Source of the DNA: Promethearchaeota archaeon
Lineage (GTDB): Archaea > Asgardarchaeota > Lokiarchaeia > Sigyniarchaeales > SOKP01
Direction: 5' to 3'
DNA: 64,000 nucleotides
Assembly (NCBI GenBank): GCA_048940925.1
Contig: JBHLOC010000002.1
Location: forward strand, 128,001-192,000
Shown: piece after piece, positions 1-64,000 of the stretch
How the letters are laid out: every line of letters begins with the position of its first letter
How positions within the stretch are numbered: position 1 is the stretch's first letter
Position numbers and translations under genes: made by a program
Notes under the pieces: generated by a model
Seen by the model: only the letters and a program-made list of their open reading frames with translations
Told to the model about the DNA's origin: nothing
Databases searched by the model: none

Positions 1-511
1 GAATATCTCTAAATACTTTAGCTAATTTATCCTGTTCATAAATACTCGTAAGCATGAAGTCAAAATCATAATCCTTAAATAGGTCTACAAAAATTTCTTT
101 GGCATTTTTCACATTTGTATCTAATAATTCCTTTTGGTAATTTTCGCTATCGTACTTATGAAAAAACAAGAATATCTTTGGTCTTTCATTATTCTTTCGA
201 TAGAGATCTAATAAATTAATAAAATAGTTTTTTGCTTCTTCAAATGTCTTAGGGTCATGTAAATCAACAATAGGAATAAGAATATCGGTTCCTCGAAATA
301 TCTCAGGTTTTTCCATATATTCTTTACGAAACTCTTCCTGACCCCCAAAATCAAAAATCCCAACTTGTAAACCTAAGAATGGATGTCTTCTCGTTTCATA
401 GAGAATGGTCGGAGCCAAACTCTTGGTATCCTCAGGAGATTTCGCAGCAAAAGCAACTGAATATACGCTTGTCTTACCACATCCACTTAGTCCAACTAAA
501 CTAATTTTCAT
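1..511 (-). CDS. Small GTPase, Rag/Gtr1-like (runs off the left edge; absent from ORF track)
   Basis: Manual translation from ATG at 511: MKISLVGLSGCGKTS (G1), APT (G2), DFGGQ (G3), FFHKYD (G4), LTSI (G5). HKxD and TSI are typical of Rag/Gtr GTPases. Confidence 0.85.
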   Translation of the reverse strand, partial: MKISLVGLSGCGKTSVYSVAFAAKSPEDTKSLAPTILYETRRHPFLGLQVGIFDFGGQEEFRKEYMEKPEIFRGTDILIPIVDLHDPKTFEEAKNYFINLLDLYRKNNERPKIFLFFHKYDSENYQKELLDTNVKNAKEIFVDLFKDYDFDFMLTSIYEQDKLAKVFRDI

Positions 512-589
512 TTTTGACTTTCCTTTTTTTAATGGTTTTTATAATACTTTATTTCATTTAACTTTTTTAATAAAATTTAATGTAGATTT

Positions 590-2080
590 TTATTCTTTTG
601 GTGTTATTTTTAGTGTTCTGGAAAATATTTTTCCAAACGAATCAGTTGAAGCTTCAACTAATATATTTGCTTGCATAGGTTCACCATCCGGTATATCCAA
701 AGGATAACCAATTTCAATTGTCTCAAACGGGAATAATTCTCTTATTGTTGTTATCCAAGGACTTTTTTCAAAAAGATCTTCAACAGCAACGATTCTAATT
801 TTCAAGTCTTCCAATACATAACCTATTGTATTAGTTAATGATATATTCAGAATTCTATCCTCTTCATTTAACTCTTTTGAAACACTAAGAAATTTTCGCG
901 TTCCTAGTGGAGGTGTAACTTCTGCCTGTTCCTCTTCTGGTTTTGTTTCAATTCTCGGTTCTTCCTTTACTTCAGAGTCCCGTACTATAAACACTTTCCT
1001 TTTTTGTATAGTGTATTGGGATACTTTTTTAAGTTTTGCTAAGTATAATACAGCATTCAGGTTAATAGCATTAAAAGGTTCTATTTTTATATAACCTTTC
1101 TTAGCAGCATCTTCTATAATTTCAGTACCAATCCCACTTCTCGCAAATACTGTATTTTTATTTGCTCCACTTCCAACTGAACCGACAGAAATATCCGCAT
1201 TTTCAGCAGTTAAATCTGTGCAAAAATTACAGCTTGAGGACTTAAATTTATCTAATTGTCTAATAGTGTAAGATTTCACTGGATCTACTTGTGGATCATA
1301 ATATAAATGGAATTTTCCCTTACTAATATCCATTTTTTGAACTTTTGATAAATCAATCCCTTCTTTGTCAAAGAATGGATAAATTGCTTCAGCTGAAAAT
1401 GAATCCATACAAAATAATCCAATTTTTAGCACATGACATCTCATAAAATATTTTAACATGCCAGTGGGGCTATCAAACATCTTTGCAACAGCATCAATAT
1501 TACATGGAGTACCTACAAATGCTATTGATCTAAAATCCTGTCTAACTGCATCCATGAGAGCTTCAACTGTTTGGGAGTGACTATAGATAGATCCTGAAGC
1601 TTTGATGGCATCATCTTTACTCGTAATAATCTGTGCTATTGGATACCATGGTTTGTTAGGGTCTTTCATTGTAACCACCGCTGCATCAATTAAATGTTCA
1701 TCAAACAAATAACACAAGAGACTTGTAACCGTGCCCCCATCCTGTCCGCCAATAACTTCTGGAATGTTAGTATTTGCAACATAGCCTGTTCTGAAATCTC
1801 CCATCAATTGGTATGGATCTGTTATTGTTCTTGGGCACTGATTATAACAAATTCCACATCCTGTACATTTGCCAATGAGTTTTGGTTGTCCTGCTAAATC
1901 ATCCCATTCTAATACTGGGCATACGGCAGCACATGTACCACACTGAGTACAGATTCCAGTTCTTATAATTTCTTTAGTAAGTAGACCAAAACTATCTTTA
2001 GCGCCTTCTAGCTTTTTTTGAATATATTCAAATGAATATTCATATGGAGATTCGGTTTTATCTGATTGATTTTCAGTCAT
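590..2080 (-). CDS. F420 hydrogenase/dehydrogenase beta-subunit family (FrhB/FdhB-like) with N-terminal ferredoxin and an extra C-terminal domain
   Basis: Two CxxCxxCxxxCP motifs, GQDGGTVT, VGTPC, IGLFCM, CNFCTDLTAENADISVG; ~120-aa extra C-terminus. Confidence 0.85.
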   Translation of the reverse strand: MTENQSDKTESPYEYSFEYIQKKLEGAKDSFGLLTKEIIRTGICTQCGTCAAVCPVLEWDDLAGQPKLIGKCTGCGICYNQCPRTITDPYQLMGDFRTGYVANTNIPEVIGGQDGGTVTSLLCYLFDEHLIDAAVVTMKDPNKPWYPIAQIITSKDDAIKASGSIYSHSQTVEALMDAVRQDFRSIAFVGTPCNIDAVAKMFDSPTGMLKYFMRCHVLKIGLFCMDSFSAEAIYPFFDKEGIDLSKVQKMDISKGKFHLYYDPQVDPVKSYTIRQLDKFKSSSCNFCTDLTAENADISVGSVGSGANKNTVFARSGIGTEIIEDAAKKGYIKIEPFNAINLNAVLYLAKLKKVSQYTIQKRKVFIVRDSEVKEEPRIETKPEEEQAEVTPPLGTRKFLSVSKELNEEDRILNISLTNTIGYVLEDLKIRIVAVEDLFEKSPWITTIRELFPFETIEIGYPLDIPDGEPMQANILVEASTDSFGKIFSRTLKITPKE

Positions 2081-2434
2081 AATATTTATCTAAACGCTAA
2101 ATTGAAATTAAATAATTAAAAGTTCAATTAATTAAAGTAGCCTTTGTAAAAAAAATATTATTATTAGTAGAAAAAAGTAAGGAATTTTTGAAAAATAAGT
2201 CAAAAAGTAATAGAAAAAATCAAAATAAATTAGAATATCTAATTTTAATCTTTTAACTCAAAATTTCTAGTAGATTATATTGAAGTTGTAAAAAATTTTT
2301 TAAAAAAAAGAAGGGGGAGTAATTAGAATTCCCTATTAAATTTAATTGTAAATCGATTTAATTAAATAGGTCTTGATTTATCAATGTTCTCTATACGATT
2401 ATTTTTATTATCCTTTATAGTCCACATTTGACTT

Positions 2435-3064
2435 CTAATTTTTAAAATGTTTTTTAAATCCGATTATTATTATAGTTGAAATAACCGCAATTATTCCGAT
2501 AATGAATAATATGTTATATCCAAGAATTCTACCACCACCACCAGTAGAAGGTTCTTTTACATCTTCTGGAACTTCTGTAATTGACCATGAGATTACCCAA
2601 ACATGAATCTTAATTGGTATGCCAATAAAAGTGGTAGAAACATAAGTCTCTACTACTATTCCTGTTGCAGTGTCAATATAGGTATATCCAACTGGGTTTT
2701 TAACATAAATACATTCACAGGAAATGTCACCATAAGTTCTAGTTTTTGTAGTGTAATTTGCTTTCAATGCTTCTATGATAGTCTCATTCATTAAATATTG
2801 TTCATCTATAGTTTGATTGAATTCTGTTGCTGTACCGTTTATATATTTTGTACCAAGTGGTCGACCTGGAGGATCGGGCACAGAAGTTATTTCTATCCCT
2901 TCGGTGCCTCGAATTTTATCTTGTTCTTTTCTCGTGTAGGTCCATTCGTCACCAACATTCACTAAATAATCACATGTTGCATGTAATGGAAAAATGGAAA
3001 TAAACATAGTTACGCTAAACAAGATCATTAAAAAGATAGATATTTTTTTACTAAATTTTTTTAT
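2435..3064 (-). CDS. Secreted/surface protein with signal peptide and C-terminal I(L/P)GY-TM-basic sorting tail; probable ATA start at 3064
   Basis: Extending from ATG 3028 to ATA 3064 adds KKFSKKISIFL (basic n-region). AGGTGA lies 7 nt upstream. C-terminus GGGGRILGYNILFIIGIIAVISTIIIIGFKKHFKN. Confidence 0.7.
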   Translation of the reverse strand: MKKFSKKISIFLMILFSVTMFISIFPLHATCDYLVNVGDEWTYTRKEQDKIRGTEGIEITSVPDPPGRPLGTKYINGTATEFNQTIDEQYLMNETIIEALKANYTTKTRTYGDISCECIYVKNPVGYTYIDTATGIVVETYVSTTFIGIPIKIHVWVISWSITEVPEDVKEPSTGGGGRILGYNILFIIGIIAVISTIIIIGFKKHFKN

Positions 3065-3642
3065 ATTAAAATCACCTTTAGATTGGTTTTTAACATTAGA
3101 TTTTCTTTCACAATTTAATGATTATGTAAGTTAAAGTATCAATAATCAATAATCACATATAAACATTATAGCATTTTGAAATATTGAAGATTTACGCTCA
3201 CTTTCAGGATTATTAATAAAAAATAAGCATTTTTTGAAATCAAAGTTTAAAGATTCCACATTAGGGACAAAAATCAGTGAAAATTGTATTATTTTTCCAA
3301 TTCAATTCTTTTTTCTTTTTTTTGCGTTAAAGACGTAGATTCTTAGTGTATTGTGGTAACTATTTACTATTTTCACTAATATACTTAAAAATGGTTGATC
3401 ATCATGAATCTCCAATAATTAAATAATATTCTAAATCTTCATTTAAACCTTTTATACTTTTATTGAGTAATCTTTTAATTTTACTTAGAAGAACTTTTAA
3501 AGATTTTGGATAATTATCTAAACTTCAAAGAAAAGAAGATAAAAAAATTTCTTTATATTTGTATTTAAAATAAATTATTGCAATTTTTGCATCTTATTTT
3601 AAATATTTTAAAATATATTTATCTCTGACCATATTTATCAAA

Positions 3643-4461
3643 TTGATGAAAATGACTCTAACTACAGACCAAATTGAACGATATTCAAGACAAATTGTAT
3701 TAAAGGAAATTGGTGGGATTGGACAAGAAAAGCTACTTGATTCAAAAATAACATTGATTGGGTTAGGAGCTCTTGGATCTCCAGTAGCATATTACTTAGT
3801 TGCAGCAGGTATAGGCAATCTGAAAATAATTGATTTTGATAAGGTTGAGGTTTCCAACTTACATAGACAAATTCTCCATTTTACAAATGATCTGAATAAA
3901 CAGAAAACATATAGTGCTTTTCAGAAACTTAAACTCTTAAATCCAGATTGTGATATTGAATTAGTTAATGAAAGGTTTATTGCAAGTAATGCTAAAGATA
4001 TGTTAAGAGAATCAGATTTTGTAATTGATGGTTCTGATAATTTTCCGACTAAGATGCTAGTAAATGACACTTGTATCAGTTTAGGGATACCATTTACTAT
4101 TGCTGGTGTGTTACGATTTCATGGACAAATAATGACTGTAATACCAGAAGAAAAAACTGCATGTTATAGATGTATTTTTGGAGATTTAGCGGTGGGCGAA
4201 AATATTGGAATGTCGTGTTCTGAGGCAGGAGTAGTAGGATTTATCCCCGGGATATTAGGATCTTTAGAAGCCAATGAAGCCCTAAAATATATTCTAAATA
4301 TTGGAGAACTTATCATAAACAAAATTATGTATATTGATATTCTTAGAAATAGCTTTAACTTTGTGGATCTATATAGAACTCCAGATTGCATTGCATGTGG
4401 TGATAATGCTAAAGATATTGTTGAAGTTATGAATTATGGAAGTGATAATGCATGTCAATAA
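3643..4461 (+). CDS. E1-like MoeB/ThiF/UbaA family adenylyltransferase
   Basis: RYSRQI, GLGALG, SNLHRQ, DGSDNF, CYRC, SCSEAGV, CIACG. Confidence 0.9.
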   Translation: MMKMTLTTDQIERYSRQIVLKEIGGIGQEKLLDSKITLIGLGALGSPVAYYLVAAGIGNLKIIDFDKVEVSNLHRQILHFTNDLNKQKTYSAFQKLKLLNPDCDIELVNERFIASNAKDMLRESDFVIDGSDNFPTKMLVNDTCISLGIPFTIAGVLRFHGQIMTVIPEEKTACYRCIFGDLAVGENIGMSCSEAGVVGFIPGILGSLEANEALKYILNIGELIINKIMYIDILRNSFNFVDLYRTPDCIACGDNAKDIVEVMNYGSDNACQ

Positions 4462-4724
4462 ATAATATTAAAATAACCAACGGAAATATTATTAAAAAAA
4501 TTGATATCAGAGGAAAAGTATGTCCTATGACTTTCGTATATACAAAATTGGCTCTTGAGAAACTTAATACAGGAGATACTCTTGAAGTTTTACTAGATTT
4601 CCGCCCCGCTTTAAAAAGTATTCCTGAAAACTGTAAGCGGCAGGATTTAGCTAAATTTCTCAATATTGAAGAAATAGAGGATGAAGGGACTCTAAATTGG
4701 TTATTAAAACTAAGAAAAATCTAA
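4452..4724 (+). CDS. tusA: TusA/SirA family sulfur carrier
   Basis: IDIRGKVCPMTF (CPxP-like), GDTLEVLLD. Confidence 0.85.
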   Translation: MSINNIKITNGNIIKKIDIRGKVCPMTFVYTKLALEKLNTGDTLEVLLDFRPALKSIPENCKRQDLAKFLNIEEIEDEGTLNWLLKLRKI

Positions 4725-4812
4725 ACTAAAAAGGAAATTTATAGTTATAAGACAAGAGTATAATCTCATACATTTTTTTGTGTTACTGAGTTTTTATCTG
4801 TAATTCTCCATG

Positions 4813-5208
4813 TTAATAATTTAATCTAATCTTCATTTTCGATTGATAATTTCTAATTGCCTCGTGTAAACCTTCAGCAGCAAGATTAGAACAGTGCATC
4901 TTTATTGGAGGTAAACCATCTAAGGAATCAGCTACATCTTGTCTAGTTATTTTCATAGCCTCATTTAAAGTTTTTCCTTTAGCTAATTCTGTTATCATTG
5001 AAGATGTTGCAATCGCTGCAGCGCATCCAAATGTTTGAAAAGAAATATCATCAATTATTTCTCTACCATATTCGTTTTTCACTTTTATATATATAAACAT
5101 AAGATCACCACATACAGGATTTCCAACTTGTCCAATAGCATCAGCATCTTCCATCTCACCCATATTTCTCGGATTCTTAAAATGTTCTATAACTTTTTCA
5201 GAATACAT
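4813..5208 (-). CDS. iscU: Fe-S scaffold IscU/NifU
   Basis: YSEKVIEHFKNPRN, GNPVCGD, FGCAAAIAT, PPIKMHCSNL. Confidence 0.95.
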   Translation of the reverse strand: MYSEKVIEHFKNPRNMGEMEDADAIGQVGNPVCGDLMFIYIKVKNEYGREIIDDISFQTFGCAAAIATSSMITELAKGKTLNEAMKITRQDVADSLDGLPPIKMHCSNLAAEGLHEAIRNYQSKMKIRLNY

Positions 5209-5246
5209 AAGATCGCATTTCTAAAGTTCATTTAACAATATTTAAT

Positions 5247-6473
5247 TTAATAGGATTGATACTTTAATGCGTCATTTTTTAAAACATAATTTTTGCTCCC
5301 TTTTTTAAGTGGTGATATTTTCCTCAGACGAGAAATTACAGGGGGTAGTTTTTCTAAAAAATATTCTATATCATCTTCAGTTGTAAATCTTCCCAATGTG
5401 ATTCTTAATGAACCATGTGCCTCCTCTGGTTTTTGACCGATCGCCAGTAAAACATGAGATGGTTCCAACGATTTTGAAGAACAAGCTGAGCCTGTTGAAG
5501 TTGCGATTCCTTCTTCATTTAAACTTAAAACTATAGATTCACCTTCAATATACCTAAAACCTAAATTAATATTATTAGGGAGTCGTAGCGTAGGATGACC
5601 ATTCAAATAAACCTCGTCAATATTTTCAGTAATTTCTTTGATAATTCTATCTCTAAAACCTCTTAACTCTGTCTTTTCCTTATCCATCTTTAGTTTACAC
5701 AATTCTACTGCTTTTGCAAATCCTACAATTCCTGGGATATTTTCAGTACTTGATCTTAAACCATGTTCATGACCTCCCCCATGTAGTAGGGGTTCAATGT
5801 AATTTTTACTTCCCCATTTTTTATTTTTCTTTACATAAAGCATTCCTACTCCTTTAGGGCCATATAGTTTATGAGCACTGGTGGAAAGCAGATCAATGTT
5901 CATCTGTTCAACATCTATAGGTATTTTCCCAAATGCTTGAACTGCATCTGTATGAAAAATTATATTGTTATCTTTAGCAATTCTGCCAATTTCACTGATA
6001 GGTTCTATAGTTCCTATTTCATTATTGGCTAACATAATTGATATTAATATTGTATTATCTGTAATTGCTTCTTTTAGTTCATTTAAATTAACCAATCCAT
6101 ATTTATCCACATCCAAATAAGTTATATTAAATCCTAAGTTTTCCAAATATCTACATGGATTAAGAACTGCATGATGTTCAATTTTTGAAGTTATTATATG
6201 ATTACCTTGTTTTCTATTTTTCCATGCAACTCCTTTTATTGCTAAATTATCTGATTCCGTTCCAGATGAAGTGAAAAAAATATCATCTTTATTAGCATTT
6301 ATAAATGCAGCAATATTCACTCTTGATTGTTCTAAGACTTGATGTGCTTTTTGACCATGAGAATGCAAACTAGAAGCATTTCCATATGTGTCTTTTAAAT
6401 GTATTATCATTTCATTTAAAACCTCTGGATCTAAAGGTGTACTAGCTGCATTATCTAAATATACGTATCTCAT
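5247..6473 (-). CDS. iscS: Cysteine desulfurase IscS/NifS
   Basis: YLDNAASTP, GTESDN, HTDAVQ, SAHKLYGPKG, TGSACSS. Confidence 0.95.
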   Translation of the reverse strand: MRYVYLDNAASTPLDPEVLNEMIIHLKDTYGNASSLHSHGQKAHQVLEQSRVNIAAFINANKDDIFFTSSGTESDNLAIKGVAWKNRKQGNHIITSKIEHHAVLNPCRYLENLGFNITYLDVDKYGLVNLNELKEAITDNTILISIMLANNEIGTIEPISEIGRIAKDNNIIFHTDAVQAFGKIPIDVEQMNIDLLSTSAHKLYGPKGVGMLYVKKNKKWGSKNYIEPLLHGGGHEHGLRSSTENIPGIVGFAKAVELCKLKMDKEKTELRGFRDRIIKEITENIDEVYLNGHPTLRLPNNINLGFRYIEGESIVLSLNEEGIATSTGSACSSKSLEPSHVLLAIGQKPEEAHGSLRITLGRFTTEDDIEYFLEKLPPVISRLRKISPLKKGSKNYVLKNDALKYQSY

Positions 6474-6616
6474 AACAGTCGCAATTTTTTTTATTATTTC
6501 AACCTATAATTGGAACGCAGAAATTGATAATTTTAAATTTCAATGATATAAATTGTGAACATAAATAAAAAAATAGGTGCAATTTTGTCACATTTATTAA
6601 AAAAATAGCAGTAATA

Positions 6617-6904
6617 TTATCCTCCTGCAATTGCAGGAAGAAAATTAATCTCATCTCCATTTTGAAGTATTATATTAAAATAATCTGAAGAACGAATATC
6701 TTTTCCATTCAAAGCTAAAATTACGAATTTATTCAGAGTCTTTTGAGGAGTTAAAATGATATTTTCAAATTTTTTACCAAAGTCTTGTGATAACTTACCA
6801 AATAGATCCTTAACAGATGAATTATCATTAAGCGATATATCTAACTCACTTATTCCTAAAAAATCTATCAACAAGGAAAAAAATTTAATTTTAATTTGTA
6901 TCAT
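6617..6904 (-). CDS. Ubiquitin-like sulfur carrier (SAMP/MoaD/ThiS family)
   Basis: Beta-grasp pattern ending GDEINFLPAIAGG; likely start MIQIKIKFF at 6904. Confidence 0.88.
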   Translation of the reverse strand: MIQIKIKFFSLLIDFLGISELDISLNDNSSVKDLFGKLSQDFGKKFENIILTPQKTLNKFVILALNGKDIRSSDYFNIILQNGDEINFLPAIAGG

Positions 6905-7041
6905 AAGTATAAATATCCTGCAATATATTAATTCCAAATTATTTAAAAATTCATTAATAACGAAGAATCCTAAGCATTAAATTATTAACATTATAAAATA
7001 AATATTTTAGTGTAATTTTTGCAAATAACAGAATAATGTAA

Positions 7042-7983
7042 GTGATAAAGATAAAAAAGCAAATATTAAAAATCGGGCATCTCTCAACGTCTTACCATAC
7101 TAATTTTATTCTAATGAACAATAAAGATATTTACAATGATCTAAATATGGAAATTTATTGGATTTTGTTTGGTACGGGACCAGAAATGGTTCAAGCTTTT
7201 AAGAATGAGGAGTTAGATATTGGATATATGGGATTGCCCCCAGCAATTATTGGTATTGAAAATGAGGTTCCTATTCAATGCGTAGCCGGTGGACATGTTG
7301 AGGGAACTATTATGATCGGGAAAAAAGAATATAAAAATATCTATCAACTTGATGAAAATATGGATGAAACTTTCGCCCAATTCAAAGGTAAAGCAATAGG
7401 AGTTCCAAGTAAAGGGTCTATCCATGATGTTATTCTTAATCATTATTTAGAAAAATATGATTTAGCGAATAAAATCATGGTAAAAAACTATAAACAAGCA
7501 GAATTTATAGCACTTGATATTGATAAAAACATTCTTGAAGCTGGTGTTGGAACCCCTTCCTTAGCTGCATTTGCATCAACAATTTTCAATTCTCAAATTA
7601 TTATTCCACCATCTTTTTTATGGCCTTATAATCCTAGTTACGGAATTTTTATACATAAAAATCTAGTTGAAAATCGTTCTGACATTGTATTGAAATTTTT
7701 AATTCATCATAAAAGGGCCTCATCTCTGCTTAGAAATTCACCGTCTAAAGCAGCAAAGCTAATTTCAAAAAATATTAACATTATAAGCAAAAATTATGTG
7801 AAATCAGTCCTTAAAATTTCTCCTAAGTATTGTATTTCTCTTTCGGAGGACTATGTTAATTCAACAATCAATTTTGTAAAAATCCTTTATTCACTTCATT
7901 ATATTAAAAGAATTTTGAAAATTGATGAAATATTTAACTTTAAATTTATAAATCAAGTTCACCCTGAACCTGAACATTATTAA
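7042..7983 (+). CDS. SsuA/TauA/NMT1-like substrate-binding-fold protein with no obvious signal peptide
   Basis: FGTGPEMVQAF, LDIGYMGLPPAI, KGKAIGVPSKGSIHDVIL. Confidence 0.7.
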   Translation: MIKIKKQILKIGHLSTSYHTNFILMNNKDIYNDLNMEIYWILFGTGPEMVQAFKNEELDIGYMGLPPAIIGIENEVPIQCVAGGHVEGTIMIGKKEYKNIYQLDENMDETFAQFKGKAIGVPSKGSIHDVILNHYLEKYDLANKIMVKNYKQAEFIALDIDKNILEAGVGTPSLAAFASTIFNSQIIIPPSFLWPYNPSYGIFIHKNLVENRSDIVLKFLIHHKRASSLLRNSPSKAAKLISKNINIISKNYVKSVLKISPKYCISLSEDYVNSTINFVKILYSLHYIKRILKIDEIFNFKFINQVHPEPEHY

Positions 7984-8330
7984 TATTGCATGACTTATTT
8001 ATTGTTTTTTCTTTTTTATAATCGAATAATGTTAATAAAACAATATACAAGACATAATAATAAGAAGTGAAGAAAAGGAAAAGTAAATTTCAATTTTAAT
8101 GAAGATCTCTAATTTAACTAAAAGAGTGGATTATTAAGGGTTGTATTTTTTAATTCAATTATTTTCTCCTTTTCTACTATAAACAAGTATTCTATTGGAT
8201 TTAAAAAGATAGATGTAATTTTGGCATTTTTTTGTATTAAGCATAGTATCTAGGAGTTTACTTAAGTTTTTTTTAGATTATAAATTCCTAACAATTTCTT
8301 TTTTATTTTTAAAATTTTATAGATATTAAT

Positions 8331-8894
8331 ATGCAGTTAGATAATATTGACAAACAAATACTAAGAGAATTATATAAGGATGGTCGTCAGAGTTTAATTA
8401 CAATCAGTAAAAATGTAGTTAAATCTGATAAGGAAATTATGAGTCATACTGGAATTAAAAAACGAATTGATAAATTACAGAATTCGAATGTCTTAAAAAT
8501 TCAGGGGAATGTTAATATTGAAAACCTTAACTATAAGGCTATGATTATACTTTTAGAAATGAAAAGCTATGAAGATAAAAAAAACATAATCAAAGCCTAT
8601 TCCAAATGCCCCAGAATTTTTTTATTGGCACAAATTACAGGTCAATATAATGTCATAATGGGAATTGTAGGACAAACTGTGGAGGTTCTTCATAGATATA
8701 TAAATTTTTGTGGTCCCACAAATAAAGAAGGTATACTTCATTCAGATATTTTATTTATCTCACAATTGGATACTCCAAAATATAATCCCATCAACCTTTT
8801 TAGTGAAAAAAGTCAAGAATGTAGTTGTGGTAATATGTGTAAGAATTGTGAAGCATTTTTAGAGGGAAAATGTGAAGGATGTGGTAATTTTTAA
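8331..8894 (+). CDS. Lrp/AsnC family regulator with Cys-rich C-terminal tail
   Basis: LDNIDKQILRELYKDGRQS HTH start, ITGQYN; tail CSCGNMCKNCEAFLEGKCEGC. Confidence 0.85.
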   Translation: MQLDNIDKQILRELYKDGRQSLITISKNVVKSDKEIMSHTGIKKRIDKLQNSNVLKIQGNVNIENLNYKAMIILLEMKSYEDKKNIIKAYSKCPRIFLLAQITGQYNVIMGIVGQTVEVLHRYINFCGPTNKEGILHSDILFISQLDTPKYNPINLFSEKSQECSCGNMCKNCEAFLEGKCEGCGNF

Positions 8895-9101
8895 CCAAAC
8901 TTATTTTAGAATCCCCAAAAACTAACAGTTTTTTATCAGTTTAAAATTTAAACTTTTCTTTCGAAATTGTTTTAGAATTACACCAAGTGCTAGAGAATCG
9001 TTTAAATTTACCTAGATAAAAGAAAATATAAAAAGATTAATAATTTTTTATAAAATAAAGAATTATATTATGCTTTTAACTATTTTAATATAGGTGATTA
9101 C

Positions 9102-9359
9102 TTGATCATTGCAGATAAATATTTTGTTTCGACTTATGAAGAAAAAAGTAAGTTATTTTCATTATCGCCATCAAGTAAATTTATTTTATATTTATTAAAA
9201 CAAAGAGGAGCTTTAACTCAAAAAGAAATTTTAGAAAAATCTCTTCTCCCTAAACGCACAGTTGCATACGCTTTAAAAAGTCTTCAAGAAAACAAATTTA
9301 TCTCAAAATCAAAAGATATGAAAGATAAGCGCCTGAGCATTTTCGAAGTGAATATTTAA
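9102..9359 (+). CDS. Small winged-helix (MarR-like) regulator
   Basis: GALTQKEI...LPKRTVAYALKSL...DKR. Confidence 0.8.
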   Translation: MIIADKYFVSTYEEKSKLFSLSPSSKFILYLLKQRGALTQKEILEKSLLPKRTVAYALKSLQENKFISKSKDMKDKRLSIFEVNI

Positions 9360-9411
9360 CACTTTTTAAAAATATAATTTCCAATTAATTGAAAATAGGA
9401 GTTGATGTTTA

Positions 9412-9777
9412 ATGAATGAAAAACAAAAATATATATTATATGTTCAAACTAGTGATGAACCCGAACGTCAATATTCCCCTTTAGTTTTGGCTCAAACAGC
9501 TAAGGCCATGAACCTTAAAGCAACAGTTTACTATTTAGGGCAGGGTTTAAGAATCTTAAAACCAGGAGAATCAGAAAGAATAAAATTGGGAAATTTTCCC
9601 ACAGTAAGAGAGATGATTGACAAAACTCTAGAAGCAGGTGTAGAAATTCTAGTTTGTGAAGCATCAAAAAGAATGTTAGGTTGGGAAAAGGTAGACTTAA
9701 TTCCAGGTGCGAAAATAGTTGGTGCTGCTACATTAAATGATTTAGTTCTAGAAGCAGATGCTACACAATGGTTTTGA
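9412..9777 (+). CDS. DsrE/DsrF-like protein
   Basis: GVEILVCEAS, GAKIVGAATL; size and C-terminal F typical of the family. Confidence 0.8.
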   Translation: MNEKQKYILYVQTSDEPERQYSPLVLAQTAKAMNLKATVYYLGQGLRILKPGESERIKLGNFPTVREMIDKTLEAGVEILVCEASKRMLGWEKVDLIPGAKIVGAATLNDLVLEADATQWF

Positions 9778-9834
9778 TCGGAGAAATAAAATTATTTTAG
9801 AACAGGGATTTTAAATTTATTAGTTAAAGAATTA

Positions 9835-11427
9835 TTATCCTAACTCTAACCTCTCTTCTATTTTTTTTATTGCATTAGAAGCGTGGATTCTTACTGTTCT
9901 GTGGAAATCATTTACCCTCTTCATTAAAACAGTTAAAGCTGTTTTCTCACCATATGTTTCTAATAATTTAATCAAACTTAATTTTACTTTAAAATGTTCT
10001 TCATCATTGGATCCTAAATGTTCGTTTAAAATTGCCATATTTTTATTGATCAATCTTTTAGCATTACTTTGATCATCTTTTAGCCTATACCAATTGTTTT
10101 GAAATATATTATAAATTGCATCTACAGCTACTTTTTTTATAAGCCAATAAGTTTCATCATCACTTAATATTTTAAGTAAATGTTCCATAGGTTTTAATAT
10201 TCCTATTTTACCTAAAGCAATTATTGAATTCTTTTTTACATCCAAATTTCTTATTTGTAATAAATCAACTAATGGTTTAACAAATTCCTCATTTCCTATT
10301 TCACCTAAGATAAAGGCGATACTTTCTCTTATTGTGTTGTTATCTCTTTTTAAATACGAATATAGATGATCATAAGATGAGTTTCTATTGTTAAGATAAA
10401 TTTTCTTTATTGCATCTAAGATATAGAGTTTCATATCTAAATCCGTATACTCGAAACTGATATCTTCAATATCCAAAACATCTAAAAGTTCCGGAACTGC
10501 TGTTAAGTCTCCAATCTCTCCCAGAGCTTCTATAGCTGCTATGCTTACTTCATTATATATATTATCCAAATTTGTGATTAATGAATCAACAGCAGTTTTA
10601 TACTTTAATTTTCCACATAATATAACGGCATTTTTCTTTACAATGAAATCATCAATTAGCAATAATTTAGTTATGTCTTTCTCAATTTCATGTCCTAAAA
10701 TTTTTAAAATTGTTATTGCAGAATCCATTAAATCAGAATCTTCTTCTTTCAAAATTTGGGTTATTACTTCTAATAAAACGGATTTATATTCAATTAAATT
10801 GTTCAAAATTTCAGGATATTTTATTTTTAAAAAGCTAACTTCTTCAAAAGAAACATTAATACTTGATAATTCATATCCAATTAATTTTATTAGTTGGATT
10901 TTGTGATTATTTGAAATTTTTTTACTTTTTAAACTATTTAATAACAGATTTATTAGAATATCTGGATTTAGACTTAATAGTTGTATTGTGACAAAATCTT
11001 TAATTGAGGGATATTCACTATCTAATTCATTAATAAATAATTTAATTTCTGGCTCATCAAACTTGATGTTCTGGATAGCTTTTAATACAGATAACTTAAT
11101 TTGACTATTCACTGGTTTTTGATCCAACATCCAATTCAAGGGTTTTAAGCATTTTTCATATTGTAAACTCCCAAGAGCCTTAGCTGCTTCACATTTCATT
11201 TCAATATTTTCTTCAGTAACCAATAGAGTCTCAAGGGTTTTAAAACATTCATCTTTTAATGAAGTTGAATTAATACTAACTAAGGCAAAATATTTAACCG
11301 CTTTTCTTCGATTACTTGTATCTTTCTCCACATCTATGATCTCTTTTAGCATTTGCATTGAATTTTTGAATCCAAACTCTTCGCATCTCTGATAAATTTC
11401 TCGAGGAGTTATCTTTGTTTTTACCAT
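9835..11427 (-). CDS. HEAT/PBS-lyase-like repeat protein
   Basis: Repeated AIEALGEIGD / IAFILGEIGN / IIALGKIG units. Confidence 0.85.
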   Translation of the reverse strand: MVKTKITPREIYQRCEEFGFKNSMQMLKEIIDVEKDTSNRRKAVKYFALVSINSTSLKDECFKTLETLLVTEENIEMKCEAAKALGSLQYEKCLKPLNWMLDQKPVNSQIKLSVLKAIQNIKFDEPEIKLFINELDSEYPSIKDFVTIQLLSLNPDILINLLLNSLKSKKISNNHKIQLIKLIGYELSSINVSFEEVSFLKIKYPEILNNLIEYKSVLLEVITQILKEEDSDLMDSAITILKILGHEIEKDITKLLLIDDFIVKKNAVILCGKLKYKTAVDSLITNLDNIYNEVSIAAIEALGEIGDLTAVPELLDVLDIEDISFEYTDLDMKLYILDAIKKIYLNNRNSSYDHLYSYLKRDNNTIRESIAFILGEIGNEEFVKPLVDLLQIRNLDVKKNSIIALGKIGILKPMEHLLKILSDDETYWLIKKVAVDAIYNIFQNNWYRLKDDQSNAKRLINKNMAILNEHLGSNDEEHFKVKLSLIKLLETYGEKTALTVLMKRVNDFHRTVRIHASNAIKKIEERLELG

Positions 11428-11685
11428 GAATATTCCCTTTATTTCAGCTTTTATTAAAAAATTACTTAAAGTTTTGTTTAATTATCAATGTAGATCACTA
11501 ATTATAAAAATATTTCCCAAATCATCCATAATGAAGGTAATCACCTACCCAAATTAAAAAAAATAATTGATATTGATTAATCTTCAATAAGAAATTTTAT
11601 TTTAAGATTAAATTTATAATCATTATTTTTTAAAATTAAAAAAATGATTTATTATAATAAATAATATTTAAATTATTGAAAATAA

Positions 11686-11829
11686 TGTCTTATCATAGGG
11701 GTTGGTATTTGTAGAAGTGTTAAGCTTCCAATAATTCCAGGATATTTCAGATTATTTTTTAGTTTAGGAATATCCGTAATTGTATTTCTTATTGCAATTC
11801 ATAGAAAAATGAGAGATAATACCATATAA
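11686..11829 (+). pseudogene. Orphan C-terminal fragment of a surface protein (IPGY-TM-basic tail)
   Basis: Frame reads CLIIGVGICRSVKLPIIPGYFRLFFSLGISVIVFLIAIHRKMRDNTI*, preceded by an in-frame TAA with no canonical start upstream of the motif. Confidence 0.45.
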
Positions 11830-11916
11830 AGTCATCAGCATTTTGCTTTGTATAATATAAAATTTTTTTTATTATTAATTTGTATTTAAATCAAATTCTA
11901 TATTTATTTTTTAATA

Positions 11917-12687
11917 TTGCTTTTGTGTTTTATTAAAATAAAAAAAGATATGAGCTTGATTATGTCTATTCGTCAATCAATAAATAATGTACGTGCAAAA
12001 TTTTTCAATACAGTGACTAAATATACTTTTGTGAAATATTGTGGCTTAATTGTTATAATAGGGTATATATCATTGCTTATTATAGGCGTTATCATAGCAA
12101 CATTACTTGATCCAGAAGGGTATACAATATTGCGAAACTGGATTTCGGATCTAGGAGGAATTAATAACACTCCCGCTCCATATTTATATGATATTGCCTG
12201 TATAATTGCGGGATCCATGACTATTCCCTTTACATTTTATATGGAAAACCTGCTTGCGCCCATACCAAAGAAGAACAAATTAAATGAGCATAATTACTCT
12301 CGATTTCGTTTTCGATTAAGTAGTTCAGCGTTTTTATTTAGCCTTATCGGCAATCTTGGCTATATTGGTGTAGGGATATTTAGTGCGGACCGTGATTATG
12401 AATTTTTATCTATTATGGGACAAGGTCCACATAGCATTATGTCATTTCTAGCTTTTGGGGGTTTTACTCTAGGTGCTTTCTTTATGGGGTGGATGATAGT
12501 ATTATATGATACAAAAATTCCCAAAATTTTAGGAATTTATGGAATATTTGGTCCATTGGTTTTTTCTATTATTAATTTAATAGAAAGTACTCCATTATTA
12601 GAATGGCTATTACTCTTCTCTATTCTTATCTGGATAATACCACTCTTTTTAATAGTATTACAAAAACCTGAATTAGTCCCACAATAG
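11917..12687 (+). CDS. DUF998-like membrane protein
   Basis: GYTILRNWISDLG, GVGIFS, H before a TM helix; 5-6 TM segments. Confidence 0.7.
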   Translation: MLLCFIKIKKDMSLIMSIRQSINNVRAKFFNTVTKYTFVKYCGLIVIIGYISLLIIGVIIATLLDPEGYTILRNWISDLGGINNTPAPYLYDIACIIAGSMTIPFTFYMENLLAPIPKKNKLNEHNYSRFRFRLSSSAFLFSLIGNLGYIGVGIFSADRDYEFLSIMGQGPHSIMSFLAFGGFTLGAFFMGWMIVLYDTKIPKILGIYGIFGPLVFSIINLIESTPLLEWLLLFSILIWIIPLFLIVLQKPELVPQ

Positions 12688-12758
12688 TTAGCAAATAATT
12701 AAATATCAAAATAGTTGTATTATTAAATATAACTCATCATTTTTTTTATAAATCCAAA

Positions 12759-13679
12759 ATGTCTAAATTTTGCATTAATTGTGGAAAACCTATAACTAAA
12801 GATGCTAAATATTGTCTTAATTGTGGTCAATCTATAATAGCAGATTTATCTCAAAAAACAGATTCAGAAAAAGAAGCCCTCCTACAATCTAAAAAAGAAG
12901 TTAAATATGTTCTGAGTTCTTCTCAACGAGATATCTTTTTAAAAAAGATTCTACCAACAATGGCAATAGGTTCAATGATATGGTTGTTTAGCGAAATAAT
13001 ATTTAGTATGATATTTATAGAAATTGAATTTGAAGGGCTATTTATAGCTTTTTACTTTTCAATGGTAATTCTGGAATGTTTATTGTTTATATTTCTATTT
13101 TTTTCATCTCGCGCTGATAATGTTCAATTAGGGCTTATTCTTTTCTTTTCAATTTGTTTTATTGCAGGAATTCTTAGTCTTCCAATAATAATGATAACAG
13201 ACTTTTTACCCCAGGTTCATATGTTTGTCAGTTTATCGTTTGGATCTATATTAATAGTCTGCTTTATTGGAGTTATTTTAAAAGGAAATTATTTTGCTAA
13301 AGGATATTTGTGGACACATATTATTCTCTTTATCATTGGAACTATAATTTTAGAAATAATTTTTATTGTAATCTTCCAAATCCATAATTATTTATTAACA
13401 ATTCCCGTATCGTTAGCATATATATTGATTGTAGCACTAACAACAATGTTTTATGGTTCTAAGGTTGTCCAAAAAAATGAAAAAGATCCTTGGTTATATC
13501 TTTTTTTTAAAATAGAAGGTATATTATTATTATCCTTGATAATAGCAGTAGTTGTCGTTGCAGTAGTACTTATAATCATTATAATTGGTGTTACATTGGG
13601 AGGTACTGACCTTAATCTCTCAGGTTTTGGTGGTTGGGGTAAAAAATCCAAAAAAAAAGGAGTTAGGAAAAAAGAATAA
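12759..13679 (+). CDS. Zinc-ribbon plus multi-TM membrane protein
   Basis: FCINCG...YCLNCG followed by ~7 hydrophobic helices and a basic tail. Confidence 0.75.
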   Translation: MSKFCINCGKPITKDAKYCLNCGQSIIADLSQKTDSEKEALLQSKKEVKYVLSSSQRDIFLKKILPTMAIGSMIWLFSEIIFSMIFIEIEFEGLFIAFYFSMVILECLLFIFLFFSSRADNVQLGLILFFSICFIAGILSLPIIMITDFLPQVHMFVSLSFGSILIVCFIGVILKGNYFAKGYLWTHIILFIIGTIILEIIFIVIFQIHNYLLTIPVSLAYILIVALTTMFYGSKVVQKNEKDPWLYLFFKIEGILLLSLIIAVVVVAVVLIIIIIGVTLGGTDLNLSGFGGWGKKSKKKGVRKKE

Positions 13680-13756
13680 TCCTTTATTTAGTAAGAAAAA
13701 GCACATATAATTAGTAAAAGCAGCTAATCAAGATTATAATTTTTAAAAAAAAACTT

Positions 13757-13870
13757 GTGTCTTCCATGCCATTCAAGAGTTCCTGGTGATAAATAAGCAA
13801 TTGGAGCTTCTGACAACCTTTCTTTAAATTCTTGTGGTGTCAATTCTGCATATATTACTTTATTAGACAG
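13757..13870 (-). pseudogene. N-terminal remnant of a creatininase-family amidohydrolase
   Basis: LSNKVIYAELTPQEFKERLSEAPIAYLSPGTLEWHGRH matches the P(L/I)GxxExHGxH motif; similarity is lost in a T-run and a stop follows. Confidence 0.65.
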
Positions 13871-14064
13871 AATTATTCATATTTAAGGTTTAGAGTTTCT
13901 TCATTAAAGCATTAAAATCTCTTGTATAATTAAAAAATCCAAAATTTTATAATCATTATCTTTATTTTTTTGGTTAAAAGTTCTTCTAAAGATTAATAAT
14001 TATTACGAGACTAATTATATCTATACTACAAATTTCTACTTTCTTCATTTAAAAATAACTTAAA

Positions 14065-14661
14065 ATGAATAGTAAGGAAAACAACAGAAATATCAAAAAC
14101 ACGGAAAAAATAGATGAAATTGCCGACGCAATTGAACAATCTATGAAAAAAGGTCATATTAGTACATTAATATTATTATCATTAGAGAAAGAACCTTCAC
14201 ATGGATATAAATTAACTGAAGAAATTCAAAAAGGTACCTATGGAGTTTGGGCTCCAACAGCTTCAGCATTATACCCTCACTTATCTTCATTAACAGAGAA
14301 AGGATTAATTGAATATACTACAGAATTAGATGGCAAAAGAGAACGAAAAGTGTATAATATCACACTCAAGGGAAAAGAGGCATTGAAAACGATTATTGAA
14401 CGGCAACAAAATATGGTAAAATCATTTCTTTCAATGTTATTTTCTACAATAGGGATAACTGATTCAACTATTCCTAATGAATTAGAAGGATTATTTGGAC
14501 CCGATATTATAGAAGTAGATTTATTGAATAAATCTGACCAGGAAAAAATAAAACTTTTATCCAAACGAAAGGTTGTACTTTCAAGGGTAGTTGATAAATT
14601 AAGTAATGTAGTGAATGATATTAATATGAGAATCGAAGATTTGCGAAGAAGCAAAGAATAG
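14065..14661 (+). CDS. PadR family transcriptional regulator
   Basis: EPSHGYKL, LYPHLSSLTEKGLI, RKVYNITLKG. Confidence 0.88.
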   Translation: MNSKENNRNIKNTEKIDEIADAIEQSMKKGHISTLILLSLEKEPSHGYKLTEEIQKGTYGVWAPTASALYPHLSSLTEKGLIEYTTELDGKRERKVYNITLKGKEALKTIIERQQNMVKSFLSMLFSTIGITDSTIPNELEGLFGPDIIEVDLLNKSDQEKIKLLSKRKVVLSRVVDKLSNVVNDINMRIEDLRRSKE

Positions 14662-14780
14662 TAATTTATTCTTTCACATATTCTATTAATTTGATATTTC
14701 AAGTTCGACATACAAAAATATATATATAAGAATCTTACATATCTTGAAGACATTTCTATCCATAACTATTTTAAGATTAG

Positions 14781-15779
14781 GTGTTATTATTATTGAAGGT
14801 TTTATTAACAGGACCTTTTGGAAATGTAGGGTTGAGTACATTACACGAATTAATTAAAAGAAATCATGACGTCAGAGTTTTAGATATAAAATCTAAAAGA
14901 AATCATAGAATTGCAAAAAAGTATAAAGATCAAATAGAAATATGCTGGGGAGATATACAGAACTATATGTAGAAAAAGCAGTATCGAGATATAATTATCC
15001 ATACAGCAGCAATTATACTTCCGCTTGCTGATAAGAAACCAAAGTTTGCTGAGTCTGTCAATGTTGGTGGAACTTCAAATATCATTGAATCAATGCATAA
15101 TCAACCGCAGAAACCTAAAATCATCTTTACATCCTCAGTAGCAATATATGGAGGCAGGTTAGAAAATCCTTTAATTAGACCAAAAGATCCTCCTAATCCC
15201 AATCCGGATGATGCGTATGCAAAACAAAAGATTAAGTGTGAGGAAATAGTTAGAAATTCAGGATTAAAGTGGTCTATATTTCGTTTAACTTATATTGTAT
15301 CAATAAATAAATTACAAATGGATCCTCTCATGTTTGAAATGCCACTTGATACATGTATTGAAATCTGTGATACTAAAGATGTAGGTCTTGCTCTAGCAAA
15401 TGCTGTAGAAAATGATAAGATTTGGGGTACAGTAATGCATATTGCTGGAGGAGAACGGTGCCGGATTTCATATCGAGATTACCTTAATGAAATGTTAGAT
15501 CTTTTTGGCATTGGTCATCAATTCTTACCTGACGAAGCTTTCAGACAGGATCATGGTTTCCATTGCGGATTTAAGACAACAGATCAAAGTCAAAACCTTC
15601 TAAAATACCAAAAACATACTCTTGATGATTATTTTAATGACGTAAGAAAAAAAGTCTTCTTTTTGCGACTCTTTACCAAAATGATTAGACCAATTGCACA
15701 AAAATTTCTGCTAAATAAATCAGTTTATTACAAAGAATATATAAATAACTATCATCCTAAATCTACGATTAAAAACTAG
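14781..15779 (+). pseudogene. Disrupted NAD-dependent epimerase/dehydratase (extended SDR)
   Basis: LLTGPFGNVG, IIIHTAA, TSSVAIYG, YAKQK. Both halves share a frame but are split by TAG 14970-14972; the expected VEKAVS is present only in a shifted frame. Confidence 0.75.
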
Positions 15780-16075
15780 TTAAATTTCAATCTTTTTTCA
15801 ATCCTTCTAAAAGGGTAATTCTTTCTTTTTCATTTATGTGACAAATATGATTAAAAAACTGAATAAAAATGTATGAAAATGATCACATTTTAATTCAATG
15901 TTTTTTATTTTCTATCATATAATTTCCTAAAAGTTTCAATCAGAATAATAATGATATATCTCTACTATCATCAATCTATAAACTGGTTATGTTGATAAAT
16001 AGAAAGAAATAAAAATGTTAAAAAAGAATAAAATCTAAAAAAAGAATTATTAAATTCAGAGATATATCAAAAAAG

Positions 16076-16091
16076 TATACAATCGTGTATA
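16076..16091. promoter_or_regulatory. Palindrome TATACA-ATCG-TGTATA upstream of the Sec-hdrA operon (candidate operator)
   Basis: Perfect 6-bp arms ~30 nt before the ATG at 16120. Confidence 0.35.
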
Positions 16092-16119
16092 AAAAAAAGA
16101 GGTGGATGTGTAAAAATAC

Positions 16120-18063
16120 ATGAAGAATAATCAAAATCATCGGATTGGATACTATGCATGTCAATGAGGTATAAATATAAGGAGTAAAGTAGATTGCGAT
16201 GAGTTAACTGAATATGTAGCTAAAAACTTTGACGATGTTGTAATTTCTAAGAAAAATTCATTTCTATGAACTGATAATGCTCAAAAAGAGATAATTGAAG
16301 ATATTAGAGAAAAGAATTTAAATAGAATTGTGGCATCAGCTTGAACTCCACGTACTCATGAAGTAATTTATAGGGGCACAATTGCTAAAACTGATTTGAA
16401 TCCTTATTATTTTCAGATGGTAAATGTGCGTGAACACTGCTCATGGTGTACAGATAGTAGAGAAGAAGCTACAGAAAAGGCTAAAATCCTAGTAAAAAGT
16501 GGTATTGAAAGGGTTAAAAGATTAGAACCAGTTCCTATTAAGACAGTTCCGGTCACTAAAGCTACTTTAGTGATTGGAGCTGGTATTGCAGGGATGAATG
16601 CGGCTCTGGATCTAGCGAATCAAGGTATCAAGGTTTACTTAGTTGACTGTAAAACTACGATAGGAGGGAGAATGGCACAATTAGACAGAACTTTCCCGAC
16701 AGATGACTGTGCAATATGAATATGTGGTCCAAAAATGTTAGAAGTTAATAGAAATGAGAATATTGAATTATTGACTTATAGTGAAGTAAAGAATGTAGAA
16801 GGATATGTCGGTAACTACAGAGTAACAATTGAGAGGAAACCAAGATTTACTACAGATGAATGTAATGGATGTGGAGCCTGCGCTGAGGTCTGTCCAGTTT
16901 ATACGACAAATTATTTCGATGAACATTTAGGGGCACGAAAAGCAATTGATATATCATTTGGCCAAGCAGTACCTTTTTTATATGATATCGATCGAAACAC
17001 CTGTGTAGAATGTTTCTCTTGTGTAGACGCCTGTGAATTAGATGCCATAGATTTTAGTCAAGAACCAAAAGAACTTAAAATTGATGTTGGTACGATTATT
17101 ATAGCGACTGGATGGGATATATATGAACCTTTTGGTGAATACGGATATGGAGAATTTGAAAACGTTATAACTCAACCTCAATTAGAACGAATGTTAGCTC
17201 CAAATGGACCTCTTGAAGGCCATGTACACAGAATATCAGATAATAAAGAACCTAAAGAAATTGTATTTATACAATGTGTTGGAAGTCGAGAAACTGAACG
17301 AACATACTGTAGTGGTGTCTGTTGTATGCTTGCTCTAAAAAATGGAAGATTACTCTTAGAGGAATTTCCAGATGCAAATATTACAGTTTGTTATATTGAT
17401 ATTAGAACACCTGAAAAAGGATTTGAAGAGTATTACGAACGATCAAAGGAAGCGGGAATTCGAATGATTAGAGGAAAAGTAGGAGAAATCTCAGAAGATC
17501 CTGATACTAAAAATATTAAAGTTCGAGTGTATTCATCGCTTACTGATGAAATAATAATAATTGATGCTGATTTAGTAGTATTATCCACAGCAGCACTCCC
17601 TTCAAAAGGATCCGAACAAATTGTTAAACTTTTAAATCTAGATACAAATACGTATGGATTCCTTACAGAATCACACTTTGGGTTAATGCCCCAAGAGACA
17701 AAAACAAAGGGAATTTTTATTGCTGGATTTGCTCAAGGACCAAAAAATATTTCTTATTCAGTTTCTCAAGCCAGAGCTGCTGCCAGTAAAGTAGCAGAGT
17801 TAACAGCACCAGGAGAAATCGATATAGAAATGATTACAGCTGAAGTTGATAGTGAATTTTGTATATCATGCAGACGATGTGAAAAAGAATGTCCGAAAGG
17901 TGCAATTAAAATTAAGGAGGATATCGGAGCATTTATTGATGAGATAAATTGTGATGGATGTGGTATTTGTGCTACATGTTGTCCTACACAAGCTATTGAT
18001 ATAAGATATTATCGAGATCATCAATTATTTGCTGAGATTGATGGTCTTTTAGGAGGTGCGTAG
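16120..18063 (+). CDS. hdrA: Heterodisulfide reductase subunit A, selenoprotein with four UGA-encoded Sec (647 aa)
   Basis: One frame from ATG 16120 to TAG 18063. TGA at 16165 (RIGYYACQUGINI), 16267 (NSFLUTD), 16342 (ASAUTPRTHE) and 16717 (TFPTDDCAIUICGPKM), each aligning to Cys in the four hdrA paralogues of this window. Confidence 0.92.
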
Positions 18064-18066
18064 ACA

Positions 18067-18537
18067 ATGAGTAAGTATAATTATAAGGTGGTAGCATTTG
18101 CGTGTATAAAATGAGGATATAGTGCAGCTGATTTAGCAGGAGTTTCCCGATTGAAATATACATCAGCTATAAAAATCATCAAAGTGCGTTGTACCGGAAG
18201 AATCGATCTAAAACATATACTCTACAGTATAAAATCTGGAGCTGACGGTGTTATGATTGTAGGATGAAGACCAAATGAATGCCAATTTAAAAAGGGTAAT
18301 TTTACGGCTGAAAAGCATGTAGAATTAGCAAACAGGATATTAGAATTGAGAGGTTTTGGAAGTCAAAGAGTAAATATGTACTGGGTAAGTGGAGCAGAAG
18401 CAGAAAAATTTGTGCGAAGTGTAGAAGATATTTTTTCGAAAGTGGAGAAAGTAGGTCCAAATCCGATAAATTTAATGGATATTAAACCAGAAATAAATAA
18501 AAAAGAAAAAGAACTAATTACAGCCCCTGTTGAATGA
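18067..18537 (+). CDS. mvhD: MvhD/VhuD/FlpD [2Fe-2S] subunit, selenoprotein with two Sec (156 aa)
   Basis: ATG 18067; FACIKUGYSAADLAG (TGA 18112), VRCTGRID, IVGURPNEC (TGA 18265). Paralogues have CNWCSY and GCHxGDC. Confidence 0.92.
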
Positions 18538-18588
18538 TTCTTGTAAAAAATGCTAGTTACAAGAGGACTAGCCTTGCAATGGAGGGGG
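18524..18588 (+). promoter_or_regulatory. Eukaryote-like SECIS element candidate
   Basis: AUGA (18534-37), 9-bp stem UUCUUGUAA/UUACAAGAG (18538-46/18557-65), A-rich loop AAAAUGCUAG, GA (18566-67); possible lower helix CCCCU/AGGGG. Confidence 0.8.
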
Positions 18589-18645
18589 ATTATTAAATAT
18601 TATAATAGATATAGATCAAAAATTTTTAAAAAAAAGGTTTAAAAT

Positions 18646-20142
18646 GTGGTTCAGATAGGCAAAGAGTATTCCTTTGATAAGATCAATCCACGGAATTTAA
18701 TGGAAGCAACATACAGGGCTATTGAAAATTTTCAGATAAGGGCTCTTTTTGAAGCAAAAGAGGAAATTTTACAAGCTGGAAAATATTCGGAAGAAGAATT
18801 TTATGAAATTTTAGACTCAATGATCGATGCTGAAACAGAACGCACATTGATTTTAGAAGAAATACGAGGTAACGAGCCCTTATTTTTAGAAGAACTAGTA
18901 AAGATTGTAAAGGACGTGCCTCCTGTAAATGTTATTAGAGATATATTTTATTTAAAGGAACAGGGTTATATTAAAAAAGAAATCGAAACTAAAATTAAAA
19001 AAGTTATCAAGAAAATTAAAGGAGAAGAAAAAGAGGTTGAAGAAAAAGAATTTTTCTATAGATATCAAGCTAAAGATCTTCCAAATGATTTTATAGAGCA
19101 CCATTTGGAACCTGTTTCTATTGTATTTAAAGCAGGAGTATGTTGTCATTGTGGATGGTGCTCCTCTATCTGTCCTGTAAATGCCATAACTGTAACTGCT
19201 GACACACTTGAAATACACGATGAAATTTGTATTAAATGTGGATTATGTTATACAGTTTGTCCTCGTTCCTTTTCAATTGAACAAGCTTTAATGGCTATTA
19301 AAAAACTTGATAAAACCTTTAAATTTTCAGAAAAAATTAATGGTTATATCGATACCTATTCTGCCACCACAACTAAAGATGAGATCAAAAAGGTACGACA
19401 AGATGGAGGAATCGTAACCTCATTATGTGAATATTTACTTACGAATAAATTAGTTGATGCGATTGTAGCTGTTCAGCATTCAAAAGACTTATGGAAACCG
19501 GAGCCAGTTATTGTAGATAATTTAAAAGATCTCTATAAGACAGGAGGGACGAAATATGCAAATGCATCAACATTAGCAATTATTGATAAAACAAAGATGT
19601 ATGAGAACATAGCAGTAGTAGGAACTCCCTGTATGATGAATGCTTTAGAAAAAGGTCAATTATTTCCAAGCGGTATAGTCTTTTTCAAGAATATAAAATA
19701 TAAAATTGGACTTTTTTGCATGGAATCTTTTCCCTATGAGGGTGTACTTGGATTAATTAAGGAGCAATTTAAACAGGATTTTACTAAAGTAACAAAGATG
19801 GATATCAGCGGTGGTAAATTTATTATCTATATGGATTCAGGAGAAGAATTAAAAGTACCACTTAACGATATTAAATCTTATGCACGCTCTAATTGTCATT
19901 ATTGTGAAGATTTAACAGCGGATTATGCTGATATTTCTGTAGGTTCAATTGGTTCAGGAAGTGGCTGGTCTTCTGTAATCACCCGAAATAAAAAGGGAGA
20001 AAAAATTTTTAAAGCTGCAGTTAAAGCTAAGTTAATCGAAGCTAAAAGTCTAAAAGAAGTTAAACCTGGTTTAGGTTTATTAGAAAGGATTGCTCTTAGT
20101 AAGAGGAAGAACTGTAAACCAATTAATCTAGAAGGAGAATAA
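18646..20142 (+). CDS. FrhB/FdhB-family protein with N-terminal helical/wHTH module and ferredoxin
   Basis: CCHCGWCSSICP, CIKCGLCYTVCP, RQDGGIVT, VGTPC, IGLFCME, CHYCEDLTADYADISVG. Confidence 0.85.
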   Translation: MVQIGKEYSFDKINPRNLMEATYRAIENFQIRALFEAKEEILQAGKYSEEEFYEILDSMIDAETERTLILEEIRGNEPLFLEELVKIVKDVPPVNVIRDIFYLKEQGYIKKEIETKIKKVIKKIKGEEKEVEEKEFFYRYQAKDLPNDFIEHHLEPVSIVFKAGVCCHCGWCSSICPVNAITVTADTLEIHDEICIKCGLCYTVCPRSFSIEQALMAIKKLDKTFKFSEKINGYIDTYSATTTKDEIKKVRQDGGIVTSLCEYLLTNKLVDAIVAVQHSKDLWKPEPVIVDNLKDLYKTGGTKYANASTLAIIDKTKMYENIAVVGTPCMMNALEKGQLFPSGIVFFKNIKYKIGLFCMESFPYEGVLGLIKEQFKQDFTKVTKMDISGGKFIIYMDSGEELKVPLNDIKSYARSNCHYCEDLTADYADISVGSIGSGSGWSSVITRNKKGEKIFKAAVKAKLIEAKSLKEVKPGLGLLERIALSKRKNCKPINLEGE

Positions 20143-20162
20143 CACATAAATATAATTTTATC

Positions 20163-21275
20163 ATGAGTTCAAAATCATTTAAGGATCTAATTAAAGAAGT
20201 TCATGAGAAAGGTATTTGTCAAGAATGTGGAGGCTGTGTAAGCTTTTGCAGTTCAGTTGATTATAATGTAATTGGATTTAAAGAACCCTTCTCACCTCCA
20301 GAATATATAAATAAAGATGCTTGTCTTGAATGTGGGATATGTTATTATCTCTGTCCTCAAACTCATATTTTGGATGATGATCTTAACAAAACATATAATT
20401 TTACTGATTTCAATTCAATGCCTTTAGGGTATTTCGAAGATATTCTATCTTGTCAAACAACTGATCCTGAATTTTTAAAACATGGAACTGATGGTGGAGT
20501 GGTAAATACAATCATAAACTACCTATTAGAAAAAAAATTAATTGATGGAGCGATTGTAGCAAAATATCAGGGTCCATTCTCTAGAGAATCCATGTTTGCT
20601 GAAGGAAAAGGTGATCTAATTAAGGCATCAGGTACAAAATTGGAAATATCTACCCAATTAGATGAAATTCAAAGATTTTGTACATATACACGCTCCATCC
20701 CTCAATTAAACCACTATAAATTTAAAAAATTAGCAATAGTGGGGACACCTTGCCAAATTTATACGGTTAGATGTATGCAAAATTTAGGTGTGACCCCTTC
20801 TGAGTATATTGAAATATGTTTAGGATTATTTTGCTATCATAATTTTCTTTTTGAGAAAACTCAGAGAGAAAAATTTGAAAAAACTTTTAATTTAAAATTT
20901 GAAAATATAAAAAAAATAAATATTAAGGAAGATTTGATTCTAAACTTGCAGTATAATAAATCTAAAGAGAAAACACTCCATATTCCTTTTGAACAGTTGA
21001 CAGATTACATCCGTCCTCCCTGTCATTCTTGTACCGATTTTACTAATATCTATGCTGATATTTCATTTGGAGGTCTTGGATCACCAAATAAATATACTAC
21101 AGTAATTCCTCGTACAGAAAAAGGTAAAAAATTGATTAACAAAATTCTTGATGATAAGATTATTAAATGTTTAGACATTGATGCTACAGCTGAAAATAAA
21201 ATGAAAGAGTTAATCACAAAATTTTCTCGATTAAAGATAAAGCGAGGAAAAGAATTTATAGAGAATTTAATGTGA
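20163..21275 (+). CDS. FrhB/FdhB-family protein
   Basis: CQECGGCVSFC, CLECGICYYLCP, GTDGGVV, VGTPCQ, LGLFC, CHSCTDF..ADISFGG. Confidence 0.85.
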   Translation: MSSKSFKDLIKEVHEKGICQECGGCVSFCSSVDYNVIGFKEPFSPPEYINKDACLECGICYYLCPQTHILDDDLNKTYNFTDFNSMPLGYFEDILSCQTTDPEFLKHGTDGGVVNTIINYLLEKKLIDGAIVAKYQGPFSRESMFAEGKGDLIKASGTKLEISTQLDEIQRFCTYTRSIPQLNHYKFKKLAIVGTPCQIYTVRCMQNLGVTPSEYIEICLGLFCYHNFLFEKTQREKFEKTFNLKFENIKKINIKEDLILNLQYNKSKEKTLHIPFEQLTDYIRPPCHSCTDFTNIYADISFGGLGSPNKYTTVIPRTEKGKKLINKILDDKIIKCLDIDATAENKMKELITKFSRLKIKRGKEFIENLM

Positions 21276-21279
21276 GGAA

Positions 21280-22536
21280 GTGAAATTTATAACAGAAATA
21301 GAAAAAAAAGGGAAACCAAAGCAAGATATTGATGAAATAGATTTATTCTTAAAAAAAATATATGAACCTAATTTAATAAATTTATTAAGAAAATGTTATC
21401 AATGTGCTCGATGTTCAGGTGTATGTCAAGTTAGCAAAGTTCAGAAGTTCACACCAAGTAGAATAATTCAGATGATTTTAGAGGGTTTTGAGGATAAGAT
21501 TATCGAAAGTGGAGTTTTATGGGATTGTTTAACATGCAATGCTTGCCTCCAAAACTGTCCTAAAGATATAAACTTTGCGGACATTGTGCGAATAGCACGA
21601 TATAAAATGCAAAAAGAAGGTTTTCACAGTCTTGATCGGTTAATATCACATAAAGGCCTTTATCCGACAATAGGTGAACTAATGAGTCAAAACCATATTG
21701 ATATTACAAGACCCTTGGATTGGATTCCAAAAGGGTGTAAAGTTAAAGATAAAGGAAATATATTATATTTTGTTGGATGCATTCCTTTTTTTGGTTATGA
21801 TTTTGAGAATTTAGACAAAATAGCGTCTAGCACATTATCAATTATTTGTAAAATTGAAAATGAGCCTATTGTTGTCCTCAAGGAAGAAGTTTGCTGTGGA
21901 CATGATTTATATTGGGGGCAAGGTAAATTTGAAGTATATATAGAATTAGCAAAAAAAAATAAAAAATTATTTGAAAAAGCAGGGATTTCCACAATAATAA
22001 CAGCATGTGCGGAATGTTATAGAACATTTAAAGTGGATTATCCCAATTTATTTGAAGATTTCGACTCAAAATTTGAAGTTAAACATATTATTGAATATGT
22101 GTATGATAATTGGAAGCTAGGGAAAATAGCTTTTAAAAGTCCTAAAAAAGCTTATCAAAATATTAATTTTACTTTTCATGATCCTTGTAGATTAAGTAGA
22201 TTTTTACCAAAAAATATAAATCTAGTAGAAGAACTTCGAGAAATTTTTACACATCTAAACAGTCTTGGGTATAATTTCAAAGAAATGAAACATAATAAGC
22301 AGAATTCATTATGTTGTGGAGTCAGTTCTTGGTTGAATTGTAATGAGCGTTCAAAAGCATTGCGATATACTAGAATTTTAGAGGCAAAGGATGTCGGTTC
22401 TAAAGTATATACATCTTGTCCTAAATGCAATATCCATTTAAATTGTATAAAGAAAGATTATGAAGATATATCTTCAGTAGAAATTTCAGATCTTTCAGAA
22501 TTTCTAGTTGATATAATTTCTATTATAAAAAATTAA
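21280..22536 (+). CDS. HdrD-like (HdrC-type ferredoxin plus two CCG domains)
   Basis: CYQCARCSGVC, CLTCNACLQNCP, EVCCG, TACAEC, HDPCRL, LCCG, SCPKC. Confidence 0.85.
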   Translation: MKFITEIEKKGKPKQDIDEIDLFLKKIYEPNLINLLRKCYQCARCSGVCQVSKVQKFTPSRIIQMILEGFEDKIIESGVLWDCLTCNACLQNCPKDINFADIVRIARYKMQKEGFHSLDRLISHKGLYPTIGELMSQNHIDITRPLDWIPKGCKVKDKGNILYFVGCIPFFGYDFENLDKIASSTLSIICKIENEPIVVLKEEVCCGHDLYWGQGKFEVYIELAKKNKKLFEKAGISTIITACAECYRTFKVDYPNLFEDFDSKFEVKHIIEYVYDNWKLGKIAFKSPKKAYQNINFTFHDPCRLSRFLPKNINLVEELREIFTHLNSLGYNFKEMKHNKQNSLCCGVSSWLNCNERSKALRYTRILEAKDVGSKVYTSCPKCNIHLNCIKKDYEDISSVEISDLSEFLVDIISIIKN

Positions 22537-22557
22537 AAAAGGGGAGATAAAAAGATA

Positions 22558-25500
22558 GTGGAAGGATCTGTATTAGTAATTGGAGGAGGTATTGCGGGAA
22601 TCCAAACATCTTTAGATTTAACTGAATTAGGATTCAAGGTGTATTTAGTAGAAAAAACACCCTCAATAGGAGGGAGAATGGCTCAACTTGATAAAACATT
22701 CCCTACATTAGACTGTAGTTTATGCATTTTGGCACCTAAAATGGTGGAAGTTTTAAGGAATCCTAACATTGAACTCATGACATATCATGAAGTGCAGAAA
22801 GTAACTGGAAAAACTGGAGATTTTAATGTAACAGTTCTTAAGAAACCTCGTTATATAGATGAATCAAAATGTAAAGGATGTGGAGATTGTGCCAGCAAAT
22901 GCCCTAAGATCGAAGCTCCTAATCTTTTTGACATGAATTTAGGTAAAAGGAAATCTATTTATATTCCTTTTCCTCAGGCTGTACCCCCTGTTTATTTAAT
23001 TGACTCTGAAATGTGCCTAAAACTCACTAGGGATGTATGTGGAGTATGTCAGAAAGTTTGTGAAGCGGATGCAATAGATTTCGAACAAAAGCCCCAAGAA
23101 ATTAAGTTAAAAGTAGGAGCAATTGTTGTAGCAACGGGATTTGATATGACCCAGGAAGGATTATCATCAAGGTGGGGTATATATCATGAAAATGTAATAA
23201 CTGCTTTAGAGTACGAACGAATCCTTTGTGCTAGTGGTCCGTTTGATGGTCATGTTCTACGCCCAAGTGATAAAAAAGAACCTGAAACAATAGCGTTTAT
23301 TCAGTGTGCAGGCTCCAGGGACTTACGTGAAAGAGTTCCTTATTGTTCAAGCGTATGCTGTATGTATTGTGCCAAAGAAGCCATAATCACACGGGAACAC
23401 TCTGAAAACTCAAAATGTTTTGTTTTTCGACATGATATTAGGGCATATGGAAAAAATTTCTATGAATTTACTCAAAGAGCTCAAGAAGAATATGGAGTAA
23501 CTTATTTTCATACAAAAATTAGTAAAATTAAAGAAGATCCTCAAACTAACGATTTAACTATTCTATATGAAGATTTACAAACGGGATTACTCAACGAGTT
23601 TAAAGCAAATTTAGTTATTTTAGCTACTCCGCTTATTCCATCGAAAGGTACTAGAGAATTGGCAAAAATTTTAGATATTAACTTAGATGATTATAATTTC
23701 TTTGAGGAAACATCTCACTTTTATAAATCTTTATCTTCAAGGGAGGGTGTTTTCTTAGCAGGATTTTGTCAAGGACCGATGGATATACCCGAAACCGTAG
23801 CAGATGCCAGTGGAGTGGCTTCACAGGTTGCAGCTTTACTTAACTCCGTTAAATTTACTCAAATCAAAGAAAAAGTTTTTGATGTACCAGAAAAAGAAGT
23901 TCTCTTAACTGATGATCCAAGAATTGGTGTGCTTATCTGCCACTGTGGTATTAATATAGGGAAATATATTGAAATACCAAAAGTTATAGATTATATTAAG
24001 GCATTACCGAATGTAGTTTTTTGTGAAGATAATTTATATTCATGTAGTTCTGATTCCCAGGAACTAATTAGAGAAGTCATCAAAGATTTTGATTTGAATA
24101 GGTTTATTGTTGCTTCATGTACTCCAAGAACTCATGAGGCTTTATTTCAAGAAACATGTCAAGAAGCTGGATTGAATAAGTATTTATTCGAGATGGTTAA
24201 CATACGGGACCAATGCTCTTGGGTTCATATGACTGAGAAAGAAGCAGCAACTGAAAAAGCTATTGATTTAATTGAAATGGCTATTGCTAAGTCTAGACTA
24301 TTACAACCACATACAGAACAAGAATTATCAGTGATACCTAATGCCTTAATAATTGGTGGTGGAGTATCTGGAATGACAGCTGCATTGAACATTGCAAATC
24401 AAGGATTTGATGTTTACCTCATAGAAAAGAAAAAGAAACTAGGAGGTCTTTTAAACGATTTATATCTTTTGTATCCAACTCAAGAAGATGCTTCGATATT
24501 CCTGAAGGAAATAACTCAGAAAGTTGAGAACCATAAAAATATTGAGGTTCATTTAGAGTCAAAAGTAAAAGATGTTAAAGGATATGTTGGAAATTATGAT
24601 GTATCCCTTATTAATACCAATAATGAGGTGAGCGAACTTAAAGTTGGTATTATTATTGTCGCTACTGGAGGTCAAGAATTAAAACCTGATCAATATTCGA
24701 TATATGATGATAAAAATCAAAATGTTATTACTCAATTAGAATTGGAGCAGAAATTAAAAAGTGAGGATAAGTCTTGGCTTGATAATATCAAACGAGTTAC
24801 TACAATTCTATGTGTAAATGCAAGACAAGATGAAGGGATTACATTTTGCTCAAATATATGCTGTGTAACGACTATCAAAAACATGAATATTCTAAAGGAA
24901 TTAAAACCAGACCTCGAAATCATTATCCTCTATAGAGATTTTCAAATGGCTAAAAAGGAATTTGAAGAATACTTTTTTGATAGGAGGAAAGATGCAATTC
25001 TTCTCAGATATGACATAAACAAACCACCAAAAATTACTAAAATAAAAAATAAACCTGAAAAATATGGTATAAAGGTATTTGATACTAATTTACAAGATTT
25101 CATTTCCTTTGATACAGATTTTGTAATCCTATCTCCTCCCATGATTCCATCAGATGATTCAAAAGAGTTAGGAAAAATGTTAAAAGTACCCTTAGATAGG
25201 CATGGCTTTTTCTTAGAAGCACATGCTAAATTAAGACCAGTAGATTTCGCTACTGATGGTGTTTTTCTATGTGGTTGTGCTCATTGGCCAAAACATATTC
25301 AAGAATCAATTACCCAAGCAAATGGAGCTGCTGGGAGAGCAAGCAGATTTTTAAGTTCAAAAGGCATTGTTGCATCAGGTTTAGTAGCAGAAGTAAATAG
25401 TGATATTTGTATAGGATGTGGTGTTTGTACGAAATTATGTCCTTATAATGCTATATCGAAAGATGAAGAAGGTATAGCGATTGTGAATAAACTTGTGTGT

Positions 25501-25608
25501 AAAGGCTGTGGGGTATGTGGTGCGAGTTGTCCCGAAAATGCTATAACTGTACATCACTTTACTACAGATCAGATCTTATCAGAAATCATTGTTTATGGGG
25601 GGGATTAA
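22558..25608 (+). CDS. hdrA: Large (double-FAD) HdrA-family flavoprotein
   Basis: Two GGGxxG FAD sites, LDKTFPT, ferredoxin insert, internal [14 protein letters not shown]-terminal 2x[4Fe-4S]. Confidence 0.9.
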   Translation: MEGSVLVIGGGIAGIQTSLDLTELGFKVYLVEKTPSIGGRMAQLDKTFPTLDCSLCILAPKMVEVLRNPNIELMTYHEVQKVTGKTGDFNVTVLKKPRYIDESKCKGCGDCASKCPKIEAPNLFDMNLGKRKSIYIPFPQAVPPVYLIDSEMCLKLTRDVCGVCQKVCEADAIDFEQKPQEIKLKVGAIVVATGFDMTQEGLSSRWGIYHENVITALEYERILCASGPFDGHVLRPSDKKEPETIAFIQCAGSRDLRERVPYCSSVCCMYCAKEAIITREHSENSKCFVFRHDIRAYGKNFYEFTQRAQEEYGVTYFHTKISKIKEDPQTNDLTILYEDLQTGLLNEFKANLVILATPLIPSKGTRELAKILDINLDDYNFFEETSHFYKSLSSREGVFLAGFCQGPMDIPETVADASGVASQVAALLNSVKFTQIKEKVFDVPEKEVLLTDDPRIGVLICHCGINIGKYIEIPKVIDYIKALPNVVFCEDNLYSCSSDSQELIREVIKDFDLNRFIVASCTPRTHEALFQETCQEAGLNKYLFEMVNIRDQCSWVHMTEKEAATEKAIDLIEMAIAKSRLLQPHTEQELSVIPNALIIGGGVSGMTAALNIANQGFDVYLIEKKKKLGGLLNDLYLLYPTQEDASIFLKEITQKVENHKNIEVHLESKVKDVKGYVGNYDVSLINTNNEVSELKVGIIIVATGGQELKPDQYSIYDDKNQNVITQLELEQKLKSEDKSWLDNIKRVTTILCVNARQDEGITFCSNICCVTTIKNMNILKELKPDLEIIILYRDFQMAKKEFEEYFFDRRKDAILLRYDINKPPKITKIKNKPEKYGIKVFDTNLQDFISFDTDFVILSPPMIPSDDSKELGKMLKVPLDRHGFFLEAHAKLRPVDFATDGVFLCGCAHWPKHIQESITQANGAAGRASRFLSSKGIVASGLVAEVNSDICIGCGVCTKLCPYNAISKDEEGIAIVNKLVCKGCGVCGASCPENAITVHHFTTDQILSEIIVYGGD

Positions 25609-25612
25609 CTTA

Positions 25613-26386
25613 ATGGAATTCAAACCAAAAATTTTAGGATTTTTATGTAATTGGTGTTCTTATGCTGGGGCTGATCTTGCAGGTGTAAGTCGAATTCAGT
25701 ATTCTCCAAATATTAGAATTATAAGAGTTATGTGTAGCGGTAGAGTTGATCCTATCTTCATTGCTGAAGCGTTTTCTAATAATATTGATGGTGTATTAGT
25801 TTTAGGATGTCATCCTGGAGATTGCCATTATATAAGTGGCAACTATGAAGCAGAAATAAAAATGAAGATGTTGAATAAATTATTAGAATTAATAGGGTAT
25901 TCTAAACGTTTACGATTAGATTGGGTTTCTGCTGCTGAAGGTAATAGATTTGCTCAGCTAGTTGATGAATTTAATGAACATATTAAGAAATTAGGTCCTA
26001 ACCCAATAAAAAACAAAAAACTAAAAGCTAAATTATCTGACGATTTTGCTGCAATAAAATCTGTTTTGATGGATTCTAGACTTAGAATTTTAGTGGGTAG
26101 AGAAAGAAAAATCACTACAGAAGGAAATGCATATAATGAGATAATCCCTATAGAGGAATTTGACCAAAAAATTGACGATGCAATTAATAATGAATTTTCA
26201 CGATATAAAATATTGCAAAAAATCTCTCACCATAGTAAATCTGTCCCAGAAATCTCTAAAGAGGTTCAAATTGCGCCAAATGAAGTATTAAATCACATTG
26301 TTACTTTAAGACAAAGAGGGCTTGTTGATTTAGATGAGGTTAATGAAGAAATACCAACATTTATTTCAATTAAGGAGGGTAAATAA
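25613..26386 (+). CDS. mvhD: MvhD with C-terminal helical/wHTH extension
   Basis: [29 protein letters not shown]; likely start MEFKPK at 25613 after a G-rich SD. Confidence 0.88.
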   Translation: MEFKPKILGFLCNWCSYAGADLAGVSRIQYSPNIRIIRVMCSGRVDPIFIAEAFSNNIDGVLVLGCHPGDCHYISGNYEAEIKMKMLNKLLELIGYSKRLRLDWVSAAEGNRFAQLVDEFNEHIKKLGPNPIKNKKLKAKLSDDFAAIKSVLMDSRLRILVGRERKITTEGNAYNEIIPIEEFDQKIDDAINNEFSRYKILQKISHHSKSVPEISKEVQIAPNEVLNHIVTLRQRGLVDLDEVNEEIPTFISIKEGK

Positions 26387-29300
26387 TGGAGAAAATAGGC
26401 GCTGTATTAGTGATAGGGGCAGGAATAGCAGGTATTCAAGCATCTATTGATTTAGCAGATTCTGGTTATAAAGTATATCTAGCGGAATCGACGATGAGTA
26501 TCGGTGGAGTTATGTCACAGCTAGATAAAACATTTCCTACAAATGATTGTGCTATATGTATACTCGCTCCAAAATTAGTACTTACTGGTCGTCATGAGAA
26601 TATAGATATTCTAATAAATTCCTCTATCGAAAAAATTGAAGGAAAACCTGGGAATTTTAAGGTTGAATTAAAACAGAAATCATTATATTTAGATCAAAAT
26701 AAATGCACAGGTTGCGGTGTCTGTGCTCAAAAATGTCCTATTGAAGCTATTGATTTTTTCAATGAAGGTCTTTCGAAAAAATCTGCGATATCTGTAAAAT
26801 TTCCCCAAGCAGTTCCTTTAGTGTTTTCAATAGATAAAGAAAAATGTATAGGTTGCGAAGTTTGTAAAGAAATTTGTAAAGCTGATGCAATAGATTATAA
26901 GTTAAAAGAAAAAAAAATTAATCTTAATGTAGGAGCAGTAATTTTAGCGGTTGGATTTGATGAATTTGAACCTGCTCCTTTAACAAATCTAGGATATGGT
27001 AAATTTTTAAATGTAATAACGAGTATTCAATTTGAGCGCATATTAAGCGCTAGTGGACCACACTCTGGTTTAATACTTCGTCCTTCGGATGGGATTATAC
27101 CCAGAAAAATAGCATTCCTACAATGTGTTGGATCAAGGGATAAAAGACATAATGTTGAATATTGTTCCTCAGTATGTTGTATGTATACTACAAAAGAAGC
27201 CGTAATTGCAAAAGAACATGTTAATATTATAGAACCAACTATTTTTACAATGGATATACGTGCATATGGTAAAGATTTTGATAAGTATATTGAACGAGCA
27301 AAACATGAACATGGGATACGATATATTAGAAGTAGAATTTCGAAAGTTAGTGAAATTCAAGACTCTAAAGATTTAAAGATTCGATATGAAACAGAAGATG
27401 GAAAAATCATCGAAGAGACCTTTAATTTAGTTGTTTTAGCTGTCGGAGCCCAACCTAATCATAGTGCTAAAGAATTGGCTGAAAAACTAGACGTTGAGTT
27501 AAATGAATACGGTTTTTGTAAGACTAATAGGTTTAATCCGGTAGAAACATCACAACCAGGGATTTATGTATGTGGGATGTTTGCTTCGCCTAAAGATATT
27601 CCAGAAACTGTTATCGAAGCAAGTGCTGCTGCTGGATGTGTGAATGTTCTTCTCTCTGAAACAAGAAATACATTAATCTCAAAGAAAGAAATGCCTGAAG
27701 AAATTGATGTGTCTGATGAACCCCCCCGAATAGGTGTTTTTATTTGTCATTGCGGGATAAATATTGGTGGTGTTGTTAATGTTCCTGAAGTAGTTGAATA
27801 TGCTAAATCTCTTCCAAGCGTAGTTTACGCTGAACATAATCTCTATACATGTTCTGCTGATACTCAAACTAATATTAAAGAAAAAATTCAAGAATATCAG
27901 CTTAATAGAGTTATAGTTGCCTCATGTACTCCGCGAACACATGAGCCATTGTTTCAAGCAACAATTCAGGAGGTAGGATTAAATAAATATCTGTTTGAGA
28001 TGGTCAATATTCGAGATCAGTGTTCTTGGGTTCACATGCATGAAGCTGAAAATGCTACCTTTAAAGCAAAAGACTTAATAAGAATGTCAGTAGCTAAAGC
28101 TAAGCAATTAGTACCATTGCAAGAACAAGAAATTGATGTGGTTGATAAAGGATTAATTATAGGCGGAGGTGTATCTGGAATGTCAGCAGCACTAAACCTA
28201 GCATCTCAAGGTTTTGAAGTATACTTACTTGAGAAGGAGGATTCTCTAGGCGGATTTGCTAAAAATATATTTCAAAGCCTTGAAAATGATAATATACAGG
28301 AATTTCTTGAAAATCTAATAAAAGCAGTTAAAGATAATCAATTGATTCATGCATATACAAATGCTCAAATCAATTCAATTTCAGGATACATTGGGAATTT
28401 TACCACCAATATAAATTATGGAAAAAATAATAAAAATGTGGATCTTGAGCATGGAATAATAATTGTAGCTACTGGAGCTAGAGAATATCAGCCAACAGAA
28501 TATAGCTTTGGAAAAGATAAAAGAATTATATCTCAAACTGAATTTGAAAAAATTCTTTTTACCACTGATAATATAAAGAATTTAAAATCAATTGTGATGA
28601 TTCAATGTGTTGGTTCTAGAAATGAAGAACATCCATATTGTAGTCGAATATGTTGCTCTGAAGCTATTAAAAATGCATTAAAAGCAAAAGAAATTGATCC
28701 TAATATTGAAATAGTAATTTTATATCGCGATATAAGAACCTACGGTTTTAAAGAGAAGTATTATAACCAAGCAAGAGAAAATAAAGTGATTTTTGTTAGA
28801 TTTGATGAAAATAATCCTCCAGAATTAAATATAAAAAACAAAAAATTAAGTATTTCTCTTAATAGACCTACCTTAGGAGATTTGGAAATTAATCCAGATT
28901 TGTTAGTATTAAGCACTGGGCTGGTAGCACCTCAAAAAGAAAATGAAGATTTAGCTAAAATGCTCAAAGTGCCGCTTAATGAAGATAAATTCTTTCTGGA
29001 AGCTCATGTTAAGTTAAGACCTATTGATTTCGCAACGGATGGGATATTCTTATGTGGATGTGCTCATTCACCTAAAAATATCAGAGAATCAATTGCTCAA
29101 GCAAATGGTGCCGCTGCCCAAGCAGTTAAAATTTTAAGTGCTGAAAATATTGTTACATCCGGTCTAGTTGCTACTGTAGTAGAAGAAAATTGTATTGGTT
29201 GTGGAACATGCGTTGAAGTTTGTCAATTTAATGCAATTGATTTAATTGAAAAAGAAAAAGTGTTTGAAGATTGTATAATTAAAATAAAAAAATCTCATAT

Positions 29301-29427
29301 TAATCCTGCCCTTTGTAAAGGTTGTGGCACATGTGGAGCGCAATGTCCAAATTCCGCAATTATTGTTAAGCATTTTGGTTTTGAGCAAATAACCGCTATG
29401 ATTTCAGCACTTTTAATTCAAAGTTAA
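26386..29427 (+). CDS. hdrA: Large (double-FAD) HdrA-family flavoprotein
   Basis: Same architecture as 22558; more divergent paralogue. Confidence 0.9.
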   Translation: MEKIGAVLVIGAGIAGIQASIDLADSGYKVYLAESTMSIGGVMSQLDKTFPTNDCAICILAPKLVLTGRHENIDILINSSIEKIEGKPGNFKVELKQKSLYLDQNKCTGCGVCAQKCPIEAIDFFNEGLSKKSAISVKFPQAVPLVFSIDKEKCIGCEVCKEICKADAIDYKLKEKKINLNVGAVILAVGFDEFEPAPLTNLGYGKFLNVITSIQFERILSASGPHSGLILRPSDGIIPRKIAFLQCVGSRDKRHNVEYCSSVCCMYTTKEAVIAKEHVNIIEPTIFTMDIRAYGKDFDKYIERAKHEHGIRYIRSRISKVSEIQDSKDLKIRYETEDGKIIEETFNLVVLAVGAQPNHSAKELAEKLDVELNEYGFCKTNRFNPVETSQPGIYVCGMFASPKDIPETVIEASAAAGCVNVLLSETRNTLISKKEMPEEIDVSDEPPRIGVFICHCGINIGGVVNVPEVVEYAKSLPSVVYAEHNLYTCSADTQTNIKEKIQEYQLNRVIVASCTPRTHEPLFQATIQEVGLNKYLFEMVNIRDQCSWVHMHEAENATFKAKDLIRMSVAKAKQLVPLQEQEIDVVDKGLIIGGGVSGMSAALNLASQGFEVYLLEKEDSLGGFAKNIFQSLENDNIQEFLENLIKAVKDNQLIHAYTNAQINSISGYIGNFTTNINYGKNNKNVDLEHGIIIVATGAREYQPTEYSFGKDKRIISQTEFEKILFTTDNIKNLKSIVMIQCVGSRNEEHPYCSRICCSEAIKNALKAKEIDPNIEIVILYRDIRTYGFKEKYYNQARENKVIFVRFDENNPPELNIKNKKLSISLNRPTLGDLEINPDLLVLSTGLVAPQKENEDLAKMLKVPLNEDKFFLEAHVKLRPIDFATDGIFLCGCAHSPKNIRESIAQANGAAAQAVKILSAENIVTSGLVATVVEENCIGCGTCVEVCQFNAIDLIEKEKVFEDCIIKIKKSHINPALCKGCGTCGAQCPNSAIIVKHFGFEQITAMISALLIQS

Positions 29428-29453
29428 ATTAAAATTAAAAGAAATGATTACCA

Positions 29454-29885
29454 GTGATAAGTAAAGAAAAAAAAATAAAAAATAAGGAATTTCATCCAAA
29501 TATTTTGTGTTTCTGTTGTAATTGGTGTAGTTATGCTGGAGCAGATTTAGCTGGAGTCTCACGATTTCAATATCCCTCTACTATTAGAATAGTACGTGTA
29601 ATGTGTTCTGGTAGAGTAGACCCCGCTTTTATTTTAGAAGCATTTAAAGATGGTATTGATGGAGTCATTGTAACAGGATGTCATATTGGTGATTGTCACT
29701 ATTTGAAGGGAAATGAATTTGCGAGAGATAGATTTGAACGTTTTCAAGAAGTTCTGAAAATATTTAATCTTGATAAAAGATTTAGACTTGAATGGGTAAG
29801 TGCCTCTGAAGGAAAACGATTTGCTGAAGTCATCACTGAATTTACTAATCAAATTAAAGAATTAGGTCCATTGCAAACTATTTAA
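29454..29885 (+). CDS. mvhD: MvhD [2Fe-2S] subunit
   Basis: [33 protein letters not shown]. Confidence 0.92.
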   Translation: MISKEKKIKNKEFHPNILCFCCNWCSYAGADLAGVSRFQYPSTIRIVRVMCSGRVDPAFILEAFKDGIDGVIVTGCHIGDCHYLKGNEFARDRFERFQEVLKIFNLDKRFRLEWVSASEGKRFAEVITEFTNQIKELGPLQTI

Positions 29886-29983
29886 AATAACTATTTTCTA
29901 AATGAGTAAAAAATTCATATTTCAGTTTCCTATTAACTTTAGAATATTTTATTTTCATCCTTCTTTATGGATAGGTATAAAAT

Positions 29984-30415
29984 GGTAAATTCAGCATCTC
30001 TTTTCAATGAAAATTCAGTGAAAATTACAGTATTGAACTTATGTCAATTTATCAAAAATGAGGAATTTGAACCTACTTGATATTTTCACGGGTGTTACAA
30101 TAGTAAACAGTCAAGAAACAGTTGAAAGGATAAGAAAAGAAAGGAATATCCTAAAAGCTAATATGAAATATCTATTTATGGGAACTCCTGAAGAGATTAA
30201 AGAAAAAATAAAAGAAGCTGAAAATTTAGGTATCAACAAAATGGTTATAGCAATAGTAAGTCCTGACATTGAAGATCCTATTGACATCTTTAGCAGAGAA
30301 ATAATGTGATAAATTTTAATCTGATGTTAATGAGATTGATTTTAAATCTTTTAAATCTCGATTTTTATTTATTTTTCATGAAAGGTAAATTCAGCGTCTG
30401 ATTTCTATGAAAATT
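29984..30415 (+). repeat. 32-bp imperfect direct repeat (29984-30015 and 30384-30415)
   Basis: GGTAAATTCAGCATCTCTTTTCAATGAAAATT vs GGTAAATTCAGCGTCTGATTTCTATGAAAATT; 28/32 identical, 400 bp apart. Confidence 0.8.
30058..30309 (+). pseudogene. C-terminal fragment of an LLM-class (luciferase-like) oxidoreductase
   Basis: LFMGTPEEIKEKIKEAENLGINKMVI is the typical LLM C-terminus; the first ~250 aa are missing. Confidence 0.6.
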
Positions 30416-30912
30416 TATTTTGAAGGATAGATAAAAAAAACCGATTGAATTTAATTCTGTAATTTCGCCTTGGACCTTAATAGAGAATATAATATTTAAT
30501 TACTAATCTACCATTTTCAAGTAACAAATTAGACTTAATTTTGAAATAAGAAATTAATAATAGAATTAGAATCAAATTTTAAACTTGAATGTATACTCTT
30601 TTTCCATTACCTACATGAATAACATGAATTTTGATCAATTCCATTATTTTTTATGAATATTGAGTGGGAAATAGATCACCAAATCTTAATTTATTATCAT
30701 TAATAAACAGAATGCAGATAATGAATAATTATTAGAAATAATATTGCCCAGATCAATTATTCTTTTGAGAAAAAGTTCTGATTTTGATCTCCTCTCCTGA
30801 GATTCTTAATAAAAATTAACAAAATATCCATAAAGGCAAAGAAAGCAAAGTACTTATGACCAGTTAGAAAAACATTGCGTTGAAAAATGTTTGGACTTGA
30901 TCATTTACAAAG

Positions 30913-30960
30913 TGAAGAATGATCGAAATCTAGCATTCTTCATAAAAATATTTATATAAT
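30913..30960 (+). promoter_or_regulatory. Inverted repeat TGAAGAATG-N12-CATTCTTCA just upstream of a TATA-like box for hdrA 31032
   Basis: Perfect 9-bp arms at 30913-21 and 30934-42; TTTATATAA at 30951-59. Confidence 0.5.
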
Positions 30961-31031
30961 TTCATTTCTTTATTTTTAAATCAACGGTGAGATAACAAAT
31001 TTTTATTTAAAAAATTAAGAAGTGTTAAGTT

Positions 31032-34000
31032 ATGGAGGGATCTGTATTAGTAATTGGAGGAGGTATTGCGGGAATCCAAACATCTTTAGATTTAACTGAA
31101 TTAGGATTTAAAGTGTATTTAGTAGAAAAAACACCCTCAATTGGAGGGAGAATGGCTCAACTTGATAAAACATTCCCTACAAATGATTGTAGTTTATGTA
31201 TTCTTGCCCCGAAAATGGTGGAAGTATTTAGAAATCCTAATATTGAATTAATGACTTATCATGAAGTTCAAAAGATTTCTGGAAAAGCTGGAAATTTTAA
31301 TGTTACTGTTCTTAAGAAACCACGTTATATAGATGAGACAAAATGTAAAGGATGTGGGGATTGCGCGACCAAATGTCCAAAGATTGAAACCCCTAATATT
31401 TTTGATATGAATTTAGGCAAAAGAAAATCTGTTTACATACCGTTTCCTCAGGCAGTACCTCCTATATATTTAATTGACTCTGAATTATGTTTAAAACTCA
31501 CAAAAGGAGTATGCGGAGTCTGTGAAAAAGTTTGCAAGGCAGAAGCAATAGATTATGAACAACAACCCCAAGAAATCAAATTAAATGTTGGTGCTATCGT
31601 TGTTGCCACAGGATTTGATGTATTAGGGAAGGAATTATCCTCAAGATGGGGATATAGTTATAAGAATGTAGTTAATGCGTTAGAATATGAACGAATGTTA
31701 TCTGCTTCTGGACCTTTTGAAGGTCATATTCTACGTCCAAGCGATGAAAAAGAGCCAGAAATAATTGCATTTATTCAATGTGCTGGATCAAGGGATTTAC
31801 GTGAAGGAATTCCATATTGTTCAAGTGTATGTTGTATGTACACTGCTAAAGAAGCAATCATAACCCGGGAACACTCTGAAAATTCAAAATGCTTTGTGTT
31901 TAGGCATGATGTTAGAGCTTTCGGTAAAAATTTCTATGAGTATACCCAGAGAGCTCAAGAGGAATATGGGGTAAAATATTTTCAGACTAAAATTAGTAGA
32001 ATTTTAGAAGATCCAGAAACAAATGATTTAGTGATTCATTATGAGGATTTAAAAACTGGAGAATTTAAGGATTTTAAAGCAAACCTTGTAGTACTTGCAG
32101 CACCTCTCGTCCCTTCAGCTGGAACTAAAGAATTAGCTAAAATATTAGATATCGGATTGGATGAGTATAATTTTTTCAAAGAAAGATCATATTTTAATAA
32201 ATCCTTATCATCAAAAGAGGGTATTTTCATAGTAGGATTTTGTCAAGGTCCAATGGATATACCAGAAACTGTAGCAGATGCCAGTGGGGTGGCTTCACAT
32301 GTAGCAACCTTATTAAGTTCCTCTAAATTCACTGAAATAAAGGAAAAAATTATTGAGATACCAGAAAAAGAAGTTGCTTTAATGGATGAGCCAAGAATTG
32401 GTGTTCTTATCTGTCATTGTGGTATTAATATTGGTAAATATATTGATATCCCTGAAGTGATAAAGCACATAAAATCATTACCTAATGTAGTTTTTTGTGA
32501 AGATAACTTATATTCATGTAGTTCTGATTCTCAAGAACGAATTAAAGAAGTAATAAAGGAATATGATTTAAATAGGTTTATTGTAGCTTCTTGCACACCA
32601 AGAACACATGAATCTTTGTTTCAGGAGACATGTCAAGAAGCTGGGTTAAATAAGTATTTGTTTGAAATGGTCAATATCCGTGATCAATGTAGTTGGGTTC
32701 ATATGACCGAAAAAGAACTTGCTACCGAAAAGGCTAAGGATCTAATAAGAATGGGAGTTGCGAAGTCAAGATTATTAAATCCACAAAAAGAAGAGAAATT
32801 AAAAATCACTCAAACTGCATTGGTGATTGGTGGAGGTATATCAGGAATGACTGCTGCCTTAAACATAGCTAATCAGGGATTTCTCGTGTATCTTATAGAA
32901 AAAGAGAAATATTTAGGTGGAAATTTAAGGTATTTAAATATGTTATATCCTACTCAAGAGGACGCATCAGTCTTACTAAATGAAACCATAGAAAAGGTCA
33001 TGAACAACAAGCACATTAAACTCTTCTTAAGTTCTGCATTGAAAGATATTAATGGGTATGTCGGTAATTATAATGTTTCACTTATCGATTTAGAAGAAAA
33101 AGTTCATGAATTAAAAATTGGTACGATTATAGTAGCCACAGGCGGACAAGAATTAAAGCCAAATGAATTTTTTAACTATAGTTATACGAACCATAATGTA
33201 ATTACACAGCTACAGCTAGAACAGAAATTAAAAGATGAAGATAGTTCGTGGCTTGACAAGCTAAATCATATCACTACACTCTTATGTGTTAATGCAAGAC
33301 AAGAAGAAGGGATAACCTATTGTTCAAATATCTGTTGTGAAAGTGCTATAAAAAATATCAACCTTCTAAAGGAACTAAAACAAGACCTCAAATTAATAGT
33401 TCTTTATAGAGATCTTCAAATGGCTAAGAAAGAATTTGAAGCTTATTATCGTGAGCGAAGAAAAGATGCTGTTTTTTTGAGATATGATTTAAATAAACCA
33501 CCAATAATTAGTAATATAAATGGGAATGCTGAAAAGTTTGAAATAAAAGTATTTGATACCAATTTGCAAGATAACATCGAATTTGAAACAGATTTACTGG
33601 TATTATCGACTCCTATGGTTCCAGCTGATAATTTAGAAGAATTAGCACAGATGTTAAAGGTTCCGTTGGATAAAAATGGATTCTTCTTAGAAGCACATGT
33701 TAAATTAAGACCGCTAGATTTTGCTACAGATGGAATATTCTTATGTGGGTGTGCTCAATGGCCAAAAAATATACAAGATTCAATATCTCAAGCAAATGGT
33801 GCTGCTGGAAGAGCATGTAGATTTCTGGGCGTTAAGGAAATTACAACTTCTGGATTAGTAGCAGAAGTGGATCCTGATATATGTATTGGTTGTGGAACAT
33901 GTAAGGAAACATGCTCTTATAGCGCAATAGAACTCTTAGAAACTAAAAGAGAATTTGAAGAAGTATGTTTATCTATAAAAAAATCGTCGATCAATTCAGG

Positions 34001-34112
34001 ATTATGCAAAGGATGCGGAACTTGTGCTGTGAATTGTCCTGTTGGCGCTATTTCTATAAAACACTACGATTTTGAACAAATTAATGCTATGATTAAAACA
34101 CTAGCGATATAA
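31032..34112 (+). CDS. hdrA: Large (double-FAD) HdrA-family flavoprotein
   Basis: Close paralogue of 22558 and 35534. Confidence 0.9.
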   Translation: MEGSVLVIGGGIAGIQTSLDLTELGFKVYLVEKTPSIGGRMAQLDKTFPTNDCSLCILAPKMVEVFRNPNIELMTYHEVQKISGKAGNFNVTVLKKPRYIDETKCKGCGDCATKCPKIETPNIFDMNLGKRKSVYIPFPQAVPPIYLIDSELCLKLTKGVCGVCEKVCKAEAIDYEQQPQEIKLNVGAIVVATGFDVLGKELSSRWGYSYKNVVNALEYERMLSASGPFEGHILRPSDEKEPEIIAFIQCAGSRDLREGIPYCSSVCCMYTAKEAIITREHSENSKCFVFRHDVRAFGKNFYEYTQRAQEEYGVKYFQTKISRILEDPETNDLVIHYEDLKTGEFKDFKANLVVLAAPLVPSAGTKELAKILDIGLDEYNFFKERSYFNKSLSSKEGIFIVGFCQGPMDIPETVADASGVASHVATLLSSSKFTEIKEKIIEIPEKEVALMDEPRIGVLICHCGINIGKYIDIPEVIKHIKSLPNVVFCEDNLYSCSSDSQERIKEVIKEYDLNRFIVASCTPRTHESLFQETCQEAGLNKYLFEMVNIRDQCSWVHMTEKELATEKAKDLIRMGVAKSRLLNPQKEEKLKITQTALVIGGGISGMTAALNIANQGFLVYLIEKEKYLGGNLRYLNMLYPTQEDASVLLNETIEKVMNNKHIKLFLSSALKDINGYVGNYNVSLIDLEEKVHELKIGTIIVATGGQELKPNEFFNYSYTNHNVITQLQLEQKLKDEDSSWLDKLNHITTLLCVNARQEEGITYCSNICCESAIKNINLLKELKQDLKLIVLYRDLQMAKKEFEAYYRERRKDAVFLRYDLNKPPIISNINGNAEKFEIKVFDTNLQDNIEFETDLLVLSTPMVPADNLEELAQMLKVPLDKNGFFLEAHVKLRPLDFATDGIFLCGCAQWPKNIQDSISQANGAAGRACRFLGVKEITTSGLVAEVDPDICIGCGTCKETCSYSAIELLETKREFEEVCLSIKKSSINSGLCKGCGTCAVNCPVGAISIKHYDFEQINAMIKTLAI

Positions 34113-34253
34113 CCGATGGATATTTCAGATTAGCTAGAATATCACTCATTTGACAATAGAGTTATAAATACTAATCAGAAAAAATAAATTGTTTCTATTT
34201 TTTTTCTATTCATTATAGTTTCAAATTATTATAATTCATATTAACCACATAAA

Positions 34254-35534
34254 GTGAATTTTATTACTGAAATTGAAAAAGGGGATAAAGTAGAAGATCT
34301 CAGAGCTGAAAAAAATAAATTTCTTGAAAAAATCTATGACCCAGACATAAGAAAATTACTATATCGATGCTATCAATGTGTTCGCTGTAGTGGTGTCTGC
34401 CAACTTAGCCACGTTCAGAAGTTTGAGCCAAGTAAAATTATTCAAATGATATTAGAGGGTTTTGAGGATAAGATTATCGAGAGTGGAGTTTTATGGGATT
34501 GTTTAACATGCAACGCTTGTCTTCAAAATTGCCCTGAAGGAATAAATTTTGCAGATATTGTAAGAATGGTAAAATATAAATCACGAGAATCTGATAAACA
34601 AAATCCTGATGATTATGTTGCGCATAAGGGAGTATACACAACCATTTCAGAGATAATGAGCGAACCTCATATAAAGCCAGCGAGATCGCTCGAATGGATC
34701 CCTAAAGAATGTAAAGTTTCAGAACAAGGAAATATATTATACTATGTTGGATGCCTCCCTTATTTCAATTTTGAATTTGAAAACTCAGATTCAATTGCTG
34801 AAAGTACTTTAAAAATCCTCTGTCAGATTGAGAAAGAGCCAATTGTAGTTCTTAAAGATGAAATATGTTGTGGACATGACCTATATTGGGGTCAAGGCAA
34901 ATTTAATGCTTTCATCAATTTAGCAGAGAAGAATCTCAAAAGATTTGAAGAAACTGGTGCTACTACAATTGTCACTGCTTGTGCTGAATGCTATAGAACT
35001 TTTAAGGTTGATTATCTGAAATTATTCGAAGATTTTGATAAAAAATTTGTGGTTAAACATTTAATTGAATATGTATATGAAAAATGGAAAGAAAAGAAGA
35101 TTGAATTTAAAAATCCAAGTGAAATGGAAGAGCCTATTCAATTCACTTATCATGATCCATGTAGGTTAAGTAGGTTTTTACCTAAAAATAGTAAGATTAT
35201 TGATAATGTACGTGAAATTTTTCATCATTTAAATAAAATTGGATATAAGTTTAATGAAATGGCACATAATAAAACTGATGCGTTATGTTGTGGAGTAAGT
35301 TCTTGGATGAATTGTAATGACCGATCGAAGGCATTAAGGTATAAACGACTATTAGAAGCGAAGGATGTGGGTGAAATAATGGTAACATCATGCCCAAAAT
35401 GTAAATTCCATTTAACATGTTTACAAAATGATTATGAAGATATATCATCGGTTGAGATAATAGATTTCTCAGAGTTCCTAGTAGACTTAATAAAGATAAA
35501 AGAATCAAGTGAAGAATTGGAGGAAGAAAAATAA
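34254..35534 (+). CDS. HdrD-like (ferredoxin plus CCG domains)
   Basis: Paralogue of 21280 with the same motifs. Confidence 0.85.
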   Translation: MNFITEIEKGDKVEDLRAEKNKFLEKIYDPDIRKLLYRCYQCVRCSGVCQLSHVQKFEPSKIIQMILEGFEDKIIESGVLWDCLTCNACLQNCPEGINFADIVRMVKYKSRESDKQNPDDYVAHKGVYTTISEIMSEPHIKPARSLEWIPKECKVSEQGNILYYVGCLPYFNFEFENSDSIAESTLKILCQIEKEPIVVLKDEICCGHDLYWGQGKFNAFINLAEKNLKRFEETGATTIVTACAECYRTFKVDYLKLFEDFDKKFVVKHLIEYVYEKWKEKKIEFKNPSEMEEPIQFTYHDPCRLSRFLPKNSKIIDNVREIFHHLNKIGYKFNEMAHNKTDALCCGVSSWMNCNDRSKALRYKRLLEAKDVGEIMVTSCPKCKFHLTCLQNDYEDISSVEIIDFSEFLVDLIKIKESSEELEEEK

Positions 35535-38500
35535 TGGAAGGATCTGTTTTAGTAATTGGAGGAGGTGTCGCTGGAATTCAGACCTCATTGGATCTTACCG
35601 AATTAGGTCTAAAGGTCTATTTAGTAGAAAGATCTCCATCTATTGGAGGGAGAATGGCTCAGCTAGATAAAACTTTTCCCACAAATGATTGTAGTCTATG
35701 TATTCTCGCCCCTAAGATGGTTGAGGTGTTCAGAAATCCTAATATCGAACTTATGACCTATCATGAAGTTAAAAAAGTAGAAGGGAAACCAGGAAGCTTC
35801 ACAATTACTGTTCTTAAAAAACCACGTTATATTGATGAGACTAAATGTAAAGGATGTGGTGATTGTGCTGCCAAGTGCCCAAAGATAGAAGCTCCAAATA
35901 TTTTTGATATGAATTTGGGAAAGAGGAAATCTGTTTATATCCCCTTTCCACAAGCTGTTCCTCCAATTTATCTAATTGACCCTGAATTATGCCTTAAACT
36001 TACTAGAGGGGTTTGTGGAGTTTGTGAGAAAGTTTGTACGGCAGAAGCAATTGATTATGAACAACAACCACAAGAAATTGAATTAAAGGTCGGTGCGATT
36101 GTAGTTGCTACGGGATTTGATATGTTTGCTGAAGAATTGTCTTCTCGATGGGGTTATCAATATGAAAATGTAGTTAATGCACTCGAATATGAACGAATTC
36201 TTTGCGCTAGCGGTCCGTTTGGTGGACATGTAATGCGTCCTAGTGATGAAAAAGAACCTGAGATAATTGCTTTTATTCAATGTGCAGGATCACGAGATTT
36301 ACATGAAAATGTTCCTTATTGTTCATCAGTATGTTGTATGTATACTGCAAAAGAGGCAATAATCACCAAAGAACACTCAGATCATTCAAAATGTTTCGTA
36401 TTTCGACATGATATCAGAGCTTATGGTAAAAATTTCTATGAATTTACCCAGAGAGCTCAAGAAGAATATGGGGTAAAATACTTTCAGACAAAAATTAGTA
36501 CTATTGAAGAAGATCCTGAAACAAACGACTTAATTATTCATTATGAAGATTTAAAAACTGGTGGATTTAAAGATTTTAGAGCAAACTTGGTTGTTTTAGC
36601 CACACCTTTAGTTCCTTCGAAAGGAACAGAAGAATTAGGTAAAATCTTAGATATTGAGTTAGATCATTATAATTTTTATAAAGAAAAAACATATTTTAAC
36701 AAATCATTATCCTCAAAAGAGGGTATTTTCTTATGTGGATTTTGTCAGGGTCCAATGGATATTCCTGAAACAGTTGCTGATGCGAGTGGAGTAGCCTCCC
36801 AAGTAGCTACATTATTAAACTCTGTCAAATTTACCGAAGTGAAAGAAAAAATATTTGAAATTCCAGAAAAAGAAGTTAAAATTACTGATGAGCCAAGAAT
36901 AGGGGTACTTATTTGCCATTGTGGTATTAATATAGGCAAATATGTAGATGTTCCTGAAGTACGAGAATATATTAAGACCTTACCTAATGTAATACATTGT
37001 GAAGATAATTTATATTCATGTAGCTCTGACTCACAAGAAAGAATTAAAGAATTAATTGCTGAACATAATCTAAACAGATTTATCGTTGCTTCTTGTACAC
37101 CTCGAACCCATGAGGCATTATTCCAAGAAACATGTCAAGAAGCAGGAATGAATAAGTATCTATTTGAAATGGTCAACATCCGTGATCAGTGCTCCTGGGT
37201 CCATATGACTGAAAAAGAAGCTGCTACTGAGAAATCGAAGGATCTCTTGCGGATGGCAGTCGCAAAAGCTCGATTAATTAAACCACAAGCTGAAGAAAAA
37301 CTGCAAATCACCCCAACAGGTTTAGTAATAGGTGGCGGTGTTTCAGGTATGACCGCTGCTTTAAATTTAGCAGATCAAGGATTTAAAACTTATCTTGTTG
37401 AAAAAGAAGACAAATTAGGGGGAAATCTAAACAATTTGAATATTTTATACCCAATTCAAGAGGATGCTTCGATATTCCTAAAGGAAATAACTCAGAAAGT
37501 TGAGAACCATAATAATATTGAAGTCCTAATGAAATCTAAAATTAATTCCATTAAGGGTTACATTGGTAATTATGAGGTTTCAGTTACCAATTCAGGAACA
37601 GATCCTAAGGAATTGAAAATTGGGACTATTATTGTAGCTACTGGAGCGCAAGAATTAAAACCTCATGGATTATATCAATATGACGATAAGAATGATGATG
37701 TAATAACCCAATTAGAGTTAGAACAGAAACTCCAAGATAAAGATAAATCTTGGCTTGATAAAGTTAATCGTGTAACATTTATTCTATGTGCTAACGCTAG
37801 GCAAAAAGAGGGAATAACGTACTGTTCAAATGTGTGTTGTGGAACTTCAATTAAAAATATTAATATTTTAAAAGAGTTGAAACCAGAACTGGAAATCGTC
37901 GTTCTATATAGAGATTTTCAAATGGCCAAAAAAGAATTTGAGGAGTATTATCGAAATCGAAGGAAAGATGCGATGTTTTTACGATATGATTTAGATAACT
38001 TACCAAAAATAACAAAGAAAAACAAGGAAAAATATAGAATTAAAGTATTTGATACCAATCTGCAGGATAAAATCTCTTATGAGACTGATATGATTGTTTT
38101 AGCAACTCCTATGATACCAGCAGATAATTTGGAAGAATTAGCTAAGATGCTCAAGGTTCCTTTAGACAGAACTGGCTTTTTCTTAGAAGCTCATGTTAAA
38201 CTGAGACCCTTAGATTTTGCTACTGATGGTGTCTTCTTATGTGGATGTGCTCAATGGCCTAAAAATATACAAGATTCAATTTCACAAGCAAACGGAGCAG
38301 CTGGACGAGCAAGCCGATTTCTAAGTGCAAAAGAAATTACAACATCAGGTTTAGTTGCTGAAGTAAATCAAGATAAATGTATAGGATGTGGTGAATGTGA
38401 AGAAGTTTGTCCATATAAAGCTATAGAATTAATAGATACACCTAAAGAATTTGAAGATTTAAGCATAGTTGTTAAAAAATCTTCTATTAATTCCGCCCTC

Positions 38501-38629
38501 TGTAAAGGTTGTGGAACATGTGCAGCTACTTGTAAAGTTGGAGCAATAATGGTAAAACATTATGATTTTAATCAAATATCAGCTATGATTGATTCTTATT
38601 TGTTAGAAAAAGAAAAGGTAAAAAATTAA
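35534..38629 (+). CDS. hdrA: Large (double-FAD) HdrA-family flavoprotein
   Basis: Close paralogue of 22558 and 31032. Confidence 0.9.
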
Positions 38630-38648
38630 TTATAAGGGTAAAGAAATA

Positions 38649-39083
38649 ATGTCAAAATCAAAAGGAAAAGCAACTAAAAACGGATTTGAGCCCAATATTT
38701 TAGTTTTTTGTTGCAATTGGTGTAGTTATGCTGGTGCTGATTTAGCAGGAGTTTCACGATTTCAATATCCTCCAAATATTAGAGTAATACGCGTAATGTG
38801 TTCTGGAAGAGTTGATCCTTCATTTGTCCTAAAAGCTTTAAAAAATGGCGCTGATGGAGTTCTTGTAAGTGGGTGCCATATAGGAGATTGCCATTATATT
38901 TCTGGAAATGAATATACCCAAGAACGGTTCGAAAGATTACATAATATTCTGATTAAGCAACTAGGAATAGATCCAAAAAGAGTACGCTTAGAATGGGTGA
39001 GCGCGTCTGAAGGAAAGAGATTTGCTGAAGTAATCACGGAGTTTACTAATCAAATTAAAGAATTAGGTCCCTTGAAATCCTAA
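38649..39083 (+). CDS. mvhD: MvhD [2Fe-2S] subunit
   Basis: [26 protein letters not shown]. Confidence 0.92.
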
Positions 39084-39150
39084 AATTTTTAAAACAGCAT
39101 CAATTGATAAGTGTTTTAACTCATTTGCTTTATTAAAGTTTTTAACAGAA

Positions 39151-39296
39151 CTATTCTACATAGGGTAGTCCTCCAATTTCTTCAATCTTTTTTTATCCCA
39201 TTCAATATCTGAAAGGCGTTTTTTAAAGTATATTTTACCACCATCATTCAAATTTGCTAACTTCTTATCAAATATCCCACATATTGGAGGACTCAT
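39151..39296 (-). pseudogene. Possible frameshifted small hypothetical gene
   Basis: ATG 39296: MSPPICGIFDKKLANLNDGGKIYFKKRLSDIEWDKK, then an apparent shift in an A-run to EEIGGLPYVE*. Confidence 0.3.
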
Positions 39297-39411
39297 AATA
39301 AAGATTTAAAATTTGAAAAAATTTTTTAACTTTTAGATAAAATATAATAAATTTGAAGCTTCTTTTCTAAATTTAAAACAATTGAAAATAAAAAGTATAA
39401 GTTGAATAATA

Positions 39412-40152
39412 ATGGAAGATAAAGAATATCAATTTATCAAAATCGAGAAAAAAGGTAAAATCTCGATAATTAAGTTTAATCGACCGGAAAAGAAAAATGC
39501 TTTAAGTGAAGACATGAGAACGGAGATTATAGATGCATTAGATACTCTTAAGGATGAAAAACGAGTTAAGGCGGTAATCTTTTATGGAGGTGAGGATTTT
39601 TTTTCTGCCGGATTTGATAGAGATGAAGTACAGGCTATCGTACAGGGGAAAGGGGATTACCAACGCTTCATTGATTCAAATCATCTTTTTCATCAAACAA
39701 TATTTGATTTTCCTAAATTATTAATAGCTGTTGTGAATGGATATGCCTTAGCAGGAGCTTTTGACCTCGCTGTTATTTGCCACCTTCGTGTTGCTTCCAA
39801 AGCTACTCTTTTTGGTCACCCTGAGATAAGATTTGGTGCATGTCCTCTTTTCTTTCCATACATGGCTCTCTTAGGACGAGGTAAAGCACTGGAAATTGCT
39901 TTAAATACAGGATCCCAAGAAAATTTTCTCACAGCTGAAGAAGCATACAGATTAAATATAGTAAATAAATTAGTTGAAAAAGGAGAAGCATTGAATGAAG
40001 CTATAAAGATGGCAAAACAAATTATTCAATCTCCAGAATTCGTGATTTCACAATTAATTAAGGTAAATAATACTTTTTTCAATCAAATTAATATATTTGA
40101 CAAGGAAATAGATACAATTGTAGAAAGTATGAAACCAATATTAGGTATATAA
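39412..40152 (+). CDS. Enoyl-CoA hydratase/isomerase family
   Basis: NRPEKKNAL, FSAGFD, IAVVNGYALAG, FGHPEIRFG. Confidence 0.9.
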   Translation: MEDKEYQFIKIEKKGKISIIKFNRPEKKNALSEDMRTEIIDALDTLKDEKRVKAVIFYGGEDFFSAGFDRDEVQAIVQGKGDYQRFIDSNHLFHQTIFDFPKLLIAVVNGYALAGAFDLAVICHLRVASKATLFGHPEIRFGACPLFFPYMALLGRGKALEIALNTGSQENFLTAEEAYRLNIVNKLVEKGEALNEAIKMAKQIIQSPEFVISQLIKVNNTFFNQINIFDKEIDTIVESMKPILGI

Positions 40153-40174
40153 AATCTAATTAGGTGATTATTCT

Positions 40175-41149
40175 ATAAAAGCAGTTATTTTTGAAGATAT
40201 TCAAAAATTAGTATATAAGGAAGATTATCCTACACCAACTCCTGGTCCAGACGATGTTCTGGTTAAAGTTCATTACTGTGGAATATGTGGAAGTGATGTA
40301 ATAAATTTCAGATATAAGATGTATCAAGTTCCACTCATTATGGGGCATGAGATTTCTGGAGAAATAGCAGAAATTGGTGAAAATATTAAAGATATTAACA
40401 TTGGTGATAATGTAATTGCCATAAATGTTTCGCAATATGTTATGGGAGAATTGAAAGGATTGGGTGTATTTGAAGATGGCGGATTTGCAGAGTATGTGAA
40501 AGTAAGAAGGAGTAATGTATTTTATCCTCCTACATCAATTTCTGCTAAAGAAGCTGTCATGATTGAATCATTTGCTAATATAATGAGAGCTATAAGAATG
40601 TCAATGATAGAGAATAACCAGAGGATCATGATCATTGGAGGGGGGAATATCGGATTAGCTTTCCTAGTAACTTTATTATGTGAAAAAAGCCCTGAATATG
40701 TAATTGTAATAGAACCTCATGAATTTTTAAGAGAAAAAGCAAAAGATTTTGGTGCTATTGATTCTTTTCCTCCAAGTAAAGCTAAAATAAGGAAATTTAT
40801 AAAGAAACATAGGCAACCTTCCTTTGTTTTTGATTGTGTAGGAAGTGAAGAAACTATTAGGATGGCAATCGATTTAATTCAAAGAGGTGGAATTGTGTTA
40901 TTGGAGGGAATTCAAAAAGGCATGGTTATTCATACCTTTCCAATTATTAATAAAGAAATTTGCTTGAAAGGATGTTTAGGGCATGATCGAAACGACATTA
41001 TTTCTACAATTGAATTATTTGCTAAAAATAAAATTAACGCTGATAAATTTATTACTAAAACTATAGCTTTGGAGGATGTTCAAGAAACTTTTGAATCTTT
41101 TATGAAACTAGATAAAAGAGATTTTATCAAGATATTAATTGAAATTTAA
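40175..41149 (+). CDS. Zn-dependent alcohol dehydrogenase (MDR family); probable ATA start
   Basis: Upstream of ATG 40319 the frame reads (I)KAVIFED...VLVKVHYCGICGSD; then GHE and GGGNIG. In-frame TAA at 40157; AGGTGA 7 nt before ATA 40175. Confidence 0.88.
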   Translation: MKAVIFEDIQKLVYKEDYPTPTPGPDDVLVKVHYCGICGSDVINFRYKMYQVPLIMGHEISGEIAEIGENIKDINIGDNVIAINVSQYVMGELKGLGVFEDGGFAEYVKVRRSNVFYPPTSISAKEAVMIESFANIMRAIRMSMIENNQRIMIIGGGNIGLAFLVTLLCEKSPEYVIVIEPHEFLREKAKDFGAIDSFPPSKAKIRKFIKKHRQPSFVFDCVGSEETIRMAIDLIQRGGIVLLEGIQKGMVIHTFPIINKEICLKGCLGHDRNDIISTIELFAKNKINADKFITKTIALEDVQETFESFMKLDKRDFIKILIEI

Positions 41150-41199
41150 TATATTTATTTCATTAATCTATTTAAATCTACAAGCTTAGAAAATAAAGT

Positions 41200-42501
41200 A
41201 TGAAAGAGAAGCCAAATATCATCATATTCATCACTCACGACCAAGGTACATTTTTAGGGTGTTATGAGACTCCTCAGACTACAAAATCACTATATACTCC
41301 AAATATTGACAGACTTGCTGAAAATGGAGTGCGGTTTACAAATTATTTTTGTACTGCTCCTCAATGCAGTCCAAGTAGAGGAAGTTTAATGACTTCTTTG
41401 TATCCACATCAAAATGGGCTAATGGGGCTCGTCAACCTTGGATGGACTTTACCTGAAAATAATAAGACTTTGCCAATGTATTTACGAGATCATGGTTATA
41501 ATACTTATTTACTTGGATTGCAACATGAAAGTAAGGAAGTTTCTACCCTTGGATACGACAAAGTCAGTGAAAGAATCAAGGAATATAAATATTCCACCAA
41601 AAAGATGGAAGAAGTATATTTGAGATTTTTTGAAGAACGGCAAGGAGATGATGAACCTTTCTATGTAAATATTGGAACAATTGAAGTTCATCGACCATTT
41701 GTAATATGGAGTGATCCAGTTGATCCAAAATATGTAGAAGTTCCTCCATTTTTACCTAATAATGAACTGATTAGAGAAGATATTGGACTCTTTTATGGGA
41801 TTATCAATAATGTAGATTTAGCTATAGGAAACATAATTAGGTCTTTAGAAAAATTAGGGTTAAGAAAAAATACTCTATTCATCTATACAACCGATCATGG
41901 GAGCCCATTTCCAAGGGCAAAATGTACTTTATACGATCCTGGGATTAAAACAGCGCTCATTATGAATTGTCCAGAATTAGAAATTGTGAGTGGAGGTAAA
42001 ATAATTGATTATAAGATAAGTAATATTGATCTCTTACCAACATTATTAGATCTTGTTGGAGTTAAAAAACCAAGAAACATTGAAGGGATATCATTTTTAC
42101 CAGTATTAGAAGATAAATTTGGAAATTTTAGAAATGAAATTTTTACAGAAAAAACCTATCATGAAATCTACGATCCCATGCGAAGTATAAGGACTGATAA
42201 ATATAAGTATATTCGAAATTTTACAAGTTCAGAAACGTTATATCAAATGCCACTTGATATTCAAAGAGGTCTTTCAGGAAAATTTTTAATAGATACAATT
42301 AAAAAGCCGAGGAGTGAAGAAGAACTCTACGATCTTGAATATGATCCATATGAACAAGAGAACTTAGTTAACGATTCAAATTATCAAAATATTTTACAGG
42401 AGTTAAGGCAAAAATTACTTAATTGGATGATGAATACTAGTGATCCACTTCTAAAAGGTAAAATTGAGCCTCAAAATGGGGTTAGGTATAAAAGAAAATG
42501 A
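41200..42501 (+). CDS. Sulfatase (Cys-type formylglycine)
   Basis: KPNIIIFITHD, CSPSRGSLMT, YTTDHG, EELYDL..DPYE. Confidence 0.92.
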   Translation: MKEKPNIIIFITHDQGTFLGCYETPQTTKSLYTPNIDRLAENGVRFTNYFCTAPQCSPSRGSLMTSLYPHQNGLMGLVNLGWTLPENNKTLPMYLRDHGYNTYLLGLQHESKEVSTLGYDKVSERIKEYKYSTKKMEEVYLRFFEERQGDDEPFYVNIGTIEVHRPFVIWSDPVDPKYVEVPPFLPNNELIREDIGLFYGIINNVDLAIGNIIRSLEKLGLRKNTLFIYTTDHGSPFPRAKCTLYDPGIKTALIMNCPELEIVSGGKIIDYKISNIDLLPTLLDLVGVKKPRNIEGISFLPVLEDKFGNFRNEIFTEKTYHEIYDPMRSIRTDKYKYIRNFTSSETLYQMPLDIQRGLSGKFLIDTIKKPRSEEELYDLEYDPYEQENLVNDSNYQNILQELRQKLLNWMMNTSDPLLKGKIEPQNGVRYKRK

Positions 42502-43778
42502 AAATAGTTAAATCTCTTGAAAATCTTATTTCGAAAATTGATCTTGAATGGATTGATAATTCAAATGAACTAACTAATAGCAACTATTATCATGAACTTA
42601 TGTTGCTTTTCCCAAACTTACATAAATTTTTTGAGGAAGGGCAGCATGAGGATGAATTTGAATTTTTCAGAACGTTAAGACATATTCTTAGAACTCTAAA
42701 AATTTATTTTCTTATAAAGAATAATAAATTTTTTCATAATACATTATCTATAAGTTCTCTACAAACAATTAGAAAAAAAGTATTATGTCAAACTATACGT
42801 AATGAGTTGATTTTACCTCTTATTTTAATGTATCATGACATTGGAAGGTTTTATGATAAGGAAAACCACCCTTATCAAAGTTATTTATTAATAAATGATA
42901 GGGAATTACTTGAACCTTATGATATTTCTGAATTAGATAAACTCCTCATAAGTAAAATTATTCAATACCATTTATTATTTGCTACTATTTATACTGGTGA
43001 ATCTACCTTTTATGGGATATATTCTTTAATAAATGATAATGAATTTATCAAATTAGTTTCTAATGAGAAATTTGGTGATATTTTCATAGATATATTAGAG
43101 ATTTTTACATATATTGATATCTTAGGTTATTCCTATGCTGTAATTTACGATCATTACATAATATATTATAACGAAATTAACTCTAAATTGAAGAAACTTC
43201 TCAGTTTTTGGCCAGATAAGGTTATGATTTTAAAAAAAGCAATAGATTATTCCCAAGAATGGGTAGAATGGAGAATTGCTGGAGCTCTTAGGATTTTTCA
43301 ATTCATTAATACCCAACAATACTTAACTAAGGATTTTTTCTTCAAAAAAATTATAGCAAGTACACGTGAGCCAATAGAGGAGATGAAAGAAGAATTAGAC
43401 TGGAATATTATAAAAGACAAATATTTAATGAATACTTGGAAAATTCAAATAAAATATGGTTTAGGAATCTTAATGTTGTTAACAATCGGTAAATTTTATA
43501 GAGGACCTATTGAAGAAGACGGAAAAATCTCAAATAACCTTATAATATTCTGGATTTTGCTTTCAAAAGAAATTGCTGAAAGATCTATTGAAGATAAGGA
43601 AATATTATGGAATGTACATTTTAAAGGTTTACCAAATTGGTGGAAGTGGGATAGAAAATTTAAAAAAGAGTTGAATTATAATTCTTTAAATTCTATAATG
43701 AAAAATTCCTCGCAGGATTTTAACATTGAGAAAAATGAATACAATTTATATTTAGATTTCGATGTAATTTTTAATTAA
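42498..43778 (+). CDS. Hypothetical protein with an HD-like motif
   Basis: LRH...LMYHDIGR...H...HLL...D; 4-nt overlap with the sulfatase. Confidence 0.6.
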   Translation: MKIVKSLENLISKIDLEWIDNSNELTNSNYYHELMLLFPNLHKFFEEGQHEDEFEFFRTLRHILRTLKIYFLIKNNKFFHNTLSISSLQTIRKKVLCQTIRNELILPLILMYHDIGRFYDKENHPYQSYLLINDRELLEPYDISELDKLLISKIIQYHLLFATIYTGESTFYGIYSLINDNEFIKLVSNEKFGDIFIDILEIFTYIDILGYSYAVIYDHYIIYYNEINSKLKKLLSFWPDKVMILKKAIDYSQEWVEWRIAGALRIFQFINTQQYLTKDFFFKKIIASTREPIEEMKEELDWNIIKDKYLMNTWKIQIKYGLGILMLLTIGKFYRGPIEEDGKISNNLIIFWILLSKEIAERSIEDKEILWNVHFKGLPNWWKWDRKFKKELNYNSLNSIMKNSSQDFNIEKNEYNLYLDFDVIFN

Positions 43779-44025
43779 AATCTTATTATCCCTTATCAAA
43801 ATTAAAATAATATTAATATAGTAATTAGTGACTTTATATCTATTTCTCTCTAATTGAAAGGCATTTTAAATTTGATTTTTAATCTATAATTTCTTTTTCT
43901 TTAATTCTTCTTTTAAAATCAGAATAATAATTTCTTTAAAATAAAAATAAATATTATTATAACATGAAATTCAAATAATATCATTTGAAAGATCCTGACA
44001 TATAGGCTAAATATAAAGAGAACAT

Positions 44026-45414
44026 TTGCTTTTAAAAATGAATAATAGTTATGATTTAAAAAGAAAGAAGAATTTTCTTTCAATACTTTTTCTTTATTTT
44101 ATGATTTATTTTTGTACAGGAATTATACCTGTAAATATAGGTAATTTATTACTATATCTCCCCGAAACTACAGAAATTGGAATTGGTGTAACGATCGCTA
44201 TGAATTTTATAGTTGGTATTATTAGTATACTGATATTCGGATACTATGGAGAAAGAATAGCTGAAAAATTTTCGAGGAAAAAAGTTTTTGCTTATATTAA
44301 TCTTGTCTGGATTATTTCATTTGGATTAACCTCTTTATCATTAAATTTCTTCTTTTATTTATTTTTTATAACAATTAGTGCTATTGGTACAGGAGCATTT
44401 TTACCACTGGGGTTTGCTATGATAGGAGATTTTTATCCTCCAAATGAAAGAGGTAAAAAGTTTGGTGGAATGCAGTTTGGTATGATATTAGGGAACGGAA
44501 TGGGAATTATATTTGGAGGTTTATTAGGAACTTACGCAGGACCATTAGGATGGAGAATTTCTTATGGTTTAGGATTCGTATTAGGACTTTTAGTCTTACT
44601 ATTTTATGTATTTATTAGTATAGAACCAGAAAAAGGGCGAACTGAGCCAGAATTCGAAAGTTTTAAAGGTGAAATCGAATATAATTATAAAATTACTTTT
44701 AATAATCTTAAACAACTATTTAAGACAAAAACCATATTAGGTATTTTAATTTCAGTTCTTTTTGCAGGTATTGCCAATGCTACACTTGGAATTTGGGCGA
44801 TTTATTATTTGAGTTCTAAAATTAATGGTTCTGATGCTGAGTTAATAGCTACCACTCTTTATATTTTATCTGGCAGTGGAGCCCTCCCAGGATCAATTAT
44901 TGGAGGAAAATTAGGAGATTCCTATTTTAATAAAGGAAAAATCAATGGTCGAGTAATTGTCTCTTTTTTAGGTCAAATTATTGGAGTTTCATTATTAATG
45001 GCTTTCTATTTAATTCCTTTTTTGGTAGCAACTCTCTTGGAAGTAGTATTTTCCTGGATATTCTTCTTAATATTGGGCTATCTCGGATTCTTTTTTGGAT
45101 CTTTCTCAATGAGTAACCAATTTGCGATTTATGCTGATGTGTGCCCCCCTGAAGTAAGGAGTACTGCTAATGCTATGAATGGTTTAATGGTAAATATTGG
45201 GGGGATTTTTGGTAATTTATTATTATCTTCTTTGATCGAAAAGAATATGTCCTTATTACCACTCGCTATTTCCTTAGTTTTATTTTTTTACTTATTTGGA
45301 AGCTTCTTTTGGTTATTGACTTATTTCTATTATCAAAAAGAATCTAAGGAATGTAGAGAGTTGTTATCAAAAAGAAGAAAAGAATTAGATAGGAGAGATA
45401 AATCTTATAGTTAA
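44026..45414 (+). CDS. MFS transporter
   Basis: ~12 TM segments, IGDFYPPNERGK, GWR, GGKLGD. Confidence 0.9.
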   Translation: MLLKMNNSYDLKRKKNFLSILFLYFMIYFCTGIIPVNIGNLLLYLPETTEIGIGVTIAMNFIVGIISILIFGYYGERIAEKFSRKKVFAYINLVWIISFGLTSLSLNFFFYLFFITISAIGTGAFLPLGFAMIGDFYPPNERGKKFGGMQFGMILGNGMGIIFGGLLGTYAGPLGWRISYGLGFVLGLLVLLFYVFISIEPEKGRTEPEFESFKGEIEYNYKITFNNLKQLFKTKTILGILISVLFAGIANATLGIWAIYYLSSKINGSDAELIATTLYILSGSGALPGSIIGGKLGDSYFNKGKINGRVIVSFLGQIIGVSLLMAFYLIPFLVATLLEVVFSWIFFLILGYLGFFFGSFSMSNQFAIYADVCPPEVRSTANAMNGLMVNIGGIFGNLLLSSLIEKNMSLLPLAISLVLFFYLFGSFFWLLTYFYYQKESKECRELLSKRRKELDRRDKSYS

Positions 45415-45547
45415 CAGGAGATTTCCATTTTACACACCAAGAAATAGAATTTTACTACTTACGTACATTTTTTATAGTTAAATTTTAAGAATAAAGATTA
45501 TTTAATTAATTTGAAAAACGAATAATTAGTTTGTTTAAAATTAATTC

Positions 45548-46606
45548 TTGGAATGGTTTCAAGTGGCAGACGTATTTAACAATACCTCAGTGGAAAAAAA
45601 CCCTAATGAAGATTTATGTGTTGTTTATGTCTTATATTTTGATGAGAAAAAGGGACAAATTCCACTGCTAATGTATCCTGATGATAGACTCAGAAGTAAT
45701 AAGAAATACATGCGTCCAATCCATTATCATCCTGTTTGGTTTTTAGAAACTGATGAATTAGACCATATTGATTTAGAATATCAAGGTTATACCTTTTTTG
45801 GTAAGAAATTCTTAGCAAAATCAGAAAGAGAAAAACGAAGGGCAGGACTTAAAGAAGAGACTCCTGAAACGATAGTACTTATAGTATCTTTACCTAATGA
45901 GATAGATATTTTTGGTGATGATTTAATACGTATTCTAACTAATAATATTCGGGCTAAATTTGAGGATCAATTATCTGAAGTTATTGAAAGCGAAATTGCA
46001 TCTGAAACTGTTATTAAAACACCCAAAATCCAAGAATTAATATCTGAAGGTAAGAAAGTAAAAATGTTTTTGAGAGAATTAATTGATAGTACAATTAAAG
46101 ATTACTTTTCAAAAGTTTTAGAAAAAAAAACAGACACTCCTTCTCTAAGAGTACAAAAAGCTATCTCTTACTTTTCTATGAAAGGATTTGAGTTTTCTCC
46201 TCTAAGTAGCCTTAAAGGGGACAATTCTTTTTCTAATGTAGATTTATTTGATCCTAAAAAACAGGCTGTTCTCGATCTTTCTACGACAAATCCAATATCA
46301 GTTAAAAATATTTATTTTATTGAAAACAGCCAAGAAATTGAAATAACCGTCCAAAATAATAAAGATGAGGAATTAAACAATATTTCTATTACGATTACAC
46401 ATGTTAAAGAATTTTTTGAGAAAGAAATAATGACTCAACATGTTGATTTTTGGTTTCCTCATGAGGAACTTTTATTTGTCTCCCCCATTGTCCCTCATAT
46501 TGATGAATATTTATTCTCTATTCGCCAATTAGATAATGATGGAAATGGAGAAAAAATTCTTACCCAAAGAATTGATTTAAAATTAATAGAAAAAATAACA
46601 AGTTAA
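45548..46606 (+). CDS. Hypothetical protein with uDENN/longin-like N-terminus and beta-rich C-terminal domain
   Basis: VVYVLYFDEKKGQIPLLMYP resembles the uDENN FDxxxG...YP signature; the C-terminal domain is shared with 590-2080. Confidence 0.6.
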   Translation: MEWFQVADVFNNTSVEKNPNEDLCVVYVLYFDEKKGQIPLLMYPDDRLRSNKKYMRPIHYHPVWFLETDELDHIDLEYQGYTFFGKKFLAKSEREKRRAGLKEETPETIVLIVSLPNEIDIFGDDLIRILTNNIRAKFEDQLSEVIESEIASETVIKTPKIQELISEGKKVKMFLRELIDSTIKDYFSKVLEKKTDTPSLRVQKAISYFSMKGFEFSPLSSLKGDNSFSNVDLFDPKKQAVLDLSTTNPISVKNIYFIENSQEIEITVQNNKDEELNNISITITHVKEFFEKEIMTQHVDFWFPHEELLFVSPIVPHIDEYLFSIRQLDNDGNGEKILTQRIDLKLIEKITS

Positions 46607-46619
46607 TCGTGTTATAAAA

Positions 46620-47096
46620 ATGTCAGAGGTTGAAATTAAACAAGAAGAGATTGTTATTAGAAATTATCGTACTTCAGATTATCATGCTACTTTAGAAATC
46701 TTAAAGGAGTTGAATGAATATTATGATATTGGCTTTAATGAAGCTCAATGGAGAGAGTCTTCTGGACTACGACAGTTTAAACCTAATTTAAAAAGAATAA
46801 CCTTAATCGCAGAATTAAAATCCACAGGTCAAGTCGTAAGTATGGGAATGATTGAAGCTGTAAAAAATACACTTGGACGATATATTGGGTATCTCGATAA
46901 TTGGGCTACTAAAAAAGAATTTATTGGTAAAGGTGTAGGTAAACTTCTCGCGGATAAAGCTACTCAAATTTTAGAGTCATGGGGCTGCGATTCCCTTCGA
47001 ATAAATCTTGCGTATAAAACAGATAAAAAATTACTTGATGTCTTTGCTAAAGCAGATTTCCACCCAATTATAATTGTTCTTGAAAAAAGATTTTAA
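46620..47096 (+). CDS. GNAT family acetyltransferase
   Basis: IVIRNY, EFIGKGVGKLL (motif A), GCDSLRI. Confidence 0.8.
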   Translation: MSEVEIKQEEIVIRNYRTSDYHATLEILKELNEYYDIGFNEAQWRESSGLRQFKPNLKRITLIAELKSTGQVVSMGMIEAVKNTLGRYIGYLDNWATKKEFIGKGVGKLLADKATQILESWGCDSLRINLAYKTDKKLLDVFAKADFHPIIIVLEKRF

Positions 47097-47129
47097 CTTT
47101 TAAAAACTTTTTTTTGTAAAAACTGTTTC

Positions 47130-47152
47130 TTTTCGTTCGTTAGGAACGAAAA
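47130..47152. promoter_or_regulatory. Inverted repeat TTTTCGTTC-N5-GAACGAAAA (terminator or operator)
   Basis: Perfect 9-bp arms in the intergenic gap after the GNAT gene. Confidence 0.45.
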
Positions 47153-47247
47153 AGTATCAAACTAAATATTCATTTATAAATTTAAATTATTATTTATTTC
47201 AAAAAAAAACAATATCTAATAATTTTAATTCTTACAGGGTGATTTAA

Positions 47248-47802
47248 ATAAATATTAAAGGTATAGCTTTTATGCAAGTAAGAGATGCCCATATTTCAGT
47301 TTTTGGAGAAGAACGTTGGAATAATTTCTTTCAGCGGTTCAATAAGCATTATACTACGTTTCCAAATGATCCTTTATCATCAACTAGGATTCCTATAGAT
47401 ATATATCTTTCATTTATAGATGAATTGACCCAAGAATTCTATAATGGCAATCAGAGAATATATTGGGGATTTGGGGAACAAGGCGCTCAAACTGCCTTGA
47501 GTGAGGATGGTCACCTTAATATATTTGTTAGAGTTAAAAGAAGCCCTGAAAATTTTATCAAATATGTTCTAGCTCGGATCTGGACCAACTATTTTGATAT
47601 GGGAAGAGAAGAATTTAAACTTGAAGGAAATATTTTACATGCGCGGATTTTAGATCTACCAAAATATCACCCCTATTTTGAATTAACGACCATGGGTTAT
47701 ATAAAAAAAGCTTTAGAATTAATTGGACTTACAGTTGAGAAAACTACAAAAATAAAAAGCTCAGCAAAAGAAATTTATTATCAATTTATTTTAAATTTAT
47801 AA
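47248..47802 (+). CDS. Hypothetical protein (DUF2378/V4R-like); probable ATA start
   Basis: ATA 47248 directly follows an in-frame TAA, with GGGTGA upstream; gives (I)NIKGIAFMQVR..FGEERW..IWTNYFDMG. Confidence 0.6.
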   Translation: MNIKGIAFMQVRDAHISVFGEERWNNFFQRFNKHYTTFPNDPLSSTRIPIDIYLSFIDELTQEFYNGNQRIYWGFGEQGAQTALSEDGHLNIFVRVKRSPENFIKYVLARIWTNYFDMGREEFKLEGNILHARILDLPKYHPYFELTTMGYIKKALELIGLTVEKTTKIKSSAKEIYYQFILNL

Positions 47803-48197
47803 AAGGGCATAATAAATAAAATATTTATTATTATCTTTAGAAAAAGGCTAATTATTTTGTAAGATATGAACTTTTCTCCTTTTTAAACGCAATTATTAAA
47901 TACATTAATGATACTAGGGACAAAATCGCAATACTTCCTGAGTAAATAAATTAACGATAGTAATGATTTACATTAACTAAATGAAAATATGAAAAAGACA
48001 ATATTCATATATTTCTTTAAGATTTGGTGCTAGAATTAAGATAGTACTTTTCTTGATGTGTAATAGCCCATTTTGTGCTATGTGTTCTAGTAATTCTATA
48101 ACTTTCCAATTGATTCGAAGTTCTTATAGAATTCAATAGTAAAAACTATATATGGAATTGTGGGTATATTAAAATTAAAAACAAACAAAAAAAAAGA

Positions 48198-48398
48198 GTG
48201 ATAAAAAAAATGGAAAGAAAAAATAGGACAGATATGAAATATTACGATTATTTATTTACTGTTCAGCAAATTGCTCAAAAATCACATGCAATTCAGAAAA
48301 AAGTCATAACTCAAGTGTTTGCGAATTTTGATGCTTGCCAAGTGCTAAGCAAATTAAATCGGCAAATTGAGCATCTTGATGGATTACTATCTAAATAA
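48198..48398 (+). CDS. Small hypothetical protein
   Basis: 66-aa ORF in otherwise stop-rich AT DNA, with helical composition. Confidence 0.4.
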   Translation: MIKKMERKNRTDMKYYDYLFTVQQIAQKSHAIQKKVITQVFANFDACQVLSKLNRQIEHLDGLLSK

Positions 48399-48440
48399 AA
48401 AAAATATTAAAAATTACAAAGTGGAGGTGAAAAGATAATT

Positions 48441-48491
48441 ATGTTCAGCTTATTGACACTTGTCTTAATAATGATCGCCGCAGTTTTCTAG
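48441..48491 (+). CDS. 16-aa hydrophobic micro-peptide MFSLLTLVLIMIAAVF
   Basis: GGAGGTGA at 48423-30, 10 nt before the ATG; followed by hairpins. Confidence 0.45.
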   Translation: MFSLLTLVLIMIAAVF

Positions 48492-48506
48492 AAATACTGC
48501 AATTAA

Positions 48507-48529
48507 CTCCTAGTGATTATTACTAGGAG
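48507..48529 (+). terminator. Hairpin CTCCTAGTG-ATTAT-TACTAGGAG followed by a T-rich tract
   Basis: 9-bp stem (one G-U) 15 nt after the micro-ORF stop. Confidence 0.5.
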
Positions 48530-48747
48530 ATCTTAATTACTCTATTTAATTTTTAAATTTTTTTATTTTTTTCTTTAATTTGCTCTCTTACATTACAGCA
48601 GAGCTACTGAGGAATAAATACTTTTCTAATTATTAAAACTACTCGTTATAAATTTTTAAAAGGACAAAATCCATTATTAATAATAATGGATTATGAAGTT
48701 ATTCTAATAAAAAGTGTGTAAAATTAAAATAAATTCTGTTTTTTAAT

Positions 48748-49359
48748 ATGATTACTAAAATATCATTGATTTTTTTTTGGATGATTATGATTATCGTTGT
48801 AATACATATATTCTATAGAAAATTTTCATATAAAATTGAAAGAGCAGTTGATTTTCCTGAGATTCATCATTGGATTTATCCATTAATAATAATTTGCATT
48901 TTAGGATATATCTATATATGCTTTTTGACAATAAGTTATATTTTTAATCCTAATTTTGCATTTAATCTTTTTTTACCAATAAAAATTCTAAATTTAGACC
49001 TTATAAAATATATAGGAGATATTTTTGTTATAATTGGGACTATTTTATTTCTAATAGCGTATTTTAATCTAAATTCATTAACAGATTTAGCAAATAAATC
49101 CGACTCAAGTGAATTAAAAACAACAGGAATATATGCAATATCCAGAAATCCTATTTATCTCGGATTGCATATTATAACATTCGGATTTAGTTTAATAATT
49201 CCAACATGGATAACATTCATATGTATTATCATATTCATTATTAATTTTCATTATAGAATTAAACTAGAAGAAAAAGAATTAGAAGAAATATTTGGAAAGG
49301 CTTATATTGCTTATAAAAGAAAAGTGTTAAGATATATTGGTCGAAGGATTAGAAGTTAA
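48748..49359 (+). CDS. ICMT/PEMT-family membrane methyltransferase
   Basis: LKTTGIYAISRNPIYLG, RIKLEEKELEEIFGKAYIAYK. Confidence 0.85.
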   Translation: MITKISLIFFWMIMIIVVIHIFYRKFSYKIERAVDFPEIHHWIYPLIIICILGYIYICFLTISYIFNPNFAFNLFLPIKILNLDLIKYIGDIFVIIGTILFLIAYFNLNSLTDLANKSDSSELKTTGIYAISRNPIYLGLHIITFGFSLIIPTWITFICIIIFIINFHYRIKLEEKELEEIFGKAYIAYKRKVLRYIGRRIRS

Positions 49360-49498
49360 ATTTTAATTTTAGCTTAAAATGATATCTATATTTGTACTTA
49401 TGATAATTAAAATAAAAATCAAATGGAAACTGAAATATGATTCAAAATAAAAAAAAATTTGAAGAATAGTTTATAATCAACTATTCCTCCATTATGAG

Positions 49499-50869
49499 TT
49501 ATATTTTTTCAAATCGTGCTTGAAAAAATCTCAAATATTCTGGTTCGTATATCATCCTTAGACCGCGTATCATGTCTTTCTTTTCATAAAGTCGAATCAC
49601 TGACTCCGCTGTATATTCCATATGGGTGTTTGTGTAAACTCTTCGGGGAATTGTGAGTCTAACGAGTTCTAATTTAGGAAATATATTTTCACCAGTGTCT
49701 TTATCTCTTCCTTTAGAAATAGCTCCACGTTCCATGCTTCTTACACCTGAATCCTCATAAATTGCTGCGGCTAACGTTTGTGCGGGCCACTGTTCTCTCT
49801 CAAGATGAGATAAAAATTTTAAAGCATTCAGAAAGACCGCATGTCCACCTATTGGTTTTACAATAGGTACTCCTGCGTTCATTAATAATTTGCCTAAATA
49901 ACGAACCTGATTTATCCTGTATTTTAAATATTCATAAGATGTACTTTCTTTTAATCCCCTCGCTACAGCCTCCATATCTCGACCAGCCATACCTCCATAA
50001 GTATGTAATCCTTCATACACAACAACCATGTTACGGCAATGTTCAAATATATCCTTATCTTTTGTAGCAAGAAAACCACCAATGTTGACGAGACAATCCT
50101 TCTTTGCAGAATAAATACATCCATCAGAATAACTCATCATCTCTCTAAGAATATCAACAATCGGTGTATTCTCATAACCTTTTTCACGCTCCCGAATGAA
50201 ATATGCATTTTCACTTGATCTCGTGGCATCATATATAATTTTCAATTTATAATCATCACAAAATTGCCGTAATTCACGGAGGTTTTGCATAGATACAGGC
50301 TGCCCCCCTGCCATATTTACATCCATTTCCACATTTACAAAAGCAATTTTTTCTACTCCAAATTCATCAATAAATGCTTGTAATTTTTTGAAATCTACAT
50401 TACCCTTAAAAGGATGTAAATTATCTGGATCATGAGCGTCATCAATGATGACATCAACCATTTTTCCACCAGGAAGTTCAACATGGAGTCTTGAGGTAGT
50501 AAAATACATATTTCGTGGTACAAGTTGCCCTGGTTTTACGAGATAGCTATACATAAGATGCTCTGCACCACGACCTTGATGAGTTGGAACGATATACTTA
50601 TATCCAAGTACATCTTGTATTGCCTTTTCAAGATTATAGAAATTTCTGGCTCCTGCATAGGCTTCATCACCTAAAAGAAGACCACTCCATTGATAATCTG
50701 ACATAGCTGAAGTACCTGAATCAGTTAAAAGATCAATGTAAACATCCTCAGATTTTAATAGAAATGTATTGTATCCAGCTTCCCTAATTGCTTCACTTCT
50801 TCTTTTTTGATCGGGCATACCCACATGTTCGATCATTTTGATTTTAAAAGGTTCGGGGGGTCCGTTCAT
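49499..50869 (-). CDS. tpl: Tyrosine phenol-lyase
   Basis: DLLTDSGT, GDEAYAG, PTHQGRGAE, SAKKD (PLP Lys); TPL-type RSMERG and LRFF rather than tryptophanase EIG/LRHF. Confidence 0.88.
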   Translation of the reverse strand: MNGPPEPFKIKMIEHVGMPDQKRRSEAIREAGYNTFLLKSEDVYIDLLTDSGTSAMSDYQWSGLLLGDEAYAGARNFYNLEKAIQDVLGYKYIVPTHQGRGAEHLMYSYLVKPGQLVPRNMYFTTSRLHVELPGGKMVDVIIDDAHDPDNLHPFKGNVDFKKLQAFIDEFGVEKIAFVNVEMDVNMAGGQPVSMQNLRELRQFCDDYKLKIIYDATRSSENAYFIREREKGYENTPIVDILREMMSYSDGCIYSAKKDCLVNIGGFLATKDKDIFEHCRNMVVVYEGLHTYGGMAGRDMEAVARGLKESTSYEYLKYRINQVRYLGKLLMNAGVPIVKPIGGHAVFLNALKFLSHLEREQWPAQTLAAAIYEDSGVRSMERGAISKGRDKDTGENIFPKLELVRLTIPRRVYTNTHMEYTAESVIRLYEKKDMIRGLRMIYEPEYLRFFQARFEKI

Positions 50870-51060
50870 TTAAATCATCTTTTATTATACTTATTTTAAT
50901 AGATTAATTAAGAGGAGTAATTTGAAAAAGATTTCGTAGATATCCTCCCATACTATTCCCATTAATTAAGAACTCTCTTTCAAAGTCTTAGAATTGCATG
51001 ATACATGAATTTTCTTGAAAGAGATTCTTTGTTTATAAAGTTTTATTTTAAAGAATGAAT

Positions 51061-51900
51061 TTAGAGGTTAATAGTCATCTCTTCATCGAATTTAGGTATT
51101 ATTACTTGTATTTTAGGATATTTTGATTCCATTAATTTCAGAAGGGGTTCTAAGTTCTCTGTTCTACTAATCGGAGGAAAGAAGTTATCCCAATGATAAG
51201 GGATCATAATATTTGGTTGTAATATTTTTATAATTTTTTCGGTTTTTTTAATCATATGTCTATGAGAATTTCCTGCATATGGAACCAGAAATACATCACA
51301 TGGTTGAAACTTTTGGAGTTCTTCCACATATTTATGCCATAAACTCCCAAAAGATATAATTTTGATATTAATAAAGTATGTACAAAATCCAAAGACCTCT
51401 CCTTTGGGAAACCCTTTGCCATATGATAAGATAGATCTAGATTCTTTTAGAAATTGCCAAGAAAAGACTCGAGAGAAAATCGTTTTAAAATCAAATTTTA
51501 TATGTTCGGATTTAATTAGTTCAACAGTTATACCCTCTGAAATTTTGATTTTATCATGAAAATTACAGATCTTAATGTTGTTTTTTGCTCTTTCTGAAAG
51601 ATTTTCATTATGATTTTTGATAATCTTCCCTTCCGCCCAATTAATAATATTATTTTTTGCAGCTTCAGAGCAAAATACAGGAATATCTAAATTTTCTGAA
51701 AACCAACCCGCATCACAAGCATGATCAAAATGACCATGGGAGATGAAAATTCCAGATACATCACTGATATCTTCTTTCCGAGTTTTTAATTGAGGAGTTG
51801 CCCTTTCATTTCGTGAAAAAAAAGGATCGAATAATAGTTTAACACCATTTAATGATAAGATATAGGAGGCAGTTCCTAACCAAGTGATTTTTATTGTCAT
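51061..51900 (-). CDS. Metallo-beta-lactamase-fold hydrolase
   Basis: ITWLG, LLFDPFF, ISHGHFDH, IPYHWD. Confidence 0.88.
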   Translation of the reverse strand: MTIKITWLGTASYILSLNGVKLLFDPFFSRNERATPQLKTRKEDISDVSGIFISHGHFDHACDAGWFSENLDIPVFCSEAAKNNIINWAEGKIIKNHNENLSERAKNNIKICNFHDKIKISEGITVELIKSEHIKFDFKTIFSRVFSWQFLKESRSILSYGKGFPKGEVFGFCTYFINIKIISFGSLWHKYVEELQKFQPCDVFLVPYAGNSHRHMIKKTEKIIKILQPNIMIPYHWDNFFPPISRTENLEPLLKLMESKYPKIQVIIPKFDEEMTINL

Positions 51901-52021
51901 TAATGTAAATTATTAAGTAAATTTAACTAATCTTTTCATTTGATAAATAAAAATATATTATATAATTTTTTATTACTAATTTAAATTACACCTCAACCAA
52001 TTTTAAAAAAAGTAAATAGAA

Positions 52022-53173
52022 ATGATATCTCAATCTATAGCGTTAAAGGAATTCCAATTTCTATTTTATTTAATTCCAGTGACAATTGGTATCGAATTGG
52101 TTATTTATTTTTATTATCAATATTTTAAAATAAGAGATGTCAAATTAAAATTAAATAGAGTGCTATTGGCATTCGGAACATTTATTTTATTTATTGTAAT
52201 AGGTCCACTGTGGATTCAAATTTCAAGAAATTTTTTAATTGAAGGGTCCCTAACATATGAGGTAATCTCCCGAATAGGATGGGCATTTGCTTTCTTTTCA
52301 ACAATAGGATTCTCTTTATTTATTATAAAGAAGGAATTTTCTCAAATAATCAATATCAATGTGGTTAAATTCTTAATAATTCTTAATCTTATTCCCCTTA
52401 CTGTATTAATATTTACACCATCCACAAGAGCTCCTATCTTCCTAATTAGCATTATATTTGTAGTATTAAATGGTTTAAACGTAATAAGATTTCAAATAGT
52501 ATTAATAAGCAAATCAGTTGGAAAAATCAAACGGAAATTCCTTTATTTCCTTTTGGGGGCATTAGTAAGTTTTCCTGCTTTAGGTTTTGCAATTTTAGTA
52601 GGTATTGGAATTTTACCCCCTATTATCAATGAAATTGTTTATTTTACGGGAGTTGCAATTCTTTTACTAGGATTTATAATTATCGCTTTCTCAGTTTATG
52701 AGTTTCCCCCTTTTTATGAATTTGAATGGAGAGAAAACTTACTTAAACTATTTATTATTAATCAAAGAACTGTAGAATATATTTATTATTATGATTTTAC
52801 TAATGAAAATAAAGTAATTGATTCAAATGAAAATTCATTTCAAGAAGCGAGGACTAAACTTTACTCTGGTGGAATTCTAGGTGTCGAGCGTGTTATTACT
52901 ATAATTACTAACACGAAAGAAGAAAGGATTAATAAAATCAAACAAGAAGATTCAGTTATATTATTAAATTATAGCTCTGTAATACCTTACCTAACGTATG
53001 CATTAATAATTAGAAAAGACTTATTAAGTTTAGGACACTTTCTTGATTCTATAAAACGGCAATTTGAAGCATTTTACAGAGAAATCCTTTTGAATTTAGA
53101 GAATTTAGAAGGTGATCAAAAATTACTGTTTAAGAGTTTTGATTTAATAATAAAAGGTATTTTAACACAATAA
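52022..53173 (+). CDS. Multi-TM (6-7) membrane protein with C-terminal longin-like domain
   Basis: Hydrophobic N-terminal ~230 aa, then FEWRENLLKLFII...LYSGGILG...FEAFYREIL. Confidence 0.65.
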   Translation: MISQSIALKEFQFLFYLIPVTIGIELVIYFYYQYFKIRDVKLKLNRVLLAFGTFILFIVIGPLWIQISRNFLIEGSLTYEVISRIGWAFAFFSTIGFSLFIIKKEFSQIININVVKFLIILNLIPLTVLIFTPSTRAPIFLISIIFVVLNGLNVIRFQIVLISKSVGKIKRKFLYFLLGALVSFPALGFAILVGIGILPPIINEIVYFTGVAILLLGFIIIAFSVYEFPPFYEFEWRENLLKLFIINQRTVEYIYYYDFTNENKVIDSNENSFQEARTKLYSGGILGVERVITIITNTKEERINKIKQEDSVILLNYSSVIPYLTYALIIRKDLLSLGHFLDSIKRQFEAFYREILLNLENLEGDQKLLFKSFDLIIKGILTQ

Positions 53174-53185
53174 GAGGTTATTCTA

Positions 53186-54271
53186 ATGATATTTGTAGAT
53201 TTCCCCATAACTGGTCAATATAGATTTATCCTAATGATTTTTGAATGGATTTTTTCAATTATATGTTTAGAGTTTGGGATTCTATTTATGTTCAGGCATA
53301 AAAAAGAGCAAAATAAGTTCAAAAATTCCCAAGACATTGGATATATATTCTTATTTTTTGCTCTTTCTTTAAGTGGAGTTTTTTCAGTATTAGGTTCCTA
53401 TTTTTCCTATAGCATCACCCTAATAGAATTACACCATTTTATTAGTTATGTCTTTTTACATTTTGGTTTTCTATTGTTTATCATTGTAAAGGAGAAACAA
53501 AAAATATATTTTTTTAAGCGGTATTTCTTTTCTATCTGTTTGCTTATTTTATTAATTCTTTTCATCTTGTTTTCCTTTCTGAATAATCAGCTAGTCATTA
53601 TTGAATCCACTATTTTTCTTTCTACTATTTTTCTTTTTTTTGTTTTATTTTTTATGGAATTTATAATAAAATCCAAAATTGAAAGTAAGTTATTTAAAAA
53701 ATTTATAACAACTATCTTTCCCTTTTCGTTATTATTAATTGGATTATTTTTAACTTCTGATTATTCATTGAATTTATTGCAATTGCAATTTAGGTTATTT
53801 GGTTCTTTATTACAAATATTTGGAATTGCATTCTTTACTTATTTCTTCTTAAAATTTCCAGCTTTCTCTGAATTTGATTGGAAAGATAAAATTGAAGATG
53901 TCTTTTTAATTTACGAAAATGGGGCATGCTTATTCTATAAATCTTACACTCAGAAATTAGATTTATTAAATGAGCACATAATAACAAGCGCAATTACTTC
54001 TGTAAACATTATGCTAAAAGAAATATTGAAATCGAGAGCCAAGCAAATTTCTATAATTAAAAAGAAAGGAAAATTAATCTACATCTTCCCAGGGGATTTA
54101 ATAACTGGAGTTATTTTTTCCAAAAAAGAGTCAAGAACTATTGAGTTAAATATGAAGCAATTTGTTATAAAAATAGAACAAGTTTATAACAATATTTTAA
54201 AAGATTGGGACGGAGATCTCGAAATTTTTAAACCAATTAATTATATTTTTGAAGAAATATTTTCTGCCTAA
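53186..54271 (+). CDS. Multi-TM membrane protein with C-terminal longin-like domain
   Basis: FDWKDKIEDVFLIYENGACLF...IITSAITSV..MLKEI..ISIIKK..LKDWDGDLEIF. Confidence 0.65.
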   Translation: MIFVDFPITGQYRFILMIFEWIFSIICLEFGILFMFRHKKEQNKFKNSQDIGYIFLFFALSLSGVFSVLGSYFSYSITLIELHHFISYVFLHFGFLLFIIVKEKQKIYFFKRYFFSICLLILLILFILFSFLNNQLVIIESTIFLSTIFLFFVLFFMEFIIKSKIESKLFKKFITTIFPFSLLLIGLFLTSDYSLNLLQLQFRLFGSLLQIFGIAFFTYFFLKFPAFSEFDWKDKIEDVFLIYENGACLFYKSYTQKLDLLNEHIITSAITSVNIMLKEILKSRAKQISIIKKKGKLIYIFPGDLITGVIFSKKESRTIELNMKQFVIKIEQVYNNILKDWDGDLEIFKPINYIFEEIFSA

Positions 54272-54471
54272 AAGATTTTTATTGTACATATTTTAAATGA
54301 GATTTTAATAATTATCACATTTTTTTTTCCACTAGGTAAAATACGTAAATGAGCATAATCCGATTTTTTTCAAATTTGAGGAAATATTTTAATCGTGATA
54401 CATTCAATTTCATATTGTATTATTAATTATAAATCTTAAATTAAAATCAAAAAAGGGTTAGATATAAAAAA

Positions 54472-55911
54472 TTGATTGGAATTAAATCATATGGAGCATA
54501 TTTACCTAAATATTTATTACCACGTGAATTAATTGGCAAAGCATGGGATTTTCCTGTCGTTCCTGGGACTAAAGCTGTTGCTATGGCAGATGAAGATAGT
54601 ATTACTATGTCTGTTGAAGCTGGTTTAGATTGCTTAATGGGAATTGATCCAAAAACAATAGATGGTTTATATTTTGCTTCGACAACTCAGGTCTATACAG
54701 AAAAGGATTCAGCATCCCTCTTGTCCACCGTTTTAGATTTGAGAGAAGATATAATCACTGCTGATTTTACAGATTCATTGAAAGCAGGAACAACTGCAGT
54801 AGCGCGTGCTGTAGATACTATTAAAGCTAATAAAGATATCAAAAATATCCTTGTAATTGCCGCGGATACTAGAGCTCCAGAACCATCAACTATGTGGGAA
54901 TATGGATTTGCTGATGGAGCAGCTGCTTTACTTATATCAGAAGATGATAATCTACCATTATCCATTGATGATTATTATTCTGTTGCTTCAAATGTTTCTG
55001 GACCATGGAAAAGAGCAGATAAAGATAAATTTATTAGGACTTTCGAAGCAAAATTGGATGCGAAGTTTTATTTCGAGAATATTACTAAAACCATGTCAGA
55101 GATTTTAAAAAGAAATAATTTGAATCCTGAAGAAATTAGTACTGCTGCTTATTACTATAATAATCCTAGAATGCATGGTAGAGTAGCTAAAATGATGAAA
55201 TTTTCACAAGGGGTTGCTCAAAACAGTGTATTTTTTCAAATCGGTGACTTAGGGACTCCTATGCCATTTATCCTTTTAATTTCTGCTTTAAGAAGACCAA
55301 AACCTGATGCAAAAATAATTATGGCCGGATTTGGAGATGGTGCAGACGCAATTTTGATGCAAGTTCAGGATAGAAATGTTTTAAGAGATCTTGGGAAAAC
55401 TCGAATGGGTTTAGTGGGGCATCAAAAATCTATGACGACCTTAGAAAATTATAATAAATTTCTCGATTTTAAGCAGATTCTAGAAAAAGATAGATATACC
55501 CGAAAGAGTTCTGCTGTAACGATGTGGCGTGATACAGGATCAGTCTATAAATGGTATGGTGTTAAGTGTACAAATTGCGGAGCGATTCAATATCCAGACT
55601 TTTTGCGTTCTTGTTATGTTTGTAGGGCAGATGATCAATTAGAGCCAGTAAAACTTTCATTAAAAGGAACAATCTTCACATTTACATTAGATCATTTAGT
55701 TGGTGGCGATTACCTTGATACACCTGTACCTCGTTGTGTGATTGATTTAGATGGCGGGGGTAGAGTATTATTGAATATGACAGAAATAGAGAAACCAGAA
55801 GAAAACGTCCAAATAGGTATGAGAGTTGAATTAACTTTTAGAAAAGAACATGAAGGTGGAGAATTTTTAAATTATTATTGGAAATGTCGACCTGAGAGGG
55901 GGAGACCATAA
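54472..55911 (+). CDS. HMG-CoA-synthase-like domain fused to DUF35 (Zn-ribbon plus OB-fold)
   Basis: GIKSYGAYLP, DEDSITM, GFGDGADA; CTNCG..CYVC, GTIFTFT, VQIGMRVELTFRK. Confidence 0.85.
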   Translation: MIGIKSYGAYLPKYLLPRELIGKAWDFPVVPGTKAVAMADEDSITMSVEAGLDCLMGIDPKTIDGLYFASTTQVYTEKDSASLLSTVLDLREDIITADFTDSLKAGTTAVARAVDTIKANKDIKNILVIAADTRAPEPSTMWEYGFADGAAALLISEDDNLPLSIDDYYSVASNVSGPWKRADKDKFIRTFEAKLDAKFYFENITKTMSEILKRNNLNPEEISTAAYYYNNPRMHGRVAKMMKFSQGVAQNSVFFQIGDLGTPMPFILLISALRRPKPDAKIIMAGFGDGADAILMQVQDRNVLRDLGKTRMGLVGHQKSMTTLENYNKFLDFKQILEKDRYTRKSSAVTMWRDTGSVYKWYGVKCTNCGAIQYPDFLRSCYVCRADDQLEPVKLSLKGTIFTFTLDHLVGGDYLDTPVPRCVIDLDGGGRVLLNMTEIEKPEENVQIGMRVELTFRKEHEGGEFLNYYWKCRPERGRP

Positions 55912-55927
55912 AGGAGGTATATGAAAA

Positions 55928-57115
55928 ATGACAATAAAAGGAATAAAAGATAGAGTTGCCATAATTGGAGCTGATATGACGAAATATGGAGAACTCTGGG
56001 ATAAAAGCCAATATGATTTACTTTTTGAAGCATTCCAAGGAGCTATTAAAGATGCAGGAGTAACTAAAGATGAGATTGAAGCAGCATGGGCAGGAATTTA
56101 TTATTACTTTACAGGAATGTCTGGAGCAACAATCGAGGATATGTTAAGATTAGATGGAATCCCAATTACACGCACAGAAAATTATTGCGCCTCAGGTATG
56201 GATGCCTTTCGGAATGCTTGTTTTGGTATAGCTAGCGGAGTTTATGATGTAGTTTTAGCATGTGGTGTAGAAAAATTGATGGATGAAGGGTCAAGTGGAC
56301 TTCCAGGATTCAAAATTTTTGGGCATCCTGTATTTCCTTTACCCTCAGCTCCTGCAATGTTCTCTATGGCTGCTACTAGGAGTTTTCATGATTTTGGGTG
56401 GTCAAAAGAAGACCTCGCTCGAGTTGCTGTTAAGAACCATGATAACGGTTCTTATCATCCAAAAGCTCACTTCAGAAATAAAATATCAATTGAACAAGCA
56501 ATGAAAGCGCCAATGATTGCTGATCCTCTTGGAAGATTTGATTGTTGTGCCATGTCAGATGGAGCTGCCGCCTTAATTTTGACAAAACCAGAACTTGCAG
56601 AGAGTTATGCACATGCAGATGATTATATTTTAGTAAAAGCAAACGCTATTTCAGCTAGAACTAACACGCCATGGTATGTCCCTCCTAATGGACCTGGAGC
56701 GGATTTTATAAGTTTTCCTTCGACTGTGAAGGCAGCGAAATACGCTTATAAGGAAGCAGGTATTACTAATCCCCGAGAGGAAATTAATGCAGCTGAAGTA
56801 CATGATTGTTTTACTATTACAGAATTATTAAATTGTCAAGATTTACAATTCTGTGAACATGGTCAAGCAGCTGAGGAATTAAAAAAGGGAACCTTTAATT
56901 GGGATGGTGAAACCGCCGTAAATCCCTCAGGAGGTCTGAAATCATTCGGACATCCAATAGGATCAACGGGTTGTCGAATGCTAACAGAAATTACAAAACA
57001 ACTTCAAGGTCGTGCTGAAGGTCGACAGGTACCTGACGCTAAGATCGGTCTATGCCACAATCTTGGTGGCGCTTTTAGCGTTGCCTCAGTGACCATTTTA
57101 AGTCAACGTGATTAA
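55928..57115 (+). CDS. Acetyl-CoA acetyltransferase (SCP2-type thiolase)
   Basis: ENYCASG, DGAAA, EVHDCF, NPSGGLKSFGHPIG, HNLGG. Confidence 0.92.
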   Translation: MTIKGIKDRVAIIGADMTKYGELWDKSQYDLLFEAFQGAIKDAGVTKDEIEAAWAGIYYYFTGMSGATIEDMLRLDGIPITRTENYCASGMDAFRNACFGIASGVYDVVLACGVEKLMDEGSSGLPGFKIFGHPVFPLPSAPAMFSMAATRSFHDFGWSKEDLARVAVKNHDNGSYHPKAHFRNKISIEQAMKAPMIADPLGRFDCCAMSDGAAALILTKPELAESYAHADDYILVKANAISARTNTPWYVPPNGPGADFISFPSTVKAAKYAYKEAGITNPREEINAAEVHDCFTITELLNCQDLQFCEHGQAAEELKKGTFNWDGETAVNPSGGLKSFGHPIGSTGCRMLTEITKQLQGRAEGRQVPDAKIGLCHNLGGAFSVASVTILSQRD

Positions 57116-57418
57116 TACTTCAAAATTCTTTTCTTTTTTATAAATCAATATCCCATAAAATTAATTCATAAATACTCTTGATATTTTACGCATGCAAAAT
57201 TTCTTAATTTAATAATTCAGGATTAAACTTTTTTTTCTAAATAGAAATTTCTTATTTTTTAATTAAAAATAAAGCATATTGTTATATGTTCATTTAGAAA
57301 CCATATTAATAATAACCATTTATTGAGAAGATTAATATCATATTTAAAAATTATAAAATTAGTGATACAAGTTTAATCTAGAAAATTATATTAGTTTTAC
57401 CTTATGGAAGTGAATTAA

Positions 57419-57952
57419 ATGATAGAAAATATTAAAGGAGTATTTGAATTGCTGGCTAAATATAATCAAATCACAAATCAAGATATGATTGAAGTTTTAG
57501 AGGGAGTTGAACCTTCCAAACTAACAGAAAATTTACGGTCTTATTATGGATCTATCTTAGGAATATTAAATCATCATTTGCTTGCTGATATTGGTTGGAT
57601 TCGTATTTTGGGAACTCATATTGCAGCTTTAGATTTTATACCTCCGCTCTTAGAACGCTTCCCAACTAACCGTCCTCCTCCTAACGAGCTTATTTGGACC
57701 TCTCTTGATGAGTATAAATTAATTCGCGTAGAAATAGATAACTTATTGGAGCGTGTGGTTAAAACACTCGATCTTTCCCAATTTTCATCCATTCTTACAA
57801 TTGAGGGGCGTCGGGGAAAAATGGAATATATGACATGGCGTATTTTATTACATTTGTTTAACCATCATACTCACCATAGAGGAGGAGTTGCTGTGTTACT
57901 GGACCAACTGGGAGTAGAAAATGATTACTCAAGTCTACTCTGGAAAGTATGA
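57419..57952 (+). CDS. DinB family protein
   Basis: SILGILNHH, ILLHLFNHHTHHRG. Confidence 0.88.
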   Translation: MIENIKGVFELLAKYNQITNQDMIEVLEGVEPSKLTENLRSYYGSILGILNHHLLADIGWIRILGTHIAALDFIPPLLERFPTNRPPPNELIWTSLDEYKLIRVEIDNLLERVVKTLDLSQFSSILTIEGRRGKMEYMTWRILLHLFNHHTHHRGGVAVLLDQLGVENDYSSLLWKV

Positions 57953-58109
57953 TCATTAAAATTTAGACATACATCATTATTTCTTAACTTAAAAGTTTTT
58001 ATAGAGATGATCATCAATGATCCTATAATTAAATAAAATGGTGAAATTAATCTTTATTTATAGTTGTATCAAATAAGATGTAAATTGACTTAACTAATAT
58101 TCGATTGTT

Positions 58110-59042
58110 TCACTCACCGATACTCAATTTATCCTGTTCTTCTAAACAGAATTCACATTCCTCAACACTTGCTTTATCACAGACTTTACACTTATGCTTG
58201 TATCCTATATCCTTCCCTGCTCTTCTTTTGGGTGAAAAAATCATTGATATTACAAAAATAATACTTATTGTTATGGTAATTGTAGAGCCAGATGGTAAAT
58301 TAAGGATATAAGACAGATAAAGCCCAATAAAAGAGGAAATAGCTCCAAATGACATAGAAAGTAGTAGGATTCTATTTATTTTGTAACTCCATTGATATGC
58401 GGCAGCTGCAGGAGTTATAATCATAGCAAAAACCAAGATCGCACCAATAGCTTTCAAGGACACAACAATAGCTAAAGAAATTAGTATAAGAAATATATAT
58501 GAAATAAATCTTACGGGTAATCCCGTTGCACTTGCCATTTCATCATCAAAAGTTATAAAAAATAGCTCTTTTTTCATAAAGAAGATGATCATAATGATTA
58601 TTATGCTGATAGATATCAATAAAACTAGATCTTCTGTTGTAACAACCAAAACGTTTCCAAAAAGAAGAGCAGTAACTCCTGCATTATATGTTTTAATCAG
58701 ACTTATAAATAATATCGCAAGAGCCATTGTTAGAGAAAAAATAATCCCTATTGCAACATTATTGTCTTCTACATAACCTTTTTCATTAATGAAACCAATA
58801 GTCATTGCTGCTCCTGTACTAAAAAAGAATATCGTAATGAACGGATTTATTCCTAAGAGAATCCCTAATGCTCCTCCTGCGAAAGATGAATGAGCTATAC
58901 CTGCTCCCATAAAGATTAACCCTCTTAATATAATAAATGCGCCCACAAGACCGCAAATTACCCCTACAATTATTGATGTGACTAAAGCCCGTTGGAGGAA
59001 TGAATATTTTGCTAAAGCTTCAAAAAAGCTCTCAAATAACAT
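58110..59042 (-). CDS. Zn/Mn ABC transporter permease (ZnuB-like) with Cys-rich tail
   Basis: FLQRAL, GIAHSSFAG, LLFGNVL, ITFDDEMA, PSGSTI; tail HKCKVC..CEFC. Confidence 0.9.
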   Translation of the reverse strand: MLFESFFEALAKYSFLQRALVTSIIVGVICGLVGAFIILRGLIFMGAGIAHSSFAGGALGILLGINPFITIFFFSTGAAMTIGFINEKGYVEDNNVAIGIIFSLTMALAILFISLIKTYNAGVTALLFGNVLVVTTEDLVLLISISIIIIMIIFFMKKELFFITFDDEMASATGLPVRFISYIFLILISLAIVVSLKAIGAILVFAMIITPAAAAYQWSYKINRILLLSMSFGAISSFIGLYLSYILNLPSGSTITITISIIFVISMIFSPKRRAGKDIGYKHKCKVCDKASVEECEFCLEEQDKLSIGE

Positions 59043-59161
59043 GATTAAAAATCAATTTTAATATTTTTACATTAATTATTTGAGTAAAATTATGGATCAC
59101 TCCTTTAAAATTCTTTTTATAAAATAGTTATCTTAAAATTTAAATTAAATCATATACGAAT

Positions 59162-59177
59162 GATCGTAAGTACGATC
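59162..59177. promoter_or_regulatory. Palindrome GATCGTA-AG-TACGATC between divergent metal-ABC genes (candidate operator)
   Basis: Perfect 7-bp arms in an AT-rich divergent promoter region. Confidence 0.55.
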
Positions 59178-59187
59178 CATCATAATT

Positions 59188-60252
59188 TTGCAAATGCTGA
59201 TTTCTAAAAAAAAAGGGAAAAGAACTAAAAGGATAATATTTATTGTATTGATCATTTTTCTATTATCAGGAAATATTGGATTGAACAAATATAAAACAAC
59301 TACAAGGGTTTTGCATCCATTAAACTTTTCTAATGTAGTAAATACTACATTAAAAATTGTGGCTACACTTACAATAATAGAAAACGTAGTTGAAAATGTT
59401 ATTGGTCAAGATGTACCTGTTATTGTTCCTGGCTCTGCAGATCCTCATTCGTACGAACCGACATCTAGTGAAATTTTAGCTCTTGAGAATGCAGAAATTA
59501 TTTTTCGTATGGGAGAAGAGGAACTTGAGCCGTGGTGGCGAACTGAATGGGAAGATGCCGAAGTTGTTAGCTTAATTAACTCAAACATGCTTAAAATAGA
59601 TCCATTACTTGGTTTTGTCAATCCACATGTATGGATGAACCCGAATAATATGAAAAATTTTACATTAGAAGTAAATCGTACTCTCTGGATGCAGGAACCT
59701 TTACTTTCAAATAAATTTATATTTTCAAATAACACGTTGAAATACTTAACAGTTCTCGACAACTTATTAGTTTTAATTCAGAAAGCGAAGTCTACTTTCA
59801 ATGGAATGAAAGTTGTTGTTAATCATCCTGCTTATTTTTATTTATTTCAAGTAAATCTTTTAAATTTAACCCGATTAGCAACCATTGAAAAAGGTGAAGA
59901 TAAAGAGCCTTCAGCTATAGAGATTGCTGATATTATAAAGATAATGAGAGAAGAGGGATGTCATCTTGTTGTTACTGATCCCCAACATAGAACGGATAAT
60001 GTGTATGAAATAGCTAGGGAAACACAATCCAAAATTGCCTTGCTTACTCCCCTCTTAAATGTTGAAGTTACTTGGAATGAAAAAAAAATAATAATTTCCA
60101 ATTATACACAACTGATTCAGTATGATATATGGGCTTTAAGCAATCCAATTCATCCACCAAGTTTAAGTGATATTTGGTGGAATATTGCTATCTTTGGGTT
60201 ACTCATCATCGCGCTTTTAACTTTATTTCTTTATATAAGAAGAAAAAAATGA
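59188..60252 (+). CDS. Zn/Mn ABC substrate-binding protein (ZnuA/TroA-like) with C-terminal TM anchor
   Basis: ADPHSYEP, NPHVWMNP, NHPAYFYL, EPS. Confidence 0.9.
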   Translation: MQMLISKKKGKRTKRIIFIVLIIFLLSGNIGLNKYKTTTRVLHPLNFSNVVNTTLKIVATLTIIENVVENVIGQDVPVIVPGSADPHSYEPTSSEILALENAEIIFRMGEEELEPWWRTEWEDAEVVSLINSNMLKIDPLLGFVNPHVWMNPNNMKNFTLEVNRTLWMQEPLLSNKFIFSNNTLKYLTVLDNLLVLIQKAKSTFNGMKVVVNHPAYFYLFQVNLLNLTRLATIEKGEDKEPSAIEIADIIKIMREEGCHLVVTDPQHRTDNVYEIARETQSKIALLTPLLNVEVTWNEKKIIISNYTQLIQYDIWALSNPIHPPSLSDIWWNIAIFGLLIIALLTLFLYIRRKK

Positions 60253-60270
60253 GTTTGAGTTAAATCTATT

Positions 60271-61008
60271 ATGATAAATAACGAAGATTATCAAATGGAA
60301 CCGGTTATAGATTTTGAAGATGTTTCCGTTAAATACCAAAATATAATTGCTATCAGTCATGTTAATGTAAAAATATATCAAGGGGAATATATTGGTATTT
60401 TCGGTCCAAATGGTTCAGGAAAAACTACTTTTCTCAAAACCATAATAGGTCTTATTGAACCAGATAGTGGGATGGTTAAAGTATTGGGTTCGGAAAACAT
60501 CAAAAAAGTACGATCCAATGTCGGCTATGTTCCTCAAAATATTTCTGTTAAAAAAACATTTCCAGCTACAGTATTAGAAGTAGTAGAAATGGGATTATTT
60601 GGAAAAGTTGGATTTATGAGACCTTTAAAATCCGAAGATAAAAAGCAAGTTGATGAAGCACTTCACATGGTTCACATGGAAATATATAAGAATCGTCCAA
60701 TTGGACATTTATCTGGAGGAGAACTTCAGAAAGTGATGGTTGCTCGGGCTCTTGTCTCAAAACCTAATATTTTACTCCTTGATGAACCCACTAGTGCCTT
60801 AGACTTTATGATGGTGCAAGACCTGATGAAATTATTAGTTGAATTAAATAATAGACTTAATCTTACAATCATAGCAATCAATCACCATCTTGATTTACTG
60901 CAACCATACTGCACTAGGTTGTTACTAATGGATGGTACTATAATATATGATGGAAAACCCAATGATAGCATGATAAATGACATAATTAAACAAATTTTTA
61001 GCTTTTAA
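60271..61008 (+). CDS. Zn/Mn ABC ATPase (ZnuC-like)
   Basis: GPNGSGKT, GYVPQ, LSGGE, LLLDEP. Confidence 0.92.
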   Translation: MINNEDYQMEPVIDFEDVSVKYQNIIAISHVNVKIYQGEYIGIFGPNGSGKTTFLKTIIGLIEPDSGMVKVLGSENIKKVRSNVGYVPQNISVKKTFPATVLEVVEMGLFGKVGFMRPLKSEDKKQVDEALHMVHMEIYKNRPIGHLSGGELQKVMVARALVSKPNILLLDEPTSALDFMMVQDLMKLLVELNNRLNLTIIAINHHLDLLQPYCTRLLLMDGTIIYDGKPNDSMINDIIKQIFSF

Positions 61009-61033
61009 ACTAATTGTAGAGTGAGGTTATGAA

Positions 61034-61471
61034 ATTATAATAGATTTAGACTATAATGTTTTAAAATTTTTATACAATAATAAAAAACCTATTAAAATAA
61101 GTCAAATGGCTCGTGAGATAGATACCAAACATAGTACGCTCGGTAGCTGTGTAAAACGACTAAAAAAAAAGGGATATGTGAATTATGAACCTTTTTATGA
61201 AGTAATATTAACCAATAAAGGAAATGATTTAGCAAAAGAATTGTTAAGACATGAACGTCTGGTTGAACTACTTTTTTTTAACGAATTAGGAATGACAGTG
61301 AAAGAAGCACACGAAGAGAGTAAGAAACTTAATCTTCTACTTTCATGTAATACGATAAATAAGATATGTGAGAAATATGGACATCCGAAAAGATGTCCCT
61401 GTGGTGATGATATAATAAATTCAAAAAATTGCTATTGTGAGTTAGAGTTCAAACATTCTATTCATCATTAA
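61034..61471 (+). CDS. DtxR/MntR-family metal-dependent regulator; start probably ATT/ATA upstream of the tracked ATG
   Basis: Frame extends to IIIDLDYNVLKFLY..IKISQMARE; LTNKG, RHERLVELLF, AHEES, YGHPKRCPCG. Confidence 0.8.
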   Translation: MIIDLDYNVLKFLYNNKKPIKISQMAREIDTKHSTLGSCVKRLKKKGYVNYEPFYEVILTNKGNDLAKELLRHERLVELLFFNELGMTVKEAHEESKKLNLLLSCNTINKICEKYGHPKRCPCGDDIINSKNCYCELEFKHSIHH

Positions 61472-61638
61472 TCAAGTTTACAATTTTATTTAACTTAAAA
61501 TTAAAATTTGTATTTTCTTCTTTTTAAGATCTGTTTATTATCATTCGGTAATTTTATGTAAACATCATAAATATCTTTAAATAATTTTTAATAGAAGATT
61601 TAATTATTTTAGTAGAATTAATAGTAGGTTTATATATT

Positions 61639-62814
61639 ATGGTTAGACATGGAATAAAGGATCAAGTTGCGATTATAGGATGCGATGCTACGAAATATGG
61701 AGAACTCTGGGATAAGAATCAATATGATCTTTTAAGTGAAGCATGTCAAGGTGCTTTCAAAGACGCTGGGGTTAGTAAAGATGAAATAGATGCAGCATGG
61801 TTAGGTGTTTATTATTTCTTCACGGGTGTATCTGGTACAACTTTAGAAGATACTTTGAGATTAGAAGGAAAACCTATTACGAGATGTGAGAATTATTGTG
61901 CTTCAGGTATGGATGCTTTCCGCAATGCCTGTTTTGGGATTGCATCTGGAGCCTATGATGTTGTGATGGCTTGTGGTGTAGAAAAGTTAATGGATGAGGG
62001 AGGCAGAGGCCTTCCAAGCGCAAAATATTTTGGACATCCTGTATATCCTCGTCCATCAGCTCCAGCAATGTTTTGTTTACTTGCTACTCGTTGTTTTAAG
62101 GATTATGGATGGACAAAAGAAGATTTAGCACGAGTCGCTGTCAAGAATCATGAAAATGGATATTATCATCCTAAGGCTCATTTTAGAATGAAAATTTCGA
62201 TTGAACAGGCATTGAATGCTCCAATGATTGCTGATCCTCTGGGTCGTTTTGATTGTTGTGCGATGAGTGATGGAGCAGCAGCTTTAATTTTAACAAGACC
62301 AGAACTTGCCGAAAGTTATACTCATGCTGATAATTATGTAGTTGTGAAATCAAACTCAATAGCTGTATATACAAGCAGTCCATGGTATTGGCCCAATTTT
62401 GATTTTACTCACGCCCCTGCCACCGTTAAAGCAGCACAAATGGCTTACAAAGAGGCAGAAATAACTAATCCGCGAAAAGAAATTGATGCTGCTGAAGTAC
62501 ACGATTGCTTTACAATTACAGAACTATTAAATTGTCAAGATTTGCAATTTTGTGAACGTGGTATGGCAGCTGAAGAATTAAAGAATGGTACTTTTAACTG
62601 GAATGGTGAAACTGCAGTAAATCCTTCTGGAGGTCTAAAATCATTTGGGCATCCAATAGGATCAACAGGTTGTAGAATGATCCAAGAGATTACTAAACAG
62701 CTACAAGGACGAGCAGAAGGAAGACAAGTTCCAGACCCAAAGCTAGGACTAGCCCACAATTTAGGGGGTGCATATTCTGTATGTTCTGTAACTATATTAG
62801 GTCAGAGAGATTAA
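61639..62814 (+). CDS. SCP2-type thiolase, paralogue of 55928
   Basis: ENYCASG, EVHDCF, GHPIG, HNLGG. Confidence 0.92.
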   Translation: MVRHGIKDQVAIIGCDATKYGELWDKNQYDLLSEACQGAFKDAGVSKDEIDAAWLGVYYFFTGVSGTTLEDTLRLEGKPITRCENYCASGMDAFRNACFGIASGAYDVVMACGVEKLMDEGGRGLPSAKYFGHPVYPRPSAPAMFCLLATRCFKDYGWTKEDLARVAVKNHENGYYHPKAHFRMKISIEQALNAPMIADPLGRFDCCAMSDGAAALILTRPELAESYTHADNYVVVKSNSIAVYTSSPWYWPNFDFTHAPATVKAAQMAYKEAEITNPRKEIDAAEVHDCFTITELLNCQDLQFCERGMAAEELKNGTFNWNGETAVNPSGGLKSFGHPIGSTGCRMIQEITKQLQGRAEGRQVPDPKLGLAHNLGGAYSVCSVTILGQRD

Positions 62815-62859
62815 ACATCATAATATCATAAACTGAAAAAAAAAAAAAAATAAAAAAAT

Positions 62860-63270
62860 TTAATCAAATAATTGTCCTACTTTTTCCTGCATTTTTTTAC
62901 TGTATTCTCCAGCTTTAGTTGTCAGTTTGATTAACATAAATATAACAAATGCCACAATGATAAATGTTAATGCATCGCCTATAAATGCCCCAATTCTGAA
63001 AGGTCCAGCAGTTATTGACTCCCAATCAACATCAGCGGGTAAGAATAGCTCTATTATTGGCATTATTAAATTGTCGACTAGAGATTGAATTAATGCACCA
63101 AGATAAATAGCCATAATAAAAGCAACGGCAACACCTATTACTTTATATTTGGCTAAAAATTGTTTGAATTCTTCCAATATACTCTTAGGTTTTGGGGGAG
63201 GTGGTGCAGGTGTAAGAAGCTCACGAATTTTTATTAATTCTTGTAGAACTTCTTCTTCTTCTTTTGACAT
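62860..63270 (-). CDS. mscL: Large-conductance mechanosensitive channel
   Basis: EEFKQFL..VIGVAVAFIM..SLVDNLIMPII..IGAFI..FIIVAFVIF. Confidence 0.88.
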   Translation of the reverse strand: MSKEEEEVLQELIKIRELLTPAPPPPKPKSILEEFKQFLAKYKVIGVAVAFIMAIYLGALIQSLVDNLIMPIIELFLPADVDWESITAGPFRIGAFIGDALTFIIVAFVIFMLIKLTTKAGEYSKKMQEKVGQLFD

Positions 63271-63445
63271 GGTTAATCATTTTTTGTTATATATTAACTC
63301 TAACTAATCTTCTATTATAAAATAAAGTAATTTCAGTACTACTATTAACTATTTAAAATTTTTTTATATTTTTTATAAAATGAAATCAAAACTCTATTGA
63401 AACTAATTCAAAAATTATATAATTTTACATTAATTTTGATTTAAT

Positions 63446-64000
63446 ATGGATACTACATTTAATAAATTCCAAGGAGACGTAAAAACTGAGAGGGTTAAAT
63501 ATCTCGCTGATCCTCAACTACGAAATATAGTTAATGTATCAATAGCTCTGGGAAGACCCTTATTAGTTAAAGGAGAGCCTGGAACAGGAAAAACAATGCT
63601 CGCTCATGCAATAGCAGAAAGTTTAGGTAAAAGGTTGATTATTTGGAATATTAAAAGCACGAGTGAAGCTATTGATGGTTGCTATATGTATGATACAGTT
63701 CAGAGATTAAATGATAGTAGATTTGGATGTGAAGATAGAAACGTTGACAATATTCACGATTATATCATGCTTGGACCATTGGGAGAAGCTTTCGTATCTG
63801 ATGAGCAAGTTGTGTTAATAATTGATGAAATTGATAAAGCAGATATCGAGTTTCCTAACGATCTTTTACAAGAATTAGATGTAATGGAATTTTATATAAA
63901 AGAAACAAAAGAATTTGTGAAGGCTAAGACAAGACCAATTGTAGTAATTACTTCTAATAATGAAAAAGAACTCCCAGATGCATTTTTAAGAAGATGTGTA
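63446..64000 (+). CDS. MoxR/CoxD-like AAA+ ATPase (runs off the right edge)
   Basis: ATG 63446; RPLLVKGEPGTGKT, LIIDEIDKAD..FPNDLL, ITSNNEKELPDAFLRRC. Confidence 0.9.
   Translation, partial: MDTTFNKFQGDVKTERVKYLADPQLRNIVNVSIALGRPLLVKGEPGTGKTMLAHAIAESLGKRLIIWNIKSTSEAIDGCYMYDTVQRLNDSRFGCEDRNVDNIHDYIMLGPLGEAFVSDEQVVLIIDEIDKADIEFPNDLLQELDVMEFYIKETKEFVKAKTRPIVVITSNNEKELPDAFLRRCV

Follow-up and report, generated by a model that had tools for sequence, protein, structure and literature searches.

A C-terminal Ig-like domain shared by a flavoprotein and a longin protein in a Lokiarchaeial gene cluster with a Rag-type GTPase

We found that two proteins of a Promethearchaeota archaeon (Lokiarchaeia; SOKP01), an FrhB/FpoF-like Fe-S flavoprotein and a longin protein, end in one homologous domain of about 100 amino acids, carried in each case on a flexible linker. 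Both are encoded in the window, the 64,000-nt stretch of contig JBHLOC010000002.1 that we analysed (positions 128,001-192,000): the flavoprotein (P0001, 496 aa) at 590-2080 on the minus strand and the longin protein (P0002, 352 aa) at 45548-46606 on the plus strand (Table 1). A third carrier of the domain, an arrestin-like protein of 406 aa, is encoded 6.5 kb left of the window, and the cores of the three proteins are otherwise unrelated. These carriers gather around a single Gtr1/RagA-type GTPase in 5 of the 27 Asgard families sampled. We give a probability of about 0.5 to the reading that joins these observations, in which the shared homologous tail would be a docking tag for a Rag-like hub and the genes would belong to one cluster that has been stretched in this genome.

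Table 1 Features of the window that bear on the shared C-terminal domain
Feature	Position	Strand	Basis
Gtr1/RagA-type GTPase gene, 5′ part (residues 1-170 of 302)	1..511	-	Pfam Gtr1_RagA, E = 5.7e-25
AT-rich spacer, 78 nt, between FrhB-tail and GTPase genes	512..589		Sequence read; genes co-oriented
Shared C-terminal domain, FrhB protein (residues 396-494)	599..895	-	AlphaFold pLDDT 85.9, 7-strand Ig-like sandwich
Acidic Pro-rich linker (residues 361-395)	896..1000	-	pLDDT 48-59, first 20 residues of model
Catalytic part of FrhB/FpoF-like Fe-S flavoprotein (residues 1-360)	1001..2080	-	Pfam
Expanded Hdr/Mvh-type cluster	16735..39083	+	Pfam, paralogy
Longin domain of 352-aa protein (residues 22-138)	45611..45961	+	AlphaFold beta-beta-alpha-beta-beta-beta-alpha
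Helical region (residues 139-211) and disordered linker (212-247)	45962..46288	+	pLDDT <50 for 214-247
Shared C-terminal domain, longin protein (residues 248-350)	46289..46597	+	AlphaFold pLDDT mostly 84-93
GNAT acetyltransferase gene	46620..47096	+	Pfam Acetyltransf_1, 1.3e-7

Homology, fold and rarity of the shared domain

The initial annotation had aligned 48 residues of the two proteins without gaps, namely residues 413-460 of P0001 (844-701, minus strand) and residues 266-313 of P0002 (46343-46486, plus strand). Coordinates and letters of both segments were right, our recount returned the same 13 identities of 48, and both segments are indeed C-terminal and lie behind linkers, which have low confidence in the AlphaFold models. 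Taken alone, the sequence match is no better than chance. BLASTP of the two tails gave 21 bits and an E value (0.002) that holds for that one comparison, and in an all-against-all BLASTP of the 52 ORFs of the window (1326 pairs) the pair reached E = 1.3 and rank 69. Single-sequence searches of this genome gave no cross-detection between P0001 and P0002. The profile-profile match, whose lack of significance the annotation had named as a possible refutation, was weak as well: hhalign of the two families returned a probability of 5-9% (P = 0.003-0.008).

Homology of the tails is shown instead by bridging orthologues, by a matching strand register in the AlphaFold models and by coinciding invariant residues. 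Searching 1.84 billion representative proteins with the FrhB-tail profile identified P0260, a member of the P0002 family, at E = 7e-4; P0260 is 32% identical to P0002 (E = 2e-47), and its tail is 45% identical over 86 aa (E = 1e-28) to that of P0252, an FrhB orthologue that is in turn 44% identical to P0001 over its full length. The tail of another FrhB protein, P0255, matches P0002 directly (E = 2e-9). The predicted strands measure 8/8/12/13/7/9/10 residues in the FrhB tail and 9/8/12/13/7/9/10 in the longin-protein tail, and strands 1-5 of the two models coincide exactly in the register of the 48-residue alignment, whose segments (701-844 and 46343-46486) span strands 2-5 in both tails. Family-invariant residues (N, F-E-K and F-P-x-E) occupy the same columns in both; in the FrhB tail they include N417, F437, E438, P451 and E453. 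When the ESM Atlas was searched by shape with the FrhB tail, the hits ranked directly after its own family were Promethearchaeota proteins of 344-346 aa (TM 0.70-0.73, rmsd 2.3-2.4), which from their length and taxon are probably members of the P0002 family. A chance likeness of two unrelated β-rich tails, which the insignificant direct comparisons (E = 1.3, rank 69; hhalign 5-9%) would allow, is exceedingly improbable: intermediates connect the tails at E = 1e-28 and 2e-9, and strand register and invariant residues agree. The profile match and the bridging proteins have already refuted it.

In a tree of the domain, tails cluster by carrier type (SH-aLRT 99 for the arrestin clade) and carrier labels change 5 times, compared with 20.1 times when shuffled, which indicates that all three fusions are older than the split of these lineages. 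The identity of 45% between the tails of P0252 and the P0260-type longin protein, compared with 25% here, raised the possibility of concerted evolution. We rejected it, since the tree groups tails by carrier and this grouping, together with short branches in the P0252 and P0260 lineages, makes ordinary divergence sufficient. The record from which P0252 comes is labelled Jordarchaeum, and the bridging orthologues as a whole come from slower-evolving lineages.

Both tails are modelled as β-sandwiches, as the initial annotation had anticipated; they are seven-stranded and Ig-like (E-set type), and both match the same solved GH2, transglutaminase, HAP2-D3 and DUF3244 domains (Z = 8.3-10.6, rmsd 2.4-3.4). 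The domain had also been called unrecognized, with which our searches agree: Pfam at E values up to 1 gave no family for either tail, and NCBIfam gave none for P0002. Nor is it a generic Ig-like unit found on many unrelated proteins, an outcome that the annotation had named as a refutation. Among 11,761 frames of at least 60 aa from a six-frame translation of this genome, hmmsearch with the combined tail profile found three carriers (E = 6e-30 for the FrhB tail and 2.8e-30 for the longin-protein tail), and two very large searches brought up only these carrier families. The same profile aligned with the arrestin-like family over 90 columns (hhalign probability 97.4%, E = 1.4e-11). Mean column identity of the tail is 75% in each family, as high as in the catalytic parts, and many polar residues are invariant. 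Two candidate carriers, P0249 and P0250 (1267 and 3137 aa), were discarded, as their scores summed 30-residue matches to near-identical tandem repeats. The best Foldseek match of the FrhB tail was RhoGDI (E = 4e-4, TM 0.45-0.5, 90 columns), which the longin-protein model also matched, and NPC2 and MD-1 were matched as well; we set these likenesses aside as weak and not separable from generic Ig-like domains in a flat list (Z = 8-10.6).

The carriers and their gene neighbourhood

In the flavoprotein, FrhB_N and FrhB_C come after a 2x[4Fe-4S] ferredoxin domain, with Pfam matches to FrhB_FdhB_C (1.9e-39), FrhB_FdhB_N (1.3e-19) and Fer4 families. Membership of the FrhB/FdhB family is well supported (PF04422 and PF04432; 135.4 and 70.5 bits against cut-offs of 23.3 and 22). 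The NCBIfam equivalogs TIGR03289, NF006808 and NF040616 were each missed, at 160.8 of 331.5, 122.1 of 444 and 119.4 of 475 bits, respectively. On these profile scores the protein is best classed as a divergent paralogue and not as a named FrhB or FpoF subunit. Its Cys motifs are retained in the orthologue P0252, and the F420 synthesis genes cofD and cofG score above their cut-offs in this genome.

The neighbouring gene had been read as a Rag-like GTPase, an assignment that Pfam supports clearly (Gtr1_RagA, PF04670; 88.5 bits against a cut-off of 22). The whole gene (G000:C41:127603-128511) reaches beyond the window by about 400 nt on the left. Compared with the PDB, the family profile matched Gtr1/RagA at E = 1e-20 to 1e-21, RagC/Gtr2 at about 1e-12 and Arf at about 1e-9. 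The motifs GxxGCGKTS, DFGGQ, HKYD and TSIY are conserved in 17 orthologues, with HKYD replaced by HKFD in one, and the C-terminal 100 residues are highly conserved. The link between this GTPase and the flavoprotein is much firmer than could be seen from the window, as the two form a conserved gene pair: the FrhB-tail gene lies directly upstream of the GTPase gene in 69 of the 75 loci that could be assessed in close relatives, and in another set of 30 loci it does so in 26.

The 352-aa protein had been described as DENN/longin-like, and only the longin part of this description survived. Its first domain aligns with solved longins, including VAMP7 and BLOC-3, at VIA-align Z scores of 8.0-9.6. 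The best match, at Z = 9.6 (rmsd 3.2, 143 residues aligned), is 6nzd_H, a chain of the lysosomal folliculin(-Rag-Ragulator) complex that we take to be FLCN. This chain ranks first yet ties with non-GAP longins, the scores for Sec22, a GATOR1 chain, a SEA complex chain and a Lokiarchaeal longin being 9.3, 8.9, 8.7 and 8.6, respectively. A sequence-profile search of the PDB with the family gave one match, at chance level. No DENN core is present: helices and linker follow the longin domain, no strand is predicted between residues 117 and 249, and Pfam has no match anywhere in the protein. Invariant in the longin family are G36, before strand 2, and a loop formed by S92-R94-K96-R98-A99-G100.

In GAP-type longins (FLCN, NPRL2 and SMCR8), strand 2 is preceded by a GP motif and an arginine finger serves catalysis; a possible GAP role has been suggested for Asgard longins of this kind, and the eukaryotic longin GAPs act as subunit pairs (PMC12290439). 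At the position of the GP motif, the invariant G36 is followed by Gln (His in P0260), so that Pro is absent, and R94 and R98 are invariant in the loop between strands 4 and 5. A GNAT gene starts 13 nt past the longin-tail gene, a pairing also found at locus L015, from another genus of the family.

Assignment of the third carrier as arrestin-like draws on a sub-threshold Pfam match to Arrestin_C (E = 0.074), which covers profile positions 8-136 of 137, and on Atlas language-model features, for which a value of 0.86 for arrestin/Vps26/Spo0M clusters is a lead only. The PDB sequence-profile search with this family likewise gave a single match at chance level.

To assess the distribution of these genes, we surveyed 201 Asgard genomes from the 27 families, which we numbered f1 onwards. 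In other Asgard lineages, the longin-tail gene shares a cluster with the FrhB-tail and GTPase genes. At loci L006, L010 and L011, the FrhB-tail, GTPase and arrestin-tail genes follow each other at intervals of 10-80 nt, 2-4 kb from the longin-tail gene; at L008 the longin-tail gene is directly upstream, and at L014 the module is rearranged. A gene for a CBS-pair protein adjoins the longin gene or is fused to it in other lineages, and a C25 peptidase also belongs to the cluster there. The tail domain was found in families f1, f8, f13, f18, f19 and f22 and the GTPase orthologue in all of these except f13, with neither in the other 21 of 27 families. By a hand tally from the two presence tables, 51 of the 201 genomes have both the GTPase and a redox enzyme with the tail, 4 have only the latter, 4 only the GTPase and 142 neither. 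In f22, the tail is instead on a GltD/NfnB-like Fe-S flavoprotein (Fer4_20 and Pyr_redox_2), an independent fusion to a second type of redox enzyme; its gene, part of a NuoF/NuoG-like operon, is separated by about 6.5 kb from the GTPase orthologue and adjoins a CBS gene and two longin-tail genes. Three genomes of f13 (94-97% complete) retain the FrhB-tail gene, and the GTPase orthologue, longin-tail and arrestin-tail genes were not found in them; at least five f1 genomes retain the longin-tail gene without the FrhB-tail or GTPase gene. The tail can thus persist without the proposed GTPase hub.

The survey also bears on the distance between the two carriers in the window. Most of this gap is occupied by the expanded Hdr/Mvh-type cluster, which holds 2 tail-less FrhB paralogues, 4 HdrA-like, 3 MvhD and HdrB/C-like genes. 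At L015, which comes from the same family as this genome, the trio of FrhB-tail, GTPase and arrestin-tail genes recurs with the longin-tail gene 11 kb away, and a single-copy version of the Hdr/Mvh genes lies between the longin-tail and FrhB-tail genes (66% identity for the HdrA-like protein). The 45-kb gap is an expanded Hdr/Mvh/FrhB cluster inside a conserved block, and this expansion has probably stretched the ancestral gene cluster to its present length.

Docking on the GTPase and other roles for the tail

We propose that the tail would be a common docking tag that brings its carriers to one hub, most likely a dimer of the Rag-like GTPase. The longin protein would be a candidate GAP or regulator of this switch and the arrestin-like protein a candidate effector or adaptor. 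The flavoenzyme might inform the switch of the redox state of F420 or NAD(P)H/ferredoxin, or might be under its control, and the CBS-pair protein may supply an adenylate input. Such redox-to-GTPase signalling, which the initial annotation had suggested, could be the role of the gene set. Complex prediction for two copies of the GTPase with the FrhB tail scored 0.54 (runs of 0.48, 0.59 and 0.54), marked as weak support, with 0.01 for the best of three controls; the runs share 76% of contacts or more, with a partner pLDDT of 75 or more. In calibration against 80 solved complexes and 110 mismatched pairs, this mark was attained by 58 and 2, respectively; of these, 7 complexes and both mismatches scored 0.60 or under, and weak passes are more often wrong than right unless the prior is good.

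Several other roles for the tail can be weighed against docking on the GTPase. The tails might bind each other, knotting flavoenzyme, longin and arrestin-like proteins into a hetero-oligomer that the GTPase engages through longin/roadblock surfaces. Ig-like sandwiches often pair by their edge strands, the three tail-bearing genes stay together (f22 also has three), and some genomes hold tail-bearing genes without the GTPase; the pairing of eukaryotic longin GAPs (PMC12290439) and the two longin-tail paralogues of f22 would fit as well. However, the f13 genomes have a single tail-bearing protein, so that hetero-pairing is not its sole role there, and the one interface prediction gave a weak pass for tail and GTPase with clean controls. 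We consider this reading possible but doubtful. It is more improbable that the tail gathers its carriers at one place by binding a shared non-protein target, such as a membrane lipid or small ligand. Foldseek ranks lipid-binding sandwiches (RhoGDI, and NPC2/MD-1) highest for the FrhB tail, and the longin-protein model shares the match to RhoGDI, but these matches are weak and fall within the flat, generic list described above. The Asgard Rab-like GTPases examined by Tran et al. 2024 (PMC10933270) are reported to lack C-terminal cysteines for lipidation of the eukaryotic type, which leaves no obvious prenyl ligand.

A further reading has the tail as a passive structural or solubility module, copied long ago between neighbouring genes and sharing no partner, with the cluster kept for other reasons. 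The fold is generic, local recombination can swap domains between adjacent genes, and the tail persists in f13, where the other module genes were not found. Against this, conservation of the tail equals that of the catalytic parts, with many invariant polar residues. The tail was already on all three carriers when the lineages split and has stayed there, it was joined in a separate event, within this same gene neighbourhood, to a second kind of redox enzyme, and the searches made found it on nothing else. We give the passive reading little credence. Rag-, Rab- and Arf-like GTPases are numerous in Asgard archaea, which also have dozens of longin and roadblock proteins. This abundance of small GTPases gives some chance adjacency but would not yield the conserved pattern seen here.

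Comparison with known systems

We searched the literature, in a library that is incomplete, for Asgard FrhB/GTPase, arrestin/Rag or arrestin/longin clusters and found no description of this gene set. FrhB and FpoF are Fe-S flavoproteins that react with F420, as subunits of F420 hydrogenase and F420H2 dehydrogenase. The flavoprotein resembles them in both FrhB Pfam domains, in an N-terminal 2x[4Fe-4S] module placed as in FpoF and in the presence of F420 synthesis genes in the genome. It differs in its added linker and tail, in falling below the equivalog cut-offs and in its encoded partner, a GTPase in place of hydrogenase or Fpo subunits.

The Ig-like domain of RhoGDI, which Foldseek placed first for the FrhB tail, is likewise a sandwich and binds small GTPases; the tail lacks the N-terminal regulatory arm of RhoGDI, and no prenyl ligand is known in these archaea. 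In adaptor and coat proteins with appendage ('ear') or mu-homology domains, a folded core, which in the mu and sigma adaptins is a longin domain, is joined by a flexible linker to a C-terminal β-sandwich that acts as the platform on which partners are recruited. The layout of folded core, flexible linker and C-terminal sandwich is the same here, whereas no sequence relation to the AP ear or mu-homology domains was found and the solved matches are generic Ig-like domains. Unlike in AP coat proteins, one sandwich is placed on three different cores, one of them a redox enzyme.

Asgard GTPases have seldom been matched to regulators, as their genes are generally not in shared operons (Tran et al. 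2024, PMC10933270). The module described here is an exception, in which a Rag-type GTPase, a folliculin/NPRL2-like longin, an arrestin-like protein and a redox enzyme are tied together by gene order, co-occurrence and a private domain, and its few, clearly delimited proteins could be taken into assays of binding, GAP activity and redox chemistry. An unlikely reading that we entertain is that these genes encode a functioning archaeal precursor of the Rag nutrient switch of eukaryotes. In such a system, the flavoenzyme would sense the redox state of F420 or NAD(P)H/ferredoxin pools and the CBS protein would sense adenylate charge; both would act through the longin GAP on a Rag-type dimer, from which the state would pass to the arrestin-like adaptor (and C25 peptidase), with the tail as docking code.

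Compared with the Rag/Gtr GTPases and their longin GAP complexes (FLCN-FNIP; NPRL2-NPRL3 of GATOR1/SEACIT), the cluster has one GTPase gene rather than a RagA/RagC pair and lacks a DENN domain, Ragulator and TOR components. Its longin protein has no Pro at the GP motif, a private Ig-like tail is borne by the partners, and the cluster adds an Fe-S flavoenzyme and an arrestin-like protein, joined in other lineages by the CBS protein and C25 peptidase. In common with those systems, the GTPase is a Gtr1/RagA family member whose C-terminal extension has a fitting length, and the longin best fits the folliculin-complex chain, followed by the GATOR1 and SEA complex chains, and has a conserved Gly before strand 2 and a conserved Arg-rich loop. 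If the link to F420 or NAD(P)H is true, the monitoring of energy metabolism by Rag-type switches would appear to be older than eukaryotes.

A C-terminal domain common to an FrhB enzyme and a longin protein

The initial annotation had matched 48 residues in the tail of P0001, an FrhB/FpoF-like Fe-S flavoprotein, to 48 in the tail of P0002, a longin protein. Both strings lie where it placed them and align without gaps at 13 identities. BLASTP of tail against tail gives 21 bits (E = 0.002 as a single comparison), and among all pairs of the 52 window ORFs this pair ranks 69th of 1,326 (E = 1.3). The suggested profile-profile check failed, with an hhalign probability of 5-9% for profiles from ~90 and ~118 close homologues. 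On its own, the 48-residue match is evidence of nothing.

The proposed common domain is nevertheless borne out by bridging sequences, coinciding strands and coinciding invariant residues. A search of 1.84 billion representative proteins with an FrhB-tail profile (A1) returned 18 hits, mostly FrhB-family fragments or distant members, one being the 349-aa protein P0260 (aligned residues 263-328); two others were tandem-repeat artefacts, not tail carriers. Along its full length P0260 is homologous to P0002 (32% identity, E = 2e-47), and its tail is 45% identical over 86 residues (E = 1e-28) to that of P0252, an FrhB protein 44% identical to P0001 along its entire length. The tail of another FrhB protein, P0255, matches P0002 directly (E = 2e-9). 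AlphaFold predicts seven strands for each tail (pLDDT mean 85.9 for FrhB, mostly 84-93 for P0002), of lengths 8/8/12/13/7/9/10 and 9/8/12/13/7/9/10, respectively, and strands 1-5 line up residue by residue in the original register. Residues invariant in each family share columns: Asn at the end of strand 2, F-E(-K) at the start of strand 4 and, in the strand 4-5 loop, F/Y/W-P-x-E. In an ESM Atlas shape search with the FrhB tail, Promethearchaeota proteins of 344-346 aa, which we infer to be the P0002 family, rank next after its own family (TM 0.70-0.73, rmsd 2.3-2.4).

The anticipated beta-sandwich is Ig-like in both tails. Their solved-structure matches are identical in kind (GH2 accessory domains, transglutaminase barrels, HAP2 domain 3 and DUF3244), with Z scores of 8.3-10.6 against Ig-like domains; Foldseek with the FrhB tail puts RhoGDI and NPC2/MD-1 on top, weakly (E ~4e-4, TM ~0.5). 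Because these generic matches form a flat list, the tail is best regarded as a new sequence family inside a common fold. A generic Ig unit on many proteins, the alternative raised at the outset, does not fit its rarity: a combined tail profile (A3) finds three carriers among 11,761 six-frame translations of at least 60 aa from the host genome, and in a 5.8-billion-protein collection the top 120 of its 372 hits are all FrhB-type or ~347-aa proteins. A 361-aa frame elsewhere in the genome matches weakly over residues 157-253 (E = 0.025, not significant).

The host is an Asgard genome of 4.8 Mb, with close homologues labelled Promethearchaeota or Lokiarchaeia. P0001 has an FpoF-type module order, scores under the equivalog cut-offs and has no Pfam domain beyond residue 337; CofD and CofG, both over cut-offs, are encoded in the genome. 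P0002, which has no family match in Pfam or NCBIfam, may start at TTG 45548 or GTG 45563, its 347-aa database version being in keeping with GTG (window 45548-45565). The 'DENN/longin-like' label survives in its longin half; P0002 has no DENN core. Its N-terminal part opens with a longin domain and continues in helices; among solved structures the best match is chain 6nzd_H (Z 9.6, 143 aligned residues, rmsd 3.2), which belongs to the folliculin-Rag-Ragulator complex and which we take to be FLCN. GATOR1 (Z 8.9) and SEA complex (Z 8.7) chains also match, and Sec22 ties (Z 9.3). Throughout the family, G36 and the S92-R94-K96-R98-A99-G100 loop do not vary.

The third carrier, of 406 aa, is matched by the tail profile with 97.4% probability (hhalign against ten homologues, E = 1.4e-11, 90 columns). 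Its first 290 residues may be arrestin-like, judging by a sub-threshold Pfam Arrestin_C hit (E = 0.074, entire profile spanned) and Atlas features (0.86).

A Rag-type GTPase and its gene neighbourhood

The Rag-like neighbour in the initial annotation is a conserved one: at 26 of 30 loci, and among close relatives at 69 of the 75 loci that could be assessed, the GTPase gene is immediately preceded by the FrhB-tail gene. The GTPase belongs to the Gtr1/RagA family (Pfam E = 5.7e-25), and matches solved Gtr1/RagA (~1e-21) ahead of RagC (~1e-12) and Arf (~1e-9); its G4 motif is HKYD, and its last 100 residues are strongly conserved. Genomes of genus g3 hold a second Rag-like copy outside the module, 60-63% identical to the window's GTPase.

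At locus L006, of a MAG whose 349-aa longin-tail protein (P0269) is labelled Candidatus Jordarchaeum sp. by NCBI, the order is CBS, longin-tail, peptidase C25, FrhB-tail, GTPase and arrestin-like-tail, then V4R genes; its GTPase is 62% and its arrestin-like-tail protein 31% (E = 5e-64) identical to the window's. L010 (family f19) and L011 (f8) share this order; in all three lineages the C25 peptidase (gingipain/clostripain-type) separates the longin-tail gene from the FrhB-tail gene, and in L006 and L010 V4R-domain genes come after the arrestin-like one. In five lineages the longin-tail gene has a CBS-pair gene as its neighbour; in L008 the two form a single fused gene (632 aa) upstream of the FrhB-tail/GTPase/arrestin-tail trio. 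L014 (f18) is rearranged, with HdrA-like and MvhD genes within.

In genus g3 of the host's family, f1 (L015, L041-L044), the trio is intact and the longin-tail and GNAT genes lie 11 kb off, beyond a single-copy HdrA/MvhD/FrhB cluster. The window (genus g1) has the cluster at the equivalent place, position 16.7-39.1 kb, enlarged to four HdrA-like genes (~1015-1031 aa, 48-78% mutually identical), three MvhD/FlpD, two HdrB/C-like CCG, one Fer4 and two tail-less FrhB genes; its expansion accounts for the 45 kb between the FrhB-tail and longin-tail genes. No CBS gene stands beside the window's longin-tail gene; GNAT follows there, as in L015.

In family f22, two loci (L047, L048) have a GTPase orthologue (43-45% identical) convergent with FrhB-tail, CBS and two longin-tail paralogues. 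In other f22 genomes (L012, L046) the tail is on a GltD/NfnB-like flavoprotein ~6.5 kb from the GTPase, encoded by the last gene of an operon with NuoF-like, NuoG/Fdh-like and DHODB-FeS genes and adjoining the same longin-tail and CBS genes. This is a second, independent joining of the tail to a redox enzyme near a GTPase orthologue.

Features of the module, its related loci and their surroundings (window coordinates unless a contig or locus is named)
Feature	Location	Strand	Details
P0001 (FrhB-tail)	590-2080	minus	496 aa; Fer4, FrhB_N, FrhB_C (Pfam) ending by residue 337
P0001 matched segment	844-701	minus	48 residues
Gtr1/RagA-type GTPase	directly downstream of FrhB-tail gene	co-oriented with it	302 aa, first 170 codons inside the window; 78-nt spacer
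ThiF/E1-like gene	3643-4461	plus	Pfam ThiF 2.3e-69; 1.5 kb from FrhB-tail gene, opposite strand
Hdr/Mvh-type cluster	16735-39083	plus	repeated cassettes
P0002 (longin-tail)	45548-46606	plus	352 aa
P0002 matched segment	46343-46486	plus	48 residues
GNAT	46620-47096
Arrestin-like-tail protein	G000:C41:119829-121049	that of GTPase gene	406 aa; 6.5 kb past GTPase; own-genome tail-profile hit E 6.5e-4
Stretch with Rab-like GTPase gene fragment and Arf/MglA-like GTPase gene (197 aa)	L005 1-417, 1215-1808, 1829-3049		G000:C41, 7-10 kb left of window; Arf/MglA-like gene convergent with arrestin-like-tail gene, 20-nt gap
Weak tail-profile match	G000:C67:26973-28055	minus
Second GTPase copies (g3)	G129:C188:6579-7478; G147:C1:148710-149609; G180:C459:2685-3584; G040:C8:3469-4368
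FrhB-tail, f13	L013 5444-7030		528 aa
GltD/NfnB-like tail fusion, f22	L012 3935-5668	plus	Fer4_20 + Pyr_redox_2, 577-588 aa; also G139, G184, G193, G119
CBS-pair genes	L006 1775-2227; L010 12370-12876; L011 11254-11889; L012 5678-6076; L047 3320-3754; L048 7663-8082; fused L008 281-2179
Peptidase C25 genes	L006 3681-5696; L010 9059-11080; L011 7430-10045

Distribution, age and possible role of the tail

In a phylum-wide sample of 201 genomes, the tail occurs in 63 (f1 37/40, f8 5/5, f13 3/3, f18 1/1, f19 6/6, f22 10/10) and a GTPase orthologue (E <= 1e-45) in 55 (f1 33/40, f8 5/5, f18 1/1, f19 6/6, f22 9/10); the remaining 21 families yielded neither. By hand tally, 51 genomes have both a redox-tail enzyme and the GTPase, 4 the enzyme only, 4 the GTPase only (partial genes or contig ends) and 142 neither, a pattern rather than a statistic because related genomes are not independent. 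A tree of 39 tails sorts them according to type of carrier (SH-aLRT 99 for the arrestin clade; 5 label changes versus 20.1 when shuffled), and the three fusions are therefore old. The observations amount to a private, linker-tethered domain that sits on three or four different cores and has been passed down with one Rag-type GTPase.

The tail is most simply read as a shared docking tag. A predicted complex of two GTPase copies with the FrhB tail scored 0.54 (runs 0.48, 0.59 and 0.54), graded 'weak support', against 0.01 for the best of three controls; at least 76% of contacts agree between runs, with partner pLDDT of at least 75. In calibration, 58 of the 80 solved complexes pass the mark, as do 2 of the 110 mismatched pairs; passes scoring no more than 0.60 comprise only 7 of the 80, along with both mismatches. 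The conserved operon raises the prior for GTPase-tail binding and is no proof. Against a strict tail-to-GTPase rule stand several f1 genomes with longin-tail but without FrhB-tail and GTPase, and family f13 (G012, G023, G034), which keeps an FrhB-tail protein whose tail forms a long branch in the tree, but in which no orthologue of the Rag-like GTPase, longin-tail or arrestin-tail was found. The longin protein could act as a GAP and the arrestin-like protein as an adaptor, and the flavoenzyme would supply a redox input and the CBS protein an adenylate input; these roles are assigned by analogy, from Rag regulation in eukaryotes and from what such domains are known to do, and are not results.

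Comparison with known systems

Asgard Rag-family GTPases, NPRL2/FLCN-like longins and a possible GAP role for longins have been published (PMC12290439; bioRxiv 10.1101/2020.10.19.343400; PMC10933270). The conserved longin/DENN operon described there holds a non-Rag GTPase (bioRxiv 10.1101/2020.10.19.343400), and in MK-D1, a cultured strain, operons generally do not combine GTPases with regulators (PMC10933270). A literature search, not exhaustive, found no paper on the tail domain or on a cluster of FrhB, Rag-type GTPase, arrestin-like and longin proteins. We place the module among Rag-type switches that have a longin regulator, a kind already known, from which it differs in its private, putative docking domain and its hard-wired tie to Fe-S flavoenzymes.

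Follow-up and report, generated by a model that had tools for sequence, protein, structure and literature searches.

Does an hdrA gene interrupted by four in-frame TGA codons mark the loss of a protein, or does its archaeal owner insert selenocysteine (Sec) at each interruption? The gene occupies positions 16120–18063 of the forward strand of the window, the 64,000-nucleotide stretch of Promethearchaeota archaeon DNA analyzed here. It comprises 647 codons and closes with a TAG stop (18061–18063). ORF calling cuts it into fragments of 107 and 442 amino acids, and exact look-up finds neither fragment in the protein collection. Here, we present evidence that the four UGAs encode Sec, we place the gene among its known relatives, and we consider what selenium could contribute to the enzyme.

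A full-length HdrA with four in-frame UGAs

Read through, with each UGA taken as Sec, the gene specifies 647 residues that are unbroken except at codons 16, 50, 75, and 200; translation of 16120–18063 reveals no frameshift and no other stop. A sequence-only reading of this DNA had proposed exactly such an HdrA frame, and both the translation and the full-length HdrA match bear it out. Specifically, residues 2–646 align with five solved HdrA chains (phmmer, E values from 4e-199 to 7e-159), and Pfam assigns to the read-through protein a Pyr_redox_2/FAD domain of the TrxR type at residues 149–243 and two ferredoxin regions. The four-domain order of HdrA is present: an N-terminal domain (N-domain), a TrxR-like FAD domain, an inserted ferredoxin, and a C-terminal ferredoxin. 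The set of HdrA Cys positions is likewise complete, consisting of N-domain positions 14, 16, 50, and 75, the CxxC pair 197/200, the 386/397/401/402 cluster, and four motifs of the CxxCxxCxxxC type. The AF2 model of the N-domain (pLDDT 92.5) superimposes on the corresponding parts of 8rvu_A, 5odc_A, and 7bkb_A with TM scores of 0.87–0.91 and rmsd values of 1.1–1.7 Å in Foldseek. A wide VIA-align search with the same model yielded nothing more specific than alpha/beta folds of the generic flavodoxin/lumazine-synthase-like kind (Z of about 10).

Three of the UGAs lie in the N-domain: codon 16 in a C-Q-U-G motif (16165–16167), codon 50 in an F-L-U-T motif (16267–16269), and codon 75 in an S-A-U-T-P-R motif (16342–16344). 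The fourth, codon 200 (16717–16719), lies in a D-C-A-I-U motif and is the canonical HdrA Sec site. It aligns with the X, denoting Sec, of 9sfi_A, and an ungapped offset equates it with residue 197 of 5odc_A from M. thermolithotrophicus. All four codons are on the forward strand with the gene, and the count first proposed, four Sec with three in the N-terminal Fe-S domain, stands. The source genome (4.8 Mb, 90 contigs, 29.7% GC) contains ten full-length HdrA paralogues, this one included, and about nine fused double-HdrA genes. Alignment of the ten shows that 26 of the 647 columns are invariant Cys/Sec. Every TGA falls on one of them, with Cys or Sec in 10/10 sequences, as had been claimed from paralogues within the window. 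By our own arithmetic, the chance that four randomly placed TGAs would all land on such columns is about (26/647)^4, or roughly 3e-6.

The simplest rival is that hdrA is a pseudogene with four nonsense mutations, whose product is only the 442-residue C-terminal ORF or nothing at all. ORF callers do return only fragments, and at least nine other full-length HdrA copies in the genome could cover the function. Nonetheless, we consider this explanation very improbable: the frame is otherwise intact, all four stops are TGA, each occupies an invariant Cys column, and both the conservation of the TGAs and the selection on the region that contains three of them, described below, are at odds with decay.

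A second rival is a changed genetic code. If TGA stood for an amino acid such as Trp, Gly, or Cys in every gene, no SECIS would be needed. That the frame is open when TGA is taken as sense fits this idea. However, 6 of the window's 47 long ORFs, among them the ones that end at 9777, 21275, and 57952, use TGA as their normal stop, and no ordinary gene seen in the window requires a sense TGA. Because TGA retains this role, recoding at hdrA must be site-specific rather than a change of code, in agreement with the sequence-only reading. Moreover, in-frame TGAs are seen solely at Cys columns of known selenoprotein families, namely HdrA, VhuD, and SelD. The genome also possesses a dedicated tRNA-Sec and a full Sec pathway, and a conserved SECIS follows each Sec-type hdrA locus. 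We judge a changed code to be exceedingly improbable.

Conservation of the Sec codons

We searched 40 related genomes for orthologues. Within the genus, 18 of 24 genomes carry one, at 80–91% identity; 17 of these are full length with three to five TGAs, four being the commonest number, and one is truncated. A scan of species-representative genomes returned 80 loci, mostly from Promethearchaeota/Promethearchaeia MAGs produced by many studies, 73 of them full length. Among these 73 orthologues (75–91% identity), codons 16, 75, and 200 are TGA without exception, whereas site 50 is TGA in 51 and TGT or TGC, encoding Cys, in 22. The alternation between TGA and Cys codons that the sequence-only reading proposed to look for in relatives is thus found at site 50, with the other three sites fixed. 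In a maximum-likelihood tree, the group with three or four Sec forms a clade (100/100 support) within a monophyletic set of Sec-type HdrA proteins. On this tree, orthologues with Sec at site 50 are mixed among those with Cys, and the site has therefore changed state at least twice.

The possibility that the TGAs are assembly or sequencing artefacts, or that the contig is a contaminant of the bin, is countered by the recurrence of the same four TGAs in MAGs that many studies assembled independently. Contamination of the bin is estimated at 8.4%, so the concern has some basis, but the 265-kb contig C41, of which the window covers 128001–192000, also bears the other Loki-type HdrA genes. We assign this possibility a negligible probability.

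Selection was evaluated with the Nei-Gojobori method on 17 orthologues. Codons 1–92 have a dN/dS of about 0.085, compared with 0.035–0.05 for the other domains, at a synonymous difference of about 0.6. It had been asked whether these codons evolve neutrally; they are under purifying selection, and the region upstream of the last UGA must consequently be translated and constrained. Both this constraint and the persistence of TGA at three sites in 73/73 orthologues, despite differences at about 60% of synonymous sites, argue against a pseudogene.

The paralogues place the four sites in a wider pattern. Five of the ten full-length HdrA proteins of the genome are of the Sec type, and all five carry Sec at 16 and 200. 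Sec at 50 and 75 is an addition in the present gene, as Sec at 402 is in a paralogue on another contig (C85). We also surveyed 46 Sec-type paralogues in about 25 related genomes; all 46 have Sec at 200, and 36 have it at 16. When these paralogues are combined with the 73 orthologues, the resulting 119 Sec-type HdrA sequences display Sec at 16, 50, and 75 in every combination, and none has Sec at position 14 or 197. Each of the window's four fused double-HdrA genes has Cys at 14, 16, 50, and 75 in one half and Cys at 197 and 200 in the other: the half without an N-domain keeps the 197/200 pair, and the half that bears the N-domain lacks both residues. This complementary loss implies that the N-domain Cys residues and the 197/200 pair are tied together.

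Sec machinery, vhuD, and the SECIS

If the UGAs are recoded, the genome should be able to make and deliver Sec, and the sequence-only reading had named the components to seek. All are present. The tRNA-Sec is on contig C3 (ARAGORN; Rfam RF01852, 63.7 bits). A SepSecS gene (484.6 bits) lies 500 nt from it, and a gene for a SelB-like GTPase (240 bits) lies 4 kb upstream of both. SelD is encoded by two tandem genes with one TGA each, and a PSTK-like gene (139 bits) is on contig C8. The tRNA-Sec, SepSecS, and SelD scores exceed curated cut-offs; the PSTK and SelB-like scores are below the cut-offs of the bacterial/euryarchaeal models, yet both are clear best matches.

The gene next to hdrA is itself a selenoprotein gene. 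Specifically, vhuD/mvhD, of the FlpD family (Pfam FlpD, E value 1.6e-42), starts 3 nt past the hdrA stop and spans 18067–18537 of the forward strand. Its product aligns without gaps to solved MvhD/VhuD chains. The two Sec codons of vhuD, codon 16 (18112–18114) and codon 67 (18265–18267), are both retained in 69/69 orthologues, and an ungapped alignment with 9sw2_D pairs VhuD Sec16 exactly with Cys16 of the M. marburgensis MvhD.

The vhuD frame ends on a UGA (18535–18537) that is part of the core of a candidate eukaryote-like SECIS, of the kind called lokiSECIS, at 18534–18567 of the forward strand; if that UGA were also read through, the frame would end at TAA (18544–18546). The element consists of an AUGA core (18534–18537), a 9-bp stem (18538–18546 paired with 18557–18565), an A-rich apical loop (18547–18556), and a closing GA (18566–18567). 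This loop has 10 nt, one fewer than in most orthologues (11 nt). Across 44 distinct orthologous sequences, changes on both sides of the helix occur in 8 of the 9 stem pairs, and pairing is maintained in 94% of cells, compared with 40–60% in slid controls; none of 500 shuffles attained the observed values. Each of the genome's five Sec-type hdrA loci is followed by an equivalent element, as are most orthologous loci. The minimum-energy structure of 18505–18605 folded as a single sequence is not the SECIS hairpin (z of -0.9), so the case for the helix is made by covariation rather than by the fold of one sequence. A scan of 15900–18800 against Rfam, with E values up to 10, returned chance matches to snoRNA and miRNA families and no SECIS family; apparently, the Loki-type SECIS is not in Rfam.

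Downstream of the element lie three further genes, all on the forward strand and identified with Pfam: a FrhB/FdhB-like flavo-iron-sulfur protein with a ferredoxin domain (18646–20142; FrhB_FdhB_N/C), a second FrhB-like gene (20163–21275), and a ferredoxin plus CCG-domain gene resembling HdrC/HdrB (21280–22536). The FrhB/FdhB-like gene follows hdrA-vhuD in 74 of the 80 orthologous loci.

We propose the following model. hdrA and the two-Sec vhuD/mvhD would be transcribed together, and the one lokiSECIS at the vhuD 3' end would recode all six UGAs, acting over distances of up to about 2.4 kb. Recoding would be carried out by the genome's own tRNA-Sec, PSTK, SepSecS, SelD, and SelB/EFSec-like factor. 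HdrA-VhuD, together with the downstream FrhB-like and CCG-domain proteins, would form a flavin-based electron-bifurcating or confurcating complex.

A known class of multi-Sec HdrA

The sequence-only reading knew of no HdrA with Sec at three presumed ligands of the N-terminal cluster. Two papers contradict that statement. Mariotti et al. 2016 (PMC4989117) describe Lokiarchaeota HdrA proteins in which as many as four Sec occupy five possible positions. The gene vhuD always comes next, and a single lokiSECIS after it serves as many as six UGAs spread across about 2 kb. Huang et al. 2024 (PMC11227280) catalogued 1439 Asgard selenoproteins. The HdrA FASTA in supplementary file 77 of that study holds 54–57 sequences with the motifs of this subfamily, including orthologues with the Sec symbol (X) at all four sites, for example from GCA_013375485. 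We equated the sites of the 2016 report with those described here using its text together with the 2024 FASTA. Given that description and the 2024 listing of four-site orthologues, the gene is of an already known kind. With high confidence, we assign this gene of a Lokiarchaeia-type Asgard genome to the known Loki multi-Sec HdrA class, as a genuine member whose UGAs are decoded as Sec.

The agreement with that class extends to the details of the 2016 report and to the 2024 catalogue: hdrA is directly upstream of vhuD on one strand, HdrA has no more than four Sec, always including the canonical site, and VhuD has two. Similarly, the lokiSECIS is single, lies downstream of vhuD, and combines the AUGA...GA core with a stem of 9 bp and an apical loop rich in A; in this class the loop measures about 11 nt and begins with A's, and GA or AA stands on the 3' side. 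Nothing essential differs, although the present loop has 10 nt instead of 11.

Other HdrA systems share less. The HdrA proteins of Methanococcales and Methanopyrus, such as that of M. maripaludis (9sfi_A), have the same domain order and Fe-S Cys motifs, about 50% full-length identity, and the DCxxU Sec, and their VhuD partner has two Sec at the same positions as the VhuD described here. In contrast, they have one Sec, with Cys at 16, 50, and 75, use an archaeal-type SECIS, and function in CoM-S-S-CoB reduction, a methanogenesis context that is not evident here. The Cys-type HdrA of MvhAGD-HdrABC from M. thermolithotrophicus (5odc) is a full-length homologue (E value 1e-194; N-domain rmsd 1.2 Å) in which all six of the relevant conserved positions, namely the Cys of the N-domain and the CxxC pair, correspond to positions present in our protein. 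That protein is without Sec, and its partners are Mvh hydrogenase and HdrBC, whereas here the neighboring genes are FrhB-like and CCG-domain genes. Finally, F420-dependent Hdr systems such as Elp-Hdr of M. marburgensis (8rvu; PMC12350162) combine HdrA with an MvhD-like subunit and an FdhB/FrhB-type flavoprotein, the likely electron-input module. This resemblance is one of gene neighborhood, and the ElpA/FdhA-like subunit is not seen adjoining the gene here.

What roles could the selenium play?

The N-domain of HdrA binds one [4Fe-4S] cluster, and the crystal structure, as cited in PMC9012536, has Cys197 of the partner chain among its ligands. Cryo-EM work from 2026 names this cluster HA3, a "shuttle cluster" on a mobile arm (PMC13580544). 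In M. marburgensis HdrA, Cys202/Cys205, equivalent to 197/200 here, lie beside the FAD and bind an unknown ligand; that pair and MvhD Cys16 are described as additional conserved Cys residues between the arm clusters and the FAD (PMC13580544). In M. maripaludis, a second 2026 cryo-EM study sees a bridge-like, selenylsulfide-like density that runs from a Cys to Sec197 between the N-terminal cluster and the FAD (PMC13518236). The published accounts thus differ on the canonical site, which is a cluster ligand in one (the crystal structure, as cited in PMC9012536) and a member of a dynamic Cys/Sec pair in the others (PMC13518236, PMC13580544). Mariotti et al., writing before the HdrA structure was known, state that the Sec sites are not cluster-coordinating (PMC4989117). 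Later structural accounts set these sites in and next to the N-terminal cluster, unlike the 2016 paper.

We found nothing in the searchable literature that links the Loki multi-Sec sites to the HA3 cluster. In our alignments, three Sec sites coincide with invariant Cys of the HA3 domain, which has four, and the remaining Sec site is the equivalent of the partner-chain Cys197; this correspondence may be unstated in that literature. Only positions 14, 16, 50, and 75 are invariant Cys in the N-domain; residue 107 varies and is Asp in 9sfi_A. Since three of these four are Sec here, at least two HA3 ligands would be Sec if three of the four ligate. The mostly selenolate-ligated cluster suggested by the sequence-only reading is plausible, and of the three N-domain Sec, one may not bind the cluster.

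Our preferred, though unproven, arrangement is that Sec50 and Sec75 hold HA3 with Cys14, and that Sec16 and Sec200 are dynamic and meet as the arm docks near the FAD. The absence of Sec at 14 and 197 would equally allow residues 16, 50, 75, and 200 to be the four HA3 ligands. In a more general form, two or more selenolates, either Sec50 and Sec75 or any two of 16, 50, and 75, would bind HA3. In the FAD-proximal state, Sec200 of the partner chain would complete the cluster, and the remaining Sec, probably Sec16, would act as a selenol relay. We regard this general form as possible, somewhat short of probable. In it, Sec16 would be the counterpart of MvhD Cys16 and VhuD Sec16. An hhalign comparison of the N-domain with MvhD puts Cys14, Sec16, Sec50, and Sec75 in register with Cys13, Cys16, Cys42, and Cys67, a weak match (probability 7.6%, E value 0.0046). 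MvhD chains score about 0.5 TM against the N-domain model in Foldseek, among generic alpha/beta folds, BLASTP of the N-domain against VhuD yields nothing significant, and a Pfam search with the N-domain gives no match.

A competing view accepts the UGAs as Sec and disputes only the selenolate-ligated cluster. It holds that the Sec residues are a redox-active selenol chain, rather than stable Fe-S ligands, that relays electrons from the mobile-arm clusters (the VhuD [2Fe-2S] and HA3) to the FAD; the relay could work through exchange of selenylsulfides or diselenides, or through an additional bound cofactor. The density joining Cys and Sec197 in M. maripaludis (PMC13518236), the ligand-bound Cys202/Cys205 pair and the additional conserved Cys16 of MvhD in M. 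marburgensis (PMC13580544), and the equivalence of the latter residue with VhuD Sec16 all favor a relay. So does the finding that 200 and 16 are the commonest Sec sites among paralogues. Catalytic Cys/Sec roles were also proposed by Mariotti et al. (PMC4989117). However, with only four invariant Cys in the N-domain to bind a [4Fe-4S] cluster, residues 50 and 75 are very unlikely both to be free, and the 197 site is a cluster ligand in the crystal-structure account (PMC9012536). We consider a pure selenol chain possible but rather doubtful, and ligand and relay functions can both hold, for different residues. Our confidence in the assignment of ligand and relay roles as a whole is tentative and falls a little short of even.

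In the proposed complex, selenium would be located within and around HA3, the carrier of the low-potential electron. Residue 200 would be the Cys-equivalent of the CxxC pair beside the bifurcating FAD, the residue that in the crystal-structure account completes the HA3 ligand sphere of the partner chain. There, selenium would probably shift the potential, speed ligand or chalcogen exchange at the interface between the mobile arm and the FAD, or do both.

Outlook

This gene shows that standard ORF calling can hide one of the most UGA-rich prokaryotic operons, in which a single SECIS would serve six Sec codons across about 2.4 kb. Recent cryo-EM studies raise the questions of electron transfer between the mobile-arm clusters and the bifurcating FAD and of the role of the conserved Cys/Sec pair; Loki-type HdrA proteins carry selenium on exactly those residues and in the shuttle-cluster domain. 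The natural Sec/Cys variation at site 50 offers ready pairs for comparison. If HA3 is indeed held by at least two selenolates and completed by Sec200, no natural Fe-S site known would be richer in selenium, and orthologues with Sec at 16, 50, 75, and 200 (UUUU) versus those with Cys at 50 (UCUU) would constitute a natural experiment on how an electron-bifurcating enzyme is tuned when a sulfur ligand is exchanged for selenium.

Sec usage among HdrA proteins

In total, 46 Sec-type HdrA paralogues of related genomes (loci L031 and L112-L151) were surveyed at sites 16, 50, 75, and 200 of the studied protein. Site 200 is Sec in all 46, and none carries Sec at C14 or C197. With the four sites written in order (U, Sec; C, Cys), the patterns are UCCU in 24 paralogues, UUCU in 8, CCCU in 4, UCUU and CUCU in 3 each, CUUU in 2, and CCUU and UUUU in 1 each. 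Within the genome that carries the studied gene, a three-Sec HdrA paralogue (contig C85:64812-66845, + strand) possesses Sec at 16, 200, and 402; the last is the second Cys position of the CC motif in the TrxR-domain cluster. Its SECIS element lies 14 nt past the stop codon, and vhuD is absent downstream.

The window also encodes four fused double-HdrA genes (22558-25608, 26386-29427, 31032-34112, and 35534-38629; ~1015-1030 aa), all Cys-type. Their first halves retain the C197/C200 pair and lack the N-domain; their second halves possess the four N-domain Cys residues but D, I, or V at 197/200. Downstream of every fused gene comes a Cys-type FlpD gene or a similar small one.

Genomic context and additional TGA sites

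At the 3' end of vhuD, the third in-frame TGA of the gene (window 18535-18537, in region 18534-18546) supplies the UGA within the AUGA core of the SECIS; this codon is in frame in 49 of 69 orthologues. Thus, the vhuD coding sequence ends within the SECIS core or 9 nt beyond it. Regarding Sec machinery, a SelB-like gene, tRNA-Sec, and SepSecS all reside inside 6.5 kb (contig C3:45426-51927), and two tandem selD genes (contig C72:3553-6078) harbor one in-frame TGA apiece. The hdrA cluster is preceded, at a distance of ~1.5 kb, by a PadR-family regulator gene (window 14065-14661); none was found in the 1.5-kb flanks of orthologous hdrA loci.

Finally, TGA occurs at the classical ferredoxin-ligand Cys columns 258, 295, 298, 301, and 614, each in single genomes (loci L018/L039 and L117, plus a handful of further HdrA orthologues or paralogues). 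These codons may be additional Sec sites, or else errors. If Sec, they would resemble the C-terminal Sec site possessed by Loki HdrA.2 (Mariotti 2016, PMC4989117).

Follow-up and report, generated by a model that had tools for sequence, protein, structure and literature searches.

Tandem HdrA-VhuD selenoprotein pairs that share one lokiSECIS have been described in Lokiarchaeota (Mariotti et al., 2016, Mol Biol Evol, PMC4989117), and such shared-lokiSECIS pairs were later extended across the Asgard archaea (Huang et al., 2024, ISME J, PMC11227280). Standard tools miss lokiSECIS, and no SBP2 is known in Lokiarchaeota (Mariotti et al., 2016, PMC4989117). A single signal that recodes six stops on both sides of a gene boundary, over a distance of more than 2 kb, would be the most extreme action at a distance known for a SECIS, and its host lineage comprises the archaea closest to eukaryotes, so that it bears on the origin of the eukaryotic Sec system. 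In the window, the whole stretch of 64 kb analyzed here, we found a further locus of this kind from Lokiarchaeia: very probably, it is a hdrA-vhuD selenoprotein pair on one bicistronic mRNA, with a single lokiSECIS behind vhuD that is predicted to serve six UGA codons. The shared-SECIS arrangement itself is already known, having been published for Lokiarchaeota in 2016. The first-pass annotation of this DNA had noted that eukaryote-like SECIS elements are known in Lokiarchaeota, as described by Mariotti et al. (2016, PMC4989117); it left open whether the six-UGA configuration had been described, and it has been, explicitly, in the same study.

The first gene of the pair, hdrA, lies at 16120-18063 on the forward strand, like all other features of the locus discussed here. 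Read with TGA as U, it encodes a 647-aa homologue of heterodisulfide-reductase subunit A with four Sec codons, and it ends in TAG (18061-18063). The product carries the Pfam domains Fer4 and Pyr_redox_2 of an HdrA-type flavoprotein/ferredoxin and matches the solved HdrA 9sfi_A with an E-value of 4e-199. The second gene, vhuD (also mvhD; 18067-18537), runs from an ATG at 18067 to a terminal TGA at 18535-18537 and encodes the 156-aa delta subunit of an F420-non-reducing hydrogenase, with two Sec codons (Pfam FlpD, FlpD/MvhD, E-value 1.6e-42; E-value 3.3e-38 against 9sfi_K). Two frhB-like genes (18646-20142 and 20163-21275; Pfam FrhB_FdhB_N/C) follow the SECIS, and this synteny is kept in all relatives. 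Ahead of hdrA, the alignment of 10 orthologous upstream regions revealed a conserved palindrome, TATACAATCGTGTATA (16076-16091), which is not SECIS-like and may, to judge from its sequence, be a TATA-like or operator site. A Shine-Dalgarno block, GAGGTGGATG (16099-16108), is located 11 nt ahead of the hdrA ATG and is invariant in nine of ten orthologues.

Six in-frame UGA codons had been proposed for the two cistrons, and we indeed find four in hdrA and two in vhuD, all at Cys or Sec positions. In HdrA, UGA-1 (16165-16167, residue 16), UGA-2 (16267-16269, residue 50) and UGA-3 (16342-16344, residue 75) each align with a Cys of the solved HdrA, and UGA-4 (16717-16719, residue 200), at the canonical HdrA Sec position, aligns with X (Sec) of 9sfi_A. 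Both codons in VhuD, UGA-5 (18112-18114, residue 16) and UGA-6 (18265-18267, residue 67), align with X (Sec) of the solved 9sfi_K. UGA-1 is U throughout the compared orthologues and paralogues. UGA-2 and UGA-3 are U in the orthologues, the former being replaced by Cys in three paralogues and the latter by Cys in the paralogues. All 13 compared sequences have U at UGA-4, and UGA-5 and UGA-6 are U across all orthologues. Taken together, 8-10 orthologous loci from related MAGs retain UGA at the six positions, and because amino-acid identity between these codons is 0.8-0.97 in the orthologue comparison, the reading frame is under selection across the UGAs. The shared-SECIS model leads one to expect a UAA or UAG stop for hdrA, which matches what is observed: hdrA stops at TAG in the window, eight orthologues use TAA or TAG, and none has UGA. 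Two relatives (L003 and L008) show an apparent fifth HdrA UGA, which would bring the number to seven per SECIS.

Only 3 nt (ACA) separate hdrA from vhuD, and 3-6 nt do so among the orthologues; the positions of the hdrA stop (18063) and the mvhD start (18067) given by the first-pass annotation were borne out. The Shine-Dalgarno sequence of vhuD, GGAGGTG (18052-18058), is located within the hdrA 3' end and is kept in orthologues, and synonymous-site conservation is elevated around it, at 17989-18060. The 3-nt gap and the GGAGGTG in the hdrA 3' end fit a bicistronic, translationally coupled mRNA, and we infer co-transcription of the two genes from this layout. Alternatively, each could have mainly its own transcript, vhuD being transcribed from an internal promoter in the hdrA 3' end. 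The SECIS would in that case belong chiefly to the vhuD 3' UTR, and hdrA would have access to it only by read-through. A conserved AT-rich block, TTGATATAAGATATTAT, is indeed found about 60 nt ahead of the vhuD ATG, within the region of raised synonymous conservation, and its placement would be right for an archaeal TATA box followed by a short leader with a Shine-Dalgarno sequence. However, this conservation is also accounted for by the Shine-Dalgarno sequence together with the conserved protein sequence, the 3 nt between the genes come without a terminator, and no other SECIS is available to hdrA, which requires one. A separate vhuD mRNA, moreover, would come on top of the bicistronic one, not in its place. 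We therefore regard separate transcription as unlikely and retain a bicistronic mRNA as the preferred reading.

The recoding signal of this mRNA is predicted to be the hairpin behind vhuD. The first-pass annotation had placed an AUGA/GA hairpin only after mvhD, about 2.4 kb from the first UGA, and we confirmed it at 18534-18567, 2369 nt from that codon, at the vhuD 3' end and overlapping the stop codon. Its core begins with AUGA and closes with GA; between them stand a 9-bp stem and an A-rich loop with AG at its end. The AUGA (18534-18537) does not vary among the 17 aligned elements, and its UGA doubles as the vhuD stop, an overlap that recurs in nine orthologues. Helix II (18538-18565) pairs 18538-18546 with 18557-18565 in nine base pairs, one of them U·G; compensatory changes are seen at all nine pairs and 95.4% of the cells are paired, which none of 500 shuffles matched. 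The apical loop, AAAAUGCUAG (18547-18556), has an A-run and a terminal AG. It measures 10 nt here and in one relative (L004) and 11 nt in the remaining relatives, and is a one-base length variant of the 11-nt lokiSECIS loop. The core GA (18566-18567), which is GA or AA in all aligned elements and is followed by an invariant C, is by analogy presumed to be the partner of the AUGA in a kink-turn. Because all published lokiSECIS features match, the element is, judging by its sequence, a lokiSECIS, or Asgard type I eSECIS-like element, with a predicted role in Sec insertion.

The conserved structure of this SECIS reaches to about 18591, beyond the core GA at 18567. With RNAalifold, we detected a helix I, whose 5' arm CCCCU (18524-18528) lies inside the vhuD coding sequence and pairs with the 3' arm AGGGG (18583-18587), and a helix III, the mini-hairpin CCUU GCA AUGG (18572-18582). 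The arms of helix I covary across 36 elements. Helix III begins 3-7 nt past the GA and adjoins the 3' arm of helix I; in this copy it is weak, with one U·U mismatch. The geometry of three helices was recovered in 33 of 36 unique elements versus 18% of shuffled flanks. The fold rests on comparative evidence, single-sequence MFE folding alone missing it. We tentatively suggest, as a possibility that we hold to be somewhat improbable, that the SECIS of this genus is a three-helix junction, made of helix I, a kink-turn core with helix II, and a GC-rich helix III, and as such goes beyond the published simple stem-loop. If this is true and unreported, helix III could form part of the surface on which an archaeal SECIS-binding factor docks, and it might also assist a single element in serving up to seven UGAs, across two frames and, in two relatives, perhaps three.

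A permissive regular expression for AUGA, stem and GA matched hundreds of times in the window, which is AT-rich, and had no power of discrimination, so it was replaced by covariance models. We built two of these from this genus, one of 72 nt and one of the 40-nt core, and ran them unfiltered over all 64 kb; as genus-only models, they would miss a structurally unrelated signal. Each returned one significant match in the window, the SECIS behind vhuD (80.3 bits, E-value 2.7e-21 with the 72-nt model; 56 bits, E-value 1.5e-9 with the 40-nt core model), the runners-up reaching 14.5 and 15.2 bits. No additional element was thus found inside or upstream of hdrA in a scan that included 15780-18650, and the ten orthologous loci, searched with the covariance models with filters off, contain a single element each. 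Among the candidates that we rejected, model matches at 17657-17715 (10.4 bits) and 16082-16126 (9.6 bits) are at noise level, as are, by the covariance models, the regular-expression candidates in hdrA at 16266 and 16358. A core-model match in the hdrA of L006 (18 bits, E-value 0.13) is located on a 39-nt insertion whose copy in L005 is devoid of AUGA, and we do not consider it a SECIS.

Signals of other types were also sought. Between 15000 and 22000, with E-values up to 10, Rfam detected no SECIS family, either eukaryotic (RF00031) or bacterial, and produced only two chance matches, one snoRNA and one miRNA. GAA_A-type SECIS, with a lower stem of at least 5 bp and an upper stem of at least 3 bp, had no match in 15780-18650. 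Downstream of five of the six UGAs there is no stable hairpin, and the folds that follow UGA-1 to UGA-4 do not outperform shuffled sequences (z-scores of +0.9, +0.6, +1.3 and 0.0). We discarded the hairpin after UGA-6 (18297-18327, z-score -2.7), since the orthologues do not conserve it (alifold -0.9 kcal/mol). Paralogous stand-alone hdrA genes, in this genome and in four relatives, have their own SECIS 14 nt past the stop, which indicates that the signal sits at the end of whichever selenoprotein unit is present. The proposal of one distal SECIS for both genes is upheld by these searches, which found no second element in the window or in the ten orthologous loci, and by the presence of Sec machinery in the genome.

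Less likely still than separate transcription is that the hdrA UGAs rely wholly or partly on a second, non-lokiSECIS cis-element, with the distal SECIS acting mainly for vhuD. The candidate would be a Sec-redefinition-type signal in the conserved hdrA 5' end. There, at 16114-16200 (hdrA codons 1-25), synonymous codon identity is 0.74-0.83 against a mean of 0.56 (sd 0.07), a constraint equal to that of the vhuD 3' end, whose coding sequence the SECIS overlaps; the constrained stretch includes UGA-1, and eight orthologues all keep a rare CGG codon for Arg. Nevertheless, RNAalifold recovers no conserved structure from the hdrA 5' end (-2.3 kcal/mol), and the failure of the folds after UGA-1 to UGA-4 to surpass shuffles also speaks against this possibility. 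Conservation is not elevated around UGA-2, UGA-3 or UGA-4, and two relatives (L007 and L011) keep four UGAs without the conserved 5' block. Gene starts are commonly constrained by initiation, which is the likely source of the synonymous constraint at the hdrA 5' end, and we continue to favor the single distal SECIS as the signal for both genes.

The Sec machinery includes tRNA-Sec (C3:50049-50141), SepSecS (484.6 bits, above the cut-off), an EFSec-like gene (240.3 bits, just below the bacterial-SelB cut-off) and a PSTK-like gene (139 bits, below the cut-off). TGA terminates 262 of 1973 long open frames in the genome, so that UGA is not reassigned genome-wide and is an ordinary stop elsewhere. 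The longest plain ORF under table 11 is 16735-18063, but it is most improbable that the hdrA UGAs are not Sec, whether because the gene is decaying, because translation is limited to the 442-aa frame that opens with the ATG at 16735 or because another tRNA reads them, since the four UGAs are kept in at least eight genomes at Cys or Sec positions with 80-97% amino-acid identity between them, UGA-4 corresponds to the canonical Sec of the solved HdrA, tRNA-Sec and SepSecS are present, and the rest of the genome uses UGA as a normal stop.

These observations suggest how the locus may function. The SECIS, with its putative kink-turn-type AUGA/GA core, 9-bp helix, A-rich loop, lower closing helix and small third hairpin, would recruit the Sec-specific elongation factor together with Sec-tRNASec, by direct contact or via a SECIS-binding factor. 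This recruitment would reach ribosomes anywhere upstream on the same mRNA, and the six UGAs in the two cistrons, located 269 to 2369 nt upstream, would all be decoded as selenocysteine. The UGA inside the SECIS core would be too close for recoding and would serve for vhuD termination.

Among known systems, bacterial SECIS share with the locus the recoding of UGA to Sec; there, a SelB-bound hairpin stands immediately 3' of each UGA, whereas here no stable one is found at five of the six. Eukaryotic SECIS elements, and selenoprotein P in particular, resemble it in the 3' location of the element, the AUGA/GA core, the unpaired A's in the loop and a reach of kilobases, and selenoprotein P likewise has several Sec per mRNA. 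The stem is however shorter here, and the Rfam model of the eukaryotic SECIS gives no match. Selenoprotein P also has two SECIS elements for one ORF and needs SBP2, in contrast to the two cistrons and one element of the present locus. The "processive" decoding and selenoprotein P parallel put forward in the first-pass annotation are for this reason an analogy only. In Methanococcales and Methanopyrus, the vhuD SECIS is likewise one 3' element for two vhuD UGAs, hdrA-vhuD synteny is the same, and the main stem stands between AUGA and GAC/AAC motifs, but their hdrA encodes a single Sec, and their SECIS combines a GC-rich upper stem with a GAA_A bulge, a structure not found here.

The closest counterparts are the published Lokiarchaeota pairs (PMC4989117). 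Their significance was recognized in 2016, and the window adds another well-assembled example with conserved orthologues, not a new phenomenon; loci as clean as this one can serve as templates for reporter assays or for the mapping of transcripts. Gene order, the very short spacer, a multi-Sec HdrA that includes the canonical position and a two-Sec VhuD are all the same, as are the UAA or UAG stop of hdrA and the single AUGA/9-bp/A-loop/GA element found only after vhuD. In the published pairs, as many as six UGAs are spread over about 2 kb, and the span here is 2.37 kb. The UGA stop embedded in the AUGA was described for VhuU.1 and is found here for vhuD, and the apical loop is of 11 nt there and 10 nt here; nothing essential differs.

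hdrA (16120-18063, + strand) comprises 647 codons when TGA is read as selenocysteine (Sec) and ends in TAG, with in-frame TGA codons at 16165, 16267, 16342, and 16717 (codons 16, 50, 75, and 200; UGA-1 to UGA-4). As the first-pass annotation had noted, only three bases (ACA) separate it from vhuD (also called mvhD; 18067-18537, + strand), which under the same reading has 156 codons, in-frame TGA codons at 18112 and 18265 (codons 16 and 67; UGA-5 and UGA-6), and a terminal TGA. A Shine-Dalgarno sequence for vhuD (GGAGGTG) lies at 18052-18058. In Pfam, the first product carries an HdrA-type ferredoxin/flavoprotein domain set and the second belongs to the FlpD (MvhD) family (E 1.6e-42). All six UGAs fall at Cys or Sec positions, as judged from alignments with the solved structures 9sfi_A (HdrA, E 4e-199) and 9sfi_K (VhuD, E 3.3e-38): Cys of 9sfi_A stands opposite HdrA residues 16, 50, and 75, its X (Sec) opposite residue 200, and X of 9sfi_K opposite both VhuD residues 16 and 67.

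The core of the SECIS element lies directly at the vhuD stop, its AUGA (18534-18537, + strand) containing the UGA that is the vhuD stop codon. On the same strand follow a 9-bp main stem read from the sequence (helix II; 18538-18546 paired with 18557-18565) with a 10-nt apical loop (AAAAUGCUAG) between its arms, and the GA (18566-18567), then C. The first and last UGAs lie 2369 and 269 nt upstream. The same element occupies the same place in 10 orthologous loci from Promethearchaeota (Lokiarchaeia) MAGs, and the fold predicted from the resulting 11-sequence alignment adds a closing helix (helix I) and a further small hairpin to the main stem. In a 17-sequence core alignment that includes six paralogous elements from the same genome, compensatory changes are found in nine of nine stem pairs and 95.4% of cells are paired, values attained by none of 500 shuffles.

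We built two covariance models, R1 (72 nt) and R2 (40-nt core), and ran them without filters over all 64 kb. Each gave one significant match, the element behind vhuD (R1: 80.3 bits, E 2.7e-21, next 14.5 bits; R2: 56 bits, E 1.5e-9, next 15.2 bits), upholding the earlier statement that the only AUGA/GA hairpin found follows mvhD. The covariance scan that had been proposed for 15780-18650 thus returned nothing significant besides the element at the vhuD stop: neither model has a significant match in 15780-18530, even without filters. A separate scan for the GAA_A-type euryarchaeal SECIS has no match in 15780-18650. In Rfam, even an E limit of 10 brought up no SECIS family. Unfiltered R2 also finds exactly one element in each of 10 orthologous and three paralogous loci. 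Folding revealed no stable hairpin within 70 nt downstream of five UGAs (z +0.9, +0.6, +1.3, 0.0, and -0.2). One downstream of UGA-6 (z -2.7) was ruled out, as orthologues do not keep it.

As an independent test, we compared eight hdrA orthologues for synonymous-codon identity along the gene (mean 0.56, sd 0.07). Identity is raised in two stretches only, 16114-16200 at the 5' end (0.74-0.83) and 17989-18060 at the 3' end (0.71-0.73), the latter coinciding with the vhuD Shine-Dalgarno sequence; values of 0.77-0.82 are seen in the positive control, the 3'-terminal vhuD codons that overlap helix I. The 5' rise covers the first ~25 codons, including UGA-1 and an invariant rare CGG codon, and is as strong as the SECIS-overlapped stretch of vhuD, so that it could be read as a minor sign against a sole distal SECIS. 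However, no conserved RNA structure is predicted there, and two orthologues with four Sec codons lack the conserved block; the rise probably reflects a constraint on the initiation region. A single distal SECIS shared by hdrA and vhuD, as first proposed for the six UGAs in two cistrons, is therefore supported at the sequence level by one element in the window and one per orthologous locus.

Several features near these genes were also observed. A perfect palindrome, TATACA-N4-TGTATA (16076-16091), ~30 nt before the hdrA start, is kept in orthologues and may be a promoter or operator; upstream of it, orthologues split into two groups of conserved non-coding sequence. One orthologue (L002:3001) has ATC at the position homologous to the vhuD ATG, perhaps a non-canonical start, perhaps an error of assembly. 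In two of 54 genomes of the genus (G067, G020), hdrA has a 39-nt insertion between Sec-3 and Sec-4 (L006:1310-1350, L005:970-1010) with an 8-bp hairpin, a 10-nt imperfect direct repeat at its flanks, and in-frame TAG/TAA. The candidate explanations are a mini-intron, a small insertion, and a split gene, for the last of which a GTG stands exactly where homology resumes.

The host MAG (4.8 Mb, 30% GC), of which the window covers C41:128001-192000, encodes tRNA-Sec (C3:50049-50141), an adjoining SepSecS (484.6 bits, above cut-off), a nearby EFSec-like gene (240.3 bits), and, elsewhere, a PSTK-like gene. Among 1973 long open frames, 262 end in TGA, which is therefore an ordinary stop in this genome. 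Two frhB-like genes (18646-21275) follow the SECIS, and the order hdrA-vhuD-SECIS-frhB-frhB is kept in all relatives. The element may thus sit between cistrons of a longer operon; alternatively, a terminator (T5, about 18622) and a promoter may be present in the 54-nt spacer. Further along the window, at 25610-26008, 31041-32318, and 38697-39071, are Cys-type paralogues of vhuD and hdrA, among roughly 15 hdrA-like and 15 vhuD-like loci genome-wide.

R2 matches eight elements in the genome: three after Sec-type hdrA-vhuD pairs, one after a stand-alone hdrA, one after a Prx-like gene (AhpC-TSA), two after small membrane-anchored ORFs, and one, on contig C7, without gene assignment. It matches in 24 of 24 sampled genomes of the genus vs. 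none of 16 from other genera of the order, which could reflect the specificity of the model. The small ORFs (83-110 codons) lie directly before strong matches (L027, C41:222970-223260, - strand; L026, C63:88250-88587; and L062 in relative G021). Each has a transmembrane helix at its N terminus and a single in-frame UGA, in the contexts GGTSUSSPC, GGGGUTSC, and CKRU (UxxC, UxxxC, or CxxU). Pfam offers no convincing family; the products are candidates for selenoproteins anchored in the membrane that belong to none of the listed Asgard families.

Across 25 genomes, 33 of 36 unique elements have a three-helix geometry, against only 18% of shuffled flanks. Helix I spans 5-11 bp, helix II belongs to the core, and helix III is a mini-hairpin that starts 3-7 nt after the GA and abuts the helix I 3' arm. 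The elements compared were window 18521-18591 and loci L024-L031 and L039-L067, around position 1480-1565. Helices I and III each occur as many differing complementary sequences; helix I covaries, and helix III is GC-rich in this genus. The main texts of the two published studies model the lokiSECIS as core, upper stem, and loop only, touch briefly on lower stems, and do not describe this layout (PMC4989117, PMC11227280). Such structural detail is the remaining, modest value of the locus.

In Lokiarchaeota, HdrA-VhuD pairs were described as always tandem with very short spacers, HdrA having Sec at up to five positions and VhuD at two, the hdrA stop always UAA or UAG, and a single lokiSECIS after vhuD only (AUGA, which may also serve as stop codon; a 9-bp stem; an 11-nt loop that contains five A's and ends in G; GA) (Mariotti et al., 2016, PMC4989117). 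The shared element was confirmed over hundreds of Asgard MAGs (Huang et al., 2024, PMC11227280), and the literature compared reports no experimental proof of it. Two departures come from other loci. A stand-alone hdrA (L028, C85:64836-66896; three UGAs, 678 aa, C-terminal extension) lacks a downstream vhuD, contrary to the constant tandem; in this genome and four relatives (L054, L059, L065, L066) it has its own lokiSECIS 14 nt past the stop, which fits the rule that the signal ends the selenoprotein unit. In orthologues L003 and L008, one genome each, a Cys position of a ferredoxin cluster (HdrA residue about 301 and about 614, respectively) is taken by a fifth UGA, which would make seven UGAs per SECIS, one above the published maximum of six, if it is no sequencing error. 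The window locus itself agrees with the published system in every defining feature tested, save a loop one base shorter; it is therefore real and correctly interpreted, and its arrangement of six UGAs with a single SECIS, for which the first-pass annotation had left open whether it had been described, is already known from Mariotti et al. (2016).

Follow-up and report, generated by a model that had tools for sequence, protein, structure and literature searches.

Can a single triplet be read as selenocysteine (Sec) twice within a gene and then terminate it, when its last copy also lies in the RNA element expected to direct Sec insertion? This question is raised by a vhuD gene in the window, that is, the whole 64,000-nt stretch of DNA that was analysed (C41:128001-192000), which comes from a Promethearchaeota archaeon MAG of 4.8 Mb in 90 contigs. 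A first-pass annotation, made from the letters alone, had proposed that the stop codon of this gene supplies the core of a Sec insertion sequence (SECIS) and that a terminating ribosome would transiently unfold the element, a possible feedback on Sec insertion. The two genes that precede the element are the following.

16120..18063, + strand: hdrA, 647 codons, of which four are in-frame UGA (Sec), with a UAG stop at 18061-63
18067..18537, + strand: vhuD/mvhD (FlpD family), 156 codons, matching Pfam PF02662 with an E value of 1.6e-42

The UGA codons of hdrA are found at 16165-67 (U16), 16267-69 (U50), 16342-44 (U75) and 16717-19 (U200). When the protein is aligned to PDB entry 9sfi_A, the first three are opposite Cys and U200 is opposite a Sec residue (X). 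In vhuD, two TGA codons at 18112-14 (U16) and 18265-67 (U67) precede the first in-frame stop, which is the UGA at 18535-37, within the terminal codons GAA-TGA (18532-37). Both internal positions align with the non-standard residue X (Sec) in 9sfi_K and with Cys in 5odc_D, which bears out the earlier claim that the same triplet acts as Sec twice and then as stop. Since the hdrA stop is only 3 nt before the vhuD start, hdrA lacks both a 3' UTR and a separate SECIS. Neither a pattern scan nor a covariance-model search found a second SECIS in the hdrA-vhuD region, and the six UGAs (four in hdrA, two in vhuD) sit 269-2369 nt upstream of the one element. The vhuD product is variable and K/E-rich past residue 135 and, because the solved MvhD/VhuD homologues stop approximately 20 residues short of its C terminus, this tail can be viewed as an extension that runs into the SECIS.

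The element itself is made of a lower helix (H1), an internal loop with the AUGA core, an upper helix (H2), an apical loop, the 3' side of the core and a side hairpin (H3), arranged as follows.

18524..18528, + strand: 5' strand of H1, CCCCU, inside vhuD Ala-Pro codons
18529..18537, + strand: 5' internal loop and core, GUUGAAUGA, with the AUGA at 18534-37, whose UGA is the vhuD stop
18538-46 with 18557-65, + strand: H2, 9 bp, strands UUCUUGUAA and UUACAAGAG
18547..18556, + strand: apical loop, AAAAUGCUAG, 10 nt, A-rich, ending in AG
18566-67, + strand: GA of the 3' core, followed by a conserved C (GAC, 18566..18568)
18572..18582, + strand: H3, CCUU-GCA-AUGG, after the core GA and before the second strand of H1
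18584..18588, + strand: 3' strand of H1, GGGGG, pairing with CCCCU at 18524-28

All nine pairs of H2 are standard, the first being U.G, and the window copy of H3 contains one U.U mismatch. Direct reading of the sequence upheld the first-pass annotation throughout: every coordinate that it had given for the AUGA, the 9-bp stem, the loop, the GA, the lower helix and the UAA is correct, the core UGA (18535-37) is indeed the first in-frame stop of a two-Sec gene, the 5' strand of the lower helix is coding sequence, and reading through the stop would add U-F-L before a TAA at 18544-46. This UAA falls within the H2 stem.

Folding of the single sequence could not decide whether this structure forms, because the window is no more stable than its shuffles (z = -0.94) and its minimum free energy fold (-17.9 kcal/mol) uses another, window-specific apical pairing, the proposed fold having -14.1 kcal/mol. 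An Rfam scan of 14000-24000, with E values up to 10, returned no SECIS family and only chance snoRNA-like matches. The structure was settled by comparative data. The window and ten homologous loci were aligned using MAFFT with no structural guidance, and RNAalifold recovered from these 11 orthologues the proposed structure together with the small hairpin on the 3' side. Six pairs have changed on both sides in this alignment, where 94% of cells are paired against 44-62% with slid partners. A covariance model built from it identified 45 elements (43 distinct) in 29 genomes. When these are aligned by fitting to the model, a procedure that leans towards the model, 93.1% of cells are paired, as opposed to 44-57% in slid controls, and double changes occur in 16 of the 19 pairs, including all six of H1 and all nine of H2. 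Covariation in homologous loci, which had been suggested as a check on the first reading, is thus strong in both main helices, and the stem and GA quartet are conserved in the relatives rather than lost.

The details of this conservation are those of a kink-turn-type core. None of the 45 aligned elements lacks the ATGA, the longer GAAUGA is shared by 39 of the 43 distinct ones, and the 3' core is GA in most relatives, with a minority of AA as published. The first pair of H2 is unpaired in 17 of 43 distinct elements, which is expected of the fourth, non-Watson-Crick pair of a quartet. The loop measures 11 nt in the orthologues and 10 nt in the window and one other element. As for H3, which has the consensus CC(U)-UGCR-(A)GG and follows the GA(C) ahead of the 3' strand of H1, 41 of 43 elements (alignment A2) retain both outer C-G pairs, and the third pair covaries (UA in 16, UG in 11, CG in 5 and AU in 4). 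This hairpin might turn the element into a three-way junction, in contrast to the two-helix eukaryotic form.

The genome has Sec machinery. A tRNA-Sec gene was found (63.7 bits), which sits approximately 630 nt upstream of SepSecS on the same strand (G000:C3:50049-51927), and a PSTK-like gene is also present. The closest vhuD loci in the homologous-locus search are in Promethearchaeota/Hodarchaeota MAGs. Together, the tRNA-Sec, SepSecS, the PSTK-like gene and these closest loci identify an Asgard archaeon with the archaeal/eukaryotic Sec pathway. A bacterial-type reading, with a SECIS inside the open reading frame (ORF), is ruled out by the nearest loci and this machinery.

When compared with published elements, the one in the window is a close match to the lokiSECIS. 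According to the main text of PMC4989117, the latter has an AUGA ahead of a stem of 9 bp, which is capped by a loop of 11 nt that opens with some five As and closes with (A)G, and a GA that follows the stem; it lies at the very end of ORFs, one copy after vhuD being common to the hdrA-vhuD tandem and a single element serving up to six UGAs over approximately 2 kb. The window shares the AUGA, the 9-bp stem, the A-rich loop ending in AG, the GA and the site at the ORF end, as well as a single element for hdrA and vhuD with a multi-Sec HdrA, here with six UGAs over approximately 2.4 kb. Its loop has one A fewer (10 nt instead of 11) but is within the 8-20 nt of the 2024 type I model, as given in the text of PMC11227280. 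The hdrA stop, UAG, is as predicted by the rule in PMC4989117, as its text words it, that the Loki HdrA stop is always UAA or UAG. Since the lokiSECIS features, loop length apart, are matched and its helices covary, the element is very probably what the first-pass annotation took it to be, a SECIS with a kink-turn-type AUGA...GA core. Two features of our alignment, the covarying lower helix and the mini-hairpin on the 3' side, are absent from the main text of both papers.

The overlap with the stop is not new either, because both papers state it in their main text. Many Loki selenoprotein genes end in UGA and the AUGA/stop overlap is illustrated for VhuU.1 (PMC4989117, Mariotti 2016), the gene for which these texts document it by name, VhuD being credited only with "diverse stop codons including UGA", and the overlap is said to occur "often" in Lokiarchaeia (PMC11227280, ISME J 2024). 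The element and its overlap with a UGA stop are therefore already known for Lokiarchaeia and ordinary for the clade.

Relative to other SECIS types, the window element resembles the eukaryotic one, being type I and kink-turn-type, although no Rfam SECIS family matches it. The upper helix of eukaryotic SECIS is approximately 12-15 bp, compared to 9 bp in the window. Eukaryotic elements lie in a long 3' UTR and are bound by SBP2, whereas the window element abuts or overlaps an ORF, serves two cistrons and carries an extra side hairpin. Our search of the genome for an SBP2-like protein (a long protein with an L7Ae domain) found none, the L7Ae family being represented by just two ORFs, of 125 and 129 aa, in agreement with the absence reported in the main text of PMC4989117. 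The VhuD SECIS of Methanococcales/Methanopyrus serves the same gene at the same two Sec positions, with one element for two UGAs, and both types have AUGA 5' and GAC 3' of the main stem (the euryarchaeal frame being AUGA...GAC/AAC). However, the core of the euryarchaeal SECIS is a GAA_A bulge followed by a 3-bp G-C upper stem, and neither is present in the window, where the upper stem is an A/U-rich 9-bp helix above an AUGA/GA core and GAA merely precedes the UGA in the internal loop.

Across 151 Asgard genomes, the covariance model finds matches in 29, among them all 25 sampled from the family of the window. The genome of the window contains seven elements, and the six others, which were outside the training alignment, have E values of 1e-13 to 1e-5 and all lie at the 3' end of TGA-containing ORFs: two VhuD paralogues, a Prx-like protein (PrxL), an HdrA-like protein and two small membrane proteins. 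The single-Sec PrxL gene (L018; G000:C62:28228-28303, - strand) terminates at the UGA in the core of its SECIS (...NPKEE-UGA), so the overlap is not peculiar to the multi-Sec hdrA-vhuD operon.

One SECIS copy, on the same contig but beyond the window (L016; G000:C41:222944-223019, - strand), follows an ORF of 83 codons for a membrane protein with one in-frame UGA (...GGTSUSSPC...), possibly a small selenoprotein that does not belong to the five families common in Asgard archaea. A putative 102-codon ORF (L020/L055; G000:C63:88277-88585, + strand) has an N-terminal membrane helix and a C-K-R-U (CxxU) motif, and its frame runs on through the whole hairpin until a UGA to which the last stem base gives the U and the 3' core the GA. 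A search of 40 other genomes of the same family returned no homologue. The HdrA-like ORF at locus L019 (G000:C85:66847-66924, + strand), of at least 499 codons with two UGAs, ends on a UAA 11 nt before its own SECIS, the core of which has AA. If it has no vhuD downstream, it would break with the published rule, under which hdrA relies on the element of vhuD. Finally, a VhuD-like paralogue at approximately 42985 on G000:C7 (- strand), seen by the pattern scan only, ends in ...GAA-UGA-UUU-GAA-UGA, with two UGAs 6 nt apart, the second being the SECIS core.

Where does the stop fall in the other copies? For all 45 elements, we took the long upstream frame and recorded its first stop, with the following outcome, the counts being descriptive and not tests since the sample is biased to query-like elements and its rows are related.

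24 of 45 elements: the frame ends on the UGA of the core AUGA
8 of 45 elements: UAG ending 1 nt before the AUGA (UAGAAUGA)
1 of 45 elements: UGA abutting the AUGA
1 of 45 elements: UGA 9 nt upstream of the core U
10 of 45 elements: UAA 8-29 nt upstream of the core U
1 of 45 elements: UGA formed by the last stem base and the 3' GA, the whole hairpin being read (orphan ORF)

The 24 core-UGA elements include the window, all nine of its closest orthologues, two copies from a different family (L047 and L048) and the PrxL of the same genome. With the exception of the orphan ORF ending in the 3' core, stops outside the core lie 1-26 nt 5' of the AUGA. In a quick maximum likelihood tree of 33 VhuD proteins, the stop state has changed at least seven times, the 11-row VhuD clade of the window (support 98) being core-UGA throughout. 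Because the stop slides by approximately 25 nt among close relatives, the overlap is best understood as a tolerated by-product and not as a control device. The core-UGA majority and the uniform clade are, though, also expected under selection for the arrangement. The element closes frame 0 in every copy and all three frames in 32 of 43, so any tail drifting into it is stopped there.

These results lead us to a simple scheme. The folded element would direct Sec insertion at the six upstream UGAs, a role that we infer from homology and the literature, and a ribosome translating vhuD would then cross the 5' strand of the lower helix and end on the invariant core UGA. With this UGA in its A site, the lower helix and the core should be unwound and the 5' strand of the upper stem covered, and the codon would be read as a stop since no SECIS exists while the ribosome sits there. 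Mariotti et al. make the same termination argument, in the form of a minimal-distance rule, in the main text of PMC4989117. How the stop came to be in the core would be explained by neutral capture, with a drifting, low-complexity C-terminal tail meeting a stop built into the element. We thus consider that this is very probably a standard type I, eukaryote-like lokiSECIS ending a bicistronic hdrA-vhuD message, and that the coincidence of stop and core is neutral. A reading of the overlap as a selected regulatory device is not the one we favor, a special regulatory role being unsupported. While the window element brings no new principle, its overlap with a UGA stop being already in the literature, well-annotated examples are useful, especially of one element that serves six UGAs in two genes. 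The additions made here are modest: the census of stop positions, the covariation of the lower helix and the conserved side hairpin, the last of which deserves a place in future SECIS models.

The feedback idea, according to which the stop was selected in the SECIS core so that a terminating ribosome melts the element and throttles or paces upstream Sec insertion, nevertheless has several points in its favor. A ribosome on the last codons is certain to unfold the element, given its established footprint, and the core-UGA state is conserved through the 11-member clade of the window and recurs in a distant family and in PrxL. However, ribosomes terminating 1-26 nt 5' of the AUGA unfold the element equally, and the effect thus does not require the stop and the AUGA to coincide; the placement of the stop is labile on the VhuD tree. 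Moreover, single-Sec genes share the overlap (PrxL, and VhuU.1 in the main text of PMC4989117), which removes any tie to multi-Sec operons, and in Methanococcus (M. maripaludis) relocating a SECIS so that it directly adjoined the coding region left its function unimpaired (PMC9622424), although that SECIS is of the euryarchaeal type. The idea would appear to gain nothing from the comparative data, and we judge it quite improbable. Only a little less doubtful, and still unlikely, are two more speculative proposals. In one, the stop in the core would be selected in the VhuD clade of the window because termination inside the kink-turn strips or resets SECIS-bound factors each round, coupling completion of VhuD to the six Sec insertions of the next ribosome. 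In the other, which is separate, the mini-hairpin with its UGCR loop would make a three-way junction with a binding site lacking a eukaryotic counterpart.

That the terminal UGA is at least partly decoded as Sec, giving VhuD-...APVEUFL with a C-terminal Sec, is suggested by the in-frame UAA two codons on in most orthologues. Near-C-terminal Sec is known elsewhere, for example in thioredoxin reductase. The codons after the core UGA tell otherwise, since they vary non-synonymously (UFL, UIL, UYL, UFS and UILK; F/I/Y, then L/S) and track the RNA pairing, their changes being matched by compensating changes in the 3' strand. Although the next in-frame stop is generally two or three codons on, none is nearby in L037 and L047, and it is shifted in L024, L027, L028 and L032. 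The conserved terminal ...T/A-P-x-E is accounted for by the lower helix and internal loop being read as protein. A UGA in the A site is also incompatible with the same UGA forming the kink-turn, there is no second SECIS nearby by either search, and the shorter solved homologues have no counterpart of the residue. The read-through tail therefore seems not to be conserved, with nothing in the sequences to suggest a selected ...EUFL product, and we regard a C-terminal Sec as highly improbable. Smaller still, and close to negligible, is the chance that we are dealing with a common 3' stem, for stability or termination, whose likeness to a SECIS is accidental. The shuffles, the lack of an Rfam match and a U-run after the element in most orthologues would fit such a stem, but not the conservation of GAAUGA, GA(C) and the loop AG while both helices covary, nor the presence of a TGA-containing ORF (VhuD paralogues, PrxL and HdrA included) before every covariance-model match in the genome, nor a set of features that is that of the published lokiSECIS. 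Neutral capture of the stop by a standard lokiSECIS is thus the reading that we retain.

Downstream of the element, an frhB-like ORF (18646-20142) is in the same frame as vhuD, and a read-through fusion of the two is excluded by the TAA at 18544-46 and another at 18640-42. A domain shuffle between the C-terminal module of a long Cys-MvhD (25589-26386) and the N terminus of FrhB (18646-20142) is likewise unsupported, BLASTP, a weak test here, revealing no similarity between the two regions (best relevant E value of 3.1). In loci L004-L012, a U-run comes straight after the lower helix (GGGGUUUU), with a conserved UAGUAUUCAAUU approximately 10 nt on; the window has neither in 18589-18645 (GGGGGAUUAUUAAAUAUU). 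One possibility is that the U-run acts as an oligo-U terminator of the archaeal kind and that the genome of the window has lost it; if this is true, transcription could run on into the frhB-like genes.
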